In this document: one piece after another, positions 1 to 64,000 of the stretch
Position numbering within the stretch: position 1 is the first letter of the stretch
How the letters are laid out: each line of letters opens with the position of its first letter
Assembly (NCBI GenBank): GCA_017546705.1
Contig: JAFYSB010000008.1
Coordinates: 4,741 to 68,740 of the forward strand
Origin: Paludibacteraceae bacterium
GTDB taxonomy: Bacteria; Bacteroidota; Bacteroidia; Bacteroidales; Paludibacteraceae
Direction of reading: 5' to 3'
Length of the DNA stretch: 64,000 bases
Translations under genes and position numbers: made by a program
The notes under the pieces: model-generated
The model's input: only the letters and a program-made list of their open reading frames with translations
Databases searched by the model: none
Told to the model about the DNA's origin: nothing

Positions 1-1974
1 GCTATTACTTCTGTTCAATTTACATGTACTGCAGAAGGAGACGCTCAGTATGGTCCTGGTTGTTTCACAGTTGCTGACGGTAGCTATACCTATTCAGGAG
101 CAGTAGGTACATGGACAGGTAGCGCAACTGAGATTACCTTCTCTGCAACTACTAACCAAGTGCGTGCTAGTCAGATCGTTGTAGCGATTGACGGCGATGT
201 AATCCCTGGCGGTGGCAATGGTGGTGGCAACGACAACGATAGTACAGGTACTGTACCTCCAGCAGAAGGCGTGATCACTTGTGCACAAGCAGTAGAGATC
301 TGCAAGGCTACTGGTGAAACTGCTACTACAGAGACATACACCATTCGTGGTTATGTAACAGAGATTAAAGAGGCTTATACCACTCAATATGGCAACGTAT
401 CTTGCTGGATGGCAGACGAAAAAGGTGGTGGGCAGGTATTTCTTGCTTTCCGTGTGAAACCAGTGAATGCAGCAGACCAAGCCGTAAAAGTAAACGATTA
501 TATTGAGGTTAAAGGTAACTTGGTAAACTATTATGGTAATACTCCAGAGACTACTGCAGGTGGTAGTATGACCATTATTACCGTAGGCGAAGAAGGTGAG
601 AAGCCAAGTTTGCCAGAAGGTTTGACTGGTGATGGAACAAAGGAGAACCCATTTACTGTAGAGGACGTACTTCTTTTGAATAACAACTTTGCTGGTCCTT
701 ATTATGTAAAAGCATTTATTGTGGGTCAAGTGAATGGTGCTTCTTTAGAGTCAGGTGCTGAGTTTGACGCTCCATTTACACCAAGTTCTAACTCAACAAC
801 AGGTGAACAATACACTTATGGTACTAACCTCATCGTAGCTTCAAGTGTTGATATTACCGATGTGGCAAAATGCGTTCCTGTGCAATTGCCTGCAGGCGAT
901 TTACGCACTAACTTCAACTTGCCAGAGAATCCAGATATGCATGGTCAAGAAGTGTTGATTTGTGGTAGTTTGCAGAAGTATTTCTCTGTTCCAGGTATCA
1001 AATCTCCAACTTCTATTGAGTTGTTAAGTGAAGTTTCTAATGTGGTGAATGTTAAAGGTATGCAATATGCAGATGCATATTATTATACAGAGGATGAAAT
1101 AGGTTATTTTGACTTTGATATGTATGTGGATGTAGATCCTGATACATACGAGTATACATATCCTGAATTGTATGTCGCAGTTAAGGCAAATAGCAAAACA
1201 GCCTTGAATGGTACATACGATTTGCTTTATGCCGGTTTGTGGACAAGTGCAAACGACTCTATTGAAATGGGTGAAGCATTAGGTACTGTAACCATTAAGA
1301 ATGTAGATACAGAGGGTAATTATTCTTTCACCGGTTCATTTGTAGGTGCAGATGGCAAGACATACAAATTCAACGATGTAATGTATGTATGGGGCTATGA
1401 TGTAGATACTGATGAAGAAATCGCATTCTCAGAGGAAAGTACAACCCCTCCAACTAACGGCGCTATCGTATTTGATGCTGATACCGATCAAGGTAATGCA
1501 ATTGTCTACACCGAAGGTGCTTCAGGACAAGAATTTACAATCACCAAAGAAGGTCTTACTATAACTGTAAGTTCTGGTCTTCTTGGCACTTATAATAATG
1601 AACACCACTACCGTATTTACAAGAACCAAACTCTGACAGTTACTTCAACTGTAGGCAATATTGCTAAGATTGAGTTTACTTGTACAGCCAATGGCGATGA
1701 GAAGTATGGTCCTGGTTGCTTCACAGCATCTACAGGTGAGTATGGTCATGATGGTGCGGCTGTAGGTACATGGACTGGTGATGCAGCTACTATTACCTTT
1801 ACAGCAAGTGCCAACCAAGTTCGTGCTACTCAAATCGTTGTAACACTTGCAAGTGCAACTGCTGTAGATAATGTAACTGTAGGTGCTACTCCTGTGAAAG
1901 TGATTGAGAATGGTCAGGTATTGATCATCCGTGGCGAGAATATCTACAATGTGCTTGGTGCACAAGTGAAGTAA
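1..1974 (+). CDS. Secreted surface protein with T9SS C-terminal sorting domain (5' end outside the window)
   Basis: Frame 1 is open from nt 1 (AITSVQFTCTAEGDAQYGPGCF...), so the ATG at 160 is internal. The C-terminus ...VIENGQVLIIRGENIYNVLGAQVK looks like a Por/T9SS CTD. A ~65-aa module (FTCTA..GPGCF..GTWTG..ITF..NQVRA.QIVV) occurs at nt 1-190 and again at ~1660-1860. A hairpin terminator follows. Confidence 0.75.
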   Translation, partial: AITSVQFTCTAEGDAQYGPGCFTVADGSYTYSGAVGTWTGSATEITFSATTNQVRASQIVVAIDGDVIPGGGNGGGNDNDSTGTVPPAEGVITCAQAVEICKATGETATTETYTIRGYVTEIKEAYTTQYGNVSCWMADEKGGGQVFLAFRVKPVNAADQAVKVNDYIEVKGNLVNYYGNTPETTAGGSMTIITVGEEGEKPSLPEGLTGDGTKENPFTVEDVLLLNNNFAGPYYVKAFIVGQVNGASLESGAEFDAPFTPSSNSTTGEQYTYGTNLIVASSVDITDVAKCVPVQLPAGDLRTNFNLPENPDMHGQEVLICGSLQKYFSVPGIKSPTSIELLSEVSNVVNVKGMQYADAYYYTEDEIGYFDFDMYVDVDPDTYEYTYPELYVAVKANSKTALNGTYDLLYAGLWTSANDSIEMGEALGTVTIKNVDTEGNYSFTGSFVGADGKTYKFNDVMYVWGYDVDTDEEIAFSEESTTPPTNGAIVFDADTDQGNAIVYTEGASGQEFTITKEGLTITVSSGLLGTYNNEHHYRIYKNQTLTVTSTVGNIAKIEFTCTANGDEKYGPGCFTASTGEYGHDGAAVGTWTGDAATITFTASANQVRATQIVVTLASATAVDNVTVGATPVKVIENGQVLIIRGENIYNVLGAQVK

Positions 1975-1989
1975 TTCTGATGTCCATAT

Positions 1990-2028
1990 AAAAACAAAGG
2001 CTATCCAATTTGGGTAGCCTTTGTTTTT
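1990..2028 (+). terminator. Intrinsic terminator hairpin (A-tract/T-tract, potentially bidirectional)
   Basis: AAAAACAAAGGCTA-loop-TAGCCTTTGTTTTT lies 16 nt after the stop at 1974. Confidence 0.75.
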
Positions 2029-2067
2029 GTTTAGTGAACGCGGCAGGTCGCTACAGTTTAGTGTTTA
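2029..2067. repeat. GTTTAGT-hairpin-GTTTAGT composite repeat, copy A
   Basis: Sequence gtttagtgaacGCGGcaggtCGCtacagtttagtgttta. It overlaps the stop of the minus-strand ORF 2065..2412. Confidence 0.8.
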
Positions 2068-2412
2068 TTGTTGTGTGGTGAAGCGTACTTGCTCGCGGCA
2101 AAAGCGGAACTCAACTGGGCAGTACTTGAAGCCTCGTTCGTTGGTGACAGGTGTGCCCCAAAACAGGTAGGCATGCTGTCCGCGGCGTACATAAGCACCC
2201 TCTTCTTTCCATTGCTCGTAGGTCTTTAGCTCCGCATCCACAAGGTTGTAGCACTCGCGCAGCAGTTGGTTGCAGGTAAATTTGCTGCGACCAGCAGCTT
2301 TGGCCATTTCGACTAAACCATTGGTAATGGTACGAAGGTGAGCACGATAGTCTTGCATTTTGGATGATTGGTTGGTGGTGAAGGTATTCACCTTGTTGGT
2401 AGTAGTTGTCAT
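2065..2412 (-). CDS. Small hypothetical protein, possibly ArdC/DUF1738-N-like
   Basis: 115-aa ORF. The segment TYEQWKEEGAYVRRGQHAYLFWGTPV weakly resembles the ArdC N-terminal ssDNA-binding motif (by eye only). The stop lies inside repeat copy A. Confidence 0.45.
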   Translation of the reverse strand: MTTTTNKVNTFTTNQSSKMQDYRAHLRTITNGLVEMAKAAGRSKFTCNQLLRECYNLVDAELKTYEQWKEEGAYVRRGQHAYLFWGTPVTNERGFKYCPVEFRFCREQVRFTTQQ

Positions 2413-2567
2413 AATCTTGAAAAAAAATGAAAGTGAATATTATATTGGGTTGGCTATGATTTGCATCCAGATGAGGATACTATACATGTTGCTGAAAAAG
2501 TCCTTTGCAGTGTCTTGCAGTGTGGGTTGGTTGAAGTTAAATTCGAGTTGCATAATAGTTAAATTTT

Positions 2568-2620
2568 AGACCGCTTTGCTGTTAGAAGTTAGACCGCTTT
2601 GCTGTCAGACCGCTCACAGA
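2568..2620. repeat. Direct repeats AGACCGCTTTGCTGT (x2) plus a degenerate third copy
   Basis: Copies at 2568-2586, 2591-2609 and 2607-2620, located in the leader region upstream of the minus-strand gene 2065..2412. A related copy is at 49954-49972. Confidence 0.7.
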
Positions 2621-2657
2621 GCTCGCTGTCGGAGTTTGTATTTTTTGTTTGACGGTG

Positions 2658-2665
2658 CAAAGGTA
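2658..2665 (-). promoter_or_regulatory. Candidate Bacteroidota -7 promoter box (TACCTTTG on the minus strand)
   Basis: The plus strand reads CAAAGGTA. It matches TAnnTTTG and lies ~245 nt upstream of the ATG at 2412, which implies a long leader. Confidence 0.4.
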
Positions 2666-2700
2666 CTATAGTAGACTGCTAAAACTTGTCAGTATCTAAG

Positions 2701-2738
2701 AAAAAATGCACTTTTTTTTGAGAAAAGTGCATTTTTTT
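2701..2738 (-). terminator. Hairpin terminator downstream of the WYL gene
   Basis: AAAAAATGCACTTTT-loop-AAAAGTGCATTTTTTT, a perfect stem flanked by A and T tracts. Confidence 0.7.
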
Positions 2739-2795
2739 GTTTAGTGGACGCGGTAAACCGCTACGGTTTAGGGTTTAGAGGCTGGGTTTAAGTTT
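2739..2795. repeat. GTTTAGT-hairpin-GTTTAG composite repeat, copy B
   Basis: Sequence gtttagtggacGCGGtaaaCCGCtacggtttagggtttagagg..., immediately 3' of the stop at 2799. Confidence 0.8.
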
Positions 2796-2798
2796 ACC

Positions 2799-3701
2799 TT
2801 AAACACAGTACATCTCGTAGGCTTTTTGGGCTTCGTTGCGGAAGATGGCTACCAACTCTTCTGGTTCGCGCACGCGGATATCCGTGCCGTGGGTGCGAAG
2901 TTCTTGTATGAAATCAAGAGTAGGGGCAATATAATATTCGAAGAATGTGTTGCCGTGGAATTGGCGAAGTTCCTTTTGCGAATCGTGCAAAGGCAAGAGA
3001 CGAAGGAACTGTGTGGAAGCGGGTGTTGCTTCGATGATGACTTTGGTAGGTGTTGCGTTGCGGAATACACCATAGTATGGGGCGAAGAATGTTTTGGCAT
3101 CAAACTTCTTAGGATAGATGAAGTTTTGGTCAGTAGGACGCATCGTTTGTACGCGATCCAGGGCATAGATGCGTGTTTCGTTAGGATGTGTGGATGGGCA
3201 ACCCGCTACATACCATCGCTGCTTGAAAACCTTGAGGCAGTAGGGCGACAGGGTCAATTCGTACTGCTCTTGGCGGTTGAAACTGTGGTAGGTGAGTTGC
3301 AGTTGCGTGCGGTGGCGAATAGCATCTACAATGAGACTAAGGTACTGCGTGCCTTCAGGGATATCTTCGTAGAGAACGCAGTCGGTGATGTCCTTGGCTT
3401 GGTCCATCATGGAGTGAACAGCCATGGCATTGAGGAACCATTGGCGTGTGCCACCAGATATATCGTCCTTATTCTCAATGTAATAGACATTACCGCGCGA
3501 CTTACTGCAACGGATGTCTACATCAAAAATCTCTTGTATCTCCTCCTTGTAGCGGTGGAACTTACGTTCGGGGAACTCCTCTTCGTGATTATCGTTGTAG
3601 CGGCAATGTGCCCAACGGCGGTTGATGTCATCGCGGGTGAGATTGCCCGATGCAATGGTGTCGATGAGCCAGAAATAAACGTTTACTTGATGTGCGGCCA
3701 T
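2799..3701 (-). CDS. WYL-domain transcriptional regulator
   Basis: 300 aa. N-terminal HTH-like region. The central QRWYVAGC...RIYALDRV is a WYL-domain signature. There is a C-terminal extension typical of HTH-WYL-WCX regulators. Confidence 0.7.
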   Translation of the reverse strand: MAAHQVNVYFWLIDTIASGNLTRDDINRRWAHCRYNDNHEEEFPERKFHRYKEEIQEIFDVDIRCSKSRGNVYYIENKDDISGGTRQWFLNAMAVHSMMDQAKDITDCVLYEDIPEGTQYLSLIVDAIRHRTQLQLTYHSFNRQEQYELTLSPYCLKVFKQRWYVAGCPSTHPNETRIYALDRVQTMRPTDQNFIYPKKFDAKTFFAPYYGVFRNATPTKVIIEATPASTQFLRLLPLHDSQKELRQFHGNTFFEYYIAPTLDFIQELRTHGTDIRVREPEELVAIFRNEAQKAYEMYCV

Positions 3702-3707
3702 AATTGT

Positions 3708-3735
3708 GTTTAGTCTTTAGAGTTTAGTGTTTAGA
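3708..3735. repeat. GTTTAGT-type heptamer run, copy C (no hairpin)
   Basis: Sequence gtttagtctttagagtttagtgtttaga. It contains the stop codon of the U32 gene (3724-3726) and encodes its last residues (..SKH). Confidence 0.7.
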
Positions 3736-5460
3736 GATGCGCATTTCGCAGTTTTTACAGTCGAACTCGAGGGACAGGCGTGTGCCGTTTTGCAAACGGA
3801 GATAGCGAGGTTCGTTTGCCATAGGGTTGATCTTGCGGCAATGACCTAACTCATGGAGTATGCAGTATTTGCAGGTCATGAGGGCAGTTGGCAGTTGGCA
3901 GTTGACAGTTGACAGTTGACAGTTGGCAGTTCTTATCTCGCATATGCTCGAACGATCACTCGCAGAGCTCGTGTACGATAGTTGAGCGTTGACAGTTGAT
4001 GGTTTGTTAATGACCTCTCTGCGCCATTGGTTGAGTTGGCTGGTTGGAATGAAATATGGGAAAGTGTCGGAGCATGGCTGTTCGTTAGCAAAGACTTGGA
4101 CGTCTTTGGCTACGAAATCCGTATCTCCGAGTTTACTAAGTTGCTGAACGATAGTTTGTAATGCGCGCTGTGGGTTGGTGGCTGGTTGATGCTCAGCCAC
4201 GAAAGTAGCGCTGTAATCTCCTATTGTCAAACGATAACCATCTGCTATAGCCTCAAAGCGAATTGCTGTAGGTATTTTGCGTTCAGCACGAAGCGAACGC
4301 AGAAATTCGTTGTCGAGATTGCGGTATAAGTTAGTGCCGACTTTGGGAAGCGATCCTCCTGACCTCCCTTCAAGGGAGGATGGTTGAAGGTTGGGATAAA
4401 TCCAGTCGCCTTCTATGCGGTTGATAGCGAAACCTTTGTCACCATAGCAAATGCCGTCACCATTGTGGAGGGTAATGCCATGCGCAAGTTCTACGCAGAT
4501 GGCGTTGTGTCGGGTAGCAATGACCTTACCAATCTTCTCGCCAGTGGATTTAGGTGTTTGCCAATTGGCCATGTTGGGGGTGCGACCATGCAAGAAGTAG
4601 TCGGTTTGTCCGCGGTGGAAGGTTTTAGCAGGGTTTGGAGTAAAGTCGTAATGATAGACGGATGGAGTAGATGCCTGTGCCAATGCAGGGTTGCTATCTA
4701 TCAGTTGGTCAAGCAATTGGCGATAGTATGCAACGATGTTGGTGACATAATCGCGGTCTTTTAATCGACCTTCAATCTTGAAAGTGGTCACGCCTGCCTC
4801 TATCATCTGAGCCAGGTGCTGGCTGCGGTCCATATCTTGGAGCGAGAGTAGGTAACGTTGGTGGATAGGGGCGCCATGGATATCCAGAATCTCATTGCCA
4901 TTTTTGTCGAGCAGGTCGTATCGTTGTCGGCATAGTTGTGCGCAACATCCGCGGTTGGCACTACGATCCATGAGTGCCTCAGAGAGGTAACAACGGCCAC
5001 TATAGCTCACGCATAAGGCACCGTGGACAAAGGCCTCGAGTTCGATGGACCCCTCCAACTCCCCTTCAAGGGGAGAGTTTTGTATAGTGTAGTTGATTTC
5101 TCTGATTTGGTCAATGGATAGTTCGCGGGCGAGAACTACGCGGCGGAAGCCCAATTGCTGCAAATGAAGTACTTGCTCAGGGGTACGATTGTCGCATTGT
5201 GTAGAGGCATGCAGGCGAATGGGAGGAAGGTCGTAGTTGAGGAGGTTGAGGTCTTGGATGATGAGTGCATCCACTCCCACCTTATATAACTCGTGCGCGA
5301 GCGCACACGCGCGAGGATATTCGTCGTCGTGGAGTAGGGTGTTGAGCGTTACAAGTACCTGAGCACCAAAGCGATGGGCGTATAGGACCAATTCGGCGAT
5401 GTCTTCTAAGGAGTTGCCTGCTGCTTGGCGCGCACCGAACTCGGGCGCACCGATATACAC
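3724..5460 (-). CDS. U32-family peptidase (YegQ/RlhA-like), repeat-riddled and without a canonical start codon for its conserved N-terminus
   Basis: U32 signature EAFVHGALCVSYSGRCYLSE. The conserved N-terminus SILAPARDLEVGIAAIQAGADAV continues in frame upstream of the ATG at 5460 to ~5535, and there is no ATG/GTG/TTG before an in-frame TGA. At least three in-frame repeat insertions are present. Confidence 0.8.
   Translation of the reverse strand: MYIGAPEFGARQAAGNSLEDIAELVLYAHRFGAQVLVTLNTLLHDDEYPRACALAHELYKVGVDALIIQDLNLLNYDLPPIRLHASTQCDNRTPEQVLHLQQLGFRRVVLARELSIDQIREINYTIQNSPLEGELEGSIELEAFVHGALCVSYSGRCYLSEALMDRSANRGCCAQLCRQRYDLLDKNGNEILDIHGAPIHQRYLLSLQDMDRSQHLAQMIEAGVTTFKIEGRLKDRDYVTNIVAYYRQLLDQLIDSNPALAQASTPSVYHYDFTPNPAKTFHRGQTDYFLHGRTPNMANWQTPKSTGEKIGKVIATRHNAICVELAHGITLHNGDGICYGDKGFAINRIEGDWIYPNLQPSSLEGRSGGSLPKVGTNLYRNLDNEFLRSLRAERKIPTAIRFEAIADGYRLTIGDYSATFVAEHQPATNPQRALQTIVQQLSKLGDTDFVAKDVQVFANEQPCSDTFPYFIPTSQLNQWRREVINKPSTVNAQLSYTSSASDRSSICEIRTANCQLSTVNCQLPTALMTCKYCILHELGHCRKINPMANEPRYLRLQNGTRLSLEFDCKNCEMRISKH
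3885..4000. repeat. CAGTTGA/CAGTTGG heptamer arrays flanking a ~47-nt core, inside the U32 CDS
   Basis: Array 3885-3931 (about 7 units) and array 3979-4000. Translated on the minus strand as ..STVNAQL...ANCQLSTVNCQLPT. Confidence 0.85.
4354..4384. repeat. Small palindromic element (CCTCCCTTCAAGGGAGG core) inside the U32 CDS
   Basis: Divergent relative of the 30-nt element at 5048 and 49243. Encodes ..SSLEGRSGGS.. Confidence 0.6.
5048..5077. repeat. 30-nt palindromic element GACCCCTCCAACTCCCCTTCAAGGGGAGAG inside the U32 CDS
   Basis: 29/30 identical to 49243-49272 in the same plus-strand orientation. Read on the minus strand it gives NSPLEGELEGS, inserted just before the conserved EAFVHGALC motif. 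Confidence 0.85.
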
Positions 5461-5527
5461 CGCATCAGCACCCGCTTGGATGGCTGCTATACCTACCTCT
5501 AAGTCGCGGGCAGGAGCGAGGATGGAT

Positions 5528-5564
5528 ATTAATTTTGAATTATTAATTTTGAATGATGAATTAG
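5528..5564. repeat. GAATTAT-family heptamer run at the 5' end of the U32 gene
   Basis: Sequence attaattttgaattattaattttgaatgatgaattag, related to the arrays at 48471 and 49646. Confidence 0.65.
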
Positions 5565-5630
5565 CAGACCCCTCTGGCTTTCAGCCATCTCCCCTAACTT
5601 AGGGGCGAAGTCTTGGGTTAGTAATTTGGG

Positions 5631-6158
5631 TTAGCGGAGCATGTTGCTGAGTTGGTACATTACGATGCCAGCAGTGACACTGACGTTGAGCGAGTGCTTG
5701 GTGCCATACTGCGGAATTTCGATACAGCCATTAGCAGCATCAACCACCTCTTGTTGTACGCCGAATACTTCGTGCCCCATGATGATGGCAGTCTTTTGAT
5801 TTTGAGGGAGTTGCAGGTCGTTAAGCATGGTTGAACCATGTGCCTGCTCGATGGCATAGACGGTGTAACCATCGGCTTGTAGCGCTTTGACTGCATCTAA
5901 AGTATGCTCGAAATAACGCCAGTCCACAGTGAGCTCTGCACCGAGGGCTGTCTTGTGGATCTCGTTGTTGGGTGGGCAGCAGCATATACCGCATAGCCAT
6001 ACACCTTGCAGGCAAAATGCGTCTGCTGTGCGGAAGACAGCGCCAATATTGTGTTGGCTGCGGACATTATCGAGTACCACAATGAGAGGTACTTTCTTAG
6101 CTTCGTGGAATGCCTCTGGGGTGAGGCGGTTCATCTCTTGTATAGTAGTCTTTTGCAT
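5631..6158 (-). CDS. TrmH/SpoU-family RNA 2'-O-methyltransferase
   Basis: 175 aa. Motifs NIGAVFRTADAF, IIMGHEVFGV and IEIPQYGTKHSLNVSVTAGIVMY. Confidence 0.85.
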   Translation of the reverse strand: MQKTTIQEMNRLTPEAFHEAKKVPLIVVLDNVRSQHNIGAVFRTADAFCLQGVWLCGICCCPPNNEIHKTALGAELTVDWRYFEHTLDAVKALQADGYTVYAIEQAHGSTMLNDLQLPQNQKTAIIMGHEVFGVQQEVVDAANGCIEIPQYGTKHSLNVSVTAGIVMYQLSNMLR

Positions 6159-6179
6159 TGCTAACAGATGGGTAACGAA

Positions 6180-6234
6180 TTGTGCGTTTATTGTGCGTGT
6201 ATTGTGCGTGAATAGTGCGTCTATTGTGCGTGAA
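6180..6234. repeat. 11-bp tandem repeat x5 (TTGTGCGTGAA consensus)
   Basis: Units ttgtgcgttta ttgtgcgtgta ttgtgcgtgaa tagtgcgtcta ttgtgcgtgaa. It lies between the trmH-like start and the rimM stop, and the rimM stop is inside unit 4. Confidence 0.85.
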
Positions 6235-6730
6235 AGATAAAGGGTAAGCAGATAGTTAGTAGTTTGTTTTCTTGATCGATGTCGATGATGAAATCTTCAT
6301 GGAGTGGAAGAAGTTGGTCGTTGTCGAGTGTGATGAGTGTGTTGATGGTGGTCTCATCTACGTGTATGATAGTGCCGAGTTCGCCTTGGTCGGTGTCGAG
6401 TACGCGGTAGCCCGTGAGACTCTGCCAAGTAGGTAATAGTTCGTCGTCTTCGCTGAGGTTGGACGCGAGCATATAAGCTTGACAACCAATGAGTTGCTGC
6501 GCCGATTGCTCGTCGTTGATACGATCGAGTTGGAAGATAAGCGAATCGCTACCTTTGCCGCGCCAATCGAGTACGCGGAAGGGAACGAGGATATTGTCGA
6601 TGTTGAGGATGAGGAAGGTAGCCTCTGCGTTGTCCCAATATTCGTTGGTGGTAAGGCATTGAATTTCACCACGTTTGCCGTGTGTGCGGGTGATGCGACC
6701 AATGGATATTACTTGTTCGGTTGTGATCAT
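6221..6730 (-). CDS. rimM: 16S rRNA processing protein RimM
   Basis: 169 aa. N-terminal ISIGRITRTHGKRGEI and a PRC-barrel-like C-terminal half. 4-nt overlap with the upstream helicase gene. Confidence 0.8.
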   Translation of the reverse strand: MITTEQVISIGRITRTHGKRGEIQCLTTNEYWDNAEATFLILNIDNILVPFRVLDWRGKGSDSLIFQLDRINDEQSAQQLIGCQAYMLASNLSEDDELLPTWQSLTGYRVLDTDQGELGTIIHVDETTINTLITLDNDQLLPLHEDFIIDIDQENKLLTICLPFIFHAQ

Positions 6731-9700
6731 TGTATGGAGTGAATAGTTTGTAATGCGTTGTAGATGATATAGCCCTCGGTGGTGTAGCCCATTTGGCGGA
6801 GTAATGAGATGTAGTCACGCACCTGCTCGAGGTGGGATGTGGGTTGTTCGTGTCCGAACTTATAGTCGATGACAATGGCATGTTTCCCGCTAATCATCAC
6901 ACGATCAGGGCGTTGCATATTGCCCGAAGGGGTGATGATGTCTTGTTCGGATAGAATGGTATATTGGTTGGAGAACCAATCGTGGTGGTTCTCACGCGCG
7001 ATAAGTTCTTGTAGCTTTTGTAACTGTTGGCGCATCTCTTGTGCTTGATTATCAGTAACTTGACCTTGTCTGATAAGTTTAGCAAGTGTAGGTTCGGCAT
7101 CGTCCCATGTGCGGATATATGATAGCCATAGGTGCATGAGAATACCCAAATCAACGGTTGCAAGCGGTGTGTCAGGAGCAAAATCATCTTCTGCTCGGCT
7201 GCGTAGTGTGAGGCGCGAGCGGATAGGTTCTGCGATATATGTAGCAGGATAGGTAGTCGTAGTTTCTGGTTTGAGTGGAGGAAGCGGGGCTGGTGTGCCT
7301 TCCGCTGGTTTGCAGTAGGTGAGTTGGTCATTGAGTAGGTCTTTGTAGAGCGCAAATACCTCTGCTCCCACACTATGGGCGGAGCGGCTATTGAGTTGTC
7401 CGTAGATGTATAGACGGTACTTAGGACGTGTGATGGCTACGTATGTAAGGTTTAGATTATCAATGGTTTGTGCTAACTTGTCTTGAATATACTCGTTCGT
7501 AAAATGTGATTGTAGCAGTTTCTTAGATGGATGTACAGCCACCAGAGGCAACTGATTGAATGGCGGTGTTTGAGGTACGCACCAGATGATATCGCTTGCT
7601 CGTTCTTTGGTGAGTTCCCATGTAAAGAATGGGATGAATACGATGTCAAACTCCAAGCCTTTGCTGCTATGAATGGTCATGATACGTATGGTATCGGCTG
7701 TTTGGGATGCCGCAATGGTTTTGTTTTTACCTTTTCGTTCCCAATATTCAAGAAACGCTTTTCGGTCCGCTACACGACTTTTGGTGAATTGATAGATGAG
7801 GTCTTGGAAAGCGGTTAAGTATGGTGCAACTCCTTCTTGCTGAGTGAGTTGTAGTAGGTTGATAAGCGTTTGAACTTGCTCGTAAAGAGGTAAGTGCTGG
7901 GCTTGAAGTATGCTGTTGGTTTGCTCGGGAGTGAGTTGCCCGTAAGTTTGATGGATGTATGCTTGGTCGATGGTGTTGAGTTGAGTGTTGTCCTGTTTGA
8001 GCAAGTTGATGAGAAGTTGTATGGCTGGATGCGAACCAATTTGTAGGCCTTCGGATGATTGCACATTATAGCCCTTGCTGATGAGGAAATGGGCAAGATT
8101 GATAGCCTCGTGGGTGTAGCGAACTAACAACGTAACTCGCTTTAGTTCAATGCCTTCTTGAAGGAAAGATTGTAGTTGGAGGTGCAAGTTGTTGAGGGTT
8201 TGCTCTTCTGCATCATTGCCATCGAAGAACTGCATATGGAAATAGCCAGCATAGTTTTTGGCTGGCTCTTGGTGCATGTATGCGGGATCAAATATGTAGT
8301 AAATGTCTGTTCCTAAATCAGGTTGATTGTATTTGTCGCATATGTTCTTCGCAACGTGCGTGGTGAATTGCTGTATGAGTTTTTCGTTTTCCTCGATGAT
8401 GACCGGTGCTGTGCGCCAGTTGTGAGGCATGTGGTATGCTTTGTGGCTGGGAAACTGCTCGTGGAGATGCTTGAGCAGACTCCAGTCGGAGTTGCGGAAA
8501 CGATAGATACTTTGCTTGACATCACCCACGATGAGGTTGTCAGCTTGATAGCTCTCGCTTTCTCGAATGAGCGGCATGAAGTTTTCCCATTGCAATGCGC
8601 TGGTATCTTGAAACTCATCAATCATATAGTGACGAAAGTACTGTCCGAAGCGTTCGTAGATGAATGGTGTATCTTGTCCGTCGATGATTTGGTGTACTAA
8701 TTGGTTGGTTTCGGATATAGGCAAACGCCCCAGATTGCGATTGGTATCCTCGATTTGCTTTGCCACATCTTGCAGGATTCCTAATGTGTAGAGGTGTGGA
8801 AGAATCGCTTTGGCAGTCGCGTAATCTTGCGCAGATGTACCTGTACATAATTCGTTGAGCGATAGGAATATAGGAGCAAGTTGCTGCTCGTAGATAGCGA
8901 GCAGGATCTGTTGTTCATCTTTGGTAGTCTTGCCCTTAACGAAGATGCTGGCTGGATTGTCGAGGATATTGAAGAATGTCTTGCCCATATTACCCATTAG
9001 CCATTCTTCTGGTGATTTTTGGAATGCTTTGAGTATGTTGGTTTGCCAGCCTTGTTGGGTGGAAAATATGGCAGTTGCTTGCGTAAGCAGTTGCGCTACG
9101 GCTTGCTCTTTATCCTGGCATATTTGCAACAGATTGGAGCGATATTGTCGCATAAAACTCTTGTCGGAGAAGACTTGTTGCAACTCGGGCATTCGTAATA
9201 TGACTTGTTCGCGGAGCAGTTGCTTGGCAAAACCCTTGATTGCACTATTGGGATTCCATTGGTGGTCATCATCAATGTTCTTCTGAATGAAATCCATCAT
9301 CCATTCTATGAGGTCCTTGTCATCGCTATGTTCTTGTCGGATACGCTTGAAGATGTCATCCACTGCCTGCTGAATCATCTCGTCGCCGTCTAGCGAGAGG
9401 TCGTATGTGGCAGAAAGTCCGAGCTCCCGAGCAAAAGTGCGGATGACTTGTTGGAAGAACCCATCGATGGTGGAGACAGAAAAGCGTGTGTAGTCTTGTA
9501 AGATTCCCACCAGCAAGTGCTGCGCACGTTGTTGAATCTGCTCTTTGGTTAAATTCAATGTGGCATCTTGGCAAAAATCCTTGATATAGTCGGATTGGTT
9601 AGGGGCGGTGGATAGGGTATATAACTCGCGTAGGATGCGCTCCTTCATCTCGGCAGTGGATTTTTTTGTGAAGGTTACAGCCAAGATTCGACTATGTGGA

Positions 9701-9810
9701 AGTCGCTTATCATCAACGCCTTGCGTGTCGCGAAGCAACATGCGCAGGTATTCGCGTGTGAGGGCAAAAGTCTTGCCACTTCCAGCAGAGGCGTTGTAGA
9801 TGGAGAGCAT
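6727..9810 (-). CDS. UvrD/AddA-like ATP-dependent helicase with C-terminal PD-(D/E)XK nuclease motif
   Basis: 1027 aa. Walker A NASAGSGKTFALT. Motifs DEFQDTS, VGDVKQSIYRFR, TIHSSKGLEF. C-terminal RPDRVM...AIVIDYKFG. Confidence 0.8.
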   Translation of the reverse strand: MLSIYNASAGSGKTFALTREYLRMLLRDTQGVDDKRLPHSRILAVTFTKKSTAEMKERILRELYTLSTAPNQSDYIKDFCQDATLNLTKEQIQQRAQHLLVGILQDYTRFSVSTIDGFFQQVIRTFARELGLSATYDLSLDGDEMIQQAVDDIFKRIRQEHSDDKDLIEWMMDFIQKNIDDDHQWNPNSAIKGFAKQLLREQVILRMPELQQVFSDKSFMRQYRSNLLQICQDKEQAVAQLLTQATAIFSTQQGWQTNILKAFQKSPEEWLMGNMGKTFFNILDNPASIFVKGKTTKDEQQILLAIYEQQLAPIFLSLNELCTGTSAQDYATAKAILPHLYTLGILQDVAKQIEDTNRNLGRLPISETNQLVHQIIDGQDTPFIYERFGQYFRHYMIDEFQDTSALQWENFMPLIRESESYQADNLIVGDVKQSIYRFRNSDWSLLKHLHEQFPSHKAYHMPHNWRTAPVIIEENEKLIQQFTTHVAKNICDKYNQPDLGTDIYYIFDPAYMHQEPAKNYAGYFHMQFFDGNDAEEQTLNNLHLQLQSFLQEGIELKRVTLLVRYTHEAINLAHFLISKGYNVQSSEGLQIGSHPAIQLLINLLKQDNTQLNTIDQAYIHQTYGQLTPEQTNSILQAQHLPLYEQVQTLINLLQLTQQEGVAPYLTAFQDLIYQFTKSRVADRKAFLEYWERKGKNKTIAASQTADTIRIMTIHSSKGLEFDIVFIPFFTWELTKERASDIIWCVPQTPPFNQLPLVAVHPSKKLLQSHFTNEYIQDKLAQTIDNLNLTYVAITRPKYRLYIYGQLNSRSAHSVGAEVFALYKDLLNDQLTYCKPAEGTPAPLPPLKPETTTTYPATYIAEPIRSRLTLRSRAEDDFAPDTPLATVDLGILMHLWLSYIRTWDDAEPTLAKLIRQGQVTDNQAQEMRQQLQKLQELIARENHHDWFSNQYTILSEQDIITPSGNMQRPDRVMISGKHAIVIDYKFGHEQPTSHLEQVRDYISLLRQMGYTTEGYIIYNALQTIHSIQ

Positions 9811-9823
9811 GGATGGTAAACGT

Positions 9824-10285
9824 TTAGTTGGTGATACGGAGAGTTAATCCCGTGGCTGTTTGTTGTGTGAGCGCTTGGTATTTGCGGAGCGGTTCGCGAG
9901 TGATCCCTTTGGTAGGTACAGCATAGCCGTAGCCCAAATCGAAATGTTCGTCACAAAGCGGACACACGGCATATAGTCCGTCGATTGCTACAGGCCTTTT
10001 GGGTTTAAGGCAATGTGGGCAGCATAGGTCGGCTGCATGATAGTGTCCATCCATGCCGACCCATATTAGTAGGCCTGCGTAGCCGATGTATTCGCGCTCG
10101 AATTTGTGTTCGGTAATGGTCATGGTTTGGAAACCATTGTCGATGATGAAATGTGGATGCTCACGTGTGATGTACAGGTTGTAACTCACAGGTACATTGG
10201 GTACGGATGAACGAAAATTGGTATCTTCGCAGCCGATGCCAAGACATGCAATGAGCAATAATATGATGCTATGGCGTTTCATCAA
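9824..10285 (-). CDS. Lipoprotein with a Rieske-like Cys/His motif
   Basis: 153 aa. Signal peptide and lipobox LIACLGIGC. CPH-x19-CDEH resembles Rieske CxH...CxxH ligands. Confidence 0.4.
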   Translation of the reverse strand: MMKRHSIILLLIACLGIGCEDTNFRSSVPNVPVSYNLYITREHPHFIIDNGFQTMTITEHKFEREYIGYAGLLIWVGMDGHYHAADLCCPHCLKPKRPVAIDGLYAVCPLCDEHFDLGYGYAVPTKGITREPLRKYQALTQQTATGLTLRITN

Positions 10286-10752
10286 TTGACATCATGCAAT
10301 TCTACTGTGAAAATCAGTGTAGAGTAGGGGGGGATATGGCTGCTTGTGCCTTCAGTACCAGCACCTTTTACACCATATCCTAATGAATATGGGATATATA
10401 GTTCATAGATGCCATATTTCTCCATTTTTTTTAGACCTTCGCTGAAACCAGGTACAAAACTGTTGACATAGCCTGAGTAATTCTCGTTGGCATCAAACGC
10501 ATAACCATTGATTAGTTCGCCTGCATAACTGATAGTTACCATTTTAGCATCATCAGGACGGGCATAATTAGGCAATCCTGGTTCAATACACTTGTATTGC
10601 AATCCAGTGGGGGTTGTTATAACTCCCTCTTGTTGAGCATTTTGAATGAGCCATAGTTCGTTTTGTGCTTTCCAATCAAGCCAATCGTTTTGTTTGCAGC
10701 TGCAGAATGCTACTAAGCAGACTAGCAGTAATATTATTTTATTTTTCTTCAT
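10282..10752 (-). CDS. FKBP-type peptidyl-prolyl cis-trans isomerase (lipoprotein)
   Basis: 156 aa. Lipobox AFCSC. FKBP-like VTISYAGELINGYAFD, PGFSEGLKKM, IPYSLGYG. Confidence 0.8.
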   Translation of the reverse strand: MKKNKIILLLVCLVAFCSCKQNDWLDWKAQNELWLIQNAQQEGVITTPTGLQYKCIEPGLPNYARPDDAKMVTISYAGELINGYAFDANENYSGYVNSFVPGFSEGLKKMEKYGIYELYIPYSLGYGVKGAGTEGTSSHIPPYSTLIFTVELHDVN

Positions 10753-10780
10753 ATGCTTTAAATTCTAAACGTATCAATCA

Positions 10781-11947
10781 TCATTGCGCTAACCACAAAC
10801 TTGGGTTCAAAATAGAGCGGTCTTTGTAGAGTTGGAAATATAGCTCCGTTTTGTTATCTTCGTTGGCATCTGTGTAAATGGTGCCAATAGATTGTTTTGC
10901 TGTCACTTTGTCGCCTTGCTTGACGTTGATGGATTTAAGTGGCGAATATACGGTACGGTAGTTACCATGTTGGATAATCACCGCATAATTGCCATTCATT
11001 TGTGCGCACCATGTCACCTCTCCCTCATAGATGGCTCGCGCGGCACCACCTTGAACGGTTTGGAGGTAAATACCCTTGTTGTCTATTGTCACGTGCTCAT
11101 GCACAGGGTGCTTGTGCTTGCCGAAATATCCGCTAATATAGCCCTTCTCCACAGGCCATGGCATACGTCCTTGGTTGGCCTCAAATCCACCAGCAATGAG
11201 TTGTTGCCCTTTGGTAAGCGTGGTAGTGGTGCGTACTTGCTTGGCAATCATTTCCTCAATTTTCTTGTTGAGTGCATCTGCTTTCTTTTGTTGCTCTTTT
11301 TGCTTAGCAAGCAGATCTTTCTCTTGTTTCTTGAGTGACTGTAGCATGTTCTTCTGCTTACGCTCGTCGCTACTCAATTTCTCTTGTTCGCGTTTTTGCT
11401 TTTTGAGTGCACTGGTACGGTCGTCGCGACGTTGTACGAGTAGATTGTTTTGTATGTCGATGTCCGTTTGTAAGCTTTCGATTTGTCGTACTTGCTGTTT
11501 GCGATAAGCAGCAAACTCTTGCATGTAGCGAATGCGGCGTATCAACTGCTGAAAATTTTCTGCAGAAAGCAGGAAATATAGTGGCGATTGCTGGATATCG
11601 GCGTAGTGTGTCTCACGTACTAGTCGTGCATAATCGGCTTTGCATGCCTCTAATTGCTCTTGCAAATCAGCACGCTTGGCACGTAGCTGCCCCATCTCGC
11701 CATTCAGTCCGCTAATCTCTGACTGGATGGAGTTGATGAGTTTTTTACGGGTTTTGATATCGTTGTTGAGTAGGTTGAGTTTGTTGACAGTAGCGGTTTC
11801 GTTTTGCTTGGTTTGCTTGAGCATTTTGCTTGTTTCTTCCAACTGCTGTTGCAGTTCACGCTGCTGCTTTTGCAACTCCTTCACACTCTGGGCAGGTAGC
11901 ACCAATGCTATCAAGAGGAGTATATGTATGATGCCTATTTTTTTCAT
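10781..11947 (-). CDS. M23/LytM-family peptidase with N-terminal coiled coil (EnvC-like)
   Basis: Start placed at MKKIGIIHILL (signal peptide), overlapping the upstream stop by 4 nt. A long Q/K/E-rich coiled coil is followed by a LytM domain (AVIIQHGNYRTVYSPL...QGDKV). Confidence 0.75.
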   Translation of the reverse strand: MKKIGIIHILLLIALVLPAQSVKELQKQQRELQQQLEETSKMLKQTKQNETATVNKLNLLNNDIKTRKKLINSIQSEISGLNGEMGQLRAKRADLQEQLEACKADYARLVRETHYADIQQSPLYFLLSAENFQQLIRRIRYMQEFAAYRKQQVRQIESLQTDIDIQNNLLVQRRDDRTSALKKQKREQEKLSSDERKQKNMLQSLKKQEKDLLAKQKEQQKKADALNKKIEEMIAKQVRTTTTLTKGQQLIAGGFEANQGRMPWPVEKGYISGYFGKHKHPVHEHVTIDNKGIYLQTVQGGAARAIYEGEVTWCAQMNGNYAVIIQHGNYRTVYSPLKSINVKQGDKVTAKQSIGTIYTDANEDNKTELYFQLYKDRSILNPSLWLAQ

Positions 11948-12477
11948 AAGGGTAATATGTCGCGCAGGGATACTTGTTTGTATTTCTGTAAATCCAATCG
12001 TTTGGGTGTATTTAGTGTGTCGTATTCTCGTTGTGAGAACTTGCACGTAATCCGAATTGTATGATTTCCAAATGAGAAGTCTATTTGATTTTTCTGGTCC
12101 TTTTCGGGTGTAATAGGTGCGCTGACGAAGTCTTGAATGAGGCGGAATGATGGCTTCGGACTTACCTGATTAGCAAACATATTGTATGCAATCACAGTAT
12201 ATCGTCGGTTCATCTTGTCCACTAGGATTACACTGTCTTTGGTGGCTTCCATACGTAGCATTTCTATTCCAAGCATAGGTTGTAAGGATAGTATGATCAA
12301 CTCATTGCGCCACATCTGTATTGAACACCCCATAGTGTATTTATGCTGATCTAGCTCCAAGGTTGCGCTTGCTTTTTGGCTCAACGTCTGATAGCGATGA
12401 GGCTGTGTTTGTCGCTGTGTTCCGCAAGAGGACAAGAGCAGAGCTAGCATTGCTATTATGGGAATGATGCGTTTCAT
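11944..12477 (-). CDS. Lipoprotein, DUF4292-like (assigned from size and gene context)
   Basis: 177 aa. Lipobox LLLSSCG. It sits between the TPR protein and the M23 peptidase. Confidence 0.5.
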   Translation of the reverse strand: MKRIIPIIAMLALLLSSCGTQRQTQPHRYQTLSQKASATLELDQHKYTMGCSIQMWRNELIILSLQPMLGIEMLRMEATKDSVILVDKMNRRYTVIAYNMFANQVSPKPSFRLIQDFVSAPITPEKDQKNQIDFSFGNHTIRITCKFSQREYDTLNTPKRLDLQKYKQVSLRDILPL

Positions 12478-13490
12478 AATTTCAACTTTTTCAATATCGC
12501 TTTGTAGTGCATTGTAATCTCCTCTTTAGCTTCATCTGTGGCGTTCTCCAGTGCGCGCTGAATATAGAAAAATGCCGTCTGATAGTCGCCTTTCTTATAC
12601 ATGATCCATGCGTAGGTGTCTAAGTAGGTTGGGTTGCTTGGCTCTTGCATGATGGTGGTGCGCGACAATGATTCCGCCTGATCTAAATCTGTGTTGGATA
12701 AGCATAGGTGCCATGCTAAGTTATTCATCAGCATTAAGTTGCGTGAATCAAATCGCAGCAAAGCAGTGTATGCCTCAATCATTTTCTCTGAGGGCTGATG
12801 CGTTTGCTCGTACAACTGTGCGCGAAATACCTGAAACTGCACATCGTTAGGGTCTTCCTCAAGATAGCGCTCCACTTCGTAGATGGCTTGTTTGCTATTT
12901 TTCATCAGCGCATTGAGCCGGTAGCGTTGCATGGCGCTCATGGCGTTGTAACCCACAATAGAATCTAGTCGATCTTGTAGTGCCAATGCCTTTTTGTAGT
13001 CGCCTATATGTACGTATGCCTTTTGCAGCATGCCTTGTACATTTTCATCTTTTAGTTTGGTTTTTGCGACCATCTCTAGGTTTTGTATGGCATTTTTTTT
13101 CTGCTTTTTATCTTCGCTATTCAGCAGGTACAATGTGTATTGATACCAATATTCGTTAGGATCTAGTTCGAAAGCCCTACGGAAATATCCTATCGCTTCT
13201 GCCTTCTGATCGAATGCATCCAAGAATACGCCCATGTAGTTGTTGACTGTTGCATTGTTAGGATTGAGTGCATAGCAAAATTGCGTTAGCTCCCATGCAG
13301 GCAGAATATCCTCTTTTTGTATTAGGCGTTGTGCTTCGTAGAAATAATACAGAAACTGTTGCTCTTCTTCTACACTGAGTGTGTCTTTTTCAGCCGGTTT
13401 AGCATGCACACTACTCAGCGTTGCTCCCGATAGCAACACCCATACAATCAGCCATATGTATCTCGTTTTACTCAAGTGGTAAATGGTCAA
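12474..13490 (-). CDS. Tetratricopeptide-repeat protein
   Basis: 338 aa. Signal peptide, then repeated A..Y....G.Y..A...F..AL..DP-type TPR units. Confidence 0.75.
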   Translation of the reverse strand: MTIYHLSKTRYIWLIVWVLLSGATLSSVHAKPAEKDTLSVEEEQQFLYYFYEAQRLIQKEDILPAWELTQFCYALNPNNATVNNYMGVFLDAFDQKAEAIGYFRRAFELDPNEYWYQYTLYLLNSEDKKQKKNAIQNLEMVAKTKLKDENVQGMLQKAYVHIGDYKKALALQDRLDSIVGYNAMSAMQRYRLNALMKNSKQAIYEVERYLEEDPNDVQFQVFRAQLYEQTHQPSEKMIEAYTALLRFDSRNLMLMNNLAWHLCLSNTDLDQAESLSRTTIMQEPSNPTYLDTYAWIMYKKGDYQTAFFYIQRALENATDEAKEEITMHYKAILKKLKL

Positions 13491-13498
13491 AATACATT

Positions 13499-13933
13499 TT
13501 ATTTCACACCGCTATGTCCAAATCCGCCAGCACCACGCTGGGTTTCACTTAGGACTTGTACTTGCTCTAATTCGGGTTGCTCATGTTGAGCAATCACCAT
13601 TTGGCAGATGCGTTCTCCTGGCTCAATGGTCTGTGGTTCGTTACTTAGGTTGATGAGTATCACGCCAATTTCCCCGCGATAGTCTGCATCAATGGTGCCT
13701 GGTGTGTTGAGCACGGTTAGTCCACGCTTGAGCGCTAGTCCGCTACGCGGACGAATTTGCGCCTCATAGCCTATAGGCAGTTCGATGTACAAACCTGTTG
13801 GCAATAGTTTACGCTCTAATGGTTGCAAGGTCACTGGCTCTGCCAAGTGGCAACGGATATCCATTCCTGCTGCCTGTGCACTCTCGTATCGTGGCAGTGG
13901 GTTATTGCTCTTGTTGATGATTTTTATAGTCAT
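13499..13933 (-). CDS. dut: dUTP diphosphatase
   Basis: 144 aa. Motifs [33 protein letters not shown]. Confidence 0.9.
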
Positions 13934-13938
13934 AATTT

Positions 13939-14553
13939 TTAGTATTCGTTTGACTTTTGGTTTAATACATGAAACGCTTGCTTAACTTGTTCACAATCTT
14001 CGAAGATGATACCGCGAATGCCAACTTGCTCCCCTGCTATGATGTTTTCTTTTCGGTCGTCGATGAAGACGCACTCTTCTGCCTTCAGTCCATAACGCTC
14101 AAGCAATATTTTGTAGATACGCAAATCGGGTTTGGCTATCAGTTCTTCTCCAGACATTACGATGCCGTCCATCATGCTAAAGGCTTCATACTTGTCTTTT
14201 ATCATTGGAAATGTTTCGTGCGACCAATTGCTCAATCCATATACTTTATAGCCAGCATTTTTTAGTTCGCATATCCACTCTTTCATACCAGGAACTTCTC
14301 CGTTAAGCATGTCTTCCCATCGTTCCCAATACATGCGTATTTCCGTTTCCCACTCAGGATATTCGGCTACTTTCTCAGCTACAGATTCAGCGAAAGATTT
14401 ACCTAAATCGGTTTGGTTGTTCCATTCCCATGTGCAGATATTATCCACGAACCAGTCTGTTTTCTCTTTACTGCCGAAGTGAGTGTCGTAGAGATTATGT
14501 TGACTCCAATACACTAACACGCATCCGAAGTCGAAAATCACATTTTTGATCAT
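13939..14553 (-). CDS. HAD-superfamily hydrolase
   Basis: 204 aa. N-terminal [10 protein letters not shown] (motif I-like), LSNW (motif II), FIDD (motif IV). Confidence 0.65.
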
Positions 14554-14556
14554 TTT

Positions 14557-15435
14557 CTAAAAACGCTTCTTTACTAATACTTTTAATCCCTCTTCTACGA
14601 TTTTTACGTGCAATTCTGCAGGCATTGTGATAGGCGTACCATCGATGTGCATTGGACCTTCGCTCTCGCGCTTGAGAGTCAGTTCTTTAGCACGAATCGT
14701 ATTCATGTGCAATTTCTCGTCGATATTCTTAGTAAAGAGGCTTAATGCCAATCCAGCTGCAGCGGTCATTGGGAACTCGCTTACGATTGCTACATCCAAC
14801 CAACCATCTTGCACACTGGCTTTTGGTGCGATATAGGCATCGTAGCCCCATTGTCCTGCATTGGCGAAACTCACCAAAAACGCTGTGGTGGTTTGGTCAA
14901 TCCCATCGCCTGTGAGGTGGTAAGTCTCAGGCTTGTATTGGAATAGGTCTTTGAATATAGTCTGCACATATCCTTTAAGCCCGCGATTGGTATCAGAGAA
15001 TTTCTCAGCCACTACGGCATCAAATCCTACACCGCAAGTGGAGAAAAAGGGCTGGTCATTTACCATGCCATAGTCTACGTTGATAACCTCACTGCTATTC
15101 AGCATCTCAATAGCACGATTCATACGTGTAGAAATGTCTAGATGCCGAGCAAATCCATTACCGCTACCATTTGGAATGATGCCGAGCGCAGTATTTGTGC
15201 CAATTAATCCAGTCGCTACTTCGTTTACCGTGCCGTCACCGCCGACAGCTACTACCGCATAGTACCCCTCTAAGGCGAAGTGCTGTGCTAGTTGTGTGGC
15301 GTGTCCAGCATATTCTGTAACTACCACGGTAGGTGAAAACTGTTGTAGATCCAAAAGTTCACGAATCAATTTGCCCACGCGATTTTTCGCTTTTGTTCCC
15401 GAGATGGGATTGACTATAAATGCTATATTCTTCAT
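14557..15435 (-). CDS. Diacylglycerol/lipid kinase family protein (YegS-like)
   Basis: 292 aa. DAGK catalytic motif VAVGGDGTVNEV and GSGNGFA. Confidence 0.8.
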   Translation of the reverse strand: MKNIAFIVNPISGTKAKNRVGKLIRELLDLQQFSPTVVVTEYAGHATQLAQHFALEGYYAVVAVGGDGTVNEVATGLIGTNTALGIIPNGSGNGFARHLDISTRMNRAIEMLNSSEVINVDYGMVNDQPFFSTCGVGFDAVVAEKFSDTNRGLKGYVQTIFKDLFQYKPETYHLTGDGIDQTTTAFLVSFANAGQWGYDAYIAPKASVQDGWLDVAIVSEFPMTAAAGLALSLFTKNIDEKLHMNTIRAKELTLKRESEGPMHIDGTPITMPAELHVKIVEEGLKVLVKKRF

Positions 15436-15487
15436 ATTTGTTTATCGTTTTCTTGTTGTGGTTTGTATATTCATACAAATTATCGCG

Positions 15488-15495
15488 CAAAGGTA
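15488..15495 (-). promoter_or_regulatory. -7 promoter box TACCTTTG for the lipid kinase operon
   Basis: The plus strand reads CAAAGGTA within gcgCAAAGGTAcaaaaaaaa, 53 nt upstream of the ATG at 15435. Confidence 0.55.
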
Positions 15496-15661
15496 CAAAA
15501 AAAATGCGATATATGCAAATTTTTTGGTTGAAAGTTGCAAGAAAAGTTCAAAGGCGGTATGTGAGTGATAGTCCATCTTTTATTTTAACTATATAAAGCT
15601 AAAAAACGTATCGAAAATGGATTTTCTGCAATGATTGTTTGCATATGTGCGTTTTTTTATG

Positions 15662-15669
15662 TAATTTTG
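15662..15669 (+). promoter_or_regulatory. -7 promoter box TAATTTTG for the histidine kinase gene
   Basis: Matches TAnnTTTG, 24 nt upstream of the ATG at 15693. This argues against the ORF-track start at 15639. Confidence 0.5.
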
Positions 15670-15692
15670 CCGAGAAATCAAATTTAAGGTCA

Positions 15693-16850
15693 ATGAATAA
15701 GTTAAATTCTAGTGCGTTGAGTGTTGTAATTACGTTACTACTGATTGTAGTTGTAATTGTCAGTTCGCTTGTTACCACTAATATTGTCCAACAATTAGAG
15801 GCTGAAGAGCAGAAGAAAATTGAACTTTGGGCGGAGGCTACACGCCAATTTAGTTTGGCAGATGAGGATGATAATGTGGATTTAATTTTACGGATATTGG
15901 AGGGTAATACTACCATCCCTGTTTATATGGTAGATATGAATTACAATCTGCTTCTGTCGCGAAATGTATTAGAGCCCAAGAACGATATAGATGCTTTTTA
16001 TGTTGAGAAAATCAATAAATTGCGTGCTACACAGGAACCGATAGAGGTACGTGTTTCCAACGAGGTGATGCAATACATATATTATGAGCCATCTTCTACT
16101 TTGCGTTGGCTATCGTACTTTCCTTATATTCAGCTGATTGTTATGCTTGCTCTTGCGGGATTAGCAGCTATCGCTCTGCTGATGGTACAACGCAGTGAAA
16201 AAAATAGTCTATGGGTAGGACTCTCCAAAGAAACAGCTCACCAACTCGGCACACCAATCTCCTCACTCAACGCGTGGAACGAACTGCTGAAAGCGACCTA
16301 TCCTGATGACCCGCTACTTCCACAGATGGATGAAGATATACGTCGATTGCAGATGATAGCCGAGCGTTTTTCCAAAATTGGTTCGCAACCCACATTGGAG
16401 CAACATGAGGTGTTGCCTGTGCTGCAAACAGCAATGGATTATATGCGCACGCGAACATCTAGTAAAATAATATACACGCTCCACGCGGAAGAAGCAGAAC
16501 ATTGTCAAGCGATGCTCTGCGTGCCATTATTTGAATGGGTGATTGAAAATATCTGCAAAAATGCCATTGATTCAATGGATGGTAAAGGCAGTATCACTAT
16601 CAGTTTGCAACATGCTGATAACCATCTCTATATTGATATTGCTGACACTGGTAAGGGAATTGACAGGAGAAATTTCAAACGTATTTTTACCCCAGGTTAT
16701 ACTAGCAAGAAACGCGGTTGGGGGTTAGGCTTAAGTTTAGGCAAGCGTATTATCGAGAATTACCATCGAGGCAAACTCTTCGTGAAGCAATCGCAATTGG
16801 GCATCGGTTCGACCTTCCGCATCATTCTCAAACAATCCAAAGACTGTTGA
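15693..16850 (+). CDS. Sensor histidine kinase (orphan, no adjacent response regulator)
   Basis: Two TM segments. H-box ETAHQLGTPISSL, N-box ENICKNAIDS, G1 DTGKGI, G2 GWGLGLSL. Confidence 0.8.
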   Translation: MNKLNSSALSVVITLLLIVVVIVSSLVTTNIVQQLEAEEQKKIELWAEATRQFSLADEDDNVDLILRILEGNTTIPVYMVDMNYNLLLSRNVLEPKNDIDAFYVEKINKLRATQEPIEVRVSNEVMQYIYYEPSSTLRWLSYFPYIQLIVMLALAGLAAIALLMVQRSEKNSLWVGLSKETAHQLGTPISSLNAWNELLKATYPDDPLLPQMDEDIRRLQMIAERFSKIGSQPTLEQHEVLPVLQTAMDYMRTRTSSKIIYTLHAEEAEHCQAMLCVPLFEWVIENICKNAIDSMDGKGSITISLQHADNHLYIDIADTGKGIDRRNFKRIFTPGYTSKKRGWGLGLSLGKRIIENYHRGKLFVKQSQLGIGSTFRIILKQSKDC

Positions 16851-17588
16851 ACCTGAACCCGACATCGCTGTATACACGGCGCCTGCATCTAGTAGGCGCT
16901 GTTTTATTTGTGCGATTTCAGGGTAAAGCGGGAACACTGTTTGTTCGAAATCGTTGACCAGTAACGAACGCATATCTACTAACGCCTTACCATCTGCCAA
17001 TGCTCGTATGATTAATCCTTCTACCTCAGGATGGCGAATAATTCCACTATAAGCCTCTCTGGTCGATACACCGCAGTTGGGCTTGATCATTACCAAACGT
17101 AAGCCATTCAAATCCAAAGAAATGGGAGTAAGTTTGTCACCAATACCTTCGGCATAGCAAGGGGTGTTGTAAATAAAGAAGGGGCAGTCCGCTCCTAAGG
17201 AGCGTACCTCCTCTGCTAATTGCTGCTGACTCAAACCAAGTGCAAAAATTGCGTTCAAAGCTATCGCCATGTGAGCAGCATCACTACTGCCACCACCAAG
17301 ACCAGCACCAAAAGGAATATACTTTTTGAAACGTATCTTCACATCACCAATCTTCGGGTATTTCGCTCGCATACGCTGATAGCACTTGATAATCAAATTA
17401 TCTTCCGCAGGGCAATCTACTGCAAGTCCCTCTTGGACAAAATTAAAATGATCTGCGGCTTCCACTTCCAACTCATCATGCAAACCTACGATAGGATAGA
17501 AGATGGTTTCCAGATCGTGATAACCATCTTCGCGCTTACGCACTACGCGCAAACCGATATTAATTTTGCAATTGGGAAAAAGTTTCAA
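16737..17588 (-). CDS. ispE: 4-diphosphocytidyl-2-C-methyl-D-erythritol kinase
   Basis: 283 aa. KINIGLRVVRKREDGYHDL and the GHMP motif PFGAGLGGGSSDAA. The 3' end overlaps the convergent kinase gene by 114 nt. Confidence 0.85.
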   Translation of the reverse strand: MKLFPNCKINIGLRVVRKREDGYHDLETIFYPIVGLHDELEVEAADHFNFVQEGLAVDCPAEDNLIIKCYQRMRAKYPKIGDVKIRFKKYIPFGAGLGGGSSDAAHMAIALNAIFALGLSQQQLAEEVRSLGADCPFFIYNTPCYAEGIGDKLTPISLDLNGLRLVMIKPNCGVSTREAYSGIIRHPEVEGLIIRALADGKALVDMRSLLVNDFEQTVFPLYPEIAQIKQRLLDAGAVYTAMSGSGSTVFGLFENDAEGRTDAQLRLLHEEFASMVILDNTLA

Positions 17589-17599
17589 TGTTTCGAGGA

Positions 17600-18457
17600 T
17601 TAAACGGTATCCATAAAGGATTTTTGCACCTTATTGAATACCACAATACCGATTGCCAAAAGCACTACCATAAAGCCGAAGCTATAACCCAGCATCCACC
17701 AATCATGGTTGCCCACACCCAGCATTCCATATTTGAAGAACTCTACAATACCTGTTAGCGGGTTAAGTTGCATCACAAGACGCAACTTCTCGTTGGTGAT
17801 GGTAGAAAGAGGATAAATCACTGGTGTAGCATACATCCATAGACTAACGAAGAAACTCAGGAGCAACTGTAAATCACGGTATTTGGTAGTCATACTTGAG
17901 AATAGAATACCGAATCCTAATGCTAATCCAGCTAACATAGCCACCAATACAGGCAAGAGTAGCGCATACCAATTAGGTTGAATAACAGCATCTGTGAAGA
18001 TAATATAATATAGGTATACGATTAGGAAGAGGCTAAATTGTATGCCAAAGCGCACTAAGTTGCTAATCACATCGCTCAGCGGAGTCACCAAACGAGGAAA
18101 ATATACTTTGCCGAAGATACCAGCATTGGATACAAAGGTATTGGATGTCTTGGTTAGACAGTCAGCAAAATACTGCCAAAAACTGATACCTGCTAAATAA
18201 AAGAGTGGCTGAGGCAAACCGTCGGTAGAAATTTTTGCGATGCCACCGAATACCACCATATACATGACAGTAGTCATCATGGGTTGAATCACAAACCAAA
18301 GAGGACCAAGGATGGTTTGCTTATATTGTGTGATAATATTGCGCTTTACAAATAACGTCATCAAATCGCGATAACGCCAAATCTCCTTGAAATCAACTGA
18401 TAAAAGACTATCTTTTGGACGTATCTCTGTCGTCCATTTTTCTTGAGTTTCTGCCAT
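17600..18457 (-). CDS. ABC-2-type transporter permease (Wzm/TagG-like)
   Basis: Six predicted TM helices and an ABC-2 layout. Start moved to MAETQEKW because the -7 box (18476-18483) overlaps the upstream ATG. Confidence 0.7.
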   Translation of the reverse strand: MAETQEKWTTEIRPKDSLLSVDFKEIWRYRDLMTLFVKRNIITQYKQTILGPLWFVIQPMMTTVMYMVVFGGIAKISTDGLPQPLFYLAGISFWQYFADCLTKTSNTFVSNAGIFGKVYFPRLVTPLSDVISNLVRFGIQFSLFLIVYLYYIIFTDAVIQPNWYALLLPVLVAMLAGLALGFGILFSSMTTKYRDLQLLLSFFVSLWMYATPVIYPLSTITNEKLRLVMQLNPLTGIVEFFKYGMLGVGNHDWWMLGYSFGFMVVLLAIGIVVFNKVQKSFMDTV

Positions 18458-18475
18458 AATTACGAAAATTTGCTG

Positions 18476-18483
18476 CAAAGGTA
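18476..18483 (-). promoter_or_regulatory. -7 promoter box TACCTTTG for the ABC-2 permease gene
   Basis: The plus strand reads CAAAGGTA, 19 nt upstream of the ATG at 18457. Confidence 0.55.
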
Positions 18484-18515
18484 CACTTTTTTTTGCAAAT
18501 GTGCAAATTTATTTG

Positions 18516-18523
18516 TACCTTTG
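18516..18523 (+). promoter_or_regulatory. -7 promoter box TACCTTTG for the DUF349/ftsE-like operon
   Basis: Context tttgTACCTTTGtcgcg, 49 nt upstream of the ATG at 18572. It is divergent from the box at 18476, with the palindrome TTTGCAAATGTGCAAA between the two. Confidence 0.55.
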
Positions 18524-18571
18524 TCGCGAAATTTATGAACCCCGCTCGAAAGGGCGTAACTTTTTACGATT

Positions 18572-20056
18572 ATGGCAAATGAAAAACAACAGTTCGTGGA
18601 CGAACTAAAGGAACTACTACAAAAGAATGTAGCGGAAGTGAAGGAACAAGTAGAAGTGCTGAAAACACAATTCTACCGTCAGTATCATCAAGAATTAGAG
18701 GCGCAGAAGAAGGCCGCATTCGAGGCTGCTGAGGCAGCGGGCGAAATGCTAGAGAACTGGTTGCCATCTATTGATGAACTGGAGCAAGAGTTCCGTGAAC
18801 TGTTGAATACATATAAGCAACGTCGTGCAGAATTGCAAAAGCAAATCGAAGAAGAGCAGGCACAAAACTTGCTGCGCAAAGAGAATATCCTGGTTCAAAT
18901 GAAGGAGTTAGCTGATGCTGAGACCGCAGATGTGATGGATAATCTAAAGAAAATGCGCGAGTTGCAAGCTGAGTGGAAGACGATAGGGGCTGTACCTGCA
19001 ACCAAAACTCAAGAGATTTGGAAGAATTATCAACAATATCAAGAACGTTTCTATGATCTTGTGAAGATAAATATAGAACTTCGTGATTTGGACTTCAAGA
19101 AAAACCTTGAGATGAAAACCCTCCTTTGCGAAGCTGCGGAGAAATTGCAAGAGAATCCAAATATTGTAGAGGCGAATCGTGCGTTGCAACAGTTGCATGA
19201 TGAGTGGGCTGAGATTGGTCCTGTGGCTCGCGAGTTGCGAGAAGATATTTGGAATCGCTTTAAACAAGCAAGTAGCGTAATCAACAAAAAGCATCAAGCT
19301 TATTTTGATGAACTTCACGCTAAAGAGAATGAAAATTTAGAGAAGAAGCAAGCCTTGATTGCACAAATTAAGGAACTGGATGTAACGAAATTGAAATCCA
19401 ATAAGCAATGGGATGAGGCTACTGAGAAGGTACAAGCTATCCAACAAGAGTGGCGCACCATTGGTTTTGCTCCTAAGAAACAAAATCAAGCAGTCTATAA
19501 TGAGTACCGCGAACTTTGCGAGGCATTCTTCAAAGCAAAAACCGCTTTCTACAAAGGTATGCGCGATGAGTTTAGTGAGAATTTGAAGAAGAAACGCGAA
19601 CTTGTTGAAGCTGCAGAGGCATTGAAAGATAGCATTGATTGGACGGAAACTACCAACAAACTTATCGAATTGCAACAACAATGGAAGAAGGTTGGTCCTG
19701 TAGCTCGCAAATATTCTGACGAACTTTGGAAGAAGTTTACCGCTGCTTGCGATGCTTTCTTTGAGGCGAAACGAGAGGCTACCAAGGAACTTCGCGAGCA
19801 ATATGCTCAAAAGCGTGCAGAAGCGAAAGAGCGTTGGAACAAGAAGGTGGATGGTATGAATGATCGTCAAAAATTGATTCGTATGTACGAGAATCTTGTG
19901 CAAGAAATCAAGACGGCAGAGAACAATATCCTCTTCTTTACAGGAAAAAGTAAGTCAGGCAACAAGTTGGTGGATGATATGCGCAAGAAGATTGATGTCC
20001 TCAAGAGCCAACTCAATGACCTTGAGAACAAAATCAACCAAATGGATGCAGAATGA
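18572..20056 (+). CDS. DUF349 domain-containing protein
   Basis: 494 aa. Repeated ~75-aa helical units each carrying W..IG.V/A (EWKTIGAVP, EWAEIGPVA, EWRTIGFAP, QWKKVGPVA). Confidence 0.75.
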   Translation: MANEKQQFVDELKELLQKNVAEVKEQVEVLKTQFYRQYHQELEAQKKAAFEAAEAAGEMLENWLPSIDELEQEFRELLNTYKQRRAELQKQIEEEQAQNLLRKENILVQMKELADAETADVMDNLKKMRELQAEWKTIGAVPATKTQEIWKNYQQYQERFYDLVKINIELRDLDFKKNLEMKTLLCEAAEKLQENPNIVEANRALQQLHDEWAEIGPVARELREDIWNRFKQASSVINKKHQAYFDELHAKENENLEKKQALIAQIKELDVTKLKSNKQWDEATEKVQAIQQEWRTIGFAPKKQNQAVYNEYRELCEAFFKAKTAFYKGMRDEFSENLKKKRELVEAAEALKDSIDWTETTNKLIELQQQWKKVGPVARKYSDELWKKFTAACDAFFEAKREATKELREQYAQKRAEAKERWNKKVDGMNDRQKLIRMYENLVQEIKTAENNILFFTGKSKSGNKLVDDMRKKIDVLKSQLNDLENKINQMDAE

Positions 20057-20718
20057 GTGAACTCATCAAATATAAAGGTGTAGAGATTTGTCAGGATGAG
20101 CAGATTGTGCTGACAGATGTCAACTTGACCATTTCTTCTGGTGAAATGGTATATCTGTTGGGACGTGTGGGTAGTGGTAAGTCTAGTTTTATGAAAACCA
20201 TCTACGCTGAGTTGTCTATCGAAGGGGCTGAAGCAACTGCTTTAGACTATGACTTATTGAAACTTCGTCGCCGCGATATCCCGTATCTGCGCAGAAAGGT
20301 TGGGGTGGTGTTCCAAGATTTCCAGTTGTTGGTAGATCGCAATGTGGAAGAGAACTTGATGTTTGTGCTAAAAGCCACAGGATGGAAGGATAAACAGGCC
20401 ATGAAGAATAATATCTACGATGTACTCAAGCAAGTAGGTATGGAGGAAAAGGCATACAAAATGCCTTACCAACTTTCTGGCGGAGAACAACAACGTGTGG
20501 TGATTGCTCGTGCCTTGTTGAACGCACCTGGATTAATTCTCGCAGATGAACCAACGGGTAATCTTGACCCTGAGACTGGTAAGGGAATTATGGAATTACT
20601 CTATAGCATTAGCCAAGCGGGTATGACGGTTATTATGTCCACGCACAACCATACTTGGCCCGAGCAATATCCAGGACGTAAACTGCAATTTGCTGACGGA
20701 AAGATAGCAGAGCTATGA
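20053..20718 (+). CDS. ftsE: FtsE-like ABC transporter ATP-binding protein
   Basis: 221 aa. Walker [10 protein letters not shown], signature LSGGEQQR, Walker [17 protein letters not shown] overlap with the upstream gene. Confidence 0.75.
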
Positions 20719-20820
20719 TTATTTGACCACTGCTTATTGCATTCTCTGTTGGGTGGCATATAGGCAGTAAAATCCTAATAAGTTGCGGCAAGATTATAAA
20801 AGAAACACAATCATCAAAAC

Positions 20821-20859
20821 AAAAAACGCATTTCTCTTGCAGATGTGCGTTTTTTTTTG
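20821..20859 (+). terminator. Hairpin terminator
   Basis: AAAAAACGCA-loop-TGCGTTTTTTTTT, directly abutting the next promoter box. Confidence 0.6.
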
Positions 20860-20867
20860 TACCTTTG
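20860..20867 (+). promoter_or_regulatory. -7 promoter box TACCTTTG for the Omp85 gene
   Basis: Context ttttttttgTACCTTTGcggg. It overlaps the ORF-track ATG at 20865, so the real start must be downstream. Confidence 0.55.
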
Positions 20868-20903
20868 CGGGCTGAATATATTATGCGTATGCGCGGGCGA
20901 AAT

Positions 20904-23153
20904 ATGGATAGGAAAATGATGGCATTGAAGATGCTGTCTGTGTTGGTGTGTGTTAACATGTTGGTTGCTTGCAATACGACTAAGTTTGTACCCGAAGGTA
21001 AATACCTACTGAATGATGTGAAAGTGCGTGTGGAGGATACAAAGGCTGTGACTTCATCTGAACTGATGAAATACGTGCAACAGAAACAAAATACGGAGAT
21101 TCTAGGTTTTTGGAAACTGCAACTAGATATATATAATACCGCTTCTGCGGACACTACCAAATGGACAAGCAAGAATGCGCGAAAAATAGGCGAGGCACCA
21201 GTGGTGTTTGATGCAGAATTGGCGGATGCGAGTTGTACGCAGTTGCAACGCGCGATGAACAATAAGGGCTACTTCCGTACGCAAGTGGATACGACAATGG
21301 CTGTGAAGGACCGCAAAGTGAATCTGGTGTACCACGTGACAGCCGATAAACCATATATGATTCGTAAATATTCAGTGAATTTGCCTCAATCGGATTTAAA
21401 GTTGATTGCTACTAACTCACGCGCGCTAGTTGGTAATGGTATGCAGTTTGATGCAGATGTGCTGAATGAGGAGCGTCGTCGGGTATCAAGTGCCATGCGC
21501 AGAAGAGGGTATTTCTATTTCGATCAAGAGTTGTTGCGCTTTGAGGCAGATAGTACGCGTGGCAAAGGTGAGATAGATGTGACGATGAAGTTGCACGATT
21601 ATCTGAAAGAGTTGCCTGCCGAAGAACAGGAAAAGATATTTCGTAAGTATCGTATCGCCCATGTGCATTTTCATTTGGATTATGATCCTTCGCGCCTTCC
21701 TGATACTGAAGAGATGTCTTCGAAGTCGAAGGATGGTTTTGTGTTTACGTGGGTCGGCAAACAGTTGCTTCGTGATAACGTGTTGAAGCGTCACTGTCCG
21801 ATTGAACCAGGCGATATGTACAACGAGCGCATGGTGGAACGAGCTTATACGCGCTTCAATCAATTGGCACCTGTTAAGTATGTGGATATAAGTTTTGAAC
21901 CTATATCAGCGGATGAATTGGATTGTCATATTGTACTTTCGCGAGGCAAGTTGCATACAGTATCAGCGGAGATTGAGGGTACGTATTCGGCTGGCGATTG
22001 GGGTGTTGCAGCAGGAGTGGGATATGTGAATCGAAATCTATTTCGTGGTGCGGAAGAACTATCTGTAAATGGTCGTGCAAGCTATGAGTGGCGACAAAAT
22101 GGCGGTCGTGCCATTGAAGCAAAAGCTGCTGCTGGAATGAAGTTTCCCAATCTGGTATCATTGGATTTGAGTTATGACTTCCAAAATCGTCCCGATGAAT
22201 ATACACGCTCCATTTTTGGTGCTGGATTAAATTATACGATCCGTCAGCCACGTGTCGGATTGGAGCATCAGTTCCGATTTGTGGATATTAGTTATGTGTA
22301 TTTGCCTTGGGTGAGTGATATTTTTCGTGACCAGTTTTTGCAATCGACAAATATCTTGAAGTACTCCTACGAGAACCATTTTATCGTAGGTCTAGGCTAC
22401 TCAGGTAACTATAGTTCGTATCGTGCCAGTCGGCCAAACAGTTCGTATTGGAATGTGAATTACAATATTGAGACAGCAGGTAACTTGCTACGTGCATTGG
22501 CGAAACCATGTGGGTTTTCAGTGGATACATTGTCGGGAAATTATATTTTTCTCAATACGCAGTTTGCACAATTCGCAAAGGCCGATTTGTCGGTAACCTA
22601 TAATCAGATGCTTCATCCGAAACATCGATTGGTATTTCATGCCGATTTGGGCGTTGCAGTGCCCTATGGTAATTCACAAACGATACCCTTTGAGAAGCGC
22701 TATTTCGCAGGAGGTGCGAATAGTGTGCGTGGTTGGTCAGCTCGTACATTGGGACCTGGTGGATATAAGGGTAATGGCAAGTTGATTGACTTCAACAACC
22801 AATCGGGTGATATTCGTATGAATTTGAATGTGGAATATCGTGCAAAGGTGTGGTCGATTTTTGAGTTAGCTGCTTTCTTTGATGCAGGAAATATATGGAC
22901 CATATTTGACTATGAAGCGCAACCCAATGGTGTGTTCCGCTTCGGTGAGTTTTACAAGCAAATCGCTTTGGCGTATGGTGTGGGTGTGCGTTTGGACTTC
23001 TCATTCTTTATTTTCCGTTTGGACTTTGGCGTGAAATTGTATGACCCAGCATTACGCTATGATGGTTCGGGTAAGCAGTGGCGCACCGTAGGAAACGGCT
23101 TGAATTGGGCAGATGATATGGCATTCCATATTGCGATAGGATACCCATTTTAG
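20904..23153 (+). CDS. BamA/TamA-family (Omp85) outer-membrane protein
   Basis: Start chosen at MDRKMMALKMLSVLVCVNMLVAC (20883 is also possible). POTRA-like N-terminal region and a C-terminal surface-antigen barrel ending ...FHIAIGYPF. Confidence 0.75.
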   Translation: MDRKMMALKMLSVLVCVNMLVACNTTKFVPEGKYLLNDVKVRVEDTKAVTSSELMKYVQQKQNTEILGFWKLQLDIYNTASADTTKWTSKNARKIGEAPVVFDAELADASCTQLQRAMNNKGYFRTQVDTTMAVKDRKVNLVYHVTADKPYMIRKYSVNLPQSDLKLIATNSRALVGNGMQFDADVLNEERRRVSSAMRRRGYFYFDQELLRFEADSTRGKGEIDVTMKLHDYLKELPAEEQEKIFRKYRIAHVHFHLDYDPSRLPDTEEMSSKSKDGFVFTWVGKQLLRDNVLKRHCPIEPGDMYNERMVERAYTRFNQLAPVKYVDISFEPISADELDCHIVLSRGKLHTVSAEIEGTYSAGDWGVAAGVGYVNRNLFRGAEELSVNGRASYEWRQNGGRAIEAKAAAGMKFPNLVSLDLSYDFQNRPDEYTRSIFGAGLNYTIRQPRVGLEHQFRFVDISYVYLPWVSDIFRDQFLQSTNILKYSYENHFIVGLGYSGNYSSYRASRPNSSYWNVNYNIETAGNLLRALAKPCGFSVDTLSGNYIFLNTQFAQFAKADLSVTYNQMLHPKHRLVFHADLGVAVPYGNSQTIPFEKRYFAGGANSVRGWSARTLGPGGYKGNGKLIDFNNQSGDIRMNLNVEYRAKVWSIFELAAFFDAGNIWTIFDYEAQPNGVFRFGEFYKQIALAYGVGVRLDFSFFIFRLDFGVKLYDPALRYDGSGKQWRTVGNGLNWADDMAFHIAIGYPF

Positions 23154-23202
23154 GAGAACCATTAGACAAATTGGACCAATTAGGCTAATTAGTAAATCGG
23201 AC

Positions 23203-23826
23203 ATGCTAAAAGCATATTGCATAGAAGGAGTTGTGGAAGCGGGTTGCGATGAAGCAGGACGCGGACCATTGGCAGGGAGTGTGTTTGCTGCTGCGGTGGT
23301 GCTTGAGCCGAAATTGATAGAACAAGAGCAGCATCGCGAATGGTTAGAACTACTCAATGATTCGAAGCAGCTCTCCGAGAAAGAGCGTCGGTTTCTTCGC
23401 CCGAAGATAGAACAATATGCTACAGCATGGGCAGTCGTGGAAGTGACGGCGGAGGAGATTGACCAAATCAACATCCTGAAAGCATCCATTATTGGTATGC
23501 AACGCGCATTGGATAACTTGACTATCACACCTCAGCATATCCTGGTGGATGGCAACAAATGGAAACCCTATATACCCGCAGGACAAGTGATGGAAGTCCC
23601 TGCACGCACAGTGGTCAAAGGTGATGGTAAATACCTATCCATAGCGGCAGCGAGTGTGCTGGCTAAGACTTATCGAGATGAGTATATGCTACGCTTGCAT
23701 GAGGAGTATCCGCAGTATCATTGGGATACAAATATGGGCTATCCTACCAAAGCGCACTATGAGGCAATACGGCAGTATGGCATCACGCCTTACCACCGCA
23801 AGACATTCAAACTAAATAAGCCTTAA
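23203..23826 (+). CDS. rnhB: Ribonuclease HII
   Basis: 207 aa. GCDEAGRGPLAGSVFAAAV, LNDSKQLS, and DGN...KGD...SIAAASVLAK. Confidence 0.9.
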   Translation: MLKAYCIEGVVEAGCDEAGRGPLAGSVFAAAVVLEPKLIEQEQHREWLELLNDSKQLSEKERRFLRPKIEQYATAWAVVEVTAEEIDQINILKASIIGMQRALDNLTITPQHILVDGNKWKPYIPAGQVMEVPARTVVKGDGKYLSIAAASVLAKTYRDEYMLRLHEEYPQYHWDTNMGYPTKAHYEAIRQYGITPYHRKTFKLNKP

Positions 23827-23851
23827 ATCCCTTGTTCGTTACTTGCTAATT

Positions 23852-23884
23852 ACGGCAACGACACGGCAACGACACGGCAACGAG
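23852..23884. repeat. 11-bp tandem repeat x3 (ACGGCAACGAC)
   Basis: Units acggcaacgac acggcaacgac acggcaacgag, in the intergenic region between rnhB and sppA. Confidence 0.85.
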
Positions 23885-23930
23885 AAAAGACTTTAATGAG
23901 AGATAATAAACGCTTTAATGTAAGAAAAAA

Positions 23931-25679
23931 ATGGCAATTTTTGTAAAAAAAGAGGGCGAACCTCGTAAAAAAATGGGTTGCTTAGGCAAAACCCTTATCG
24001 GTATTGGTGTGTATTTTGGTTTTTGTTTCCTTTTGGGTGCGTTGATGGGCGATATGATGTCCACACCAACCACTAAATTGGAGGAGAATACCATCTATCG
24101 TATTGATTTGAAAGGTAATTTAGTAGAGCAAGTGGGAGAAGAGAATCCATTGGACGCCATCATGGGTGAATTGTATGGTCAAACTACTACCACCGTCGGC
24201 TTGAGTGATCTGCTCAGCAATATCGCATTGGCGAAGGACAACGACAAGGTGTTGGGTATCTACCTCAAGGGAGGCTCACTGGCTGCGGGACCAGCTTGTG
24301 CAAAGGCACTCCGCGATGCGCTGCTAGACTTCAAACAATCAGGCAAATTCATTATCGCTTATTCTGATTCGTATTCACAAACCAATTACTATATCGCTTC
24401 TGTAGCAGATAAGATTTTCTTCAATCCAGTTGGTTCGTTGACTTGGGATGGATTGAGCGCACAAAAAGAGTACTACACCCGTCTCTTCGATAAGATTGGC
24501 ATTGAGATGCAAATCCTCAAGGTGGGTACTTTCAAATCGGCTGTTGAACCATATTTCCGCACTTCGATGTCAGAGGCAGACCGCAAACAAACCGAGCAAT
24601 ATCTCGGTGGTATATGGAGCGAGATGAAAGCGGCAGTAGGACAAAGTCGCGAAATCACTCCTGAACAATTACACGCATACGCAGACGAATGTATGTCGCT
24701 GCAACCACAAGAGAAATACCTCACCTATAAATTGGTGGACTCATTGGTGTATATCCAAGAGATGGACAGCATTTTGCGTACCTATGCAGGCACCAAAGAC
24801 TATAAGCAGCTGTCTAACAGCAAGATGACTAGTGTAGAGCGCAGCAAGATTGATGCAACAGACAAGGTGGCAGTCTTGTACGCAGAAGGTGCTATCGTGG
24901 ACGCGGGTACAGATGGCATTGTAGAGGGTAAAATCTTGAAAACAATCAAGAAAATCTACAATGACGATGATGTGAAAGCAGTAGTTTTCCGTGTGAATAG
25001 CCCTGGTGGTAGTGCTGACGCAAGTGAGCAGATTTGGCATGCAATGAAGATGTTGCAAGATAAGGGTCTTCCTGTAGTGGTTTCTATGGGCGACTATGCG
25101 GCATCTGGAGGCTACTATATCTCTTGCAACGCCGATTATATCTATGCGGAACCTACTACACTCACTGGTTCAATTGGTATCTTTGGTACAGTGCCTAACT
25201 TCAATAAACTCCGCGAAAAAGTAGGTTTGGATATTGATGGCGTATCTACCAATAAACATTCTGCCTTGAATGTCAATGCAGTTTACAAAGGTATGAACCC
25301 ACAGGAGATGGCACTCATGCAAAATATGGTGGAGCGTGGCTATGACCTCTTTACTCGTCGTTGCGCCGATGGTCGCGGTATGACACAAGATGAAATCAAG
25401 AAGATTGGCGAGGGTCGTGTATGGCTTGGTAAAGATGCTTTGGAGATTGGCTTAGTGGATAGTCTGGGTAATATCAACGATGCTGTTGCGAAAGCAGTGG
25501 AGTTGGCAGAATTGGGTGAGTATCAATTGGCTACCTATCCAGAGAAGACCGACCCATTTGAGAAACTCATCAAAATGTTTGACCCTACCACACCAGAGGA
25601 ACGCCTCGTAATGAAGGTACGTGAGTTTGCTTCTAAACCACGTATTATGGCATTGATGCCTGAAGTGACAATACAATAA
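23931..25679 (+). CDS. sppA: Signal peptide peptidase SppA, 67K type
   Basis: 582 aa. N-terminal TM and two S49 domains. Catalytic-region motif GDYAASGGYYIS. Confidence 0.85.
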   Translation: MAIFVKKEGEPRKKMGCLGKTLIGIGVYFGFCFLLGALMGDMMSTPTTKLEENTIYRIDLKGNLVEQVGEENPLDAIMGELYGQTTTTVGLSDLLSNIALAKDNDKVLGIYLKGGSLAAGPACAKALRDALLDFKQSGKFIIAYSDSYSQTNYYIASVADKIFFNPVGSLTWDGLSAQKEYYTRLFDKIGIEMQILKVGTFKSAVEPYFRTSMSEADRKQTEQYLGGIWSEMKAAVGQSREITPEQLHAYADECMSLQPQEKYLTYKLVDSLVYIQEMDSILRTYAGTKDYKQLSNSKMTSVERSKIDATDKVAVLYAEGAIVDAGTDGIVEGKILKTIKKIYNDDDVKAVVFRVNSPGGSADASEQIWHAMKMLQDKGLPVVVSMGDYAASGGYYISCNADYIYAEPTTLTGSIGIFGTVPNFNKLREKVGLDIDGVSTNKHSALNVNAVYKGMNPQEMALMQNMVERGYDLFTRRCADGRGMTQDEIKKIGEGRVWLGKDALEIGLVDSLGNINDAVAKAVELAELGEYQLATYPEKTDPFEKLIKMFDPTTPEERLVMKVREFASKPRIMALMPEVTIQ

Positions 25680-25685
25680 TACAGA

Positions 25686-26708
25686 ATGAAATTCTTATTG
25701 GCTCCCATAGCATGGATTTATGGTTTCGTCGTATGGCTTCGTAATTTGCTATACGACGACCATATCCTGCATTCTACTCAGGTTAGCATACCTACCATTT
25801 GTGTGGGCAATCTTGCTGTAGGCGGAACAGGCAAAACACCAATGGCAGAGTACTTGATTTCTTTGCTCTCATCTGATTATAAGGTAGCGCTTCTTTCGCG
25901 TGGCTATGGGAGAAAAACAAAAGGCTTTCGTATTGCTAATGAGCATGATACAGCACAAACTATTGGTGATGAACCAATGCAAATCCACACCCATTTCCCC
26001 GATATACCTGTGGCTGTATGCGCCGACCGTGTGAAGGGCGTGAAACGTTTACAACAGTTGTATCCTGATTTGCAATGTGTAATCCTCGATGATGCGTACC
26101 AGCACCGCAAGTTGCGTTGCGGATTCTATGTGCTACTTACGCCTTATGACTGCCTATATACCAATGATCATCTGTTGCCATGGGGTAGGTTGCGCGATTT
26201 GCCTAATCAGAGTCACCGAGCCAATGTGGTGGTAGTGACTAAATGTCCGTCTCAAATGCAACCGATTGACAGACGAATAGTGAGCAATGCGTTGCATTTG
26301 GCATCGTACCAGCATTTGGTTTATTCTTCAATCGGTTATGCACCAATAGCATTGAATGGAACACCATTGCTTGTTACGGGCATTGCTAATCCGTTGCCAT
26401 TATTAGAGCATTTGAAAGCACAATGTCCAGATACCGAGTTGCTTGCATTTCCAGATCACCATGTGTTTACGAAACATGATATCGCTCAGATCATGCACAA
26501 AGCAGAACAATATAGCTGTGTTGTAACCACAGAAAAAGATTATATGCGTTTATTACAGACTCCATTGGTTGAACAGTTGGGTAACAAATTGCAAGTATTA
26601 GCTATTCAAACGGATTTGGGTATTGACAAAGAAGCTTTTGATCGTCAAATCCTTCTCTACGTCAGTGAGAATAACCGCAAGCTGTCAACTATTAACTGTC
26701 AACTGTAA
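25686..26708 (+). CDS. lpxK: Tetraacyldisaccharide 4'-kinase with a repeat-encoded C-terminal tail
   Basis: 340 aa. P-loop VGNLAVGGTGKTP. The last residues ..KLSTINCQL come from the heptamer array. Confidence 0.85.
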   Translation: MKFLLAPIAWIYGFVVWLRNLLYDDHILHSTQVSIPTICVGNLAVGGTGKTPMAEYLISLLSSDYKVALLSRGYGRKTKGFRIANEHDTAQTIGDEPMQIHTHFPDIPVAVCADRVKGVKRLQQLYPDLQCVILDDAYQHRKLRCGFYVLLTPYDCLYTNDHLLPWGRLRDLPNQSHRANVVVVTKCPSQMQPIDRRIVSNALHLASYQHLVYSSIGYAPIALNGTPLLVTGIANPLPLLEHLKAQCPDTELLAFPDHHVFTKHDIAQIMHKAEQYSCVVTTEKDYMRLLQTPLVEQLGNKLQVLAIQTDLGIDKEAFDRQILLYVSENNRKLSTINCQL

Positions 26709-26722
26709 ATTGTCAACTGTCC
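26682..26722. repeat. TCAACTG heptamer array (reverse orientation of the CAGTTGA family)
   Basis: Sequence ctgtcaactattaactgtcaactgtaaattgtcaactgtcc. It spans the lpxK stop and ends 3 nt before the next ATG (26726). Confidence 0.8.
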
Positions 26723-26725
26723 ATC

Positions 26726-28564
26726 ATGAACATCATATCACTCTTAAAACGCTTTGTACCGCCATATCGTTGGCAAGTGGCAGCAAACCTATTTTTCAAT
26801 ATCCTCTCTACGATATTGTCGCTATTCTCATTTGCTACGATTATCCCCGTCTTGCAGATTCTATTTGGCCTTTCAGAGTTGGAGGTTGCTTATACACCTT
26901 TGTCGGATGCTGCCACTATGCAAGAAACAATCAATGTTTTGAAGAATAATTTGTATTATTTCTTGCAGACACAAATTGATACCCATGGTGCGCAATCTGT
27001 ATTGTTACTATTAGGAGCTTGCTTGGTGCTTCTCACGGGTTTCAAGTGCCTCACCGCATGGCTTGCGAACTATTTCATGGTGCCTATACGCACGGGCGTG
27101 CTACGCGACCTGCGCGCGCAATTGTATAAGAAGGTGGTCAGTTTGCCTATCGGTTTCTTTACTGAAGAGCGCAAAGGTGATGTCATGTCGCGCATGACTA
27201 ACGATGTGAATGAGGTGGAGGCGAGTATCATGTCCACATTGGATATGCTATTCAAAGATCCCATCATGATTCTAGTTTATCTCATCACGCTCTTTACTAT
27301 CTCGTGGCAACTCACGCTGTTTGTGCTCGTGTTATTACCTATAGCGGGTTTGTTGATTGGACGTATCGGTCGTTCACTCAAACGTGCTTCTACCAAAGGT
27401 CAAGAACAAAATGCTGAGATTCTTACCCAAATAGATGAAACATTAGGTGGTCTACGTGTAGTTAAAGCCTTCAATGCTGAGGGCAAACTCACCCATCGTT
27501 TTCTCCATCTCATCAATGCCACACGTGCTACGTTCAACCGTATCAACCGCCGCTACTATTTGGCGCACCCTGTATCGGAGTTCTTTGGTACGGCACTCAT
27601 TGCCATTCTCCTATGGTTTGGCGGTACGCTGATCTTGGGTGACCATTCCTCTATTGACGCGGCTACATTCATCTATTACCTCGTGATTTTCTATTCCATT
27701 ATCAATCCTGCCAAAGACCTCAGCAAAGCCACTTATGGCATACGCCGTGGTATGGCTTCGTTGGAGCGAATAGATAAGATACTTAATACGGAAAGCAATA
27801 TTCGTATAGCGGAAAATCCAAAGCAAATAGCAGATTTTCAGTCGGTTATTCGTTATGAGGATGTCTGCTTCTCCTATCAAGCTGATCGCCCTGTGCTCAA
27901 GCATATTAATCTGGATATTCAGAAAGGGCAAACCATTGCTTTGGTAGGGCAATCAGGTAGTGGAAAGACAACAATGGCTGACTTACTACCACGCTTCTAT
28001 GACACTACTGCTGGGCGTATCACTATCGATGGTATAGACATACGAGAACTCAAGACTTTTGACCTTCGTGCCCTTATGGGCAATGTCAATCAGGAGGCGA
28101 TTCTCTTTAATGATACGTTCTATAACAATATTACATTTGGTGTAGAGTCTGCTACGATGGATGAGGTGCGCCATGCTGCGCGTATTGCTAATGCCGATGA
28201 CTTTATCATGGCGACGCCAGACCAATACCAAACGACGATTGGTGACCGAGGCTCACGCCTCAGCGGTGGACAACGCCAACGTATATCCATCGCACGTGCT
28301 ATACTTAAGAATCCACCAATTCTGATTTTGGATGAAGCTACTTCTGCGTTGGATACCGAATCGGAGAAACTAGTACAAGAGGCACTGGAGAATCTAATGA
28401 AGGACCGCACCACGCTGGTAGTAGCGCATCGCTTAAGTACTATTCGTAAGGCTGATCTTATTTGTGTGTTACATGAAGGACAAATCGTAGAAAGAGGTAC
28501 ACACGATGAGTTGTATGCTCTCAATGGTTATTACCGCAAACTAGTTGATATGCAGCAAGAGTAA
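26726..28564 (+). CDS. ABC transporter permease/ATP-binding protein (MsbA-like lipid exporter)
   Basis: 612 aa. Six TM helices. Walker A GQSGSGKTT, LSGGQRQR, ILILDEATSALD. Confidence 0.8.
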   Translation: MNIISLLKRFVPPYRWQVAANLFFNILSTILSLFSFATIIPVLQILFGLSELEVAYTPLSDAATMQETINVLKNNLYYFLQTQIDTHGAQSVLLLLGACLVLLTGFKCLTAWLANYFMVPIRTGVLRDLRAQLYKKVVSLPIGFFTEERKGDVMSRMTNDVNEVEASIMSTLDMLFKDPIMILVYLITLFTISWQLTLFVLVLLPIAGLLIGRIGRSLKRASTKGQEQNAEILTQIDETLGGLRVVKAFNAEGKLTHRFLHLINATRATFNRINRRYYLAHPVSEFFGTALIAILLWFGGTLILGDHSSIDAATFIYYLVIFYSIINPAKDLSKATYGIRRGMASLERIDKILNTESNIRIAENPKQIADFQSVIRYEDVCFSYQADRPVLKHINLDIQKGQTIALVGQSGSGKTTMADLLPRFYDTTAGRITIDGIDIRELKTFDLRALMGNVNQEAILFNDTFYNNITFGVESATMDEVRHAARIANADDFIMATPDQYQTTIGDRGSRLSGGQRQRISIARAILKNPPILILDEATSALDTESEKLVQEALENLMKDRTTLVVAHRLSTIRKADLICVLHEGQIVERGTHDELYALNGYYRKLVDMQQE

Positions 28565-28568
28565 GGAT

Positions 28569-28602
28569 AAAAAAACGAATGCCATCGCATAATCGTTTTT
28601 TT
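28569..28602. terminator. Bidirectional terminator hairpin between convergent genes
   Basis: AAAAAAACGA-loop-TCGTTTTTTT, between the stops at 28564 (+) and 28635 (-). Confidence 0.7.
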
Positions 28603-28634
28603 ATGATTAGTTATGTAGGCTCGATAGTAATCCG

Positions 28635-31274
28635 TTATTTTCCGCCAACTAATTTCTTAATTTCGCTTAGTTTGTTCAGTGCCTCCAAAGGAGTTAGATT
28701 ATTGATGTCCAAAGTCTTCACTTCATCACGAATCTGCTCCAATACAGGGTCGTCCAATTGGAAGAAACTGAGCTGCATGCCGCTTGGTGCGCTGACCGAT
28801 GCTTTGCCACTACCGATTGTTGGCGATGAGGCTATAGGCGATTGGCTATGGTCATTTTCTAAGTCTTTCAATATCTGATTCGCACGCTGAATAATCGACG
28901 ACGGCATACCTGCTAGTTTTGCTACATGGATACCAAAACTATGCTCCGAGCCACCGCGCACCAACTTACGCATGAAGATTACCTTTCCGTTGGCCTCGCG
29001 CACCGACACATTGTAGTTGCGTATGCGCTGGAAACTCTCCTCCATCTCATTGAGCTCGTGGTAGTGGGTCGCAAACAATGTTTTCGCATGCCCCTTTTGT
29101 TCGTGGATATACTCCACAATTGCCCAAGCAATGGAGATACCATCATAGGTGCTGGTACCGCGACCCAACTCGTCGAAGAGCACTAGACTGCGCTCGCTGA
29201 GGTTGTTCAAGATACTTGCTGCCTCGTTCATCTCCACCATAAAGGTACTCTCACCTAATGATATATTATCGCTTGCACCCACGCGCGTGAAGATCTTATC
29301 TACTACACCAATGCTAGCGCTTTCCGCAGGTACGAAGCTACCCATCTGTGCCATCAGCACAATGAGTGCTGTTTGGCGGAGTAGGGCAGATTTACCTGCC
29401 ATATTCGGACCCGTGATGATGATAATCTGCTGCCCATTGTTGTCCAATAGCACATCGTTAGGCACGTACTCCTCATCCATTGGCAATTGCTTTTCAATCA
29501 CAGGGTGACGACCTTGGCGGATATCAATCACCAGACTATCGTTGATAGCAGGACACACATACTTATTCTCCACCGCCACACGCGCAAAGCCCATCAAGCA
29601 GTCCATCTGCGCAATCACGTTGGCATCCATCTGCATTTGTGGTACATACTCGGTCAATGCCAACATCAGTTCGGTGTAAAGACGTGTCTCAATGATCTGA
29701 ATCTGTCCTTCCGCATTGAGAATCTTATCTTCGTATTCTTTGAGCTCTTGTGTGATATAGCGCTCGGCATTCACCAAGGTCTGCTTGCGAATCCATGTCT
29801 CTGGCACTTGATCTTTGTAGGTGTTGCGCACTTCCAAATAATAGCCAAACACATTGTTGTATCCTATCTTAAGCGACTGAATACCAGTAGCATCTATCTC
29901 TCGTTGCTGTATTTGCAAGAGGCGTTCTTTGCCATGGGCTTGTATGTCGCGCAGCTCGTCCAATTCGGTATTTACACCACGTGCAATGGTATTTGGACGA
30001 CCCTGTACGGCAGGCGGATCAGGAGTAATCTCACGTTGGATTCTCGCGCACATCTCGCTGCACAGACTGAGTTGTTCGCCGAGCAAACGCAAGTACGAAT
30101 TATCGGTTGCGCTCTCACAAATCTGCTTGATAGGCGCAATGCACTGTAGTGCCACACTCAGTTGTACCATCTCGCGAGGGGATATTCTGCCTGTAGAAAT
30201 CTTGCCCACAATTCGCTCCATATCCATGATTCGCTCTAAGTTCTCACGAATAATCTCGCGCTCCTCTGGATGGCGGAATAAGTATTCTACTACCGTCTGA
30301 CGGTTGCGAATCGCACGCACATCCTTCAGTGGGAATGCCAACCAACGATGCAGCAGTCGTCCGCCCATTGGCGTAGTCGTGCGGTCAATGATATCATATA
30401 GCGTAGTGCTATTCTCGCGTTGTCCGCTCAATAGCTCCAAGTTGCGAATCGTGAAGCGGTCCATCCATACGAACTTATCCTCTTCAATGCGACTAAGATG
30501 CTGAATATGACCATTTTGCAGGTGTTGTGTGGCATCTAGGTAGTGTAATATAGCACCTGCTGCTATCACGCCTTCAGGCAATTGCTCCACGCCGAAGCCT
30601 TTCAAGTTCTGCACCTGAAACTGCTTGGTCAGTCTATCCATCGCAGCATCGTGGGTCATCATCCAGTCGTCCAACTCAAAGGTGAAGTATTTGCTTCCAA
30701 AAGCCGCTTCAAACACTTGCTTCTTGCCGCGCAAATACAATACTTCCTTAGGCGCAAAGTTTACCAACAGTTTGTCAATATAATCGCTTGTGCCTTGTGC
30801 AACGAGAAACTCGCCCGTAGATATGTCCAAGAACGAAACACCCACTTCGCGTTTGCCAAAGTTTACACATGCCAACCAGGTGTTCTCCTTTTGTTGCAAT
30901 GTAGTATCCGAATAACTCACACCAGGCGTAACCAATTCTGTCACACCGCGTTTTACGAGTTTCTTAGTCAGTTTAGGGTCTTCTAATTGGTCACAGATAG
31001 CCACACGCAACCCTGCTCGTACTAGTTTAGGCAGATAGGTGTCTAGCGCATGGAATGGGAAGCCCGCCATCTCTAAGGCTTTAGCTTCTTTGCTCGCACC
31101 GTTGCTACGATGCGTAAGCGTGATATTTAGAATCTTACTTGCTCGAACCGCATCTTCAGCGTATGTCTCATAGAAATCGCCACAGCGAAACAGCAATACC
31201 GCATCAGGGTATTGGTTCTTTATCTCGCGAAACTGTCGCATCATTGGGGTTTCTGCTGCGTCTATCTTTGCCAT
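28635..31274 (-). CDS. mutS: DNA mismatch repair protein MutS
   Basis: 879 aa. N-terminal TPMMRQF, Walker [26 protein letters not shown]. Confidence 0.95.
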
Positions 31275-31302
31275 ATATTTTTGTTCGTTTTAAAAATCTA
31301 AA

Positions 31303-33792
31303 CTATTTTATTCTTACATCAATCTTCAAGTTGAACATACGTCCTGTAAGGTAGTTCGGACTAGCCCATTGCAAACCATCGGCGGCGGTGACCCAATAGT
31401 AACTATTCACATTCTTCCAGCCAATCAAGTTGAATACATCAAACTGTACGCTCCAACTATCCACGTGTTTGCTCTTCTTCATCCATTTGTCGGTATCGGC
31501 TGAGAATGTGCGACTGGCACCTATATCAATACGTTTGTAATCACCCATATGTCCTAGATAACGCATCTCTTCTCGGCGAGGATAACCAAAAGGTAAACCT
31601 TCGCTCCAGATGAACTTGAGGTGCAACTTGTATTGAGGCAATTGGGGTAGGTAGTCTTGGAAATATACTGTAAGGTTATAACGTTGCTCCTGTGGAGTAG
31701 GAATCCAGCCAAGATTATGCTTGTCGTCTGTGAAACGCATACGGCTGCGCATGGTGGAGAAACTAATCCAAGAATCGGCACCTGGTGCCAACTCACCAAA
31801 GAGCTTCAAGTCTAAGCCAACGGTATAGCCCTCGCTATCATTTTTACCCGAGTAGCGCACGCGCACGTTATCCACGGTGTAGCTCTCCATGCGGTCCATA
31901 TATTTGCCATACGCCTCGGCGGTGAACTTAAACGGACGTCCCCACGCACGGAAGTAATAGTCGGTACCGAGTACCAATTGATACGAGCGTTGCGCTTTGA
32001 GTTGGTCGTTCAGGTGAATGCGATACACGCCATTCTCGTCTTGGTAGGTTTGGCGCAACTCCTTGTAGAATGGTGCTTGGTAATACACACCCGTTGCCAC
32101 GCGGAACGTGAAATCGCGCTTCCAGCCTGGCATCCATACCACGCTCACGCGAGGGGATGGAAGCACCTCATTGGTAAAAGTCCAGTAGTTGAGGCGCATA
32201 CCTGCGGTTAAGAATACTTTGCCTTGCTCCGTGCTCCAGCGATAGGTATTTTGCGCATAGGCTTGCAGGCGACCGTTCAGCATGCGTGTGGTACCTTTCA
32301 TGGCGTAGTAGAGTGCCATCTCTTGCTCTATATTAGGCAGACTATAACCCATGGAATCGCGCCACTCCCACTCGCTGATGCGGTCGTTGATCATCTCCAA
32401 TTGTCCACTCACGCCCCATTTCAAGGTGTTCTCACCGCGTTTCCATTCGCCTGTGTGAGCAAGTGTTATCATGCTGGCTTGCAGGGTGTTGCGTGCGTGT
32501 TCGTGGAACTCACCCTTGCCGAGTAGGTTTTGGTTGCCTTCCGGGGTGGTGATTTCGTTGTTGGCATTACCACCATGGTTACTCTCTTCGCCACTCATAT
32601 CTTGCTGGCGAAGCATGTATTCGCTGCGGATATCGTATGTCTCTTGTTCGTGGGTGTAGAATCCACTCAAATCCACGCCTACTTTCACTTCTGGATGTAC
32701 TTTGCCGTATGCGCTCAGTGCAGCAAAGGCAGTGCGGAACATATCTTTTTCCTTGCCCTCGTAGTAAATGGTGTTCTTCACTGCGTTTTGCATACCACCA
32801 AAGCTTGTGACTGATGAGTCAGGAGTAAACTCGTAGCTATTCTGCGAGAAGTTGCCCATCAATCGAATCTCCCAATCACGTTGTTTGCCTACCTTCCACG
32901 TCATCTGCGTTTGATAGTCCACGAAGTTGGGCTTGTAGTTGCCTTTGGTGTCCAATGCACCGAGCATGTATTTGGATGTCTTATAGCGAATGCCGTGCAT
33001 TTGACTCTGCAAACTATCTCCCCAACCTAGGTAGGCGCTTGCACCTAAGATACTGATGTTCAGATGAGATTCTAATTGAGTAGGACGTTTGTAGCGAATA
33101 TCTAATACCGACGACATCTTGTCGCCATACATGGCATCAAATCCACCTGCGGAGAAGTCCACGCTCTCCACCATGTCGGCATTCACGAAGCTCAATCCCT
33201 CTTGTTGTCCGCTACGGATAAGCAATGGACGATGTACCTCTAAGCCATTGACATATACCGAGTTTTCGTCGTAGGTGCCACCACGCACATTGTACTGGCT
33301 ACTCATCTCGTTGTTTTGCCTTACGCCTGCAAAGGTGATAAGCAGACTCTCAATGCCGCCACCTGTGGCATCGGGCATCAATCGTGCCACGCCTATGTCG
33401 GTGCGTTCCATCGTACCTGTCTGCCGCTGAATACCACGCACGGTGATCTCGCTGAGCATCTCCTCGTTGGTAGGGAGGACTACATTCACGCCAAGCACTT
33501 GATTCTGAGTGTATAGCTGCTGACGAATAGTCTCGTAGCCCATCATGGAATATACCATGATGATGGTGTCGCCCATCTCGATGGTGAGGTCGTAATAGCC
33601 GTTTTGATTGGTGGTAGTACCGTTGGTGGTACCCTCTACATACACGTTCGCTAACTCAATGCCGCGGTTATCCGAATCGAGTACATAACCAAATACGCGC
33701 ACCTGAGGCACTTTAGCCCAAGTGACCAATGAAAAAAACAGCAGGCAAAGGATTATGCCTATGGTTCTTGTTATGTGATTTGATAGATACAT
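31303..33792 (-). CDS. TonB-dependent receptor-like outer-membrane protein with CarboxypepD_reg N-terminal domain
   Basis: Start moved to MYLSNH (the -7 box at 33816-33823 lies inside the longer ORF). RVFGYVLDSDNRGIELANVYVEGT is a carboxypeptidase-regulatory-like fold, followed by a plug and a large barrel. Confidence 0.75.
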   Translation of the reverse strand: MYLSNHITRTIGIILCLLFFSLVTWAKVPQVRVFGYVLDSDNRGIELANVYVEGTTNGTTTNQNGYYDLTIEMGDTIIMVYSMMGYETIRQQLYTQNQVLGVNVVLPTNEEMLSEITVRGIQRQTGTMERTDIGVARLMPDATGGGIESLLITFAGVRQNNEMSSQYNVRGGTYDENSVYVNGLEVHRPLLIRSGQQEGLSFVNADMVESVDFSAGGFDAMYGDKMSSVLDIRYKRPTQLESHLNISILGASAYLGWGDSLQSQMHGIRYKTSKYMLGALDTKGNYKPNFVDYQTQMTWKVGKQRDWEIRLMGNFSQNSYEFTPDSSVTSFGGMQNAVKNTIYYEGKEKDMFRTAFAALSAYGKVHPEVKVGVDLSGFYTHEQETYDIRSEYMLRQQDMSGEESNHGGNANNEITTPEGNQNLLGKGEFHEHARNTLQASMITLAHTGEWKRGENTLKWGVSGQLEMINDRISEWEWRDSMGYSLPNIEQEMALYYAMKGTTRMLNGRLQAYAQNTYRWSTEQGKVFLTAGMRLNYWTFTNEVLPSPRVSVVWMPGWKRDFTFRVATGVYYQAPFYKELRQTYQDENGVYRIHLNDQLKAQRSYQLVLGTDYYFRAWGRPFKFTAEAYGKYMDRMESYTVDNVRVRYSGKNDSEGYTVGLDLKLFGELAPGADSWISFSTMRSRMRFTDDKHNLGWIPTPQEQRYNLTVYFQDYLPQLPQYKLHLKFIWSEGLPFGYPRREEMRYLGHMGDYKRIDIGASRTFSADTDKWMKKSKHVDSWSVQFDVFNLIGWKNVNSYYWVTAADGLQWASPNYLTGRMFNLKIDVRIK

Positions 33793-33815
33793 GCACAATA
33801 TCCCAATTAAACGCG

Positions 33816-33823
33816 CAAAGGTA
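33816..33823 (-). promoter_or_regulatory. -7 promoter box TACCTTTG for the TonB-dependent receptor gene
   Basis: The plus strand reads CAAAGGTA, 24 nt upstream of the ATG at 33792. Confidence 0.55.
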
Positions 33824-33865
33824 CGGAAAAATTTGCATATACGCAAGTATTGAGTGCTTTTTTTA

Positions 33866-33930
33866 GGTGAAAGGGGAAAACTGGAAGGTTAAAAGTGAAA
33901 GGTTAAAGGTTAAAGGTTAGAGGTGAAAGG
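33866..33930. repeat. AGGTTAA heptamer array (~9 units)
   Basis: Units aggtgaa aggggaa aactgga aggttaa aagtgaa aggttaa aggttaa aggttag aggtgaa. It contains the stop (33917-33919) of the minus-strand gene. Confidence 0.85.
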
Positions 33931-34333
33931 CGTGGATTTTTGTACGAAGTATGAGGTAAACGATGCCTAATGCAATGATTATCCAAAGTACAATGGTGCA
34001 GCGTTTGTAGAATGGTGGTATATAGCGCTCAGGGGGGTGTTCTACTACGCGGTCACGATACTCCACGACGTGGATCGTGTCCGCTATAGTTGACAGTTGA
34101 CAGTTGAGAGTTGACAGTTGTTTGTCGCGATAAACTTCCTTCGTGATAAAGACTGTATCGTGGACTATGCGCTCGCGATAGACAATGCTGTCGTGGATAG
34201 TTGACAGTTGAGAGTTGACAGTTGACAGTTGGGAAACGCTGTTGTGATGTACACTGTCAATAGTACACTGTACACTGTCAAGGCTTTTGCATGAAGCAAG
34301 GAATACAAGGAAAAGGAGACAAAGATAACGCAT
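33917..34333 (-). CDS. Small lipoprotein with a C-terminal TM anchor (unimolecular-spanin-like topology), carrying two heptamer-array insertions
   Basis: Start at MRYLCLLFLVFLASC (lipobox). C-terminal TM CTIVLWIIIALGIVYLIL. Internal QLSTVNSQLST and QLSTLNCQLST are encoded by arrays at 34198-34232 and 34087-34120. Confidence 0.55.
   Translation of the reverse strand: MRYLCLLFLVFLASCKSLDSVQCTIDSVHHNSVSQLSTVNSQLSTIHDSIVYRERIVHDTVFITKEVYRDKQLSTLNCQLSTIADTIHVVEYRDRVVEHPPERYIPPFYKRCTIVLWIIIALGIVYLILRTKIHAFHL
34087..34232. repeat. Two CAGTTGA heptamer arrays (34087-34120 and 34198-34232) inside a CDS
   Basis: Sequences tagttgacagttgacagttgagagttgacagttg and tagttgacagttgagagttgacagttgacagttgg. Confidence 0.85.
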
Positions 34334-34350
34334 GACGAGATTATGTTTAA

Positions 34351-34507
34351 AAGACAATTATTGTCAATTTTGACGTCAATTAGTATCAATTTTTTTTAAC
34401 AAAAATACGCTCGTGCCGAGCTACAAAAATATATATAAATCGAAGAACCCATTTTTGTTTTTGCCCATAAGAATGCAGCACACTGCATTAGTGAGCAAAA
34501 CAAAAAT
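34351..34507 (-). promoter_or_regulatory. Repeated terminator-promoter module, copy 1
   Basis: ~160 nt similar to 36084-36240. It has a nested hairpin (TTTTTGTTTTTGC..AATGCAG-loop-CTGCATT..GCAAAACAAAAA) followed on the minus strand by TAnnTTTG-like boxes (TATTTTTG twice), and lies upstream of the ATG at 34333. Confidence 0.55.
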
Positions 34508-34544
34508 ATGATCATTGAAGATAAAGACGAAACCTGTTTCGCCT

Positions 34545-35144
34545 TTAAGAGGAGGAACGGCGGTGAGCAAAAGCCGCGGAGCGGATTTCTTTCTCGCAAG
34601 CACATTCCGACGAAGGGCAAGGAGTATTGTAGCCATACTCAGTACCAGGACGAAAGTCAGTGACTTCGAGGATGATCTCTTCATGGGATTGCGTTTCTAA
34701 TAGGAGGTTAGTGAACTTGTTTTCAGTTTCGCGGTCGGGTAGCAAGATACAACCTGTAGAGTGCTTTGGTTGCTTGCCTACATGGAAGCGGATCCCTTGC
34801 CTTAACGCTCCTACTCCCTTCGGTCGAGAAATCTTATTAATCTTATCTTGCTCGCTTCGTTCGCTCGGTGTACTCCGTAATCCATTGCCACCGCTCCTCG
34901 TATCGGAATCCCGATACTCGTGCGCTGAATCTTCAGTACATACGGGAGGTATGCGTGGGACGTTCTGCACGATGGGCAGAAGGCGACGGAACTTCGGAGA
35001 CATGGTGACGGCTACATGGTAGCAGAGGGCGGGGATTTGATAGCCGACACGCTCAAGGGTGTTGCAGAACCAACGACCATTGATAATAAGGCGACCAGTA
35101 ATGGCGGAGGTTTGGGGTTGATTACGGATTAAACGGATATACAT
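34545..35144 (-). CDS. DUF5675-like protein with a ~50-aa in-frame insertion and a C-terminal extension (possibly degenerate)
   Basis: The N-terminus MYIRLIRNQPQTSAITGRLIINGRWFCNTLER...AVTMSPKFRRLLPIVQNVP and the later GIRFHVGKQPKHSTGCILL match my recollection of DUF5675. The low-complexity segment between them has no counterpart. Confidence 0.5.
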   Translation of the reverse strand: MYIRLIRNQPQTSAITGRLIINGRWFCNTLERVGYQIPALCYHVAVTMSPKFRRLLPIVQNVPRIPPVCTEDSAHEYRDSDTRSGGNGLRSTPSERSEQDKINKISRPKGVGALRQGIRFHVGKQPKHSTGCILLPDRETENKFTNLLLETQSHEEIILEVTDFRPGTEYGYNTPCPSSECACEKEIRSAAFAHRRSSS

Positions 35145-35155
35145 ACTCTTTTGGT

Positions 35156-35199
35156 GTTTAGTGAACGCGCCTTAGGCGCTACTGTTTAGTGTTTAGAGG
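35156..35199. repeat. GTTTAGT-hairpin-GTTTAGT composite repeat, copy D
   Basis: Sequence gtttagtgaacGCGCCttaGGCGCtactgtttagtgtttagagg. Confidence 0.8.
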
Positions 35200-35328
35200 T
35201 CAGGAGGGGGATTTGTAGCGGTATTTATAGTCAATGCCTCGTCGTAGTACGCCATTTGCATTGACTGACGCTTTGCGTCATTGGGCAAAGGCGACTCCTC
35301 CTCTTAAAGTCGAAAACAAGTTTCGCCT

Positions 35329-35514
35329 TTATTCTTTATACCTGTATTTATAGTCAATGCCGATGAGTGAGCCGCTGAAGGTGAGTATCTCACCGAAGGC
35401 GATGAGTACGCTGTGATGAATCTCTGCTAATGGCGGGGCAATAAACCCCGCCGTCAGCATGAGACATCCAAAGACGCACAAGACTACTGATAATGTCAAT
35501 TGAATCTTTTTCAT
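35329..35514 (-). CDS. Small two-TM membrane protein (holin-like topology)
   Basis: 61 aa. Two hydrophobic helices (LTLSVVLCVFGCLMLTAGFIA and SVLIAFGEILTFSGSLIGI) and a charged C-terminus DYKYRYKE. Confidence 0.5.
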   Translation of the reverse strand: MKKIQLTLSVVLCVFGCLMLTAGFIAPPLAEIHHSVLIAFGEILTFSGSLIGIDYKYRYKE

Positions 35515-35639
35515 GATTGCCTTTTGTTTTTCATTCCCACGGATTTCTTGTTATTCCCACGGATTTCACTGATTTGCACTGATCTTCTTTGCTATCCGTG
35601 TTAATCCGTGAGATCAGTGGGAATGTAAAAAGTGTAAAC

Positions 35640-35987
35640 TTACTTGCCGTTTGCGAGTTCCTCTTTGCAAATGTGGAAGACAAAGGCATTGAGTGTTTTG
35701 AACTTGGATTGCTTGATGAATGCCGCTTGGTCACTTGCCATGAAAGCAGGGTCTTCCAAACGTTCGCGGGTCATCTGTGCGATTGCTGCGAACTGGGTGT
35801 TCCAAGTCTTTTGGTTGTCGGTGAGTTTGACTTTCTTCATCGGGTCGCGGTAGTTGGTGTAGCAAGGCATGCTGATCATGCGCTCATTGCTAGTGGGCGC
35901 TTGTCGCATGTTGAATACGACGCTGTGTGATTTACTGAGCTTGCCGCTCAAGCCAGTGATAGGGGCTGCTAAGGTTACGTGTGCCAT
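35640..35987 (-). CDS. Small hypothetical protein (paralog family with 36402..36743 and 49700..49903)
   Basis: Start taken at MAHVTLAAPITGLSGKL. Shares the G-K-hydrophobic ... T-x-x-Q ... F-A pattern with the two other small ORFs. Confidence 0.5.
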   Translation of the reverse strand: MAHVTLAAPITGLSGKLSKSHSVVFNMRQAPTSNERMISMPCYTNYRDPMKKVKLTDNQKTWNTQFAAIAQMTRERLEDPAFMASDQAAFIKQSKFKTLNAFVFHICKEELANGK

Positions 35988-36083
35988 ATGTGTTCGGCAA
36001 TCGAACACCGAGTAAAATAATTAAAAACAAAAATTGTAGAAAATTTGACCCAAAATTATCAAAAATTTCGAAGATCGTATTTT

Positions 36084-36240
36084 AAGACAATTCACGTCAA
36101 TTAAGGCGACAATTATTGACAATTATTTTTAGGAACAAAAATACGCTTCGCTACAAAAATTAATAAAAATCAATGATCATCTTTTGTTTTTGCTCTAATG
36201 AAATGCAGCAAAGCCGCATTTGGAGAGCAAAACAAAAAAG
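36084..36240 (-). promoter_or_regulatory. Repeated terminator-promoter module, copy 2
   Basis: Similar to 34351-34507. It has the same nested hairpin (CTTTTGTTTTTGCTC..AAATGC-loop-GCATTT..GAGCAAAACAAAAAAG) and lies upstream of the ATG at 35987. Confidence 0.55.
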
Positions 36241-36293
36241 TGTTTTTTACTCGGTGCTCGGAATCCTCCATGCCGTCGGAGGGGGGGGGGAGT

Positions 36294-36406
36294 GTTTAGT
36301 GTTTAGTGAACGCGGCGTTGCCGCTACTGTTTAGTGTTTAGGGGTTAGTGTTTAGTGAACGCTCGCGGGGCGAGCTACTGTTTAGTGTTTAGTGTTTAGG
36401 GTTAGG
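36294..36406. repeat. GTTTAGT-hairpin composite repeat, copy E (two tandem units)
   Basis: Hairpins GCGGCgttGCCGC and GCTCGCgggGCGAGC, each flanked by gtttagtgtttagtgaac / tactgtttagtgtttag. It contains the stop at 36402. Confidence 0.85.
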
Positions 36407-36743
36407 AGTTGGTGATGAGGTCGCCGTTCTCGTCGTATTGGCTTTTGATCTTGCTGACTACATAGCCTAAGAGCGAACCGATACGGTGTTGCTTGCGATA
36501 AGCCGATTCGTATTTGGCACGTTGCTCAGGGTCAGCAATGATGGTACGTGCAGCCTGCGTGATCTTAGCAAAGCGTGATTGTGCTTTGAGTTGTGCCTCG
36601 GTAGGTTCCTCGTCTGATGGGTTGCAGAGTTTGCCAGTGACGGTTTTGAGGGTTTGTTTGTTGGTACGGAAGTACATGTCGGAGTGTTCGCATACTTTGC
36701 CACTCATGGTTTTGACGGTGTCGATAGGACGGATTTTTGCCAT
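36402..36743 (-). CDS. Small basic hypothetical protein (paralog family)
   Basis: 113 aa. MAKIRPIDTVKTMSGKVCEHSDMYFRT...NPSDEEPTEAQLKAQSRFAKI. Confidence 0.55.
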   Translation of the reverse strand: MAKIRPIDTVKTMSGKVCEHSDMYFRTNKQTLKTVTGKLCNPSDEEPTEAQLKAQSRFAKITQAARTIIADPEQRAKYESAYRKQHRIGSLLGYVVSKIKSQYDENGDLITNS

Positions 36744-36892
36744 AGTTATTTGTGTTCGTTTTACTCACGTTACATGTCGCGTTGCGACGTTGTTTGCCCT
36801 TAGGACGTTGTGTGCTTTGCGTTGTAGCGTGAAAGGTTAATAATGTTAGGTGTATTAGAATCCAAAATGCGCGCTTATTTCGAAATCGGGTG

Positions 36893-36900
36893 CAAAGATA
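36893..36900 (-). promoter_or_regulatory. -7 promoter box TATCTTTG
   Basis: The plus strand reads CAAAGATA, immediately downstream (minus strand) of the terminator hairpin at 36905-36928. Confidence 0.45.
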
Positions 36901-36904
36901 CAAC

Positions 36905-36928
36905 AAACCCACAGGGTTGCTGTGGGTT
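36905..36928 (-). terminator. Terminator hairpin at the end of the AT-rich operon
   Basis: AAACCCACAG-ggttg-CTGTGGGTT. On the minus strand it is followed by TTTGTTGT. Confidence 0.65.
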
Positions 36929-36991
36929 AACGTTGGTCATTGTGGGACAAAGCCCGACAAAATCGGAAAAAGTAGGAAGAGGGGGGGATTA

Positions 36992-37321
36992 TTATTGAGT
37001 GACTAGGCGAAAGCCTACCCCAGGTCCATCAGAATTAGGAAAATTATACATACAATTTGTTATTGTGTTGTATCTAGAATAATATTTATGTCCTCCACCA
37101 CGTATAACACGGTATCCCTTATGTTTCGTAGAACACCATTCACCTACATTACCAGACATATCAAACAATCCCAATTCATTTGGTTTCTTTTGGGCAACAG
37201 GATGAGTATTAATGAGATTATACCATGCAACCTCATCACGAGCGCGCCATACTTCGCCGAAGGAACCACGACCTAATTTGCGGAGAAGACGATAACGATT
37301 ATGAAATAGTGTGTCTTGCAT
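36992..37321 (-). CDS. Remnant of a Ser/Thr kinase / FGE-sulfatase (SUMF1) fusion protein, with an internal deletion
   Basis: 109 aa. Residues 8-30 (YRLLRKLGRGSFGEVWRARDE) form the kinase glycine loop. They are joined directly to an FGE-family C-terminus (NELGLFDMSGNVGEWC...RVIRGG...GVGFRLV). Confidence 0.6.
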   Translation of the reverse strand: MQDTLFHNRYRLLRKLGRGSFGEVWRARDEVAWYNLINTHPVAQKKPNELGLFDMSGNVGEWCSTKHKGYRVIRGGGHKYYSRYNTITNCMYNFPNSDGPGVGFRLVTQ

Positions 37322-37390
37322 AAATGACTTAAGAAAGAGTCACAAATAAGCGAATTAGGCATTTCGTGAAGGTGACAAATATGTTACAAT

Positions 37391-39109
37391 TTACAAGTCT
37401 TTGACAAGACGGACACTCATGCCATAATAGTGTTCTTCATAGTATTCTTTCCATTCGGTTGACCCTATGCAGAATATTAGAGGGTAGTAGGAACCATCTA
37501 CTTCATATTCTGTGGACAACCAATAATATCCAATCTCTTGATAACCATCTACTGTGGTATTATATCTATAACCTGCATTGGGCAAAAATACAGCTCCAGC
37601 TTGCTCCATACGTTCCCAAGTGTTACCCTTAAAAGATTGATATGTAGCATAATTATCTAAATTCTCATTCGAGTGAAAACCTGATTTAAAAGTAACTCCA
37701 GACGGACATATCCAATTGTCTGGCAGTATGATTAAACCATTCACACTATTTACATTAGCAATTCCACATAATTTACCAGCATTAGGGCGAGTGTATCGTA
37801 GATAATACCATTCGTCATATGTTAGTGTTCGCCATGTACCTGCAGGATCGTTACCAATCTTTTTGTTGCCCCAATCAACAAATGTAGAATAGTTGGAATT
37901 AGATGTACTTTTATTAGTTGGATTATTACCCGTTCCCCATCCAAATAGATCAATCCATCCCGTATAAGATGAACTAATATTAGCATTAGAAGCACCTATA
38001 TAGTCATATTGATTAGGAGCAAAACGCCAAGTATTAGTACTTGCCTTATATTGCAAATTTCCTGATGAGAACAGGATTTGCTTGGTTTTACTTATTGAAA
38101 ATAAATTATCTGGACGATCATCATATACAGGACGAATAGAAATTCCAGAATGACGAGTTACTCCATATTTACCGACCTCACCATCTTCAAAAAATACACA
38201 AAGTCCAAAGTATGGATGAGGATCTGCTATATCGACATATAATGAACTTGTCCAATAGTACCCAGCCTTCCCTGATTCTGCCGAATTATCTCCTTCTATA
38301 ACACCTGCAGCGGGCAAGAAAATACTCTTTCCATTGGGACCTGTTACACTATATCCATTTACTCCATTACGTGTAGTCCATTTCCATACACAATTCTCAA
38401 TGAGTTCGTCTCGCTCAGAATCAGTTGGCATACGATAAGCTCCACCTAAATTGACGTGAGCAGCATCATCTGTTGCATCGAGTTTTGTCTTATTATCAAC
38501 ATTGCCATAAGCATTAGAATAACAGTATTTATTCAACGTTGTTTTAGAACCAGAACAATACTTGTAAGTACTCCATGAATAGTATTCTTTAGGATTTACT
38601 TCACCCCAAGAATAGTATTCGCCATACTCTTCTGGATTTTCCGCTCCAAGATTACACGTTGCCCATTTTACACTTAATCCCAAATCAACATAACTACTAT
38701 GACTTGCTACAGTTTGAAAAGTATAGTGCTGTTTGTGTATTTTTGATGAATAGGCATTTGATGCCTTAAAACAAAAATAATAAGACAAATTTTCTTGTAA
38801 TCCATCAATGGTTACTGAAAAATGATTCTGTTCATCAACAGGAGTCATTTGAATGGATTGAAGTGAGATTTGTTCTCCATGATTGAAAGGTAAATCTTCT
38901 ACATTTGGTGTATAAAGAATATACAAATCATCAATAGAATACTCCGTCATTACAGCACATGAAATTGTGACTCCAGTGGCAAATGGCTCGGTATTAATTT
39001 GATATATATCGAATAAATGGTATGGCATGGAAACATTCTCTTCCACACATGTGCAAAAAAATAAAGGTATCGCAATAAGAAGCAACAACTGATTATAAAC
39101 CTTTTTCAT
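37391..39109 (-). CDS. Surface lipoprotein with two FISUMP/DUF1566-like domains
   Basis: 572 aa. Signal/lipobox IPLFFCTC. SVKWATCNLGA..YYSWGE...YRMPTDSERDELI...FLPAAG, and a second copy WRTLTYDEWYYL...FLPNAGYRY...YYWLS. Confidence 0.65.
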   Translation of the reverse strand: MKKVYNQLLLLIAIPLFFCTCVEENVSMPYHLFDIYQINTEPFATGVTISCAVMTEYSIDDLYILYTPNVEDLPFNHGEQISLQSIQMTPVDEQNHFSVTIDGLQENLSYYFCFKASNAYSSKIHKQHYTFQTVASHSSYVDLGLSVKWATCNLGAENPEEYGEYYSWGEVNPKEYYSWSTYKYCSGSKTTLNKYCYSNAYGNVDNKTKLDATDDAAHVNLGGAYRMPTDSERDELIENCVWKWTTRNGVNGYSVTGPNGKSIFLPAAGVIEGDNSAESGKAGYYWTSSLYVDIADPHPYFGLCVFFEDGEVGKYGVTRHSGISIRPVYDDRPDNLFSISKTKQILFSSGNLQYKASTNTWRFAPNQYDYIGASNANISSSYTGWIDLFGWGTGNNPTNKSTSNSNYSTFVDWGNKKIGNDPAGTWRTLTYDEWYYLRYTRPNAGKLCGIANVNSVNGLIILPDNWICPSGVTFKSGFHSNENLDNYATYQSFKGNTWERMEQAGAVFLPNAGYRYNTTVDGYQEIGYYWLSTEYEVDGSYYPLIFCIGSTEWKEYYEEHYYGMSVRLVKDL

Positions 39110-39122
39110 ATATAAAATTCAT

Positions 39123-40604
39123 TTAAAATGTCCAACCTACACCTACTTCAAATTCTAAGTAATGGAAATTAATAGTATTGACGCCCGCAGACAGAGTGAA
39201 TCCTCCCATACTTGCAATTAATCCTGCATCGACACTAACACCTGTGATTGATCCTGGAGCGCACATGATCCACTCTGATGTGCCCTCTAACTGCCAATAG
39301 AGACGCGAATGACCATATCCTAAACCAACGTACATGCCAAACATGTTATTCTCATTTCGCCACTTGACATTTCTCAAGAAGTCCATTGCAAATCCCACAT
39401 TTGCAACACATTCAGAGTTTGCAGTTTGATCTGTATAAAAAGGTATCACATACTCGTCTCCATTCCTAATCACTCCTTGTTGATTACAAGTTATTCCTTC
39501 TATCGCTTCAGGAAATATGAAGTTGCTTCTTCCTTTGACATACCAACCGAATCCGTTATACAATTGTCCGAAAGTTAATCCGATACCCCAACGTAAATTC
39601 ATTGACATTCCAGCATATCCCATCAGATAGGTGTTGATTAATACTTTGTTAGATTTAGATTTTCGAAGTGGATTTAATCTAATTTGCTGATTATTTGTAG
39701 CATATACAGTCTTTGTCTCAAACCCTTTATAACTAATCTCAATCATCGCCCCTTCTTTAGTCGCAAACATAAATTTTCCATTAGAATCTGTAATTGTTAC
39801 TTTTGATGTGCCTACCTCTGCAACAGAAGCTCCATTCAAAGGTTCTCCTGTAGTAGCATTTAATACAGTACCTTTGATGGTTTGGGTAGAGTTAGCATCC
39901 GATGTTTGAAGTGGATTTAATCTAATTTGCATATTGTTTGCAGCAGATACAATCTTTGTTTCGAAATCTTTGCAAGTCACTTCAAGCATCGTACCCTCAC
40001 TGGCCGCAAGCATAAATTTTCCATTAGAATCTGTAATTGTTACTTTTGATGTGCCTACCTCTACAATAGAAGCTCCATTCAAAGGTTCTCCTGTAGTAGC
40101 ATTTAATATAGTACCTTGGATGGTTTGAGCAGATTTTGTACTTGGCATCACGTGGTCTTCAACAGGATTGTAACATACAGCTCCATCATAAACCGCATCT
40201 GATTCTAAACGATTTAGTGAAAGTATTTGTTGTTTCTGACATCCCTCACCACAAGTAAGAACAACAGTTCCCGCTGATGATGGCACCAAAAATATCAACT
40301 CATTTTCCACTTCATCTATCTTAGATTCTGGTTGATAATGTTGCCCTAAATATAAACTTAGTTTTTCTTTGGCTGCTAGCACTTGAGTTTCATTCCCCTC
40401 TAATTTTATGCGAATCACAGCATATGCAAATTTATCATCTACATTTGGATTTTCAAAATTTTGAAAGTATTTACTATACATTGCCAATACAGATGCATAT
40501 TGCAACTTCTCAAATGGCTTTATCACTTCTAATGATTGTCCTACACACGCTATAGGAGTAAAAAGTAATACAAAGACGAATAGATATGAGTAAAAATGTT
40601 TCAT
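39123..40604 (-). CDS. Outer-membrane protein: two tandem CarboxypepD_reg-like domains plus a C-terminal beta-barrel-like region
   Basis: 493 aa. Signal peptide. There are two ~81-aa repeats (TIQGTILNATTGEPLNGASIVEVGTSKVTITDSNGKF...). The C-terminus has alternating aromatic/Gly beta-strand patterns and ends ..GVGWTF. Confidence 0.6.
   Translation of the reverse strand: MKHFYSYLFVFVLLFTPIACVGQSLEVIKPFEKLQYASVLAMYSKYFQNFENPNVDDKFAYAVIRIKLEGNETQVLAAKEKLSLYLGQHYQPESKIDEVENELIFLVPSSAGTVVLTCGEGCQKQQILSLNRLESDAVYDGAVCYNPVEDHVMPSTKSAQTIQGTILNATTGEPLNGASIVEVGTSKVTITDSNGKFMLAASEGTMLEVTCKDFETKIVSAANNMQIRLNPLQTSDANSTQTIKGTVLNATTGEPLNGASVAEVGTSKVTITDSNGKFMFATKEGAMIEISYKGFETKTVYATNNQQIRLNPLRKSKSNKVLINTYLMGYAGMSMNLRWGIGLTFGQLYNGFGWYVKGRSNFIFPEAIEGITCNQQGVIRNGDEYVIPFYTDQTANSECVANVGFAMDFLRNVKWRNENNMFGMYVGLGYGHSRLYWQLEGTSEWIMCAPGSITGVSVDAGLIASMGGFTLSAGVNTINFHYLEFEVGVGWTF
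39660..40140. repeat. 243-nt tandem duplication inside the CDS
   Basis: The strings gaagtggatttaatctaatttgc and ccattagaatctgtaattgttacttttgatgtgcctacctct recur with a 243-nt period. Confidence 0.85.
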
Positions 40605-40645
40605 TCGTTAATTATATGATATATGATACATAAGATTTTAATATA

Positions 40646-43096
40646 CTAATACATTACTCCACTTGTTATCCTGTCGTAATCACTCATTGTGAATGGGATT
40701 GCGCCCTCGCTTTCTGGATGCCAAGTACGAACTCGTATTACAGGATTTTCTGTATCCTTTGCGTCAATTAGCAAAAATAGATACCCATGATCACCATAGT
40801 TCGATGAATAATAGTCTTGTAAAAGACATATACCATACATATTACGTTGGCTACTTTGTTCCACTGATGTTTGACCAAACTTAATATTAATCCATTCTTT
40901 CTGTGTTGCACGTAAACGACTAATGTAAGCTTTTTTGGATTGTCTAGTTAATTTATAATCGTTGATAAGCATTTGACGACCATCATCAAAGGTTTCCATG
41001 CGTTTAATGACACGACCTGTGATGATTACAGCATCATCTGAGAATATTTTCTCCACATAGTCCCAATCTTGAAATGCGAAAGCAGTTTGATAATTTTCCA
41101 TAAAATGTACCAAGAGCAATTTGGATGTCTCCTCAATAGTATTGCTATACATGATATTTCGCGCAGCTCGTTCGTCCAATGCAAATTGTATACCATCTAC
41201 TTTTCCAATAGCATTGTACACTAAAATTACATTTTCAGTTACCTTTTTACCCTTGGTAAATGAAAAAGTCATTGGTAAACTTCTACATTGTACATCTTCA
41301 CCGATATGTAGATACTTACATACATCAGTAGTTATTACATGAGGATTACCATAAGACATCATTCGTTGATATTGCAAGAATCCTTTTGCAGTGAAGACAC
41401 CCTCTAATGAGGTTCTATCCATATTTTTGGTTCGAATTGCTTCTACGACCTTTAATGTTAGAGTATGATATCTTGCAGAATCTTCTCCAGTGATATAATG
41501 ATATGTTTTTTGAACTTTATCTGCCACCACGTTTTGATTGATTGCTGTTGAATACCTGTTGCCTGCAGTGTTATTTACTTGCGAAATATTATACTGCTTT
41601 TGCACCAATGGAATGGTCTTAATCGCATATTGATCGTAATTAAAATTGTATTTTTTCATTAACGTTGACAATTCTGGGTCGAAATTGGCTTCCGCTTCAT
41701 AACGATAATCTAAACGAACAAACACTTGTTGTATAGCTTTGCCATCTGGAGTAAAAATGGTTGACCAACCATCTCTTGCTCCTAAAATATCACTCCATCC
41801 CTCATTAGCATTTGCACTAAAACTAATATTACTGATAGGTTCGTTATTATATCGAAAACTCAATTTGTATTCATTAGAACTTTGAGGCATATATCCATCA
41901 CATTTGATATCCACTTTCGCTAATATATCTTTAATTGAATTTTGAATATAATCTTTTGCGTAAACACCATTATACTTGATGATATCTGAATCGCCTAAAT
42001 CTGTTAATATCAATTGCGCAGCATAAAGATATCGCAAAGCATCTCCTATCGCACATTTTTTAAGATAACCTTCCGACATACCTATGTATTCTAAGACTTT
42101 GCTTTGTCTTGAATCTCTAACGCTCGTTCCAATGAGGATTTTTTTCTCAGCTAACAATTTTTTTATCTCGTTATTCTTGTCAGTATATTCTGATGCATAA
42201 TAAGACATCTCATAGGTTTCGACAAATGTAATATATGGTTGTAATTCCTCGAGTTTCGTCTGTGCTTTTTCCCACAGAGCATAAGCCTCACTAATTCTAT
42301 CTTCCAACATATAACTATCCATGTTCTCTAACCATGCAGAACAAATATCTAATTCTCCTTTTACGTAAGGACCATAGTGTTTGAGAACATCGTTGCGCTT
42401 GATATATGCGATGGCATATGCTTCTTTTTTATACTCAATTGATTCCGCACCAATTAGTATATGTAAAGCCGTATCTTTTAAAAAATATCGCTCCATCAAG
42501 GCATGTTTAGCCTTCTCTTTTAATTTAACTCCTAATCCTTTGGCAGTGCCTTGTTCAACTTCTTCCTCTTCAGCTACGAAAAAATAAGCATTACTCTCAT
42601 ATTTCATCCATTCATCGGGACGCAGCGACACCAATCCTACTTCATCATCACCAGAGCTACCACAATGTCTAAATTCGGTAAATTCATGTTTCATCCTAGC
42701 ATCTACAGACACTTGACAAAGCACATATACTCGTACCAGTCCATTCTTTAACTGTTGGCGATAGTAGCACACTTGTCGCATGGGAATACGCATTTGCTGG
42801 ATGTACTCTAACATGTTCTCATCTCCCCATTGTGCAGCATCTTTCAGTTTATCCGTATCAACAGTTAAGCCTGTTGTTGCACTCTTTGCATTTAACAAAA
42901 TCATCGCTAACGCTTTGTTTCGTGCAGACTCTTCAGAAGTTCCTGTAGCATCAGCTCTATCATAACGATACGTAGTATTTTCTGCTTTAGGTAAAGTACG
43001 TATCCAAGTAGGTTTGGCAGCATATACGTAACCAATAAAAAGCAGTAATATGATTACGCACCATCTACGATGACCAGTAGTAAGTAAATGTGTCAT
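40646..43096 (-). CDS. Large exported protein: LPP20-like N-terminal domain, unknown middle region, NTF2/SnoaL-like C-terminal domain
   Basis: 816 aa. After the signal peptide, KPTWIRTLPKAENTTYRY...SEESARNKALA parallels the N-terminus of ORF 44826..45263. The C-terminus (FMENYQTAFAFQDWDYVEKIFSDDAVIITG...WINIKFG...) looks NTF2-like. Confidence 0.5.
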   Translation of the reverse strand: MTHLLTTGHRRWCVIILLLFIGYVYAAKPTWIRTLPKAENTTYRYDRADATGTSEESARNKALAMILLNAKSATTGLTVDTDKLKDAAQWGDENMLEYIQQMRIPMRQVCYYRQQLKNGLVRVYVLCQVSVDARMKHEFTEFRHCGSSGDDEVGLVSLRPDEWMKYESNAYFFVAEEEEVEQGTAKGLGVKLKEKAKHALMERYFLKDTALHILIGAESIEYKKEAYAIAYIKRNDVLKHYGPYVKGELDICSAWLENMDSYMLEDRISEAYALWEKAQTKLEELQPYITFVETYEMSYYASEYTDKNNEIKKLLAEKKILIGTSVRDSRQSKVLEYIGMSEGYLKKCAIGDALRYLYAAQLILTDLGDSDIIKYNGVYAKDYIQNSIKDILAKVDIKCDGYMPQSSNEYKLSFRYNNEPISNISFSANANEGWSDILGARDGWSTIFTPDGKAIQQVFVRLDYRYEAEANFDPELSTLMKKYNFNYDQYAIKTIPLVQKQYNISQVNNTAGNRYSTAINQNVVADKVQKTYHYITGEDSARYHTLTLKVVEAIRTKNMDRTSLEGVFTAKGFLQYQRMMSYGNPHVITTDVCKYLHIGEDVQCRSLPMTFSFTKGKKVTENVILVYNAIGKVDGIQFALDERAARNIMYSNTIEETSKLLLVHFMENYQTAFAFQDWDYVEKIFSDDAVIITGRVIKRMETFDDGRQMLINDYKLTRQSKKAYISRLRATQKEWINIKFGQTSVEQSSQRNMYGICLLQDYYSSNYGDHGYLFLLIDAKDTENPVIRVRTWHPESEGAIPFTMSDYDRITSGVMY

Positions 43097-43133
43097 TCTA
43101 ATGTATTTTTTACAAAATGTAATATTATTTTCT

Positions 43134-44687
43134 TTAATTTAAAACAATAAGTTGTGCTTCCTGATTATTCATGCCAGGCATGGTTTCACCTAACGGAGCA
43201 TTGATATAAGTTGGATCACATACGATATATTTGCGATTATTATATACTAAATAATCGCCTTGTACATCTTGCGTAAATGCCACGGCGGTAGCCAAGTGTC
43301 CTGGATAGTAGAGGAGTACCACATCTAATCCCATTATATCTCGTATAATGCGAGAGAAGAGAATAGAACGATCTTCGCAATCGGCATACGGATAATACAA
43401 TGTTTCAGCAGCAAAGAAAGCACGATCCTTACCCCAGATCTTATCATCGTATTCATACTCAAATGCCGTTTGCACGAAATTCAATATCTTGTTTACCGCA
43501 TCGCGTTCGCTTAAACCAACAATGGATTGTTTGAGTGCAGGATACAGACTATATTGAATGGCGTTATCTAATGGTGTATTCGCATACACTGCCCAATGCG
43601 TAGTCACATCATCATTGAAAAACGATGCGGGATAATTATTGAAGAAATCAATCGTATTCTTATTTACCACCACATTGGCTGTCACACCATATTTTGATTG
43701 CAAATGGCGTGGTGTAGTCAGTTCAGCATCCAATTTCTGCTCTTTGCGCAATTGCAAAGACAGGGTTTTCTCATTATCAAATGCTGCTTCACAAATATAC
43801 AACTCGTTTTTATTGCAATTGATAGGATAGAACTTGGTACCGTCCAATTTAAAGTAAGGCATACCCACGATGCTGTATTGGCTTGCCACCAGTACATACA
43901 ATCGCGTATCATCCATTGCCAAACGCATCCTATATCCAGATTGAGAAAGTAGGAACGCTTGCATAAATACTGCCTCGTTGGTCTTGCCATACCTTTTCTC
44001 GCTTATGGCTTGTAACATCTCCACATATCCCCAATCGCAGAGTACTAAATTCTCGCGCACAGCCAACACATTGCTTAATGTAACATCGTATGCCTCTGAC
44101 GAAAGATGGCTCCAAGCCTTGGATAATTGTTTTTCGGATAGCCCTTCCAGTTTAAAGACATCATTCGTAGGAAAACCTACTGAGATCAATGTCCCATAGA
44201 ACGATATTGCATAGGGCTCATGTGGAATCTCTGGTTTTGGCTCCACAGGAGCTATTGGCTCTGGGGCTGGTAGTGGCTGTGGCACTTCAACCACATCTTC
44301 CTTCACTAGAATCGGAGTGGATTCTTCCTGGGGTTGAGGTACTGGAGCTGGCAGTGGTTGAGGCGTAGGCTTTGGGGCATCCTCTTTAGGTAGCGGTGCT
44401 GGAGCGGGAGCTGGTGTAGGGTCCTCATAGATTACTGGAGGTTGTGGTTTCTCTTCTTCGGGTGCTACTGCTGGTTGCGCGTTCCGATGTGCCCAACTAT
44501 TTTGCATAAACTCTGCATAGCGTTGGTTTTGCTTTTTGCGGAATGCATCGAACTCTGCTTGCTTATCTTGTTTGAACTGATTAAAACGAGCGTTTTGCTG
44601 CGCTTTGTAATCCTCAAATGAACGAGATTGTGCGGAAAGAGTGGTTGCCAAGGCAACTGCACCTATCAAAGTAAAAATACGTTTCAT
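43134..44687 (-). CDS. Secreted transglutaminase-like (Cys-His-Asp) protein with coiled-coil and Pro-rich linker
   Basis: 517 aa. Signal peptide, a Q/K-rich helix and a P-rich linker (PAPAPAPLPKEDAPKPTPQPLPAPVPQP). C-terminal YADCEDRSILF...YPGHLATAV...VCDPT gives a C/H/D triad spacing. Confidence 0.6.
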   Translation of the reverse strand: MKRIFTLIGAVALATTLSAQSRSFEDYKAQQNARFNQFKQDKQAEFDAFRKKQNQRYAEFMQNSWAHRNAQPAVAPEEEKPQPPVIYEDPTPAPAPAPLPKEDAPKPTPQPLPAPVPQPQEESTPILVKEDVVEVPQPLPAPEPIAPVEPKPEIPHEPYAISFYGTLISVGFPTNDVFKLEGLSEKQLSKAWSHLSSEAYDVTLSNVLAVRENLVLCDWGYVEMLQAISEKRYGKTNEAVFMQAFLLSQSGYRMRLAMDDTRLYVLVASQYSIVGMPYFKLDGTKFYPINCNKNELYICEAAFDNEKTLSLQLRKEQKLDAELTTPRHLQSKYGVTANVVVNKNTIDFFNNYPASFFNDDVTTHWAVYANTPLDNAIQYSLYPALKQSIVGLSERDAVNKILNFVQTAFEYEYDDKIWGKDRAFFAAETLYYPYADCEDRSILFSRIIRDIMGLDVVLLYYPGHLATAVAFTQDVQGDYLVYNNRKYIVCDPTYINAPLGETMPGMNNQEAQLIVLN

Positions 44688-44825
44688 ATCATTACTGTGT
44701 ATTTACATCTATTACTTATTTTCCTCTTTTTCATCGATAAATCAAAAGAGGACAGCAATAATTTTGAGTATATAAATTAATGATTTCAATAGAATGAAAT
44801 AAGTAAAATATATACATTTATTTAA

Positions 44826-45263
44826 CTATTCACAATCCGTAAAATCATCGAATTGTGGATCCACGTTACCATAGCGTGCTACCTGCCATAAAATAGATAC
44901 ACGAACATTCATATTGACAGTGCTATTCTCAATATACTCACATGCCTTGTTAAGTTGCAATCGCACTTGTGATGGTTGAACGTTGATATTGTTAATGATA
45001 TTTTGTTTTTGTTCCTCTTCGTTTGTGTTGATATCTACAGCAACACCCAGTTTCCAACGACTTTCCTGAATTGCAGCTGCAAACGCTTTGGCATAAGCTT
45101 GTTCGTATGTTCTCGCCTCTGCCGTAGTAACTCGATAATAATACATTGCCTTTCTAGGTGCCTTAGGTAGACGTGTTAACCAAGAAGGACGAGAGGCATT
45201 GATTTGTGCCTCCAATGAAAAGGCACAAACCAATGTAAGTATGACTATTACTAATCTTTTCAT
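44826..45263 (-). CDS. LPP20-like exported protein
   Basis: 145 aa. Signal peptide. RPSWLTRLPKAPRKAMYYYRVTTAEARTYEQAYAKAFAAAI is an LPP20-type pattern. 4-nt overlap with the upstream gene. Confidence 0.5.
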   Translation of the reverse strand: MKRLVIVILTLVCAFSLEAQINASRPSWLTRLPKAPRKAMYYYRVTTAEARTYEQAYAKAFAAAIQESRWKLGVAVDINTNEEEQKQNIINNINVQPSQVRLQLNKACEYIENSTVNMNVRVSILWQVARYGNVDPQFDDFTDCE

Positions 45264-45841
45264 TTTCCTTGAGCTTCTTGCATACGCTTCATCTTATCCT
45301 CTGCAAATTTGCGGAACTCTTCACGGTTGAATTCGATTTCAAGTTCTTCGTTGCGGCTCAATTGACTGGTCAAATTTTCAATCAATTGTTGTTTTGGAAT
45401 TTGAATAGCAATCCAATACTCAAATAAACCATCTTGTAAAACGAAACCTTTTTCACAGGTTTGTTGTGCATCATTTAATTCTTTTTCTACCAAAGTTGCA
45501 AATTCGCCTTCAATAATGCTTTGTACTTTAGCAGCTTGCGCCTCGCCTGCTACATTACGGCTATAATCAGTAGATAGTCCTTGAACAAAACCTCCTAATT
45601 TCTCACGTACCATAGCCTTGGCATTTTGCAATGCTGCACGACGTGCATTTTGTTGATTAACCGCTGTTGCGGTACCTGTTCCACGGTAATAATCCGCATC
45701 GTCAAATCCATTTTCAGAACATGGAATCTCAATAGCAGTACGTTGATAACCTGGATTTTGTGCTACTTGCTGAGTTTGTTTTTGACTTCCACATGACGCA
45801 AACATACCCACTGCGAGGATTGATAAAAGAAGTTTTTTCAT
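45260..45841 (-). CDS. LPP20-family lipoprotein
   Basis: 193 aa. Lipobox MFASCG. YYRGTGTATAVNQQNARRAALQNAKAMVREKL is typical of LPP20. Coiled-coil C-terminus. Confidence 0.55.
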   Translation of the reverse strand: MKKLLLSILAVGMFASCGSQKQTQQVAQNPGYQRTAIEIPCSENGFDDADYYRGTGTATAVNQQNARRAALQNAKAMVREKLGGFVQGLSTDYSRNVAGEAQAAKVQSIIEGEFATLVEKELNDAQQTCEKGFVLQDGLFEYWIAIQIPKQQLIENLTSQLSRNEELEIEFNREEFRKFAEDKMKRMQEAQGK

Positions 45842-46019
45842 TGTTTTGTGTTTTTAATTAGTTAATATTAACATTAAGCTCATCTGATATGAGTTTTTTT
45901 CAACCAATTAGACACAAAATAAAAGCGTGAAACTTGCTCTTGCCAGTTCCACCCTTAGAGGCCTTCGCATTGCCTAATCTTATAGAACCGACAACGCGAA
46001 GCCCACGCCGAATATATAC

Positions 46020-46067
46020 TAGTTGACAATTGACAGTTAACAGTTGACAGTTAACGATTGACAATTG
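46020..46067. repeat. CAGTTGA-family heptamer array (~7 units)
   Basis: Sequence tagttgacaattgacagttaacagttgacagttaacgattgacaattg. It accounts for the spurious ORF 45900..46082. Confidence 0.85.
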
Positions 46068-46362
46068 CCCCAATGACCACACCTATTGTGTATAATAATG
46101 TCGCGTATGCGTGCCTATACACGCAATAGCAACATACAAAGATGTTGGTCTGGATAGTCTATATCCCGTAGGACATCTATCGTTGCTAAGTCCTGATAAG
46201 ATTTATAGAAAGTTGCGAAGTTTCTAAGAGTCAGAACAGAGCGCTAATAAACGCCTTTATGTATGTCTTGAAAGCCATGACTGGGGAGTTTGGTCAAACA
46301 AGTTGGCTTTCCGAGAGGAGACATCTCCCTCCCTCTAAACCCCAGCGTTGAGCTTTCGGGCG

Positions 46363-46370
46363 CAAAGGTA
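46363..46370 (-). promoter_or_regulatory. -7 promoter box TACCTTTG, ~520 nt upstream of the operon start codon
   Basis: The plus strand reads gcgCAAAGGTAcaatatttttt. The only good TAnnTTTG match I found upstream of 45841. Confidence 0.5.
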
Positions 46371-46393
46371 CAATATTTTTTGCATAAATGCAA

Positions 46394-46420
46394 GAAAATG
46401 GCGAAAAAATCGCCATTTTC
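46394..46420. terminator. Hairpin terminator downstream of the RAYT-like gene and its REP array
   Basis: GAAAATGGCGA-aaaaa-TCGCCATTTTC. Confidence 0.6.
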
Positions 46421-46421
46421 A

Positions 46422-46465
46422 GTTTAGAGGATGCGCCAGAGGCGCTATAGTTTAGAGGTTAGAGG
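46422..46465. repeat. GTTTAG-hairpin-GTTTAG composite repeat, copy F
   Basis: Sequence gtttagaggatGCGCCagaGGCGCtatagtttagaggttagagg. Confidence 0.8.
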
Positions 46466-46648
46466 CGGAGAATACTCGACTAAAGTCGAGATAATAGAAG
46501 AATATTTAGCAGAGATGTACCCGACTAGAAGTCGGGATAATGGAAGAATCTTTGGCGAGGATATTCCCAACTAGAAGTTGGGGCAATAGAAGAATATTGA
46601 ACGGAGTACCCGACTAGAAGTCGGGACAATGGAAGAATATTGACGAAT
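46466..46648. repeat. REP-like array: four ~45-bp tandem units, each with a hairpin
   Basis: Hairpins CTCGACtaaaGTCGAG, CCCGACtagaaGTCGGG, CCCAACtagaaGTTGGG and CCCGACtagaaGTCGGG, each followed by (a/c)aat(a/g)gaagaat. Stem changes are compensatory. Confidence 0.9.
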
Positions 46649-46652
46649 GGAA

Positions 46653-47789
46653 TTAGGAATGAGAGATGGAGCAAATCTCTTCTGCCATACCATTGAGAGC
46701 AACGCAGTCTTCGCGAGAGATGTGGTGCTTATCTGGGTCATGTTCCCAAGGACTGAGAATCAAGACACGACCTTCGGCGACGGCATCAAATAGCGCATCG
46801 GTGGGTTTGTAATAATCACGGAAACCATTGTCAGAAAGCACAATAAAAGGATGCTTCTCGGCAAGCAAGACAGACATAACCTCTTTCTCTTTAGGCGAAA
46901 TGAAAGGAGAGACCATAACCGTACCTTGGCGAGCAGCAAGAATACAAGCATTCATATAGTCGCGAAGTGGCTGGGTGTCGCCGTGTTGTTCTGCATCTTT
47001 AACCCACATGCTGCGCACATGGACGGGAGCGAAACATTTATTATGTAACAAGCGGATATTACCTACACCACTATATGAGCGCCCTGCAATCTCAATGCCC
47101 TCTTGCACACGGAAGAAACCTGGCATAATGCGCTTAGTAGCAAGGCGTTGGGGATTATTGATAATATACTGAATAGTGGCAGGTAATTGTCTGCGTTGTC
47201 CCATAGGACGGATATGCGGCATCTCTGTAAAAATAGGAAATAAAGCCCTATATTTTTCTTGACCAATGCGAGATGAAAGCGTGTCTGTGGTGGCTTGCAA
47301 AAGGGACAAAAGTTCGTGGTAGTTTTCCCGACTACAAGTCGTCAAACACCCCACCAATCCACGAGATTGGTCGGGGACCCCGCGGGCAATAGAAGAATTA
47401 TCAATGGGCGAATGAGATATAAGGAAGGAATAGGCACGTCCTATTTTCTTAACACCTTGCCAAAAGCCCTGCACTACACTTTTAATGCCGCGAGGCATCT
47501 TCTCACGCACATACCAGACGGCATGGATATGATCGGGCATTAAACAATAATGCAATACTTGTATTTCAGGGATTCGATTGGGGATATCCCATAACGCATT
47601 TACCAACATTCGACCTAAGGCAGTATATTCTACAGTAGCTTCTTTGGGATCATTGCCTGGGATAAGAAGCGTGCCTAAGAGCGGTTCGCGAGAGGGAATG
47701 GTGAGGGTAATATGATACAAGCCGACACCTTTCCATGTTGTGCCAGGCTCTTGCCATTGCCAGTTGTTATCGGAGTGGGAGGGCGTCAT
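46653..47789 (-). CDS. HUH/Y1 transposase-family protein (IS200/RAYT-like) with a C-terminal extension
   Basis: Start moved to MTPSHSDNNW (the -7 box at 47816-47823 lies inside the longer ORF). HUH motif LMPDHIHAVWYV. Downstream TIQYIINNPQRLATKRI matches the RAYT/COG1943 Y-x-x-x-N-P motif. About 140 extra C-terminal residues are of unknown fold. Confidence 0.65.
   Translation of the reverse strand: MTPSHSDNNWQWQEPGTTWKGVGLYHITLTIPSREPLLGTLLIPGNDPKEATVEYTALGRMLVNALWDIPNRIPEIQVLHYCLMPDHIHAVWYVREKMPRGIKSVVQGFWQGVKKIGRAYSFLISHSPIDNSSIARGVPDQSRGLVGCLTTCSRENYHELLSLLQATTDTLSSRIGQEKYRALFPIFTEMPHIRPMGQRRQLPATIQYIINNPQRLATKRIMPGFFRVQEGIEIAGRSYSGVGNIRLLHNKCFAPVHVRSMWVKDAEQHGDTQPLRDYMNACILAARQGTVMVSPFISPKEKEVMSVLLAEKHPFIVLSDNGFRDYYKPTDALFDAVAEGRVLILSPWEHDPDKHHISREDCVALNGMAEEICSISHS
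47322..47407. repeat. Interrupted REP unit inside the RAYT-like CDS
   Basis: cccgactacaagtcg + 43-nt insert + ggcaatagaagaattatcaatgg, translated in frame as ..DNSSIARGVPDQSRGLVGCLTTCSRENY.. Confidence 0.65.
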
Positions 47790-47815
47790 AAAGGGGGAAT
47801 ATTGAAATAATGGTG

Positions 47816-47823
47816 CAAAGGTA
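47816..47823 (-). promoter_or_regulatory. -7 promoter box TACCTTTG for the RAYT-like gene
   Basis: The plus strand reads CAAAGGTA, 27 nt upstream of the ATG at 47789. Confidence 0.55.
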
Positions 47824-47885
47824 GTGAAAATTTGGCAGATGAGCAAATTTTGGATAGGAAAAGTAGATGATTATAAGGGTAATGG

Positions 47886-47937
47886 ATGAGGAATACCCGA
47901 CCAGAAGTCGGGGGCATGGAAGAATGTTCAGCGAGGG
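47886..47937. repeat. REP unit upstream of the RAYT-like gene
   Basis: tacCCGACcagaaGTCGGGggcatggaagaatgttcagcgagg, in the same orientation as the 46466-46648 array. Confidence 0.8.
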
Positions 47938-48036
47938 GAAGAGCAGGGGCTTAAGAGGATTGCGGGATTTTGCCTGATAGGCTGGGGGGAGGGGATAACG
48001 TGCCAATGGGGCAAGAGGCATGTGAAAAGAAAAGCG

Positions 48037-48044
48037 TACTTTTG
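48037..48044 (+). promoter_or_regulatory. -7 promoter box TACTTTTG
   Basis: Matches TAnnTTTG, ~110 nt upstream of the ATG at 48153. Confidence 0.4.
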
Positions 48045-48152
48045 CAGCGCATTCGCAGAGCGAGTTTGAAAGGGTTAAACTGCTGGTGCGAAGCTAATAA
48101 AAAACTTAACCCAAATCGGTTATTGGATTTGGGTTTTAACAACAAACGCTTT

Positions 48153-48473
48153 ATGACAAAAAACTTGGAAAATGTGGTACGCAAGAATGTGCTGCAATTG
48201 ATTAACAAACATGACATCAACAAACAACAAATGGCATTGGAACTGGGAATGGATCCAGGACATCTGAGTCGCGTGATTAGCGGGAAAAGAAGTGTCACGA
48301 TGGAACATGTGGAGAAGTGGGCAGCGTACTTTGAGATTTCAGCCGCAGAACTGATGAGTGAACCGCATGTGAACGTGAAGTGTGGCGATGATCAGGTGAT
48401 ACGTATCGACCTGCATGTGCCGCATTACGATGCGTATATACGGCTGAAAAGAATGATACAAGAGTTGTACTAA
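48153..48473 (+). CDS. XRE-family helix-turn-helix protein
   Basis: Start chosen at MTKNLENV. NKQQMALELGMDPGHLSRVISGKRSVTMEHVEKWAAYFEISAAELM is a classic HTH_3 pattern. Confidence 0.65.
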   Translation: MTKNLENVVRKNVLQLINKHDINKQQMALELGMDPGHLSRVISGKRSVTMEHVEKWAAYFEISAAELMSEPHVNVKCGDDQVIRIDLHVPHYDAYIRLKRMIQELY

Positions 48474-48515
48474 TTATGAATTAAGAATTTTGAATTATGA
48501 AGTCTGAATATGAAG
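48471..48515. repeat. GAATTAT heptamer array spanning a start codon
   Basis: Sequence taattatgaattaagaattttgaattATGaagtctgaatatgaag. The ATG at 48497 is inside a repeat unit. Confidence 0.8.
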
Positions 48516-49549
48516 AGATCTTAGCCCGTAGGATTACTCCCGATACGACGGTGCCCCAACACGATTTTCTTTTCCGTTGGGGCGACCGCCCCTGCTTTGC
48601 TCGTGGGGAACTTGTAGCCCTCACGGGTAAAGCCAAGTCGGGCAAGACATTCGTCTGCTCAATACTGATGGCTCTGGGTGTGCGGAAGCAGATCATGGGG
48701 CTCTCACGTCTGCACGATGAGATGCTGCGCGTGGTGTGGATCGATACCGAGCAGAGCGAAGACTCGACGCACGAGATCCTGTGTCATCGTATCGGTTCGC
48801 TGATTGGGCAGGCGATACCCGATGAGCAATACTATGTGTATAACCTGCGTCGGGACAACTGGCAAGACCGCTTGCATTGGGCGGAGATGTGCATTGTGCA
48901 ACATAAGCCCGACCTGGTGATCTTTGATGGTATTCGCGATGTGGTAGGTGATATCAATAACTACTCCGAAGCACAGACGGTGCTGGATAAGTTGCTATCG
49001 CTTGCTTCATGGTCAGGAGCGTGTATTGTATGCGTGCTGCACCAGAACAAAGCGCTGGAAGACAAGACGTTGCGCGGCGCATTGGGTACGGAGTTGCAGA
49101 ACAAGAGCTACGAGACGTATGAGTGTCAGAAAGACCTGGACACGCGGTTGTTTACGTTGAAGCAGACCGCTACGCGGAAGTATGATATTGGTGCGAAGTT
49201 GGAGTTTACGGTGAGTCATGAGGGATTGCCCATATTGGAGAAGACCCCTCCAGCTCCCCTTCAAGGGGAGAGAACTGTGGGGAATGAGTATGCGCGACAA
49301 ATAAATGCTGCCACTATTGTACCGAAGGTATTTGGTAGTTTGACCAGCATGCGAGCATACGATTTTAAGCAAAAAGCGATGCGTTGTTTTCCAGAAGTGA
49401 ATTGCGAAACCGCCTACAGGGAGTTGCTGCGGCAGGCTTATCAGATGGAGCTGATTGACAAACGCAAGATCAACGACAATGAAACATATTATGACCTGCG
49501 TAGCACAAGCCAGAAGGGGCAAGTAGAGGAGATACCAAGCCTGTTTTGA
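48497..49549 (+). CDS. RecA-fold P-loop ATPase (AAA_25 / RepA-like, mobile-element-type)
   Basis: 350 aa. Walker A LTGKAKSGKTF. Walker B-like LVIFDGIRDV...CIVCVLHQNK. Carries the 30-nt palindromic element in frame (TPPAPLQGER). Confidence 0.6.
   Translation: MKSEYEEILARRITPDTTVPQHDFLFRWGDRPCFARGELVALTGKAKSGKTFVCSILMALGVRKQIMGLSRLHDEMLRVVWIDTEQSEDSTHEILCHRIGSLIGQAIPDEQYYVYNLRRDNWQDRLHWAEMCIVQHKPDLVIFDGIRDVVGDINNYSEAQTVLDKLLSLASWSGACIVCVLHQNKALEDKTLRGALGTELQNKSYETYECQKDLDTRLFTLKQTATRKYDIGAKLEFTVSHEGLPILEKTPPAPLQGERTVGNEYARQINAATIVPKVFGSLTSMRAYDFKQKAMRCFPEVNCETAYRELLRQAYQMELIDKRKINDNETYYDLRSTSQKGQVEEIPSLF
49243..49272. repeat. 30-nt palindromic element GACCCCTCCAGCTCCCCTTCAAGGGGAGAG inside the ATPase CDS
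   Basis: 29/30 identical to 5048-5077. Stem CTCCCCTT/AAGGGGAG. Confidence 0.85.
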
Positions 49550-49552
49550 ACA

Positions 49553-49631
49553 GGAGCCATGAGTCCCCCTTAGTATCATTCCCCCTATACAGGGGAATGT
49601 ATACATACTAAGAGGGTAGTCAAACGGCTCC
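49553..49631 (+). other. Nested three-stem hairpin element directly after the ATPase stop codon
   Basis: GGAGCC...GGCTCC encloses CCCCCTTAGTAT...ATACTAAGAGGG, which encloses CATTCCCC-ctataca-GGGGAATG. Confidence 0.6.
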
Positions 49632-49645
49632 GATCAAGGGGGGGA

Positions 49646-49703
49646 GAATTATGAATTAAAAATTATGAATTATGAATTAAGAATTAAGAATTTTGAATTA
49701 TGA
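49646..49703. repeat. GAATTAT heptamer array (~8 units) spanning a start codon
   Basis: Units gaattat gaattaa aaattat gaattat gaattaa gaattaa gaatttt gaattATGag. It shares the 23-mer gaattaagaattttgaattatga with 48477-48499. Confidence 0.85.
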
Positions 49704-49903
49704 GAGCGAGATTGTATGTTCCATTTGAACAACTAAAGGGCAAAATCGGTGAAGATTATTATGCCCGAGTATTGTACGGGAAACAGGTGATTCAACGATG
49801 TCCGAGACGATATAAGCCTCCTACACCAGCACAACTGGAAGCGAGAAGACGGTTTGCGGAAAAATATGGGAAAGGTAGGGGGAAAGTACTGGATGGTAAT
49901 TGA
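49700..49903 (+). CDS. Small basic hypothetical protein (paralog family)
   Basis: 67 aa. LKGKIGEDYYARVLYGKQVIQR...PPTPAQLEARRRFAEKYG. Confidence 0.45.
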   Translation: MRARLYVPFEQLKGKIGEDYYARVLYGKQVIQRCPRRYKPPTPAQLEARRRFAEKYGKGRGKVLDGN

Positions 49904-49936
49904 GTGGTAACGAAGTGGTATCGACGTGGTAACGAG
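49893..49936. repeat. 11-bp tandem repeat x4 (GTGGTAACGAN)
   Basis: Units atggtaattga gtggtaacgaa gtggtatcgac gtggtaacgag. The core GGTAACGA resembles GGCAACGA of the 23852 array. Confidence 0.8.
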
Positions 49937-49987
49937 AAAGACAGCGGGATAAAAGACCGCTTCGCTGTTAGATAGTCATAACGGTGA

Positions 49988-50206
49988 ATGAGACGAATGG
50001 AGCAAAAATTATTAAATACAAGGAGGATGAAAGCATATAGCAAAATAGAACTGGCACGGGCGGCAGGTGTGAGTGGAGAGACTTTTAGGCGATGGCTGAA
50101 GCGCGATGAAGCCTATCTGAGAGCACATCACGTGACTGCGAAAACGAAGATACTGCCACCAAAAGTGGTGAAGTATTTGTGTGAGAAGTATGATATAGAG
50201 GTATAG
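49988..50206 (+). CDS. DUF4248-like small HTH protein
   Basis: 72 aa (the start may be at the internal MKAYSKIELA). YSKIELARAAGVS..TFRRWLK...LPPKVVKYLCEKYDI matches my recollection of DUF4248. Confidence 0.55.
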   Translation: MRRMEQKLLNTRRMKAYSKIELARAAGVSGETFRRWLKRDEAYLRAHHVTAKTKILPPKVVKYLCEKYDIEV

Positions 50207-50258
50207 GGGGAATGCACGTTATCTATATTGGTGCATATCTCTAAAGCCAGAAAGCCGA

Positions 50259-51707
50259 TTACTCCACAAACTCGTAGCAGCCTGCATCGGGATGGGATTT
50301 GCGGCGGATGCCGAGGCGGTCGGTAGGATAGGAGAGCGCCACGATGCTATCCGCGATGCCGCGGGCAGGCGAGAGGGTGTCGAGTTGGAAATCGTAGTAG
50401 TGGTATTCCTTGTAGAGGTAATAGGTGTTGCGGAAGACGCATGAGTCGGAATCAGAAGCATATACATTGTTGTTGGCATATGCCTCGTGGAGCGAATCCG
50501 CGCGGAGGTAGTTGTGGGAAATGGTACCTTCGTAATACTCAGGCAATGGCGTGGCAATGAGCAGGTTGTTGGCTCTGCCACCAGTGATGATGCAATTGGT
50601 GAAGGAACTGATGGTCTTGGCGGTATTCTTGCTCAAGTTGTTGACATAGACGGCAGCCACGTCCTCTGGGAGGATATTTTGGTGGATGTTGAGATTGGTG
50701 TAAGGATAGCCATAGTAGGCAGCGATGGTGTTGTGGATGAAATCGTGCTTGCCTCCAGCGAGGTAAACGCAATAGGAAGCGCAGTTGCTGATCTCGCAAT
50801 TGACGACCTTGGCATCCATGTTTTGCACCACGAGCCCGTAGATGGAATGGTTGTGTATGCGGCTATTATGGAGATTGAGTTTTGGCAGGAGCAAGCCCGT
50901 AGCTTCGGAATAGGCATACAGTCCGATACTGCCAGAGAGGATATCTACATAATGGAGATTGTGGGTGGGTGGCAGTTGCCCTTTGGTGTGGATGAGGTAG
51001 ATACCATTCCATTGCCCAGATGCCATGCGATAGGGTACGGAGTCGAAGAGCATGTCGGTGCGGTCGCCTCGGAAAATGATGGGACGGTCGGCCGTGCCCT
51101 TGGCATTGAGGCTGCCATAGACATAAATCATTGCTCCAGCGTGCATGTAGATGGTGGCGCCAGCGTTGATAGTGAGGTTACCAGCCACGGCGATGGTGTC
51201 GTAGAGTAGGTAAGGGAGGGTGTCGCTGAGTGAGAGGCTTTGGTAGATCTTCAACCCGTTTTCGCCCTGTATCTTATTGACGTTTTGTCCGTAGGCTTGT
51301 AGGTTGACATGCTGGATGTTGCCATTGACACGGAAAGTGATATTGTCCTCGATGAACACTGGACTATTCTCTGCGAGTGGGTCGATGGATGCGCGCACGA
51401 AGAGAAAGAGACTGTCACCTCCGCGCAGGGTGATGTCGCGCAAGTGGTCTATGTTGTTCTCGCCATCTAAGTTGATGTGGAAATACTTGCCCGTTTGCAG
51501 CAAGACTTGGTCGATTAGGAGTGCATTGGCAGTAGGGTTGTACACCATTACTCGCTTGGTGGACGACCCCATGGAGGTGAAGACGGTGTCGAACAGCACG
51601 GTGTCGTGCGAGAATCGGAGCATGAGGGTAGGGTCGGTGGATAAGATATCCTGCTTACAGGACATGAATCCGACAACAGCGAGCAATATGATAAACCACT
51701 TTTTCAT
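50259..51707 (-). CDS. Lipoprotein with right-handed beta-helix-like repeats
   Basis: 482 aa. Lipobox VGFMSCK. Repeated N-x-I/V-x-G-type turns (NCEISNCASYCVYLAGG, HNSIYGLVV, TNCIITGG). Confidence 0.5.
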   Translation of the reverse strand: MKKWFIILLAVVGFMSCKQDILSTDPTLMLRFSHDTVLFDTVFTSMGSSTKRVMVYNPTANALLIDQVLLQTGKYFHINLDGENNIDHLRDITLRGGDSLFLFVRASIDPLAENSPVFIEDNITFRVNGNIQHVNLQAYGQNVNKIQGENGLKIYQSLSLSDTLPYLLYDTIAVAGNLTINAGATIYMHAGAMIYVYGSLNAKGTADRPIIFRGDRTDMLFDSVPYRMASGQWNGIYLIHTKGQLPPTHNLHYVDILSGSIGLYAYSEATGLLLPKLNLHNSRIHNHSIYGLVVQNMDAKVVNCEISNCASYCVYLAGGKHDFIHNTIAAYYGYPYTNLNIHQNILPEDVAAVYVNNLSKNTAKTISSFTNCIITGGRANNLLIATPLPEYYEGTISHNYLRADSLHEAYANNNVYASDSDSCVFRNTYYLYKEYHYYDFQLDTLSPARGIADSIVALSYPTDRLGIRRKSHPDAGCYEFVE

Positions 51708-52462
51708 TATTCGAAGTTGAAGGCGATGGATAATTCTTGGTGTGTCAATCGACGGATGGCATTGGTGTAGAAATAGTCTTGTGCCGTGAGTTGCCAGCCT
51801 TCATCCTCGGTGCGGGATGTAGGCACATGTGCGTCTAAGAAGCCAATCTTGTATTTGATTTCAGGGCAGAACTTGAACCAGCGGAAGTAGAAGTCGCAAC
51901 CGAATCCAGCGGAGACAAAGGCATCGAATGGTTGGTGCAAGATGACGGCATCTTTCTTGCGGAAGCACTCCACTTGCACGCCGCCACCGACGATCACATA
52001 GGGTCGATAGTTGGCTTCGCGCTCCGCGGACCACTTGAGGTAGAGTGGGATAGAGATCGGTATGGTGAGTACGCCAATCTTGTCGCGCAATGCCTCGGTA
52101 CTACCTTCTACATGGGTGGTGTAGCTCTTGTATTGCAATGTGCGCTCGCCGAAATGCAGTGCGGGTGTGAAGCGCAGGTTCAAATGGCGACTCAAGCGCA
52201 AATCGGCGATGAATCCTGCAGCAAAGCCCGCTCCTACGGCAGAAGATCGTAGGTGATAGACATTGCCGTTGGCCTGAGGCAATTGTAGCTGCGTCAAGCT
52301 ATCGTTTTCCTCTACGAGATAGGACAGCACGTCCAGCTCGAGGAAGAAACCGAAGTGAAGGAGCTTGTCGTCCACGTAGGGGTTGTTTTGGGCATTGGTA
52401 GCGATGCTACCCCATGCCAGAACAATGGTTAATAGGCAATATATGAGCGAGTGATGTTTCAT
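51707..52462 (-). CDS. porT: PorT-family outer-membrane beta-barrel protein (T9SS-associated)
   Basis: Start moved to MKHHSLIYCLLTIVLAWGSIATNAQ (signal peptide), because the longer ORF runs antisense-free into aroQ. The alternating beta-strand pattern, size (~250 aa) and terminal ..ELSIAFNFE fit PorT-like barrels. ATGA overlap with the aroQ stop. Confidence 0.5.
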   Translation of the reverse strand: MKHHSLIYCLLTIVLAWGSIATNAQNNPYVDDKLLHFGFFLELDVLSYLVEENDSLTQLQLPQANGNVYHLRSSAVGAGFAAGFIADLRLSRHLNLRFTPALHFGERTLQYKSYTTHVEGSTEALRDKIGVLTIPISIPLYLKWSAEREANYRPYVIVGGGVQVECFRKKDAVILHQPFDAFVSAGFGCDFYFRWFKFCPEIKYKIGFLDAHVPTSRTEDEGWQLTAQDYFYTNAIRRLTHQELSIAFNFE

Positions 52463-52890
52463 TGGTGTTGATTGATAATCCATTGTACAGCCTCTTGGTA
52501 TCCGTCGGTGCCGTGTCCGATGATGGTGTGTGCACATACGTCGGTGAGTAGGCTCACGCGCCTGAATGCTTCGCGCTGGGTGATGTCTGAGATATGTACT
52601 TCCACCACAGGCAGGCAGCAGCATGCCACCGCGTCGCGCAATGCCACGCTCGTATGCGTATATCCGCCAGCGTTGAGCACGATGCCTTGAAACGCGGGAT
52701 GGTAGCCGATTTCTTGCACGAAATCAATCAAGTCGCCCTCGTGATTGGACTGGCGATACTCGAAGTGCAGATCGGGGTAGGCACGCTGAATATCCAAGAG
52801 CACTTGCTCCATGGATTTGGTGCCGTAGATACTCGGCTCTCGCCTGCCCAGCAGGTTGAGATTAGGACCATTGATAATCGCGATACGCAT
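52459..52890 (-). CDS. aroQ: Type II 3-dehydroquinate dehydratase
   Basis: 143 aa. MRIAIINGPNLNLLGRREPSIYG, SNHEGDLID, NAGGYTHTSVALRDA, EVHISD. Confidence 0.9.
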   Translation of the reverse strand: MRIAIINGPNLNLLGRREPSIYGTKSMEQVLLDIQRAYPDLHFEYRQSNHEGDLIDFVQEIGYHPAFQGIVLNAGGYTHTSVALRDAVACCCLPVVEVHISDITQREAFRRVSLLTDVCAHTIIGHGTDGYQEAVQWIINQHQ

Positions 52891-52961
52891 ACTTTAATAA
52901 TTTCTGTTCATCCCACTGATATTGCTGATAATCACCAATTGATCAGTTGTAGAACTTGTAC

Positions 52962-54944
52962 TTATCTTGCGCCATTGACTGCTAGCAGAAACTCGTCGTT
53001 GTCGGCAGTGCGCTCCATGTATGTCTTGAGTTTCTCCATGGCTTCCACGCTGTTCATGTCGGTGAGTTGCTTGCGAATTACCCACATGCGGTTGAGCACA
53101 TCGGCAGGCAAGAGCAAGTCGTCGCGGCGAGTAGAGGAAGCAGGGATATCCACGGCAGGGAAGATGCGTTTGTTGCTGAGTTTGCGATCCAATTGCAACT
53201 CCATATTGCCCGTACCCTTGAACTCCTCAAAGATGACGTCGTCCATTTTGCTACCAGTTTCGGTCAGTGCCGTAGCGATGATGGTCAGACTACCGCCATT
53301 CTCGATGTTGCGTGCCGCACCGAAGAAGCGCTTTGGTTTGTGCAGGGCTTGCGCCTCAACACCACCAGAGAGTACCTTGCCGCTGGCAGGAGCGACCGTA
53401 TTGTAAGCGCGCGCGAGACGCGTGATACTATCTAATAAGATAACTACATCATGGCCGCATTCCACCAATCGTTTGGCCTTCTCGTGTACGATATTAGCCA
53501 CTTTCACGTGGTTCTCAGCTGGCTCGTCAAAGGTGGATGCGATCACCTCTGCCTTCACAGAGCGAGCCATGTCGGTAACCTCCTCGGGACGCTCATCGAT
53601 GAGCAAAACGATCATATATACCTCAGGGTGGTTAGCAGCAATGGCATTGGCTATCTCCTTGAGCAGCACGGTCTTACCTGTTTTAGGTTGTGCGACAATC
53701 AGTCCGCGTTGTCCCTTGCCAATAGGCGCGAAGAGGTCGATGATGCGGACCGATAGTGCATCGCTCTTATCGCCCTTGCAGAGTTTGAATTTCTCATCGG
53801 GGAAGAGCGGTGTCAGGTTCTCGAACGCAATACGCTCTTTGGCTTGGGCAGGAGCAATGCCGTTGACGCGAATCACCTCTTTCATAGGGAAATACTTGTC
53901 CGTCTCTTTAGGAGGACGGATGGTACATTCCACCGTGTCGCCAGTCTTGAGACTGTATTGACGAATCTGCTGTTGGGATACGTAGATATCGTCAGGCGAG
54001 GAGATGTAGTTGTAGTCAGCACTGCGCAAGAATCCGTAGCCGTCGGGTGCACATTCCAATGTGCCAGTAGCTATGATCGTATTTCCAAACGCCTCGACGC
54101 CTTTCTCCAATAGTTCGTCTTCGGGTTTGATGGCGTTGGTTGGCTGAATAGGAGTGAGGTCTTCACCATTAGCTAATTGCTCTTCGCGTTTGGCAATCTG
54201 CTTGGTAATCTGCGCTATACGCGCATTGATGCGTGCTTGTTTCTCCTCTTGAGTCTCTTGCTTAGGTGCGTTATTGTTGTTGGTAGGAGCTTTGTCTGGA
54301 GCGGTGTTTTCTGCTACAGGTGCTGGCTCAGCAGCAACTGGTTGTGCGGCATTTGCCTCTGCATTTTCTGCTTTTTTTGGACGCCCTTTTTTCTTCTTCG
54401 GTTTAGCGGCAGGTGCATCGGCAGCCACTTCCTCCGTAGCAGGTGTTTCTGTCGCAACTACAGGAGCTTGTTGTTTGTTGCCTTTTTTCTTTTTAGCATT
54501 GGTCTTCTCCGTTGGGGCAGGTGCTTGCTCTTGAGTTGGGGTAGGCACTTCTGCGGCAGGCGTATCAAAAATAGTGGCTTGTGCCGATATGACCGGTTTG
54601 ATAACAGGTTGTTTGGCTTGCTCCTCTTTGATTTGTTCTAGGGTGTCTTGCTCATTACCTACAGTAGCCAACACACGGTTGCTCTTGAGATTGTCCGTGT
54701 TAACTTTGGTAGGCGCAGCTTGGATGCGTGCGCGTTTGTTGCGTTTTTTCTCTTCTCCTTTAGCTTGGCGTGCTTCCTCACGCGCTTGTACTTCCGCCCC
54801 GCGTTTGTCCGCCTGAGCATCTAAGATGTCATAAATAATAGATTGCAACGAAACACTTCGGCGCACTTTGATGCCGAATGTTTCTGCAATTTCAGTCAAC
54901 TGTTCGAGCGTCATACGCCCGAGTTTCTGCATATCGTATTGCAT
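52962..54944 (-). CDS. rho: Transcription termination factor Rho with a long N-terminal low-complexity insert
   Basis: 660 aa. Rho_N, then ~250 aa of K/A/P/E/T-rich sequence, then the CSD-like RNA-binding domain. Walker [10 protein letters not shown]-terminal ..[14 protein letters not shown].. Confidence 0.95.
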
Positions 54945-55008
54945 AAAAAATGTGTAATAAAAATTCTAGAGTTTGGGAAAAGTCTTTGTTGGTCTCACAA
55001 AGACGGTG

Positions 55009-55016
55009 CAAAGGTA
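55009..55016 (-). promoter_or_regulatory. -7 promoter box TACCTTTG for rho
   Basis: The plus strand reads CAAAGGTA, 65 nt upstream of the ATG at 54944. Confidence 0.5.
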
Positions 55017-55043
55017 GTGAAAATAAATGAATCGTGCAAATTT

Positions 55044-56321
55044 TTACAACACAATTTCTTCAAAAGTGTTGATTTTTTCCTTCTTGTATGGTCCATAGAC
55101 CTTGATATAATTGTCGGTAAAGCCCGACATTTGGTCGCCTTCTTTCTTTGACTCCCACAGTACGACTGCAGTTCTGCCAGCATGCTGCGCGTAGAAGGTT
55201 GATGTTTTTTCTTCCGATACAGCATGCAAGATTTTGCTTCTGCGTTGGCGTTCGGCTTTGGGCACTACGTAGAGGTCCAGCTCTAGCATGCGTGTGTTGG
55301 CACGTTCGGAGTAGGTGAATACATGCAATTGGCTGACGTCCAATCCCTGGATGAATGTAAGATAATCTTCCCAGCAAGCCTCTGTCTCGCCGCGCACGCC
55401 GACCATGCAATCGACGCCAATAAAGGCATGGGGCATCACCTTGCGTATATGCTGTACGCGCTCGGCAAATAGTTCGCGGGTATAGCGGCGTTTCATAATA
55501 GCAAGTACCTCATTACTACCAGATTGCAGAGGAATATGGAAATGCGGAGCAAAGTGCTTGGAGTTGGCAACGAAGTCAATAATTTCATCGGTCAGAAGGT
55601 TTGGTTCGCACGATGAGATACGAACGCGGTAATCACCATCGAGTTGGTCGAATGCTCTGAGCAAATCGATGAATTGCTCTCCTGTGCTTCGTCCGAAGTC
55701 GCCGATGTTCACTCCTGTGATAATCAGCTCTTTAGCGCCTTGGTTGAGTGCTGTTTGTGCATCTATAACTACCTCTTCGATTTTCGGATTACGCGATTTA
55801 CCGCGCGCATATGGGATGGTACAATAGGTGCAGAAATAGTTGCAACCATCCTGTACCTTGATAAAACAGCGTGTTCGATCATCTGCGGAATGTACTCCGT
55901 GAAAATCATCCACTTCGCGGATTGCTGCTACGCGGATTTTGTTCTTGGTATGTGTCTCTTGAGGAGCAGTTAGGCAGGCGTGTTTTTCGATCTCTTCGAT
56001 GAGTTGTGGAATGTCGTATTTCTCGTTTTGCCCCAACACATAGTCCACGCCATCGATTTGGCTGATTTGCTCGGGTTGCAGTTGTGCATAGCAGCCGGTC
56101 ACGACGATGGTTGCATTAGGATATTTGCGATGGAGTTGATTGATTGCTTGACGGTCTTTATGATCAGCAGCATCGGTGACGCTACACGTGTTCACCACGC
56201 AGACATCTGGCACTTCGTTGAGTGTGGCACGCTGATGACCGCGCAACAAAAGCTCTTTGCCGAGAGCGCTACTCTCGGCAAAGTTTAATTTACATCCTAA
56301 TGTTACAAATCTTATCTTCAC
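55044..56321 (-). CDS. mtaB: tRNA t6A37 methylthiotransferase MtaB (radical SAM)
   Basis: 425 aa. N-terminal MTTase Cys pattern (GCKLN..C...NTCSVT). Radical SAM CNYFCTYC. TRAM-like C-terminus. Confidence 0.8.
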   Translation of the reverse strand: MKIRFVTLGCKLNFAESSALGKELLLRGHQRATLNEVPDVCVVNTCSVTDAADHKDRQAINQLHRKYPNATIVVTGCYAQLQPEQISQIDGVDYVLGQNEKYDIPQLIEEIEKHACLTAPQETHTKNKIRVAAIREVDDFHGVHSADDRTRCFIKVQDGCNYFCTYCTIPYARGKSRNPKIEEVVIDAQTALNQGAKELIITGVNIGDFGRSTGEQFIDLLRAFDQLDGDYRVRISSCEPNLLTDEIIDFVANSKHFAPHFHIPLQSGSNEVLAIMKRRYTRELFAERVQHIRKVMPHAFIGVDCMVGVRGETEACWEDYLTFIQGLDVSQLHVFTYSERANTRMLELDLYVVPKAERQRRSKILHAVSEEKTSTFYAQHAGRTAVVLWESKKEGDQMSGFTDNYIKVYGPYKKEKINTFEEIVL

Positions 56322-56356
56322 TGTTAATGCGTCCCCTGAAAGGAGGTAGGAGCGTC

Positions 56357-56518
56357 TTATTCGCCCTCAGAGAACTCGTCTTTGCCAACACCACAGAGTG
56401 GGCAAACAAAATCTGCTGGCACATCTTCCCATGCTGTTCCTGGAGCAATACCTGCCTCTTCTACACCTAATGCTGGGTCATACTCCCAACCACATACATC
56501 ACAAATATACTTTTTCAT
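56357..56518 (-). CDS. Rubredoxin
   Basis: 53-aa ORF below the ORF-track size cutoff: [53 protein letters not shown], with the CxxC...CPxCG pair. Confidence 0.85.
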
Positions 56519-56572
56519 TGTTTTACTATTTTAATTGTTAATATTTGATTCTCACCTCAATTAGTACAAAAA

Positions 56573-57109
56573 TCATGCCATAGTGCTTAGTTTTCGCAAT
56601 TCTGTAGAAGAAATATCAAAATACGGTGCATCCTTCATGAATATTATATTCGGATGATTGATATTTGTTAGTTGTTTACTACTAGCTGTTCCTCGTCGGG
56701 GATAAACGAAAATGCGATAATTATCTAGAATATATTGGTATTCACGCCATTTATCGAAGATGTGTAAGTTGTCTTCTCCGATGATGAGGGTGAAATGGTG
56801 GTCAGGATATGCAGTTTGCAATGCTCGCAACGTGTTGGCGGTGTAAGTTGGGCGCGGTAGGTGAAATTCAAAATCTGATACCACAATTCTCTTTGCTATC
56901 GCCTCGTTTCCTAATTGCTTAATCGCCTCTTTTGCCTTGTGCAATCGCTCTTGTTCATCGGCTAGTATGCTCTTGTCCTTCAATGGGTTGTTGGGCGATA
57001 CCATCATCCATACTTCGTCCAAATCGGTGTGCTCGACCACCCATTTTACCAATCCGATATGTCCAAAGTGTATCGGATTGAATGATCCGCCGTAGATGCC
57101 AATTCGCAT
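56573..57109 (-). CDS. nadD: Nicotinate-nucleotide adenylyltransferase
   Basis: 178 aa. GGSFNPIHFGH, and ISSTELR near the C-terminus. Confidence 0.9.
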   Translation of the reverse strand: MRIGIYGGSFNPIHFGHIGLVKWVVEHTDLDEVWMMVSPNNPLKDKSILADEQERLHKAKEAIKQLGNEAIAKRIVVSDFEFHLPRPTYTANTLRALQTAYPDHHFTLIIGEDNLHIFDKWREYQYILDNYRIFVYPRRGTASSKQLTNINHPNIIFMKDAPYFDISSTELRKLSTMA

Positions 57110-57118
57110 AAATCAACT

Positions 57119-57673
57119 CTACTGTTTGATTAACTCATCAAGTGCTTTTTTAGCAGTAGCCAGATTATCGTTGATGATAATGTGGTCGAAATGTGGTGCA
57201 TCTGCCATCTCTATTTCGGCTTTTGCAAGGCGTTTTTGAATCATTTCTTCGCTGGTATCTCCGCGTCCGTGTAGGCGGCGTGATAACTCCTCTACCGATG
57301 GTGGCGCGATGAAGATGGACAGTGCAGCATCACCAAAGATACGTTTGAGGTTGATGCCACCTTTTACATCAATATCAAATACAATGGTGCGTCCCGCAGA
57401 CTGAATACGATCAATCTCTGCCTTCAGAGTGCCATAATAGAGCCCCTCATACACTTGCTCGTACTCGACAAAATCATTGTTGCGGATATGTTGCTCAAAC
57501 TCCTGTAACGAGATGAAATAATACTCTTTGCCATGTTGCTCTTGCCCGCGTGGAGCTCGCGTAGTGGCAGAGATAGACAACTCATACTTGCCAGGATAAG
57601 TTTCCAACAAGTGTCTGACCATAGTCGATTTGCCCGAACCGCTGGGCGCACAAAGAATGATAATGTTTGCCAT
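57119..57673 (-). CDS. gmk: Guanylate kinase
   Basis: 184 aa. P-loop APSGSGKST, ISATTRAPR, EYEQVYEGLYYGT. Confidence 0.9.
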   Translation of the reverse strand: MANIIILCAPSGSGKSTMVRHLLETYPGKYELSISATTRAPRGQEQHGKEYYFISLQEFEQHIRNNDFVEYEQVYEGLYYGTLKAEIDRIQSAGRTIVFDIDVKGGINLKRIFGDAALSIFIAPPSVEELSRRLHGRGDTSEEMIQKRLAKAEIEMADAPHFDHIIINDNLATAKKALDELIKQ

Positions 57674-57783
57674 TGAAAAATATTTGATTTACAATTTCGG
57701 TACAAAATTACATAAAATTTTCGAATTACACAACATCGGCATAAAAAACAATATTATTTTTTGGTTATTTTCTATTTTTTTTG

Positions 57784-57791
57784 TACCTTTG
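57784..57791 (+). promoter_or_regulatory. -7 promoter box TACCTTTG for the DUF2723 gene
   Basis: Context ttttttttgTACCTTTGcaccc, 54 nt upstream of the ATG at 57845. Confidence 0.55.
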
Positions 57792-57844
57792 CACCCAAAT
57801 TGCTGAAATATGTGCCTTATGGCACGCTGAATAAATAGAATAAA

Positions 57845-60800
57845 ATGAAAAAATTCAAACTGTGGAATGCGGTTTGCGGTTGGCTTGTGTTTGCGATTGC
57901 CGCTGCAACCTATCTTTTGACGATGGAGCCAACAGCCTCATTTTGGGACTGTGGCGAGTTTATTGTAAGTGCCCATAAATTGGACGTAGGTCACCCACCC
58001 GGAGCACCATTCTTTATGCTCTTAGGTCATTTCTTCTCGCTGTTTGCGAGTGATACGGCTCATGTGGCGATGTGCGTGAATGCCCTTTCGGCATTGGCTT
58101 CTGCATTTACTATCCTATTCCTTTTTTGGACGATCACCGCTCTTGGACGCAAGTTGGTACAACCAACCAACCTCGCCAAAGGCATTGCTCTGCTGGGTGC
58201 GGGTGTTGTAGGTGCATTGGCATACACATTCTCTGACACGTTTTGGTTCTCAGCAGTGGAAGGTGAGGTATATGCATTGTCGTCCTTGTTTACAGCAGTG
58301 GTGTTCTGGCTTATCTTGAAATGGGACGAACACGCGGACGAAGAAGGATCGGATAAGTGGCTGATTCTCATAGCCTATCTTATGGGTTTGAGTATTGGTA
58401 CGCACTTGTTGAACTTGCTGACTATTCCTGCTATCGTGTTGGTCTATTACTTCCGTCGTCACGATTTCTCATGGAAGGGAGTATGCGCAGCTTTCGGTGT
58501 ATCAGTGGCTATTCTCGCAATAATCTTATATGGTATTATCCCAGGTGTGCCAACTATCGCAGGATGGTTTGAGTTGTTGTTTACGAATGTGTTAGGTTGT
58601 CCGTTCAATACGGGATTGGCAGTCTATCTGGTGCTGATGGTAGGTGCATTGGTATGGGCAATATGGGAAAGTTACAAGGTTATTGAAACCGAAGAAACTA
58701 TCAACACTCGCACTATCATCTCCTTTGTATTGGCGATGGCGTTTGCTGGTGTGCCATTCATCAAAGAGAGTGCTGTGATAGGAATTGTGCTGATTATCAC
58801 AATGTTGGTTGTACTGTTCTTGAAGAAAGATGTTATTCCCGCACGTTGGTTGAATACCATTGCTATGATGGTGACTGTGGTGGTGATTGGCTATGCTAGC
58901 TATGCAGCGATTGTGATTCGTTCGTCGGCAGATACGCCAATGGATCAAAACTCTCCTGATAATGTCTTCTCGCTGAAATACTACCTCAACCGTGAGCAGT
59001 ATGGTGACACACCATTGTTCTACGGACAGACGTACAATGCTCCTGTGAAACTTGATGTGAAGGGCAATATGTGTGTACCTGTCGAGAAGCAAGGTCATGC
59101 GCAGTATGCTCCTGCACCAGCTGGGCAAAAAGACCGCTATGTGGTAACTGGGTACAAGTCGAGCTACGAATACATGGACGAGTTTAAGATGCTCTTCCCA
59201 CGTATGCACTCTGGACAACAGCACCATGTGGATGCTTACAAGTCTTGGGCGAATGTTAAAGGCAAGAAAGTGCGCTATGACTACTGCGGACAAACAAAAA
59301 CGGATTATTGCCCAACTTTTGGTGAGAACCTCCGCTTCTTCTTTAGTTATCAGGTAAACTTTATGTATTGGCGTTACTTCATGTGGAACTTCGCTGGTCG
59401 TCAAAACGACCTCCAGTCGCATGGAGAAATTACTAAAGGACAATGGATTTCTGGTATTCCGTTTATTGATAATGCTTTGTATGGTGACCAAAGCAAATTG
59501 CCATCGGAGCTCCGTGAGAATAAGGGACATAATGTGTATTATTTCCTCCCTCTTATTCTTGGTTTGATTGGTTTGTGCTGGCAATTAGGTAAGCGCCAGA
59601 ACGAAGGTAAGAACAAGGAAGGCTATCGCTCTTTCGCGATTGTATTCCTGCTTTTCTTCCTTACAGGTTTGGCTATTGTGGTATATCTTAACCAAACACC
59701 TTATCAACCACGTGAGCGCGACTACGCGTACGCGGGATCATTCTATGCATTCTGCATTTGGATTGGACTGGGTGTGATGTCGCTTGTAGATATGCTCAAC
59801 CGCGTGGTGAAGAACGATAAGGTACGTGTTGCGATGGCTGCGGCTGTTGTGCTCGTTACGCTACTTGTTCCTGCACAAATGGCTTCGCAAAACTGGGATG
59901 ACCACGATCGTTCAAACCGCTATGCCGCACGTGACTTCGGTGCGAACTATTTGAAATCATGTGATAAAGAAGCGATTATATTCTGCAATGGTGATAATGA
60001 TACCTTCCCACTGTGGTACAACCTGGAGGTAGAGCAAGAGCGCGATGATGTGCGTGCTTGTAACTTGTCGTACCTGCAAACTGATTGGTATATTAGTCAG
60101 ATGAAGCGACCATACTACAACTCGCCAGGCTTACCAATATCATGGGAGTATAAAGACTTTATGCCAGGCAAGAACGAAGTAGTATGGGTTGAGAACCGCC
60201 TTAATGCCCCATTGGAGGTAAAGAAAGCATTCCAATTCTTGCACTCGAATGACCCACGTACAAAACGCGATGGCGAAGGATATATTCCAAGTGATCAGTT
60301 GTATGTGTTATCTCCTGATAGTCAGAAGATTAATTTTAAGAAAGCCAAACGCTTTACTCGCTCCGAAATGATGGTGATGGAGATGCTTTCAACTAACGAA
60401 TGGCAACGTCCAATCTATTTCGCTGTGACTATAGGTAGCGACTATCACTTGGGTCTTGATCCATATTTGGAACTCACTGGTTTGGCATATCGTATTACGC
60501 CAGAGCGTAGCAAAGATGGACGTCCTCGCGTGAATACAGAGGTGATGTATGATAATATGCTGCACAAGTTCAAATACGGTAATATGAATATTCCAGGCAT
60601 CTATATTGATGAGAATACGATGCGTATGTGTCGCACCCATCGTATGATGTTTATGGAGCTTGTTGAGGCGCTTTATAACGAGGGTAAGCACGATAAGTGC
60701 CTTGAGACATTGGATTTTGCTGAGAAGATGTTGCCTGGTTATAATATCCCATACGACTATACTTCTGCGACTATGGCTTCTTACTACTATCAGTTGGGCG

Positions 60801-61027
60801 AGATGGAGAAGGGTAATGCTATTATGACAAAGGTAGCAGATAATTGTGCCGAATACTTGGCATGGGGAGCGTCGTTAGATAAGGAGCATCGCGCTTCCTC
60901 ACAATCCACTACTGGACACTATATGGCAGTGATGGGGTATGTGCTCCAGAACTTTGAGCGTTACCAACAAAAAGAATTGTTTAACCATTACTACGATATT
61001 TACGTGCAATATGCTTCCATGCGATAA
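57845..61027 (+). CDS. DUF2723-family large integral membrane protein (glycosyltransferase-like)
   Basis: 1060 aa. N-terminus ...TMEPTASFWDCGEFIVSAHKLDVGHPPGAPFF is typical of DUF2723. More than 10 TM helices and a large soluble C-terminal domain. Confidence 0.75.
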   Translation: MKKFKLWNAVCGWLVFAIAAATYLLTMEPTASFWDCGEFIVSAHKLDVGHPPGAPFFMLLGHFFSLFASDTAHVAMCVNALSALASAFTILFLFWTITALGRKLVQPTNLAKGIALLGAGVVGALAYTFSDTFWFSAVEGEVYALSSLFTAVVFWLILKWDEHADEEGSDKWLILIAYLMGLSIGTHLLNLLTIPAIVLVYYFRRHDFSWKGVCAAFGVSVAILAIILYGIIPGVPTIAGWFELLFTNVLGCPFNTGLAVYLVLMVGALVWAIWESYKVIETEETINTRTIISFVLAMAFAGVPFIKESAVIGIVLIITMLVVLFLKKDVIPARWLNTIAMMVTVVVIGYASYAAIVIRSSADTPMDQNSPDNVFSLKYYLNREQYGDTPLFYGQTYNAPVKLDVKGNMCVPVEKQGHAQYAPAPAGQKDRYVVTGYKSSYEYMDEFKMLFPRMHSGQQHHVDAYKSWANVKGKKVRYDYCGQTKTDYCPTFGENLRFFFSYQVNFMYWRYFMWNFAGRQNDLQSHGEITKGQWISGIPFIDNALYGDQSKLPSELRENKGHNVYYFLPLILGLIGLCWQLGKRQNEGKNKEGYRSFAIVFLLFFLTGLAIVVYLNQTPYQPRERDYAYAGSFYAFCIWIGLGVMSLVDMLNRVVKNDKVRVAMAAAVVLVTLLVPAQMASQNWDDHDRSNRYAARDFGANYLKSCDKEAIIFCNGDNDTFPLWYNLEVEQERDDVRACNLSYLQTDWYISQMKRPYYNSPGLPISWEYKDFMPGKNEVVWVENRLNAPLEVKKAFQFLHSNDPRTKRDGEGYIPSDQLYVLSPDSQKINFKKAKRFTRSEMMVMEMLSTNEWQRPIYFAVTIGSDYHLGLDPYLELTGLAYRITPERSKDGRPRVNTEVMYDNMLHKFKYGNMNIPGIYIDENTMRMCRTHRMMFMELVEALYNEGKHDKCLETLDFAEKMLPGYNIPYDYTSATMASYYYQLGEMEKGNAIMTKVADNCAEYLAWGASLDKEHRASSQSTTGHYMAVMGYVLQNFERYQQKELFNHYYDIYVQYASMR

Positions 61028-62237
61028 TATACCAGTTTTGCTGCTAACGGGTTATCTCGGTAGCGGCAAAACTACTCTTCTTAATCGTATCCTCTCTAAT
61101 AGGAAGGGGATACGATTTGCTGTAATAGTCAATGATATAGGTGAAGTAAATATCGATGCTACGCTCATTCAGAAGGGTGGAGTAGTAGCGCAACAAGACG
61201 ATAACCTCATTGCCTTGCAAAATGGTTGTATTTGCTGTTCGCTGAAGATGGACCTTATCCAACAACTCCGTGACCTCTGTGCAGCAAATGCCTTCGATTA
61301 CATCGTTATCGAAGCTTCGGGAATATGCGAACCAGCACCTATTGCGCAGACGATTGCGTCTTACGCATCAATGGTTCCTGCTTCTTCTGCACCAGTACCC
61401 CAACTTGATGCTGTAGTATCTGTGGTTGATGCGCTTCGCTTGCGCGATGAGTTCGTTGAGAAATTGTCTGACACGTCCGACCAGTCTGACCTCTCACAAC
61501 TCGTGATCAACCAAATTGAATTCTGCAACTTAATATTATTAAATAAGGTGTCAATGGTAAGCGAAGATGAGCGAGAGCATATTCGTGCAATCATCCGCGC
61601 CATTCAGCCCAAGGCTAACATAATTGACTGCGATTATTGCGATGTACCTTTTGCTGAGATTCTAGATACTAATCTCTTTGATTTCGAGCAAGTTGCCACT
61701 TCTGCTACTTGGATACAGAAGGTGGAAGGCAATGTGGAGGAAGAACATGGTCATAAGCATCATGAGCATCATGAGCATGGTGAGCATTGTCATTGTCATC
61801 ATCATGACCATGATCACGAGTGCGATGACCCTGATTGTTGCTGCCATCATCACCACCATAATCATGGTGATGAATATGGTATTTCTACCTTCGTGTATTA
61901 TCGTCGTGAGCCAATGAGTTTGAATCGATTTGATGAGTTTGTAGCTCGCCATTGGGATAAAGGTATTATTCGTTGCAAGGGCATGTGCTATTTCGAGGAG
62001 GAGTACGATATGTGCTATCTTTTTGAGCAAGCGGGTAAGCAATTCGACCTCAAGCAGGCAGGTGCTTTCTATGCTACCATGCCCGAAGAGGAACTCATGC
62101 AGATGATGGCGCAAGATCCTATGCTGCAACGCGATTGGGATGAACGATATGGCGACCGTATGCAGAAACTTGTCTTTATCGGTCAAAACATGAATCGTGA
62201 TGCGATCACCAAGGCATTAGATGATTGCTTGGTATAG
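61011..62237 (+). CDS. COG0523/CobW-family GTPase metallochaperone with a His/Cys-rich insert
   Basis: Start chosen at MLPCDNIPVLLLTGYLGSGKTTLL (17-nt overlap with the upstream gene). CxCC motif NGCICCS. HGHKHHEHHEHGEHCHCHHHDHDHECDDPDCCCHHHHHNH. Confidence 0.8.
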   Translation: MLPCDNIPVLLLTGYLGSGKTTLLNRILSNRKGIRFAVIVNDIGEVNIDATLIQKGGVVAQQDDNLIALQNGCICCSLKMDLIQQLRDLCAANAFDYIVIEASGICEPAPIAQTIASYASMVPASSAPVPQLDAVVSVVDALRLRDEFVEKLSDTSDQSDLSQLVINQIEFCNLILLNKVSMVSEDEREHIRAIIRAIQPKANIIDCDYCDVPFAEILDTNLFDFEQVATSATWIQKVEGNVEEEHGHKHHEHHEHGEHCHCHHHDHDHECDDPDCCCHHHHHNHGDEYGISTFVYYRREPMSLNRFDEFVARHWDKGIIRCKGMCYFEEEYDMCYLFEQAGKQFDLKQAGAFYATMPEEELMQMMAQDPMLQRDWDERYGDRMQKLVFIGQNMNRDAITKALDDCLV

Positions 62238-62247
62238 TCTAACAATA

Positions 62248-62279
62248 AACAAGCGCGAACCATTGAGTTCGCGCTTGTT
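62248..62279. terminator. Bidirectional terminator hairpin between convergent genes
   Basis: AACAAGCGCGAAC-cattga-GTTCGCGCTTGTT. Confidence 0.8.
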
Positions 62280-62295
62280 GGTTAATTCTCATAAG

Positions 62296-64000
62296 TTACT
62301 TACTATTTTTCTTTTGTTCGCGGCACACATCGCATGTTCCGCAGGTGGTGGCATCGTGCTCACCGAAGTACGATAGCAATAGCTGTGATCGGCAATAGTG
62401 CTGGTTATCTGCATATTCCACCATTGCTTTGAGCTTGTTGGCATAATGCTCTTTGCGTTGTGAATAGAAATGCTCAGGTACATGAATCTCCGCTTGGCGA
62501 TTTACCGTCAATCGCAGCACATTGGCCACCGTGCGCGATACATAGGAGATTATGCGTTTCTCTGCCAATGAAACGAGCAGTTTGTGGGTGTGGTCATCGA
62601 TGTTGCGCACATACTGCAAATCGGTAAAAATGCCCGTATATTCACGCATGAGCGACTCTAATAGTGTCATTTGCGCCTCGGTCAGATTATAGTTGTCTAG
62701 TTCGCGCCGTTGCACACGAATCATTACGCGAGGTTGTATCTCTTGATCTTCATCAAACGAGAAATAGCCCATTTGACTAAGCAGATGCAGGGCAGAGTAG
62801 GTAGTCAGTATGGGCAGATGCATTTTCTGACAGAGGTCATATACATTTAGGAAGAATGTTGCGCCTAATCCACTATCTGCTCCTACGCCGAGGTAGTTGC
62901 AAGTCTTGTGATAGACCGTGTGCAAAAACTCCTCATCGGGGTAGTTATCTGCTACGCGCTTGCGGGCTTTGGCTTTATCCTGTGATGGGTCGTAGAGGAG
63001 CACCGCAAATGCCTTTTGCTCATCTCGTCCTGCGCGTCCTGCCTCTTGGAAGTATGCCTCTATTGTATCGGGCAGATCATGATGAATCACCACTCGCACA
63101 TCGGGCTTGTCGATGCCCATGCCAAAGGCATTCGTCGCCACGATGACACGGGTGGGGGTAGGCGAGACTTTGCCTCTATTGAGAGGTTCAGCTGCGCTTT
63201 GCGCTTGTTCAGAAGTCACCCCTGAACCCCTGAACTCCTGAACTCCTGAACTCCTAAATTTCTTCCACGCTTCTTGCTTCATGCTGCGCTCTTTTGAATT
63301 GAGCCCTGCGTGGTAGAAGTCAGCACTGATGTTCTTCTCTTGAAGATAGGCTGCCAATTCTTGTGCGCGCTGGCGATTGCGGACATACACAATGGCAGAA
63401 CCTGGTACCTTACTCAAAATATGTACTATCTCATCGGCTTTTTTGTTGGTTTGACGTACTACATAGCTGAGGTTTGCGCGCAGGAAACTCTTGCGCAGTA
63501 CATTCTTCTCGCGGAAGGACAACCGCTCTTGGATGTCATCCACCACCTCGGGCGTGGCGGTAGCGGTTAGTGCCAATATTGGCACTAACCCAGTCTTTAA
63601 ACTGTAGGCAGCTGTGCTGCCGTTCAGTAGCGAAGCGTCCTCTAAACCGCACGCTTTGCGTGCAACCAAATCGCGTATTTCAGCGATTTTTAGGTAACTT
63701 GGCCTAAAATCGTATCCCCATTGTGAGATGCAGTGGGCTTCGTCCACGGCGATGAGGCAGATGGGCAGACGAGCTAATCGCTCACGAAACTCCTGCGACT
63801 CTAGTCGTTCGGGGGATACGTATAGGAAATGATATGGGCCCCACATGCAGTTGTCCAATGCGGTCTTCTGCTGCTCATAGCTCATGCCCGTGTAGATGGC
63901 TGCTGCGCGAATATCACGCTTGCGCAGGTTCTCCACTTGGTCTTTCATCAAGGCAATGAGGGGTGTGATGACAAGGCATAATCCGCCCATCACCATCGTG
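62296..64000 (-). CDS. recQ: ATP-dependent DNA helicase RecQ (N-terminus outside the window), with a ~35-aa repeat-derived insertion
   Basis: Open to the window edge. Motifs VSPERL, DEAHCISQWGYDFRP, LALTATAT, VATNAFGMGIDKPDVR. RQC Zn-finger CRSQLLLSYFGE and a C-terminal CGTCDVC. Confidence 0.9.
   Translation of the reverse strand, partial: TMVMGGLCLVITPLIALMKDQVENLRKRDIRAAAIYTGMSYEQQKTALDNCMWGPYHFLYVSPERLESQEFRERLARLPICLIAVDEAHCISQWGYDFRPSYLKIAEIRDLVARKACGLEDASLLNGSTAAYSLKTGLVPILALTATATPEVVDDIQERLSFREKNVLRKSFLRANLSYVVRQTNKKADEIVHILSKVPGSAIVYVRNRQRAQELAAYLQEKNISADFYHAGLNSKERSMKQEAWKKFRSSGVQEFRGSGVTSEQAQSAAEPLNRGKVSPTPTRVIVATNAFGMGIDKPDVRVVIHHDLPDTIEAYFQEAGRAGRDEQKAFAVLLYDPSQDKAKARKRVADNYPDEEFLHTVYHKTCNYLGVGADSGLGATFFLNVYDLCQKMHLPILTTYSALHLLSQMGYFSFDEDQEIQPRVMIRVQRRELDNYNLTEAQMTLLESLMREYTGIFTDLQYVRNIDDHTHKLLVSLAEKRIISYVSRTVANVLRLTVNRQAEIHVPEHFYSQRKEHYANKLKAMVEYADNQHYCRSQLLLSYFGEHDATTCGTCDVCREQKKNSK
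63163..63267. repeat. Repeat-derived in-frame insertion in recQ, including an octamer run CCTGAACT x4-5 (63221-63260)
   Basis: Sequence cctgaacc cctgaact cctgaact cctgaact cctaaatt preceded by cagctGCGCtttGCGCttgttcag. Encodes RSSGVQEFRGSGVTSEQAQSAAEPLNRGKVSPTPT between the conserved ..AWKKF and RVIVATNAFGMGID. Confidence 0.75.

Follow-up and report, generated by a model that had tools for sequence, protein, structure and literature searches.

A gene module of exported envelope proteins conserved across Bacteroidales and its variant in a Paludibacteraceae genome

A conserved module of four protein families

The gene block at positions 36992-45841 of the analysed window (the whole 64,000-nt stretch of DNA under study) belongs to a gene module that is conserved across Bacteroidales and is present here in a Paludibacteraceae variant. 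The core of this module consists of (i) a small LPP20-like outer-membrane lipoprotein, here w193; (ii) an anchor, here w816, in which one or more LPP20 domains and a helical bundle are followed by a beta domain and two NTF2-like domains; (iii) one or more secreted proteins in which an N-domain is combined with PEGA/CarboxypepD_reg beta-sandwiches and a head, here w493; and (iv) an enzyme with a transglutaminase fold and a Cys-His-Asp triad, tethered through a Pro-rich linker, here w517. The heads of the third component have a C-type-lectin fold (FGE-sulfatase or FISUMP/Lcl_C) or are represented by another module.

The families of the core are found together in 80 loci from genomes and 32 from metagenomes, mostly of gut and rumen Bacteroidales, and its carriers include Segatella copri and Odoribacter laneus; the idea that these genes never occur together outside this strain has thus decisively failed. 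The 80 genome loci have a conserved order and cover Paludibacteraceae, Bacteroidaceae, Prevotellaceae, Rikenellaceae, Muribaculaceae, Odoribacter, Prolixibacter and Salinivirgaceae, and the 32 metagenome loci share the order lipoprotein / LPP20-domain protein / transglutaminase-fold enzyme. The first-pass annotation had proposed a seven-gene envelope system. The exported set holds, but the conserved unit is made up of the four families rather than of seven genes: the seven genes of the window are not co-inherited as a unit, the accessory genes differ between genomes, and the gene order in the window departs from that usual in Paludibacteraceae. The module comprises exported envelope proteins matching no characterised pathway, as had been proposed; no system-level match for the block was obtained in NCBIfam, PADLOC or Rfam, and the literature search revealed no publication describing the module.

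Architecture, composition and boundaries of the block

The source of the window is a Paludibacteraceae MAG, in which all seven products of the block are annotated as "hypothetical protein". The seven co-directional ORFs are located on the minus strand, at the coordinates given before, in a tightly packed, terminator-bounded array: w193 (45260-45841, 193 aa), w145 (44826-45263, 145 aa), w517 (43134-44687, 517 aa), w816 (40646-43096, 816 aa), w493 (39123-40604, 493 aa), w572 (37391-39109, 572 aa) and a remnant ORF (36992-37321, 109 aa). The 4-nt overlap of w193 and w145 (45260/45263) and the short intergenic gaps of 13, 41 and 37 nt were correctly described in the first-pass annotation, from which two larger gaps of 138 nt (44688-44825) and 69 nt (37322-37390) were absent. 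Inspection of the sequences also bore out the predicted export of all products apart from the remnant: signal peptides are predicted for w145, w517, w816 and w493, three of the four ending right before Gln, and lipobox-type motifs are present in w193 and w572.

The block is AT-rich, as noted earlier, with a GC content of 0.372 compared to 0.456 in the remaining window. The GC3 of the seven genes ranges from 0.24 to 0.38 (mean 0.28) versus 0.485 +/- 0.075 in the 34 other ORFs of the window; the difference resides at synonymous sites. The block ends with the expected terminator-like hairpin (36906-36928, minus strand; 9 pairs, 5 of them G-C), whose pairs are followed by the T-rich tail TGTTGTATCT. 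Beyond the other end, a heptamer-based array (46021-46069) and four REP-like units of 46 nt each (46483-46663) were found where the earlier reading had placed them. The neighbouring 397-aa ORF (46653-47846), labelled RAYT in that reading, is a candidate RAYT, the sole sign of this type being a HUH-like "PDHIHAV" motif recognised by eye; the Pfam search of this ORF gave no match.

LPP20-like proteins and the anchor

Among the domain calls made for the window proteins, only those of CarboxypepD_reg and FGE-sulfatase pass the curated cut-offs. The LPP20 and Transglut_core calls fall below them and are rescued by family profiles and predicted structure. The product of the first gene of the block, w193, is a small lipoprotein (lipobox FASC|GSQ) and a distant LPP20 relative: its Pfam LPP20 score is 13.8 bits against a cut-off of 25.9, but the profile of its family (A4) matches Lpp20 of H. 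pylori (PDB 5ok8) over nearly the full length with an E-value of 2.3e-4. An LPP20-like lipoprotein of A4 or the related F6 family is encoded in 45 of the 80 related loci. The second product, w145, is a secreted single LPP20-domain protein paralogous to the N-terminus of w816 (blastp E-values of 4e-15 to 3e-8 against anchor-protein N-termini). PF02169 is matched by 19 of the 26 members of the w145 family alignment (A5; best E-value 3.6e-8), and the A5 profile matches PDB 4kzs, an "LPP20 lipofamily protein" (E-value 1.2e-6). Soluble LPP20 paralogues of the w145 type are an addition of the Paludibacteraceae lineage.

The segment comprising w193, w145 and a 175-nt upstream leader (44816..46016, minus strand) is duplicated, sharing 91.4% DNA identity over 1202 nt with positions 9825-11025 of L095, a second locus of the window's own MAG that carries P0337 (MBR5442928.1, locus tag IKV22_00900). 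In L095 this segment precedes a locus devoid of the anchor, the N-domain protein and the transglutaminase-fold gene, which speaks against the proposed working of the module.

The anchor w816 (40646..43096, minus strand) starts with a signal peptide. Two domains of the beta-alpha-beta-beta type (LPP20/SHS2-like; aa 43-130 and 171-233) follow, and behind them lie a helical bundle (aa 234-367), a beta domain (aa 395-463) and two NTF2-like domains (about aa 537-640 and 656-800). The NTF2-like assignment of the C-terminus is supported only by the predicted structure: the AF2 model (pLDDT 79) yields Foldseek matches to 1gy7, 2r4i, 3b7c and Bd1075 (7o21), all with a probability of 1.0. At the other end of the protein, the N-terminus of the Odoribacter orthologue matches PF02169 with an E-value of 2.8e-5. 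Full-length relatives of w816 occur only in Paludibacteraceae, and relatives of aa ~330-800 with one LPP20 domain are distributed across Bacteroidales.

The likeness to the Lpp20/LPP20 family (5ok8; PF02169, IPR024952; a family to which FlgP of the flagellar basal disk belongs) is seen at the profile level for w193, w145 and the anchor N-terminus, and extends to the small outer-membrane lipoprotein with a beta-alpha-beta-beta fold and to the encoding of family members beside paralogous partners. FlgP demonstrates that the LPP20 fold can build large assemblies beneath the outer membrane (PMC12222027). Unlike in the FlgP system, flagellar genes are absent here and the window proteins score below the Pfam LPP20 cut-off, and nothing equivalent to the NTF2 anchor, the transglutaminase-fold enzyme or the PEGA/lectin proteins exists in the Lpp20 and FlgP systems.

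The transglutaminase-fold enzyme

The secreted protein w517 (43134..44687, minus strand) begins with a long helix; a Pro-rich linker follows at about aa 70-155, and the protein also contains a transglutaminase-fold domain, which reaches only 15 bits with Pfam Transglut_core (cut-off 23). The residues of its triad (Cys437-His464-Asp491) are invariant across 42 sequences. The AF2 model (pLDDT 87, pTM 0.83) matches LapG (4u65_E/4fgq/4fgp) in Foldseek with a probability of 0.98-1.0; other matches include 3isr, 3kd4 and PNGase. The catalytic domain has its best structural match in LapG (4u65, 4fgq), the transglutaminase-like cysteine proteinase of the Lap adhesin-release system; LapG has in common with w517 the periplasmic location (predicted for w517), the Cys-His-Asp triad and neighbours with a shared terminal domain which the enzyme could clip. 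However, TM-scores taken on the LapG side reach only 0.45-0.48, w517 lacks a match to any LapG-family (BTLCP) model in the Pfam and NCBIfam results, and its N-terminal helix, Pro-rich linker and middle domains are additional to LapG. The LapD-like c-di-GMP receptor, type I secretion genes and giant RTX adhesin of the Lap system are absent here as well.

A transglutaminase-fold gene was found in 41 of the 80 loci. One observation on this family counts against the module reading: in L013 the gene belongs to a two-gene unit amid housekeeping genes, and the family has more than 5,500 matches compared to 55 for the anchor family, hence the transglutaminase-fold protein may have a general envelope role.

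The N-domain and the stalk-and-head proteins

The variable stalk-and-head proteins have in common an uncatalogued terminal domain of ~120 aa, here termed the N-domain. In w493 (39123..40604, minus strand) it occupies aa ~24-145 (40170..40535), has no Pfam match, and precedes two CarboxypepD_reg-like beta-sandwiches and a C-domain. Exhaustive phmmer searching yielded 133 N-domain clusters, with the domain always at the extreme N- or C-terminus. The fusion partners, out of 83 scanned, are PEGA (37), CarboxypepD_reg (30), FGE-sulfatase (14), LRR_5 (11), Lcl_C (9), Sel1 (7) and TonB_C (2); WG repeats are also among the exchangeable heads. Judging from the hhalign comparison with the N-termini of PEGA proteins of other Bacteroidales (probability 98%, E-value 1.9e-13), the N-domain is homologous between protein families. 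An N-domain protein is encoded within the co-directional block in 62 of the 80 loci; in 39 of 79, its gene is the next one downstream of the anchor gene. This shared domain linking the variable proteins had not been noted in the first-pass annotation.

The beta-sandwiches of w493 match CarbopepD_reg_2 in two stretches (E-value 8e-23), and their coding units (39658-39893 and 39901-40136) represent a tandem duplication with 86-87% DNA identity. Both repeats resemble the N-terminal extension of SusC/RagA (CarboxypepD_reg; 9hfj, 6sli) at the domain level only, since w493 has neither a Plug domain nor a 22-strand barrel. The C-domain is Gly/aromatic-rich, ends with ...GVGWTF, is C-terminal in every one of 31 relatives and constitutes a rare accessory (6 of 80 loci). 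Its earlier description as barrel-like found no support: the C-domain has no PDB or Pfam match, and the hhalign probability against the OMP_b-brl_2 family is only 9.5%.

Accessory genes

The lipoprotein w572 (37391..39109, minus strand; lipobox-like motif FFCTC) contains an fn3/Pur_ac_phosph_N-like N-domain (Pur_ac_phosph_N at aa 79-132, E-value 6.5e-4) and two FISUMP/Lcl_C-like, lectin-fold repeats. The double FISUMP call is upheld in part: TIGR02145 matches with an E-value of 2e-4, but at 22.1 bits (cut-off 41.65) and only in the second half, aa 336-572. The protein shares 45% identity over 241 aa with the product of L006 (18667-20226), which carries fn3 and a weak Lcl_C. Relatives were found in 7 of 80 loci; w572 is a rare accessory that lacks the module's N-domain and lies outside the core.

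The 109-aa ORF (36992..37321, minus strand) consists of a start resembling a kinase Gly-loop (residues 3-31 match MAD6/PknB kinase N-termini) joined to the final ~80 residues of an FGE-sulfatase domain (PF03781, E-value 4e-13, profile positions 146-254 of 255). In L001, a 98.9%-identical contig, the intact allele encodes a 295-aa secreted FGE-sulfatase protein, and window positions 37241-37390 stand in place of 663 bp of this gene, the replacing piece starting like a Ser/Thr-kinase Gly-loop. Judged by this comparison, the ORF is a true gene remnant, as had been thought, and the FGE gene appears dispensable in this strain because it is decayed there. Its former description as peripheral does not fit the census, in which FGE/PEGA proteins are the most frequent partner of the anchor.

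The FGE proteins of the module, like the structural lipoproteins PorK/GldK and GldJ of type IX secretion/gliding and bacterial OCTIN, are exported and have non-catalytic-looking FGE-sulfatase domains. GldK is their best NCBIfam match, but with 40-73 bits against GldK/GldJ cut-offs of 350-458; in addition, PorL/M/N or Gld neighbours are absent, and the gene is decayed in the window strain.

Diversity-generating retroelements at related loci

Two independent related loci harbour diversity-generating retroelements in which the 3' end of a head domain serves as the variable region. The target is an FGE-sulfatase in L095/L096 (20 of 23 mismatches at template adenines) and a PEGA-FISUMP protein in L067 (38 of 39), and the diversification of these head ends points to a ligand-binding role of the heads. 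Retroelements were found at only 2 of about 115 loci. The window contains neither a reverse transcriptase nor a template/variable repeat pair, and contigs of its species (about 99% identical) show no hypervariable stretch.

The module heads share export and the C-type-lectin fold with known variable proteins (the FGE-type TvpA of Treponema, the periplasmic BovT/BfiT of Bacteroides). The FGE-sulfatase/FISUMP heads are located at the C-terminus, and in the two related loci they are genuine targets of retroelements, with mismatches specific to adenines. PEGA domains, too, are on record as targets of such elements (10.1101/2020.04.01.020958). Unlike TvpA and BovT/BfiT, the window proteins have no such elements nearby, and the variable proteins published for Bacteroides, which resemble pilins or are carried by phages, are unlinked to LPP20, NTF2 or transglutaminase-fold genes.

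Proposed working and alternative readings

The module may well, with about an even chance, form a scaffold, tethered to the outer membrane, onto which ligand-binding stalk-and-head proteins dock and where the enzyme processes or cross-links these. The LPP20-fold proteins would make up this scaffold, tethered at the outer membrane's inner face. The N-domain would dock the stalk-and-head proteins on the anchor encoded immediately upstream, as the adjacency of the genes suggests. Ligands would be bound by the lectin-fold heads, either within the periplasm or on the cell surface, and the Cys-His-Asp enzyme could clip the docked proteins (like LapG) or cross-link them (like a transglutaminase). The head set would be exchangeable between genomes and hypermutated in some lineages. 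Of the two sides, the periplasmic one is favoured by the fusion of TonB_C to the N-domain and by the absence of an acidic stretch after the lipidated Cys of w193. The proposal as a whole has analogues in the rings made by FlgP (LPP20/SHS2-like) beneath the outer membrane (PMC12222027), in the high-order oligomers that FGE-domain proteins such as OCTIN can build in the periplasm (PMC5915273), and in periplasmic retroelement-diversified proteins of Bacteroides (10.1101/2024.11.15.621889).

High-order assembly, said to have a precedent for every component (the same FlgP rings and OCTIN oligomers), could speak for a purely architectural lattice. The proteins of LPP20, NTF2-like and FGE fold would polymerise beneath the outer membrane, where the enzyme would link them to one another or to peptidoglycan. 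The module would then serve a mechanical purpose (membrane stability, spacing, vesicle control) and not the recognition of ligands. The chromosomal, syntenic and lineage-wide nature of the module, the GldK/GldJ models as best matches of the FGE genes, an LpoB-like domain in the paralogous locus, and the transglutaminase fold with its periplasm-spanning Pro-rich linker agree with this. It seems rather unlikely nonetheless, as exchangeable heads (FGE, FISUMP, LRR, Sel1, WG repeats, TonB_C) and retroelement hypermutation are unexpected for a structural role, and the decayed FGE gene is dispensable in this strain. The heads might instead detect invaders (phage parts, toxins) in the periplasm and pass a signal to effectors in the cytoplasm, or else trap what they have detected. 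Retroelement-diversified FGE-type lectin domains are reportedly part of conflict systems, accessory genes vary between genomes, the window remnant starts like a Ser/Thr kinase fused to FGE, and the L006/L007 locus type adds a TIR-FGE protein without signal peptide, a caspase-like Peptidase_C14, and DUF4384, RyR and Sel1 proteins. Such a threat sensor is improbable, for TIR and caspase are confined to that one locus type, PADLOC matches only the generic kinase Gly-loop, six of the seven window proteins are exported with no cytoplasmic effector among the intact genes, and the core is syntenic, not island-like.

The first-pass annotation had regarded the block as horizontally acquired. Such a reading would make it a strain-specific, recently acquired seven-gene surface or adhesion island. 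Its low GC and GC3, the mobile-looking neighbours (REP-like units, the HUH-motif ORF, HTH_3 + AAA_25, DUF5675), the unusual gene order, and the lack of any w816 copy more than 47% identical in the species-representative genome collection would be in line with such an origin. However, aroQ / OMP_b-brl_2 / beta-helix genes flank the block as in 14 other Paludibacteraceae loci, and the block proteins have diverged (42-82%) to a similar degree as the flanking OMP (50-58% in 12 of 13 relatives, 37% in one). Moreover, in 20 of 21 Paludibacteraceae loci the module has a lower GC3 than its flanks; low GC thus characterises the module throughout the lineage. Nor are the seven genes inherited as one unit. 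The island reading as a whole is very unlikely, and recent horizontal acquisition is not established by the low GC3. Finally, clusters of hypothetical secreted proteins are frequent in Bacteroidales and significant family matches are absent for most window proteins, as would be expected of unrelated exported-protein genes that are merely adjacent. This is scarcely credible: the gaps in the window are of 4-41 nt, and the neighbourhood census, with the same four families adjacent in more than 100 loci across several Bacteroidales families, already contradicts it.

Gene content and recurrence of the module

The block at 36992-45841 consists of seven minus-strand ORFs, and the ORF listing exactly reproduced the coordinates of the first-pass annotation as well as its 4-nt overlap and its gaps of 13, 41 and 37 nt. 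Two larger gaps were absent from that annotation, one of 138 nt (44688-44825) between the genes of w145, a small LPP20-like protein, and w517, a transglutaminase-fold enzyme, and one of 69 nt before the last ORF. An exact-sequence look-up assigned the window to a Paludibacteraceae MAG and identified its proteins MBR5443137, MBR5443138 and MBR5443140 as IKV22_01960, IKV22_01965 and IKV22_01975, all annotated as hypothetical protein. In Bacteroidales, which dominate gut and rumen communities, much of the envelope proteome is functionally unassigned, and exported hypothetical proteins are commonly encoded in clusters.

Relatives of w816, the anchor protein, form only 55 protein clusters, while the hits of w517 exceed 5,500. 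Scanning species-representative genomes yielded a census of 80 loci, in which all ORFs were annotated with purpose-built profiles. The census shows co-directional blocks, although it is not the seven genes that are conserved as a unit but four families: the anchor (80 of 80 loci), one or more proteins carrying a terminal domain of about 120 aa, here called the N-domain (62/80, directly downstream of the anchor in 39/79), an LPP20-like lipoprotein (45/80) and the transglutaminase-fold enzyme (41/80). FGE-sulfatase heads were found in at least 20 of the 80 loci, FISUMP-like heads in seven and the w493-type C-domain in six. Full-length anchors are confined to Paludibacteraceae; in other Bacteroidales the anchor is ∼600-640 aa long and comprises one LPP20 domain and a region matching residues ∼330-800 of w816.

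A metagenome scan seeded with a narrow lipoprotein alignment (A11) added 32 further loci, in which the lipoprotein gene is followed by the genes of a 143-aa LPP20 protein, of either a ∼275-aa LPP20 protein or the anchor, and of the transglutaminase-fold enzyme. The genes are thus found together widely, in 80 genome and 32 metagenome loci, and the suspicion that they might never co-occur outside this strain can be dropped. The module is also present in cultured Segatella copri (NZ_CP146520, at ∼565-568 kb) and Odoribacter laneus (YIT 12061; an orthologous gene pair occupies L047 9632-11455 and 11466-13643), which makes it amenable to study if genetic tools exist, and an anonymous block of hypothetical proteins has become a defined module of four recurrent families that is open to testing.

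One relative locus (L006 969-21973, and likewise L007) is far larger and looks like a sensor/effector elaboration. Its additional genes encode a TIR-FGE-sulfatase protein devoid of a signal peptide, a caspase-like Peptidase_C14 protein with CARDB, DUF4384, RyR-domain proteins, a Sel1 protein ending in an N-domain and an 840-aa membrane protein.

Predicted folds of the anchor, lipoproteins and enzyme

Among the domains proposed in the first-pass annotation, only CarboxypepD_reg and FGE-sulfatase reach curated cut-offs in Pfam and NCBIfam. The LPP20 assignments fall short of the Pfam gathering cut-off for PF02169 (25.9 bits) in the case of the window proteins, as the small proteins w193 and w145 score 13.8 and 14.7 bits, respectively, and the N-terminus of w816 gives no match on its own; homology is nevertheless supported by family profiles. 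In an alignment of w145 relatives and anchor N-termini (A5), 19 of 26 members match PF02169 at E≤0.01 (best 3.6e-8), and the A5 profile matches PDB 4kzs (E 1.2e-6). The profile of the w193 family (A4) matches 5ok8, Lpp20 of H. pylori, with an E value of 2.3e-4, this match taking in the signal-peptide region. Residues 43-130 of w816 have the secondary structure E-H-(H-H)-E-E in the AF2 model.

In that model (pLDDT 79), a pair of beta-alpha-beta-beta domains at the N-terminus of w816 is followed by a helical bundle, then by a beta domain and finally by two NTF2-like cones. The NTF2-like C-terminus proposed earlier is supported by the predicted fold, the cones being matched by Foldseek with probability 1.0 to 1gy7, 2r4i, 3b7c, 7o21 and dioxygenase beta subunits; the search was run with the full-length chain, the NTF2 domains dominate the matches, and whole-chain E values are only 2e-3 to 2e-2. 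In Pfam, w816 has no match and hence no NTF2-clan hit. The anchor orthologue of S. copri matches the NTF2-like Cds6_C at a sub-cut-off E of 1.6e-3.

A similar division applies to w517, which had been called transglutaminase-like. Its score against Transglut_core (PF01841) is 15 bits (E 0.03), below the gathering cut-off of 23 bits, but all of 42 sequences share residues C437, H464 and D491, and the AF2 model (pLDDT 87) is matched by Foldseek to LapG, 3isr, 3kd4, PNGase and vasohibin. The model gives w517 a papain-like transglutaminase fold, and the three residues make up a conserved Cys-His-Asp triad. Despite the LapG-like fold, the module is not a Lap system: BTLCP, the LapG family, is not among the Pfam or NCBIfam matches of w517, and LapD, type I secretion and RTX genes are absent from every locus examined. 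The transglutaminase-fold gene is often accompanied by a gene for a protein of ∼165-205 aa that has a single membrane helix at its N-terminus and matches nothing in Pfam (L013 10001-12372, L010 12474-14615, L012 6030-8131). In L013 the pair stands alone amid housekeeping genes; in the window the partner is missing.

The N-domain and the proteins that carry it

As judged by blastp, many neighbouring proteins have a counterpart of the first ∼145 residues of w493 at one terminus, either N or C. An exhaustive HMMER search returned 133 clusters of this N-domain, so the null result of a word-indexed search reflects a failure of sensitivity and not absence. The position of the domain is always terminal, and its partners include PEGA, CarboxypepD_reg, FGE-sulfatase, BspA-type LRR, Lcl_C, Sel1, WG repeats and TonB_C. 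In other Bacteroidales the anchor is followed by PEGA proteins whose N-termini contain the motif D-x-N-G-x-x-C-A-[LI]-I-K-V ... G-E-I-W-x-Y-V-P and are homologous to the N-domain (hhalign probability 98%, E 1.9e-13, a score somewhat inflated by signal peptides in both alignments). Since the domain is strictly terminal, is joined to interchangeable binding modules and is encoded beside a conserved partner, we infer that it serves in docking or sorting. That so many different binding modules share one terminal domain suggests that the envelope of Bacteroidales employs a dedicated principle of docking or sorting.

In w493 itself two copies of CarboxypepD_reg (PF13715/PF13620) were confirmed at 80.7 and 65.3 bits against cut-offs of ∼32. 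The corresponding units (39658-39893 and 39901-40136) form a tandem duplication with 86-87% identity in DNA, at which contig L002 differs by ∼100 nt. In a comparison with the related contig L001, no other gene of the block varies as much between strains as w493 (95% as against 98.6-100% for the others). The barrel-like C-terminus ascribed to w493 found no support in Pfam (OMP_b-brl, E 0.66), in a search of its profile (A6) against PDB, which gave nothing relevant, or in hhalign against the neighbouring OMP_b-brl_2 family (probability only 9.5%); the only barrel-suggestive traits are richness in Gly and aromatic residues and a terminal Phe.

The lipoprotein w572 had been described as a double FISUMP protein. 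Its second half matches TIGR02145 with 22.1 bits (E 2e-4), below the curated cut-off of 41.65 bits, its first half matches neither TIGR02145 nor PF09603, and Pfam gives no match. A true PEGA-Fib_succ_major protein (E 6.5e-25) is carried by L067, a locus of an uncultured Bacteroidales MAG. As for the 109-aa ORF, it scores 50 bits against PF03781 (cut-off 23.3) and retains only profile positions 146-254 of 255, which identifies it as the remnant of an FGE-sulfatase gene. The intact allele is found in L001, a 98.9%-identical contig, and encodes a secreted 295-aa FGE-sulfatase protein (114.6 bits), whereas in the window the 5′ 663 bp have been exchanged for 150 bp that start like a kinase Gly-loop; the first-pass annotation of this gene as decayed is thereby confirmed.

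Duplicated operon head and diversity-generating retroelements

A second copy of w193 is present in the same MAG, at the locus L095/L096. Window positions 44816-46016, covering w193, w145 and 175 nt upstream, are 91.4% identical to L095 9825-11025 (∼1.2 kb), and a second matching stretch joins window 46152-46276 with L095 9618-9739. The duplicated segment precedes different sets of downstream genes at its two loci, in the manner of a reusable operon head. A Bacteroidetes-type promoter-like element (TTG ... TAcctTTG) lies on the minus strand at ∼46363-46393, ∼500 nt upstream of w193, implying a long 5′ leader within 45842-46400; a strong hairpin lies at 46394-46420. The leader matches no Rfam family and is conserved in the L095 duplicate only, apart from one short motif of the type (T)GCCGAAA(N)GCC that precedes the lipoprotein gene by ∼70 nt in three other loci (L006, L029, L036).

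In L095/L096 the head is followed by genes for proteins that resemble LPP20 and LpoB, for an FGE-sulfatase protein of 426 aa, an HRDC protein (14468-14938) and a reverse transcriptase (14935-15948; L095 coordinates, with the same arrangement in L096). The 3′ end of the FGE gene constitutes a variable region (14210-14355), the template repeat of which (15927-16072) lies at the end of the reverse transcriptase gene; the pair differs by 23 mismatches, 20 of them at template adenines. This retroelement is complete and belongs to the same MAG as the window, and its target lies downstream of the near-identical w193/w145 copies. L067 represents an independent case. There, the target is the protein made up of four PEGA domains and Fib_succ_major, encoded 3.5 kb from the anchor gene (5012-6811), with the variable region at 1353-1546, the template at 2198-2391, the reverse transcriptase at 2522-3517 and 38 of 39 mismatches at template adenines.

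Such targeting in two loci suggests that lectin-fold heads of this class are ligand-binding surfaces and that, in at least two lineages, the recognition of ligands is subject to diversifying pressure. The window is not itself a retroelement locus, as opposed to L095/L096 and L067: neither a reverse transcriptase (tblastn) nor an A-biased template/variable repeat pair was detected in it, and five same-species contigs, ∼99% identical, contain no hypervariable stretch.

Base composition and genomic neighbourhood

The AT-richness of the block is real, with a GC content of 0.372 inside and 0.456 in the rest of the window. The difference resides at synonymous sites, where the mean GC3 is 0.28 in the block and 0.485±0.075 in the 34 other ORFs of the window. 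ORFs 160-1974 and 10282-10752 are low in GC3 too (0.30 and 0.34), hence the module is not the only AT-rich coding stretch. GC3 of the module is lower than that of its flanks in 20 of 21 Paludibacteraceae loci, so the low GC is partly a lineage-wide property; the deficit of the window (-0.20) lies at the strong end of the Paludibacteraceae range, and other Bacteroidales display no trend.

On one side the block is flanked by beta-helix, OMP_b-brl_2 and Rho genes, which in L001 are directly preceded by aroQ (DHquinase_II). Genes for aroQ, OMP_b-brl_2 and beta-helix proteins directly precede the module in 14 other Paludibacteraceae loci. In the window, and also in L001, an insertion of ∼4.4 kb containing HTH_3 and AAA_25 genes (47970-49549), an ORF with an HUH motif and REP-like units separates the module from the beta-helix/OMP_b-brl_2 genes. 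The divergence of the block proteins (42-82%) resembles that of the flanking OMP, which is 50-58% in 12 of 13 relatives and 37% in one.

Proposed organisation and relation to known systems

The superfamilies represented in the module, namely LPP20/SHS2, NTF2-like, transglutaminase-like, transthyretin-like beta-sandwiches and C-type-lectin-like FGE/FISUMP, are already known. Three parts have no Pfam model: the N-domain, the C-domain of w493 and the stretch of the anchor that separates its LPP20 domains from the NTF2-like ones; several domains of the module are represented in neither Pfam nor NCBIfam. We know of no characterised system that combines these superfamilies, in keeping with the first-pass annotation, and literature searches on LPP20 with FGE, caspase, DUF4384, PEGA, transglutaminase or NTF2, and on “Cds6”, returned no description of the module. 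It is neither a component of type IX secretion or gliding nor a Sus locus, and we regard it as an envelope module of a kind not described before.

Adjacency, fold and retroelement targeting are shown; the best-supported reading, all steps of which we infer, is an outer-membrane-tethered assembly. The LPP20-fold proteins, tethered to the outer membrane, would act as a scaffold, by analogy with FlgP, which has an SHS2-like fold as in Lpp20 and forms rings under the outer membrane (PMC12222027). The anchor would receive N-domain proteins, whose beta-sandwich stalks would bear the lectin-fold heads. The Cys-His-Asp enzyme may then clip or cross-link the N-domain proteins; clipping is proposed on account of LapG, the best structural match of w517, and LapG clips LapA. 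If docking and processing proceed in this way, the module would be a new receptor organisation, periplasmic or surface, beside Sus-like systems, type V pili and type IX cargo. Otherwise, it is still a conserved unknown. In a bolder version, which we consider improbable, exchangeable lectin-fold receptors, hypermutated by retroelements in some lineages, would sit on a docking platform that lines the outer membrane on its inner side. They would survey the periplasm or surface for targets such as bacteriocins, parts of phages, type VI effectors or glycans from host or diet, with the enzyme clipping or covalently trapping the targets. This would amount to a Bacteroidales-specific envelope-level recognition system in which the docking domain (the N-domain) and the anchor protein would both be new.

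That the genes are unrelated and merely adjacent is ruled out by the locus census. A purely architectural lattice is a rival to the tethered assembly, as is the horizontally acquired adhesion island of the first-pass annotation, of which the low GC stands, although the shared aroQ/OMP/beta-helix neighbourhood, the OMP-like divergence and the lineage-wide low GC3 speak against recent acquisition; allelic replacement from a lower-GC relative is a possible source of the composition. The gene content of L006/L007 and the kinase-FGE remnant of the window hint at a further rival, in which a threat sensor would be linked to effectors of the TIR, kinase or caspase type. PADLOC found no defence system in the block; its single match connects the kinase Gly-loop of the remnant, 30 residues long, with MAD6/PD-T4-6 kinases.

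Boundaries of the block

All boundary elements noted previously were found: a hairpin at 36906-36928, a heptamer-based array at 46021-46069 (units TGTCAAC/TGTTAAC) and four 46-nt REP-like units at 46483-46663, each carrying a CCCGACTAGAAGTCGGG palindrome. Array and units adjoin a 397-aa ORF (46653-47846), which had been named RAYT; it bears an HUH-like PDHIHAV motif but has no Pfam match, and may represent a REP-associated transposase that has diverged. Neither Rfam nor a tRNA scan gave a match anywhere in the window. Past the terminator, the segment 34545-36743 contains 113-aa and 122-aa ORFs with no family match and a DUF5675 protein, beyond which a SusC-like TonB-dependent receptor is encoded (31303-33846). 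A promoter-like motif, TAtcTTTG, follows the hairpin at ∼36890.

Follow-up and report, generated by a model that had tools for sequence, protein, structure and literature searches.

A 64-kb stretch of Paludibacteraceae DNA (hereafter the window, meaning the whole stretch that was analysed) contains a gene for a protein with an HUH motif that is surrounded by short hairpin units, with one further unit placed inside its own reading frame. This arrangement raises the question of whether the encoded protein and the units belong together functionally and, if so, how such a pair relates to the repeat–enzyme systems described so far. Our analysis (features collected in Table 1) points to a REP/RAYT-like partnership—a divergent Y1 HUH nuclease-ligase acting on single-stranded DNA (ssDNA) and carrying a DprA-like, presumably ssDNA-binding domain, with the hairpin units as its likely substrates—and we regard this reading as reasonably probable.

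Table 1. Positions of the gene, its domains, the repeat units and the putative expression signals in the 64-kb window.
Feature	Position	Strand	Basis
Coding sequence (CDS), 378 aa from ATG	46653..47789 (stop codon 46653-46655 included)	(-)	ORF listing
HUH/Y1 catalytic domain, aa 20-226	47112..47732	(-)	Alignments, Foldseek, NCBIfam
DprA/SLOG-like Rossmann domain, aa 229-378	46656..47105	(-)	Foldseek, conservation
Disordered, length-variable linker, aa 128-153	47331..47408	(-)	pLDDT, alignment
In-CDS unit, in frame (NSSIA...TTCSRENY)	47320..47403	(-)	Covariance model, comparison with relatives
42-nt type-2 hairpin module within the in-CDS unit, in its 5' stem arm	47342..47383	(-)	Comparison with L132
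Four tandem units directly 3' of the stop codon	46468..46643	(-)	Tandem Repeats Finder, covariance model, folding
Single unit upstream of the putative promoter	47889..47930	(-)	Covariance model, 23.3 bits
TACCTTTG, fitting the -7 promoter consensus of Bacteroidetes	47816..47823	(-)	Sequence reading, putative
Terminator-like hairpin and T tract beyond the array	46394..46420	(-)	Consensus scan

The open reading frame of the initial annotation proved real, but it encodes 378 rather than 379 aa when read from its ATG; an alternative TTG start upstream, at position 47846, gives 397 aa. We found 3083 homologues, all of them unnamed or labelled 'hypothetical', and dN/dS values of 0.07-0.17 against relatives, which indicate purifying selection on the gene. 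Direct reading of the sequence located the PDHIH (HUH) motif at positions 47523-47537 and Tyr208, the catalytic residue within YIINNPQR, at 47166-47168, and alignments A1 and A4—18 and 36 sequences, reaching down to 26% identity—showed H87, H89, Y208, N212 and P213 to be invariant, which bears out the HUH and Y-I-I-N-N-P motifs first noted in this protein. FWQG accompanies YIINNP in the alignment of the protein family. The predicted N-terminal fold, taken like that of the C-terminal part from a structure model with a pLDDT of 87, matched ISDra2 TnpA, IS608 TnpA, the S. tokodaii transposase and RAYT 4er8 in Foldseek with a probability of 1.0 and target-normalised TM-scores of 0.46-0.65. Profile searches returned REP_Tyr_transpos (NF047646) as the sole NCBIfam match of the window protein, at 22.5 bits against an equivalog cutoff for RAYTs of 80 bits; the same profile was the top match for 10 of 10 distant relatives tested (28-44.5 bits, all below 80). 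Pfam Y1_Tnp (PF01797) was matched by 20 of 36 family members at E ≤ 0.1 (best value, 6.6e-8), and a precomputed PF01797 annotation is present on some database relatives, but the window protein itself gave no match to this family at E ≤ 1; sequence searches against Pfam, PADLOC, Rfam and the PDB yielded nothing significant for the protein or the region. Taken together, fold and NCBIfam matches support an HUH/Y1 enzyme nearer to RAYTs than to IS200, and to that extent the original designation as RAYT-like is retained, but the score of the window protein lies far under the RAYT cutoff.

The C-terminal part of the protein had been described as an extension of ~140 aa with unknown fold, a description that we can replace. 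It comprises ~150 aa, belongs to the best-conserved regions of the protein in the alignments and adopts a recognisable DprA/ShosA-like fold by Foldseek: ShosA (8zva) was matched with an E value of 7e-5 and a probability of 1.0, and H. pylori DprA (4ljk/5mll) and S. pneumoniae DprA (3uqz) likewise with a probability of 1.0, the H. pylori chains aligning over ~165 columns with an rmsd of ~5.8 Å. At the sequence level, one distant member of the family reached 18.6 bits with Pfam DNA_processg_A (PF02481), below the cutoff of 29.6; the window protein matched neither PF02481 in Pfam nor any entry in the PADLOC search, and SAM or winged-helix accessory domains were not detected in it. Judged by its structure model, the gene product is a fusion of an HUH/Y1 nuclease with a predicted DprA-like domain—a combination that suggests a direct link from hairpin cutting to single-strand handling or RecA-mediated recombination.

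We scanned the whole 64 kb with a covariance model built from the units of other genomes, with filters off, and obtained six units and no more, each oriented in the sense of the gene and none beyond positions 46468-47930. The uniform orientation reported initially was thus recovered, as were the four tandem units in the 3' flank and the single unit upstream of the gene. Tandem Repeats Finder delimits the downstream array at 46473-46641, with a period of 46 and 3.8 copies, and the covariance model scores three of its units at 45-47 bits (46602-46643, 46559-46600 and 46513-46554) and the fourth at 33 bits (46468-46508). A tandem unit of ~46 bp is built from the leader TTCTTCnATTG, a 7-bp stem and a 3-nt loop. 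The earlier description of a 6-bp stem and a 4-5-nt loop fits the fourth unit (6 bp, 4 nt), but the other three have a 7-bp stem and a 3-nt loop (CCCGACT-AGA-AGTCGGG, CCCAACT-AGA-AGTTGGG); in order from 46602-46643 to 46468-46508, the stems are CCCGAC, CCCAAC, CCCGAC and CTCGAC. The folding z-score of the array is -6.3 as DNA and -5.8 as RNA, and neither the unit pattern nor the AATRGAAGAAT tail occurred in 100 shuffles of the window. A putative promoter (TACCTTTG) sits 27-34 nt 5' of the ATG and matches the Bacteroidetes -7 consensus, which we take to be TAnnTTTG. At the opposite end, the stop codon and a terminator-like hairpin enclose the array, which is therefore probably transcribed, so that, on sequence grounds, the four downstream units probably belong to the 3' UTR. 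A CRISPR-like array was ruled out because the units abut without unique spacers and the neighbours show no cas genes. The other short repeats of the window are heptamer arrays and heptamer-flanked hairpins, which differ from the unit in sequence and which nothing ties to the enzyme; with no further unit in the 64 kb, we abandoned the view of the unit as one of the many repeats of the window, and the earlier suggestion that the enzyme is a candidate mobiliser of some of those repeats found no support.

The sixth unit lies inside the gene, in frame and interrupted, as first described, and comparison with relatives identified the interruption as a 42-nt insert. The covariance match covers 47373-47403 (16 bits); the unit is broken at 47341/47342 by an insert into 47327-47341 and 47384-47398, and the close relative L132 carries the same unit uninterrupted. 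The insert is itself a hairpin module, here called type 2 (sense strand, GCGGGGTCCCCGA-CCAATC-TCGTG-GATTGG-TGGGGTGTTTGA; hairpin ACCAATC-CACGA-GATTGGT at 47353-47371), which is present in the window, L036 and L134 and missing from L132; the type-2 leader also occurs with other stems in L036, L011 and L023. The unit coincides with a linker that joins helix 101-125 to helix 154-175, with a pLDDT below 50 at aa 128-153 and 130-148 in two models and a hypervariable alignment. A perfect unit occurs at the matching CDS position (codon ~115-135) in 83 of 98 complete homologous genes, over a range of 55-100% identity. Across relatives the CDS holds one to four units (two to three in L134, L002 and L048), with a period of 48 or 42 nt inside the CDS, so that the reading frame is kept, and of 43-46 nt outside it. 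By this sequence comparison, the in-CDS unit is not accidental, and an in-frame unit in the linker is the family norm. Conservation of a protein motif, SSIAPNxIREN, was rejected as the cause on three grounds: its codons are fixed so as to preserve pairing (CCG...CGG, and AAT/ATT against ACT/AGT), the outer stem pair covaries, and the unit is also found outside coding DNA, and in either orientation. An apparent lack of the linker unit in P0014-type proteins turned out to be wrong; a different unit type is present there, masked by the protein alignment.

Across homologous genes, the unit follows the consensus nnCTTCTTCnATTGCC-CCGAAT-nnn-ATTCGG-G. In a set of 130 distinct units, pairing holds in 92.7% of cells and six of the eight stem pairs show double changes, a result matched by none of 500 shuffles; pair 19-35 covaries too, though seed selection did not impose pairing there. 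These results support the compensatory stem changes first noted in the window array. As for orientation, the downstream units across 91 genes comprise 43 sense, 9 double-footed and no antisense cases, but L061 has inverted flanking units, and some lineages carry inverted or 'double-foot' units in CDS and flanks; units in both orientations, together with the 'double-foot' forms, favour a DNA element over an mRNA signal. Stems are shared between CDS and flank in 19 of 28 cases, weakly above the permutation mean of 14 (maximum 22). A covarying hairpin also occupies the matching linker at two Prevotella loci and one further locus, at ~30% identity; the two Prevotella loci have no flanking units within 400 bp, and the gene lies there between the same neighbours at the same place. 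Beyond the gene, orphan units occur on other contigs of gene-bearing related MAGs, within multi-hairpin mosaics and dispersed over several contigs per MAG, with 5-10 units per MAG by the strict pattern; in three MAGs with many orphan units, the fetched 8-kb stretches did not include the gene. Units thus lie at other places in related genomes and are associated with homologous genes at about 100 other loci, so that the outcome which the initial annotation had itself named as speaking against its reading—a unit found nowhere else and without ties to homologues—was not what we observed.

Two loci, L149 and L150, show HUH-core type and unit type to be coupled. Both occupy the same site and encode proteins whose ends are 86-94% identical, with the HUH core swapped (40-46% identical), and with this core the unit type differs as well, inside the CDS and in each of the five units downstream; although its core is new, L150 retains old-type units in the upstream array.

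In the partnership that we propose, the substrates would be units on one DNA strand, each with the conserved TTCTTCnATTG leader followed by a 7-bp stem and its 3-nt loop, a hairpin that may vary in sequence provided that it still pairs. The HUH domain would bind the folded hairpin in single-stranded DNA, cut beside it and rejoin the ends; such cutting and rejoining could duplicate units side by side and seed them at other sites, and the unit-gene-unit segment could leave or enter sites that carry units. The DprA-like domain may keep hold of the single strand or bring RecA to it. Units would then accumulate where the enzyme is made and, within the gene, only in-frame copies in the disordered linker would survive. 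We infer, accordingly with this scheme, that the enzyme cuts or mobilises the units and that the DprA-like domain has a role in ssDNA handling. Several observations weigh against the scheme: the profile score far under the RAYT cutoff and the lack of a Pfam match, the few units per MAG, the differing crossovers in the two solo units, the old-type upstream array of L150, a sharing of stems between CDS and flank that exceeds permutation only weakly, the Prevotella loci with no flanking units in 400 bp, and the orphan-rich MAGs whose fetched stretches did not include the gene. A more far-reaching version, to which we assign little probability, has the in-CDS hairpin as an obligatory cis site that is nicked by the HUH domain while the DprA-like domain loads RecA, yielding an HUH-driven ssDNA cut-and-recombine machine not yet described in Bacteroidales; for comparison, phiX174 and pT181 have their origins within their rep genes. 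By analogy, such a machine could move or exchange unit-bounded cassettes, its own catalytic core included, at sites defined by structure, and would be attC-integron-like in function.

Comparison with sister strains and other relatives revealed polymorphism for both the presence and the copy number of these elements. The gene is found at different chromosomal sites in two Paludibacteraceae clades; L007 carries a solo unit exactly at the position of the unit-gene-array of the window, and L016, from the window's own species, a solo unit at the gene position of the L002 clade. The differing gene sites, solo-unit empty sites, neighbour genes that vary between loci, direct flanking units resembling IS200/IS605 ends and the fold matches to ISDra2 and IS608 TnpA would all suit an autonomous IS200/IS605-type insertion sequence, with same-strand end hairpins and MITE/PATE-like orphans, in place of a domesticated single-copy RAYT-like gene. 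However, the fetched loci include at most one complete gene copy per MAG (RUG13776 has an additional partial copy at a contig end, L032), and the copies, far from being near-identical, diverge by degrees (dS 0.08-0.73) and are under purifying selection. The Prevotella loci fetched for two proteins share their neighbour genes, the motif is YIxNNP and not the YxxxQ of TnpA-IS200, no tnpB was found among the gene neighbours and the profile matches prefer RAYT over IS200—all of which makes an insertion sequence an unlikely identity for this segment.

The copy-number polymorphism bears on another possibility, namely that host processes only—slippage, unequal crossing-over, direct-repeat recombination and, as the source of the paired changes, mismatch correction within hairpins—have shaped the units, with the enzyme doing other ssDNA work and the linker being merely tolerant. 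Upstream arrays range from one to seven or more units among strains that are 92-97% identical, with at least two, about five, or seven or more units in sister strains at the upstream site of the window, much as microsatellite or minisatellite arrays vary. Moreover, the crossover in the solo unit falls at the 5' stem/loop boundary in L007 and in the leader in L016, so that strand exchange at a fixed loop point was not upheld and ordinary direct-repeat recombination would explain the gene-sized deletions. The linker is indeed disordered, and Quentin et al. (2018) give the same tolerance argument for RAYT subclass 2.4 (PMC6006769). Host processes would nevertheless leave unexplained a unit held at one place in 83 of 98 genes of 55-100% identity, a joint switch of unit type and HUH core while the backbone stays otherwise identical, the arrival of units at unlinked loci and the clean entry of a different 42-nt module into a stem arm, and we consider it improbable that they account for the units by themselves. 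Least probable of all is that the units are cis-regulatory RNA or DNA signals (3'-UTR stabilisers, terminators or an autoregulatory mRNA site) and not mobile substrates: the probably transcribed array, its folding as RNA, the sense-oriented majority of units and the precedent of REPs that stabilise mRNA in E. coli would fit, but inverted or double-footed units in CDS or flanks of some lineages, an upstream unit outside the likely transcript, orphan units in mosaics far from the gene and the absence of Rfam matches argue against such signals, which would also leave the presence or absence of the gene at unit sites unexplained.

REP/RAYT systems are best known from Proteobacteria. The family described here is large, with 1613 clusters at 50% identity and over 3000 close proteins. 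Paludibacteraceae of rumen and gut commonly carry it, and proteins of Prevotella and Muribaculaceae belong to it too; it escapes Pfam, and its annotations read 'hypothetical' or generic 'transposase'. Under the REP/RAYT-like reading that we prefer, short structure-defined units could account for some of the modular intergenic repeats that these genomes contain, and the natural swap of HUH core and unit type offers a ready-made specificity experiment. If the enzyme is a true sequence- and structure-specific ssDNA nuclease-ligase, it may also have practical use.

Set against known systems, the locus looks like an undescribed variant of a REP/RAYT-like repeat–enzyme partnership. With RAYTs (class 2 of the TnpA-Y1 superfamily, e.g., E. 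coli 4ER8) it has in common the HUH motif with a single tyrosine, the motifs WQ and YIxNNP, RAYT as the sole or top NCBIfam match, short cognate hairpins that flank the gene and occur elsewhere too, and, in some lineages, 'double-foot' units; the presence of at most one complete gene per MAG among the fetched loci would suit a RAYT as well. The nearest RAYT subclasses are 2.4 and 2.6 (PMC6006769). Subclass 2.6 shares the Bacteroidetes host and 'atypical' structures, and subclass 2.4 resembles the present family in FWQG, YIINNP and the in-CDS unit; however, subclass 2.4 has an NH[IFV]H motif, about 194 aa and no C-terminal domain (PMC6006769), whereas the proteins studied here have DH[IL]H and, in the window, 378 aa with a DprA-like C-terminal domain. 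Compared with RAYTs in general, the protein has double the length, owing to the added ~150-aa DprA-like domain—not described in PMC6006769—and its profile scores are far under the RAYT cutoff. The unit has a TTCTTCnATTG leader without a GTAG/CGTC foot and a 7-bp stem, and its insertion point within the protein apparently follows helix 101-125, as judged from the model, rather than coming directly after the HUH strand. Where REPtrons have inverted cognate REP pairs and typically more than 100 (hundreds of) REP copies, we find mostly direct tandem units and, by the strict pattern in MAGs and the scan of the 64 kb, apparently tens of copies at most; given the missing GTAG foot, the mostly direct units and a copy number that appears low, several defining features of REPtrons are therefore lacking.

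IS200/IS605 TnpA and its PATE/MITE derivatives share the fold, the sub-terminal hairpins on one strand at both gene ends, small non-coding derivatives elsewhere in the genome and solo-unit sites consistent with excision or insertion of a gene-bearing segment at units. They differ in having YxxxQ, where the present motif, YIINNPQ, has no Q at +4, and in that we saw neither multi-copy near-identical elements nor tnpB here; the ends are instead tandem arrays of interchangeable units, one unit lies inside the ORF, and the protein carries an extra domain. The orphan units recall BIMEs, as they lie in mosaics of ~130 bp or longer that combine several hairpin motifs with short linkers and are sometimes tandemly repeated, but their motifs are direct and not alternating, their sequences are different and their host is Paludibacteraceae. 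Finally, DprA/Smf and ShosA of the Shosta defence system share the Rossmann-like fold of the C-terminal 150 aa, which here comes without a significant sequence match and fused to a nuclease.

The 378-aa protein had no match in Pfam, and its sole match in NCBIfam was REP_Tyr_transpos, scoring 22.5 bits where the cutoff is 80. Its family comprises 3083 proteins by word-indexed search, every one unnamed or 'hypothetical', and 1613 clusters at 50% identity by exhaustive search; distant full-length members at 26-37% identity include 'transposase' proteins of Prevotella jejuni and a Muribaculaceae MAG, and for some of them a PF01797 annotation had been precomputed. All 10 distant representatives tested (10/10) matched the model for REP-associated tyrosine transposases (RAYT) at 28-44 bits, matches to IS200 being much weaker, and Y1_Tnp was matched by 20 of 36 aligned members. 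Across this alignment, which reaches down to 26% identity, H87, H89, Y208, N212 and P213 never vary. The AlphaFold model (mean pLDDT of 87) features two domains and a disordered linker at aa 130-148. Foldseek matched the N-terminal part to ISDra2 TnpA, IS608 TnpA and RAYT 4er8; for the C-terminal 150 aa, it identified ShosA and DprA from both H. pylori and S. pneumoniae, with a probability of 1.0 in each case; the C-terminal extension, described as being of unknown fold in the initial annotation, is therefore DprA-like. Moreover, dN/dS values of 0.07-0.17 against relatives show that selection maintains the gene.

On the gene-sense strand, the unit accompanying this gene reads AATATTCTTCCATTGT-CCCGACT-TCT-AGTCGGG-TAC, in which a leader precedes a 7-bp stem with a 3-nt loop, and the stems of the four downstream units (CCCGAC, CCCAAC, CCCGAC and CTCGAC) each have their complement. 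A covariance model built from units of other genomes (R1) recovered all six units and, with filters off across all 64 kb, no other match with E < 0.1 on the gene strand—bearing out the arrangement initially proposed, a gene with a hairpin-unit array, an upstream unit and an in-frame unit. The insert splitting the internal unit is a hairpin module of another kind (GCGGGGTCCCCGA-CCAATC-TCGTG-GATTGG-...); in a 95%-identical relative (locus L132), the internal unit is uninterrupted.

Features of the locus and of the rest of the window
Feature	Position	Strand	Details
Gene, 378 aa	46653-47789	minus	ORF listing; ATG at 47789, stop at 46653-46655
Downstream array	46473-46641		Tandem Repeats Finder; four head-to-tail units directly after stop, period 46, 3.8 copies
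Fifth unit	100-141 nt upstream of ATG
Sixth unit	within reading frame of gene
Insert in internal unit	47342-47383		42 nt
HTH_3 regulator and AAA_25 (RepA-like) ATPase genes	47970-49549		adjoin the locus
Second repeat class	35155-35200, 36288-36403, 46420-46465		GC-rich hairpin bracketed by heptamer runs TGTTTAG(T/A)
Short tandem heptamer arrays	3883-3931, 26682-26721, 33868-33930, 34088-34120, 34199-34231, 46021-46067, 48472-48514, 49646-49703		intergenic; GGCAGTT, CTGTCAA, AAGGTTA, AGTTGAC (twice), TTGACAA, AATTATG, GAATTAT
Tandem duplication, 243 bp	39658-40127		1.9 copies, 86% identical, inside 493-aa ORF

We then considered the unit across the family, in loci from MAGs and 80 loci from metagenomes chosen by protein similarity alone. 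A perfect hairpin with its leader lies inside the CDS, at codon ~115-135, in 83 of 98 complete genes (one unit in 77, two in 4, three in 1 and four in 1), and is translated in frame as A-S-S-I-A-P-N-x-I-R-E-N. The in-CDS stems occur as matched variants—CCGAAT/ATTCGG, CCGACT/AGTCGG, CCGGAT/ATCCGG, CCGGCT/AGCCGG, CCGCCT/AGGCGG and CCGAGT/ACTCGG—so that amino acids change pairwise while base pairing is kept. Among 130 distinct model-aligned units, 92.7% of cells pair, both-sided changes affect 6 of 8 pairs (107 cells), none of 500 shuffles reached the observed covariation, and pairing was 46-56% when the partner was slid by one column. Units of the seed alignment were selected for the stem; the pair directly outside that selection reads CG 38, UA 9, UG 8 and GC 7. 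Non-coding flanks hold these units as well, mostly in gene-sense orientation, and some lineages have inverted or 'double-foot' units (with a leader at both sides), which argues for a DNA element over a protein or mRNA signal. At ~30% identity, the linker likewise contains a covarying hairpin (TCTGAGGC-AAT-GCCTCAGA versus TCAGAGGC-GGT-GCCTCTGA) in two loci from Prevotella and in one unnamed locus. Separately, a distant member (L142, 3001-4293) contains eleven tandem 9-aa repeats (AVPMSTDKQ) in this linker after its hairpin, with a similar 27-nt repeat sequence upstream of the gene.

In-CDS unit number varies among close relatives: L132 has a single unit, the window and L036 a single interrupted one, L134, L002 and L039 two each, L048 three and L130 four. 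In this comparison, the in-CDS period is 48 nt throughout, protein lengths of a second allele class step by 14 aa (42 nt), and the period outside genes is 43-46 nt. In the upstream array, the window has a single unit, L036 at least two, L134 about five and L150 at least seven. Presence/absence was also observed: in L007, from a Paludibacteraceae MAG, the flanks match the window at 94% and 89%, but a single hybrid unit replaces 46507-47890, and L016—from a MAG with a gene sharing 97% identity with that of the window—has one unit where five L002-clade loci have unit-gene-units. These solo-unit sites indicate that the gene sits at different unit-bearing sites in two clades; because the crossover intervals are not the same in the two cases, the deletions alone do not prove site-specific chemistry. 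The HTH_3 and AAA_25 genes also adjoin the empty site of L007, and hence lie outside the unit-bounded segment. In Prevotella (L136 and L143, fetched for two proteins), the gene lies between the same neighbors, encoding an MlaE-like permease and an ABC ATPase, suggesting a stable, domesticated copy.

A natural exchange of the HUH core offers a further comparison. The family protein P0014 and its relatives share the ends of the window protein (86% over aa 1-51 and 94% over aa 212-378) and, as mosaic alleles, have a different HUH core (aa 52-211; 46% and 40% identical). At the P0014-group loci L149 and L150, which occupy the same chromosomal site as the window gene, a different type of unit, with leader TTCTTTGTYCATTAG and stem CCGCAT-CTC-ATGCGG, is found both within the CDS and at all five downstream positions; the upstream array is still of the old type. 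No other indirect evidence speaks as strongly for the HUH domain reading these hairpins as this coupling of core type to unit type, with the unchanged upstream array as a caveat. Protein lengths in the P0014 allele class are 335, 349, 363 and 377 aa, and these 14-aa steps suggest in-frame unit copy-number variation of 42 nt.

Scanned once with a strict unit pattern, a collection of species-representative genomes yielded 46 stretches, every one of them from a Paludibacteraceae or Bacteroidales MAG of rumen or gut. The gene is present in 18; the other 28 represent orphan units, located on separate contigs of these MAGs. They are embedded in mosaics with other hairpins (e.g., CTCGGCG-n7-CGCCGAG and a second unit whose stem is CCCGAAT), and the mosaics sometimes recur in tandem with a period of ~130 nt—recalling BIMEs. 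Copy number is low, with 5-10 strict matches per MAG. The second repeat class of the window shows paired changes too (GCGCC/GGCGC, GCGGC/GCCGC and GCTCGC/GCGAGC), TGTTTAGWG occurs 12 times in the window against 1.4 expected, and the TGTTTAG(T/A)-bracketed module also follows orphan units in other MAGs. R1 found no match in the intergenic heptamer arrays of the window. Additionally, L036 (between the equivalents of 46441 and 46456) and the L132 downstream region carry insertions between the CCTCTAAAC-type heptamers that adjoin the array; these extra modules, of at least ~145 nt, include a type-2 hairpin, GCGGGGTCACCGA-TAACGC-TCGTG-GCGTTA, of the kind that splits the in-CDS unit.

The enzyme would cut and join the units, while its DprA-like domain may handle the single strand. 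Rfam and PADLOC gave no match, and a literature text search found no paper on an HUH/RAYT-like and DprA-like fusion; Quentin et al. 2018 (PMC6006769), who described subclasses of class 2 TnpA-Y1 (RAYT), recruited proteins via PF01797 and did not describe a DprA-like domain. With its low score, no GTAG foot and mostly direct rather than inverted units, the system falls outside the formal RAYT/REPtron definition, and its copy number is probably also too low; it is therefore classed here as working like RAYT/REP and as a variant of that kind, not a member. These subclasses are nonetheless the closest described systems (PMC6006769): subclass 2.6 is restricted to Bacteroidetes and its structures are atypical, and subclass 2.4 has in common with the present system the WQ and YIxNNP motifs and in-frame REP insertions.
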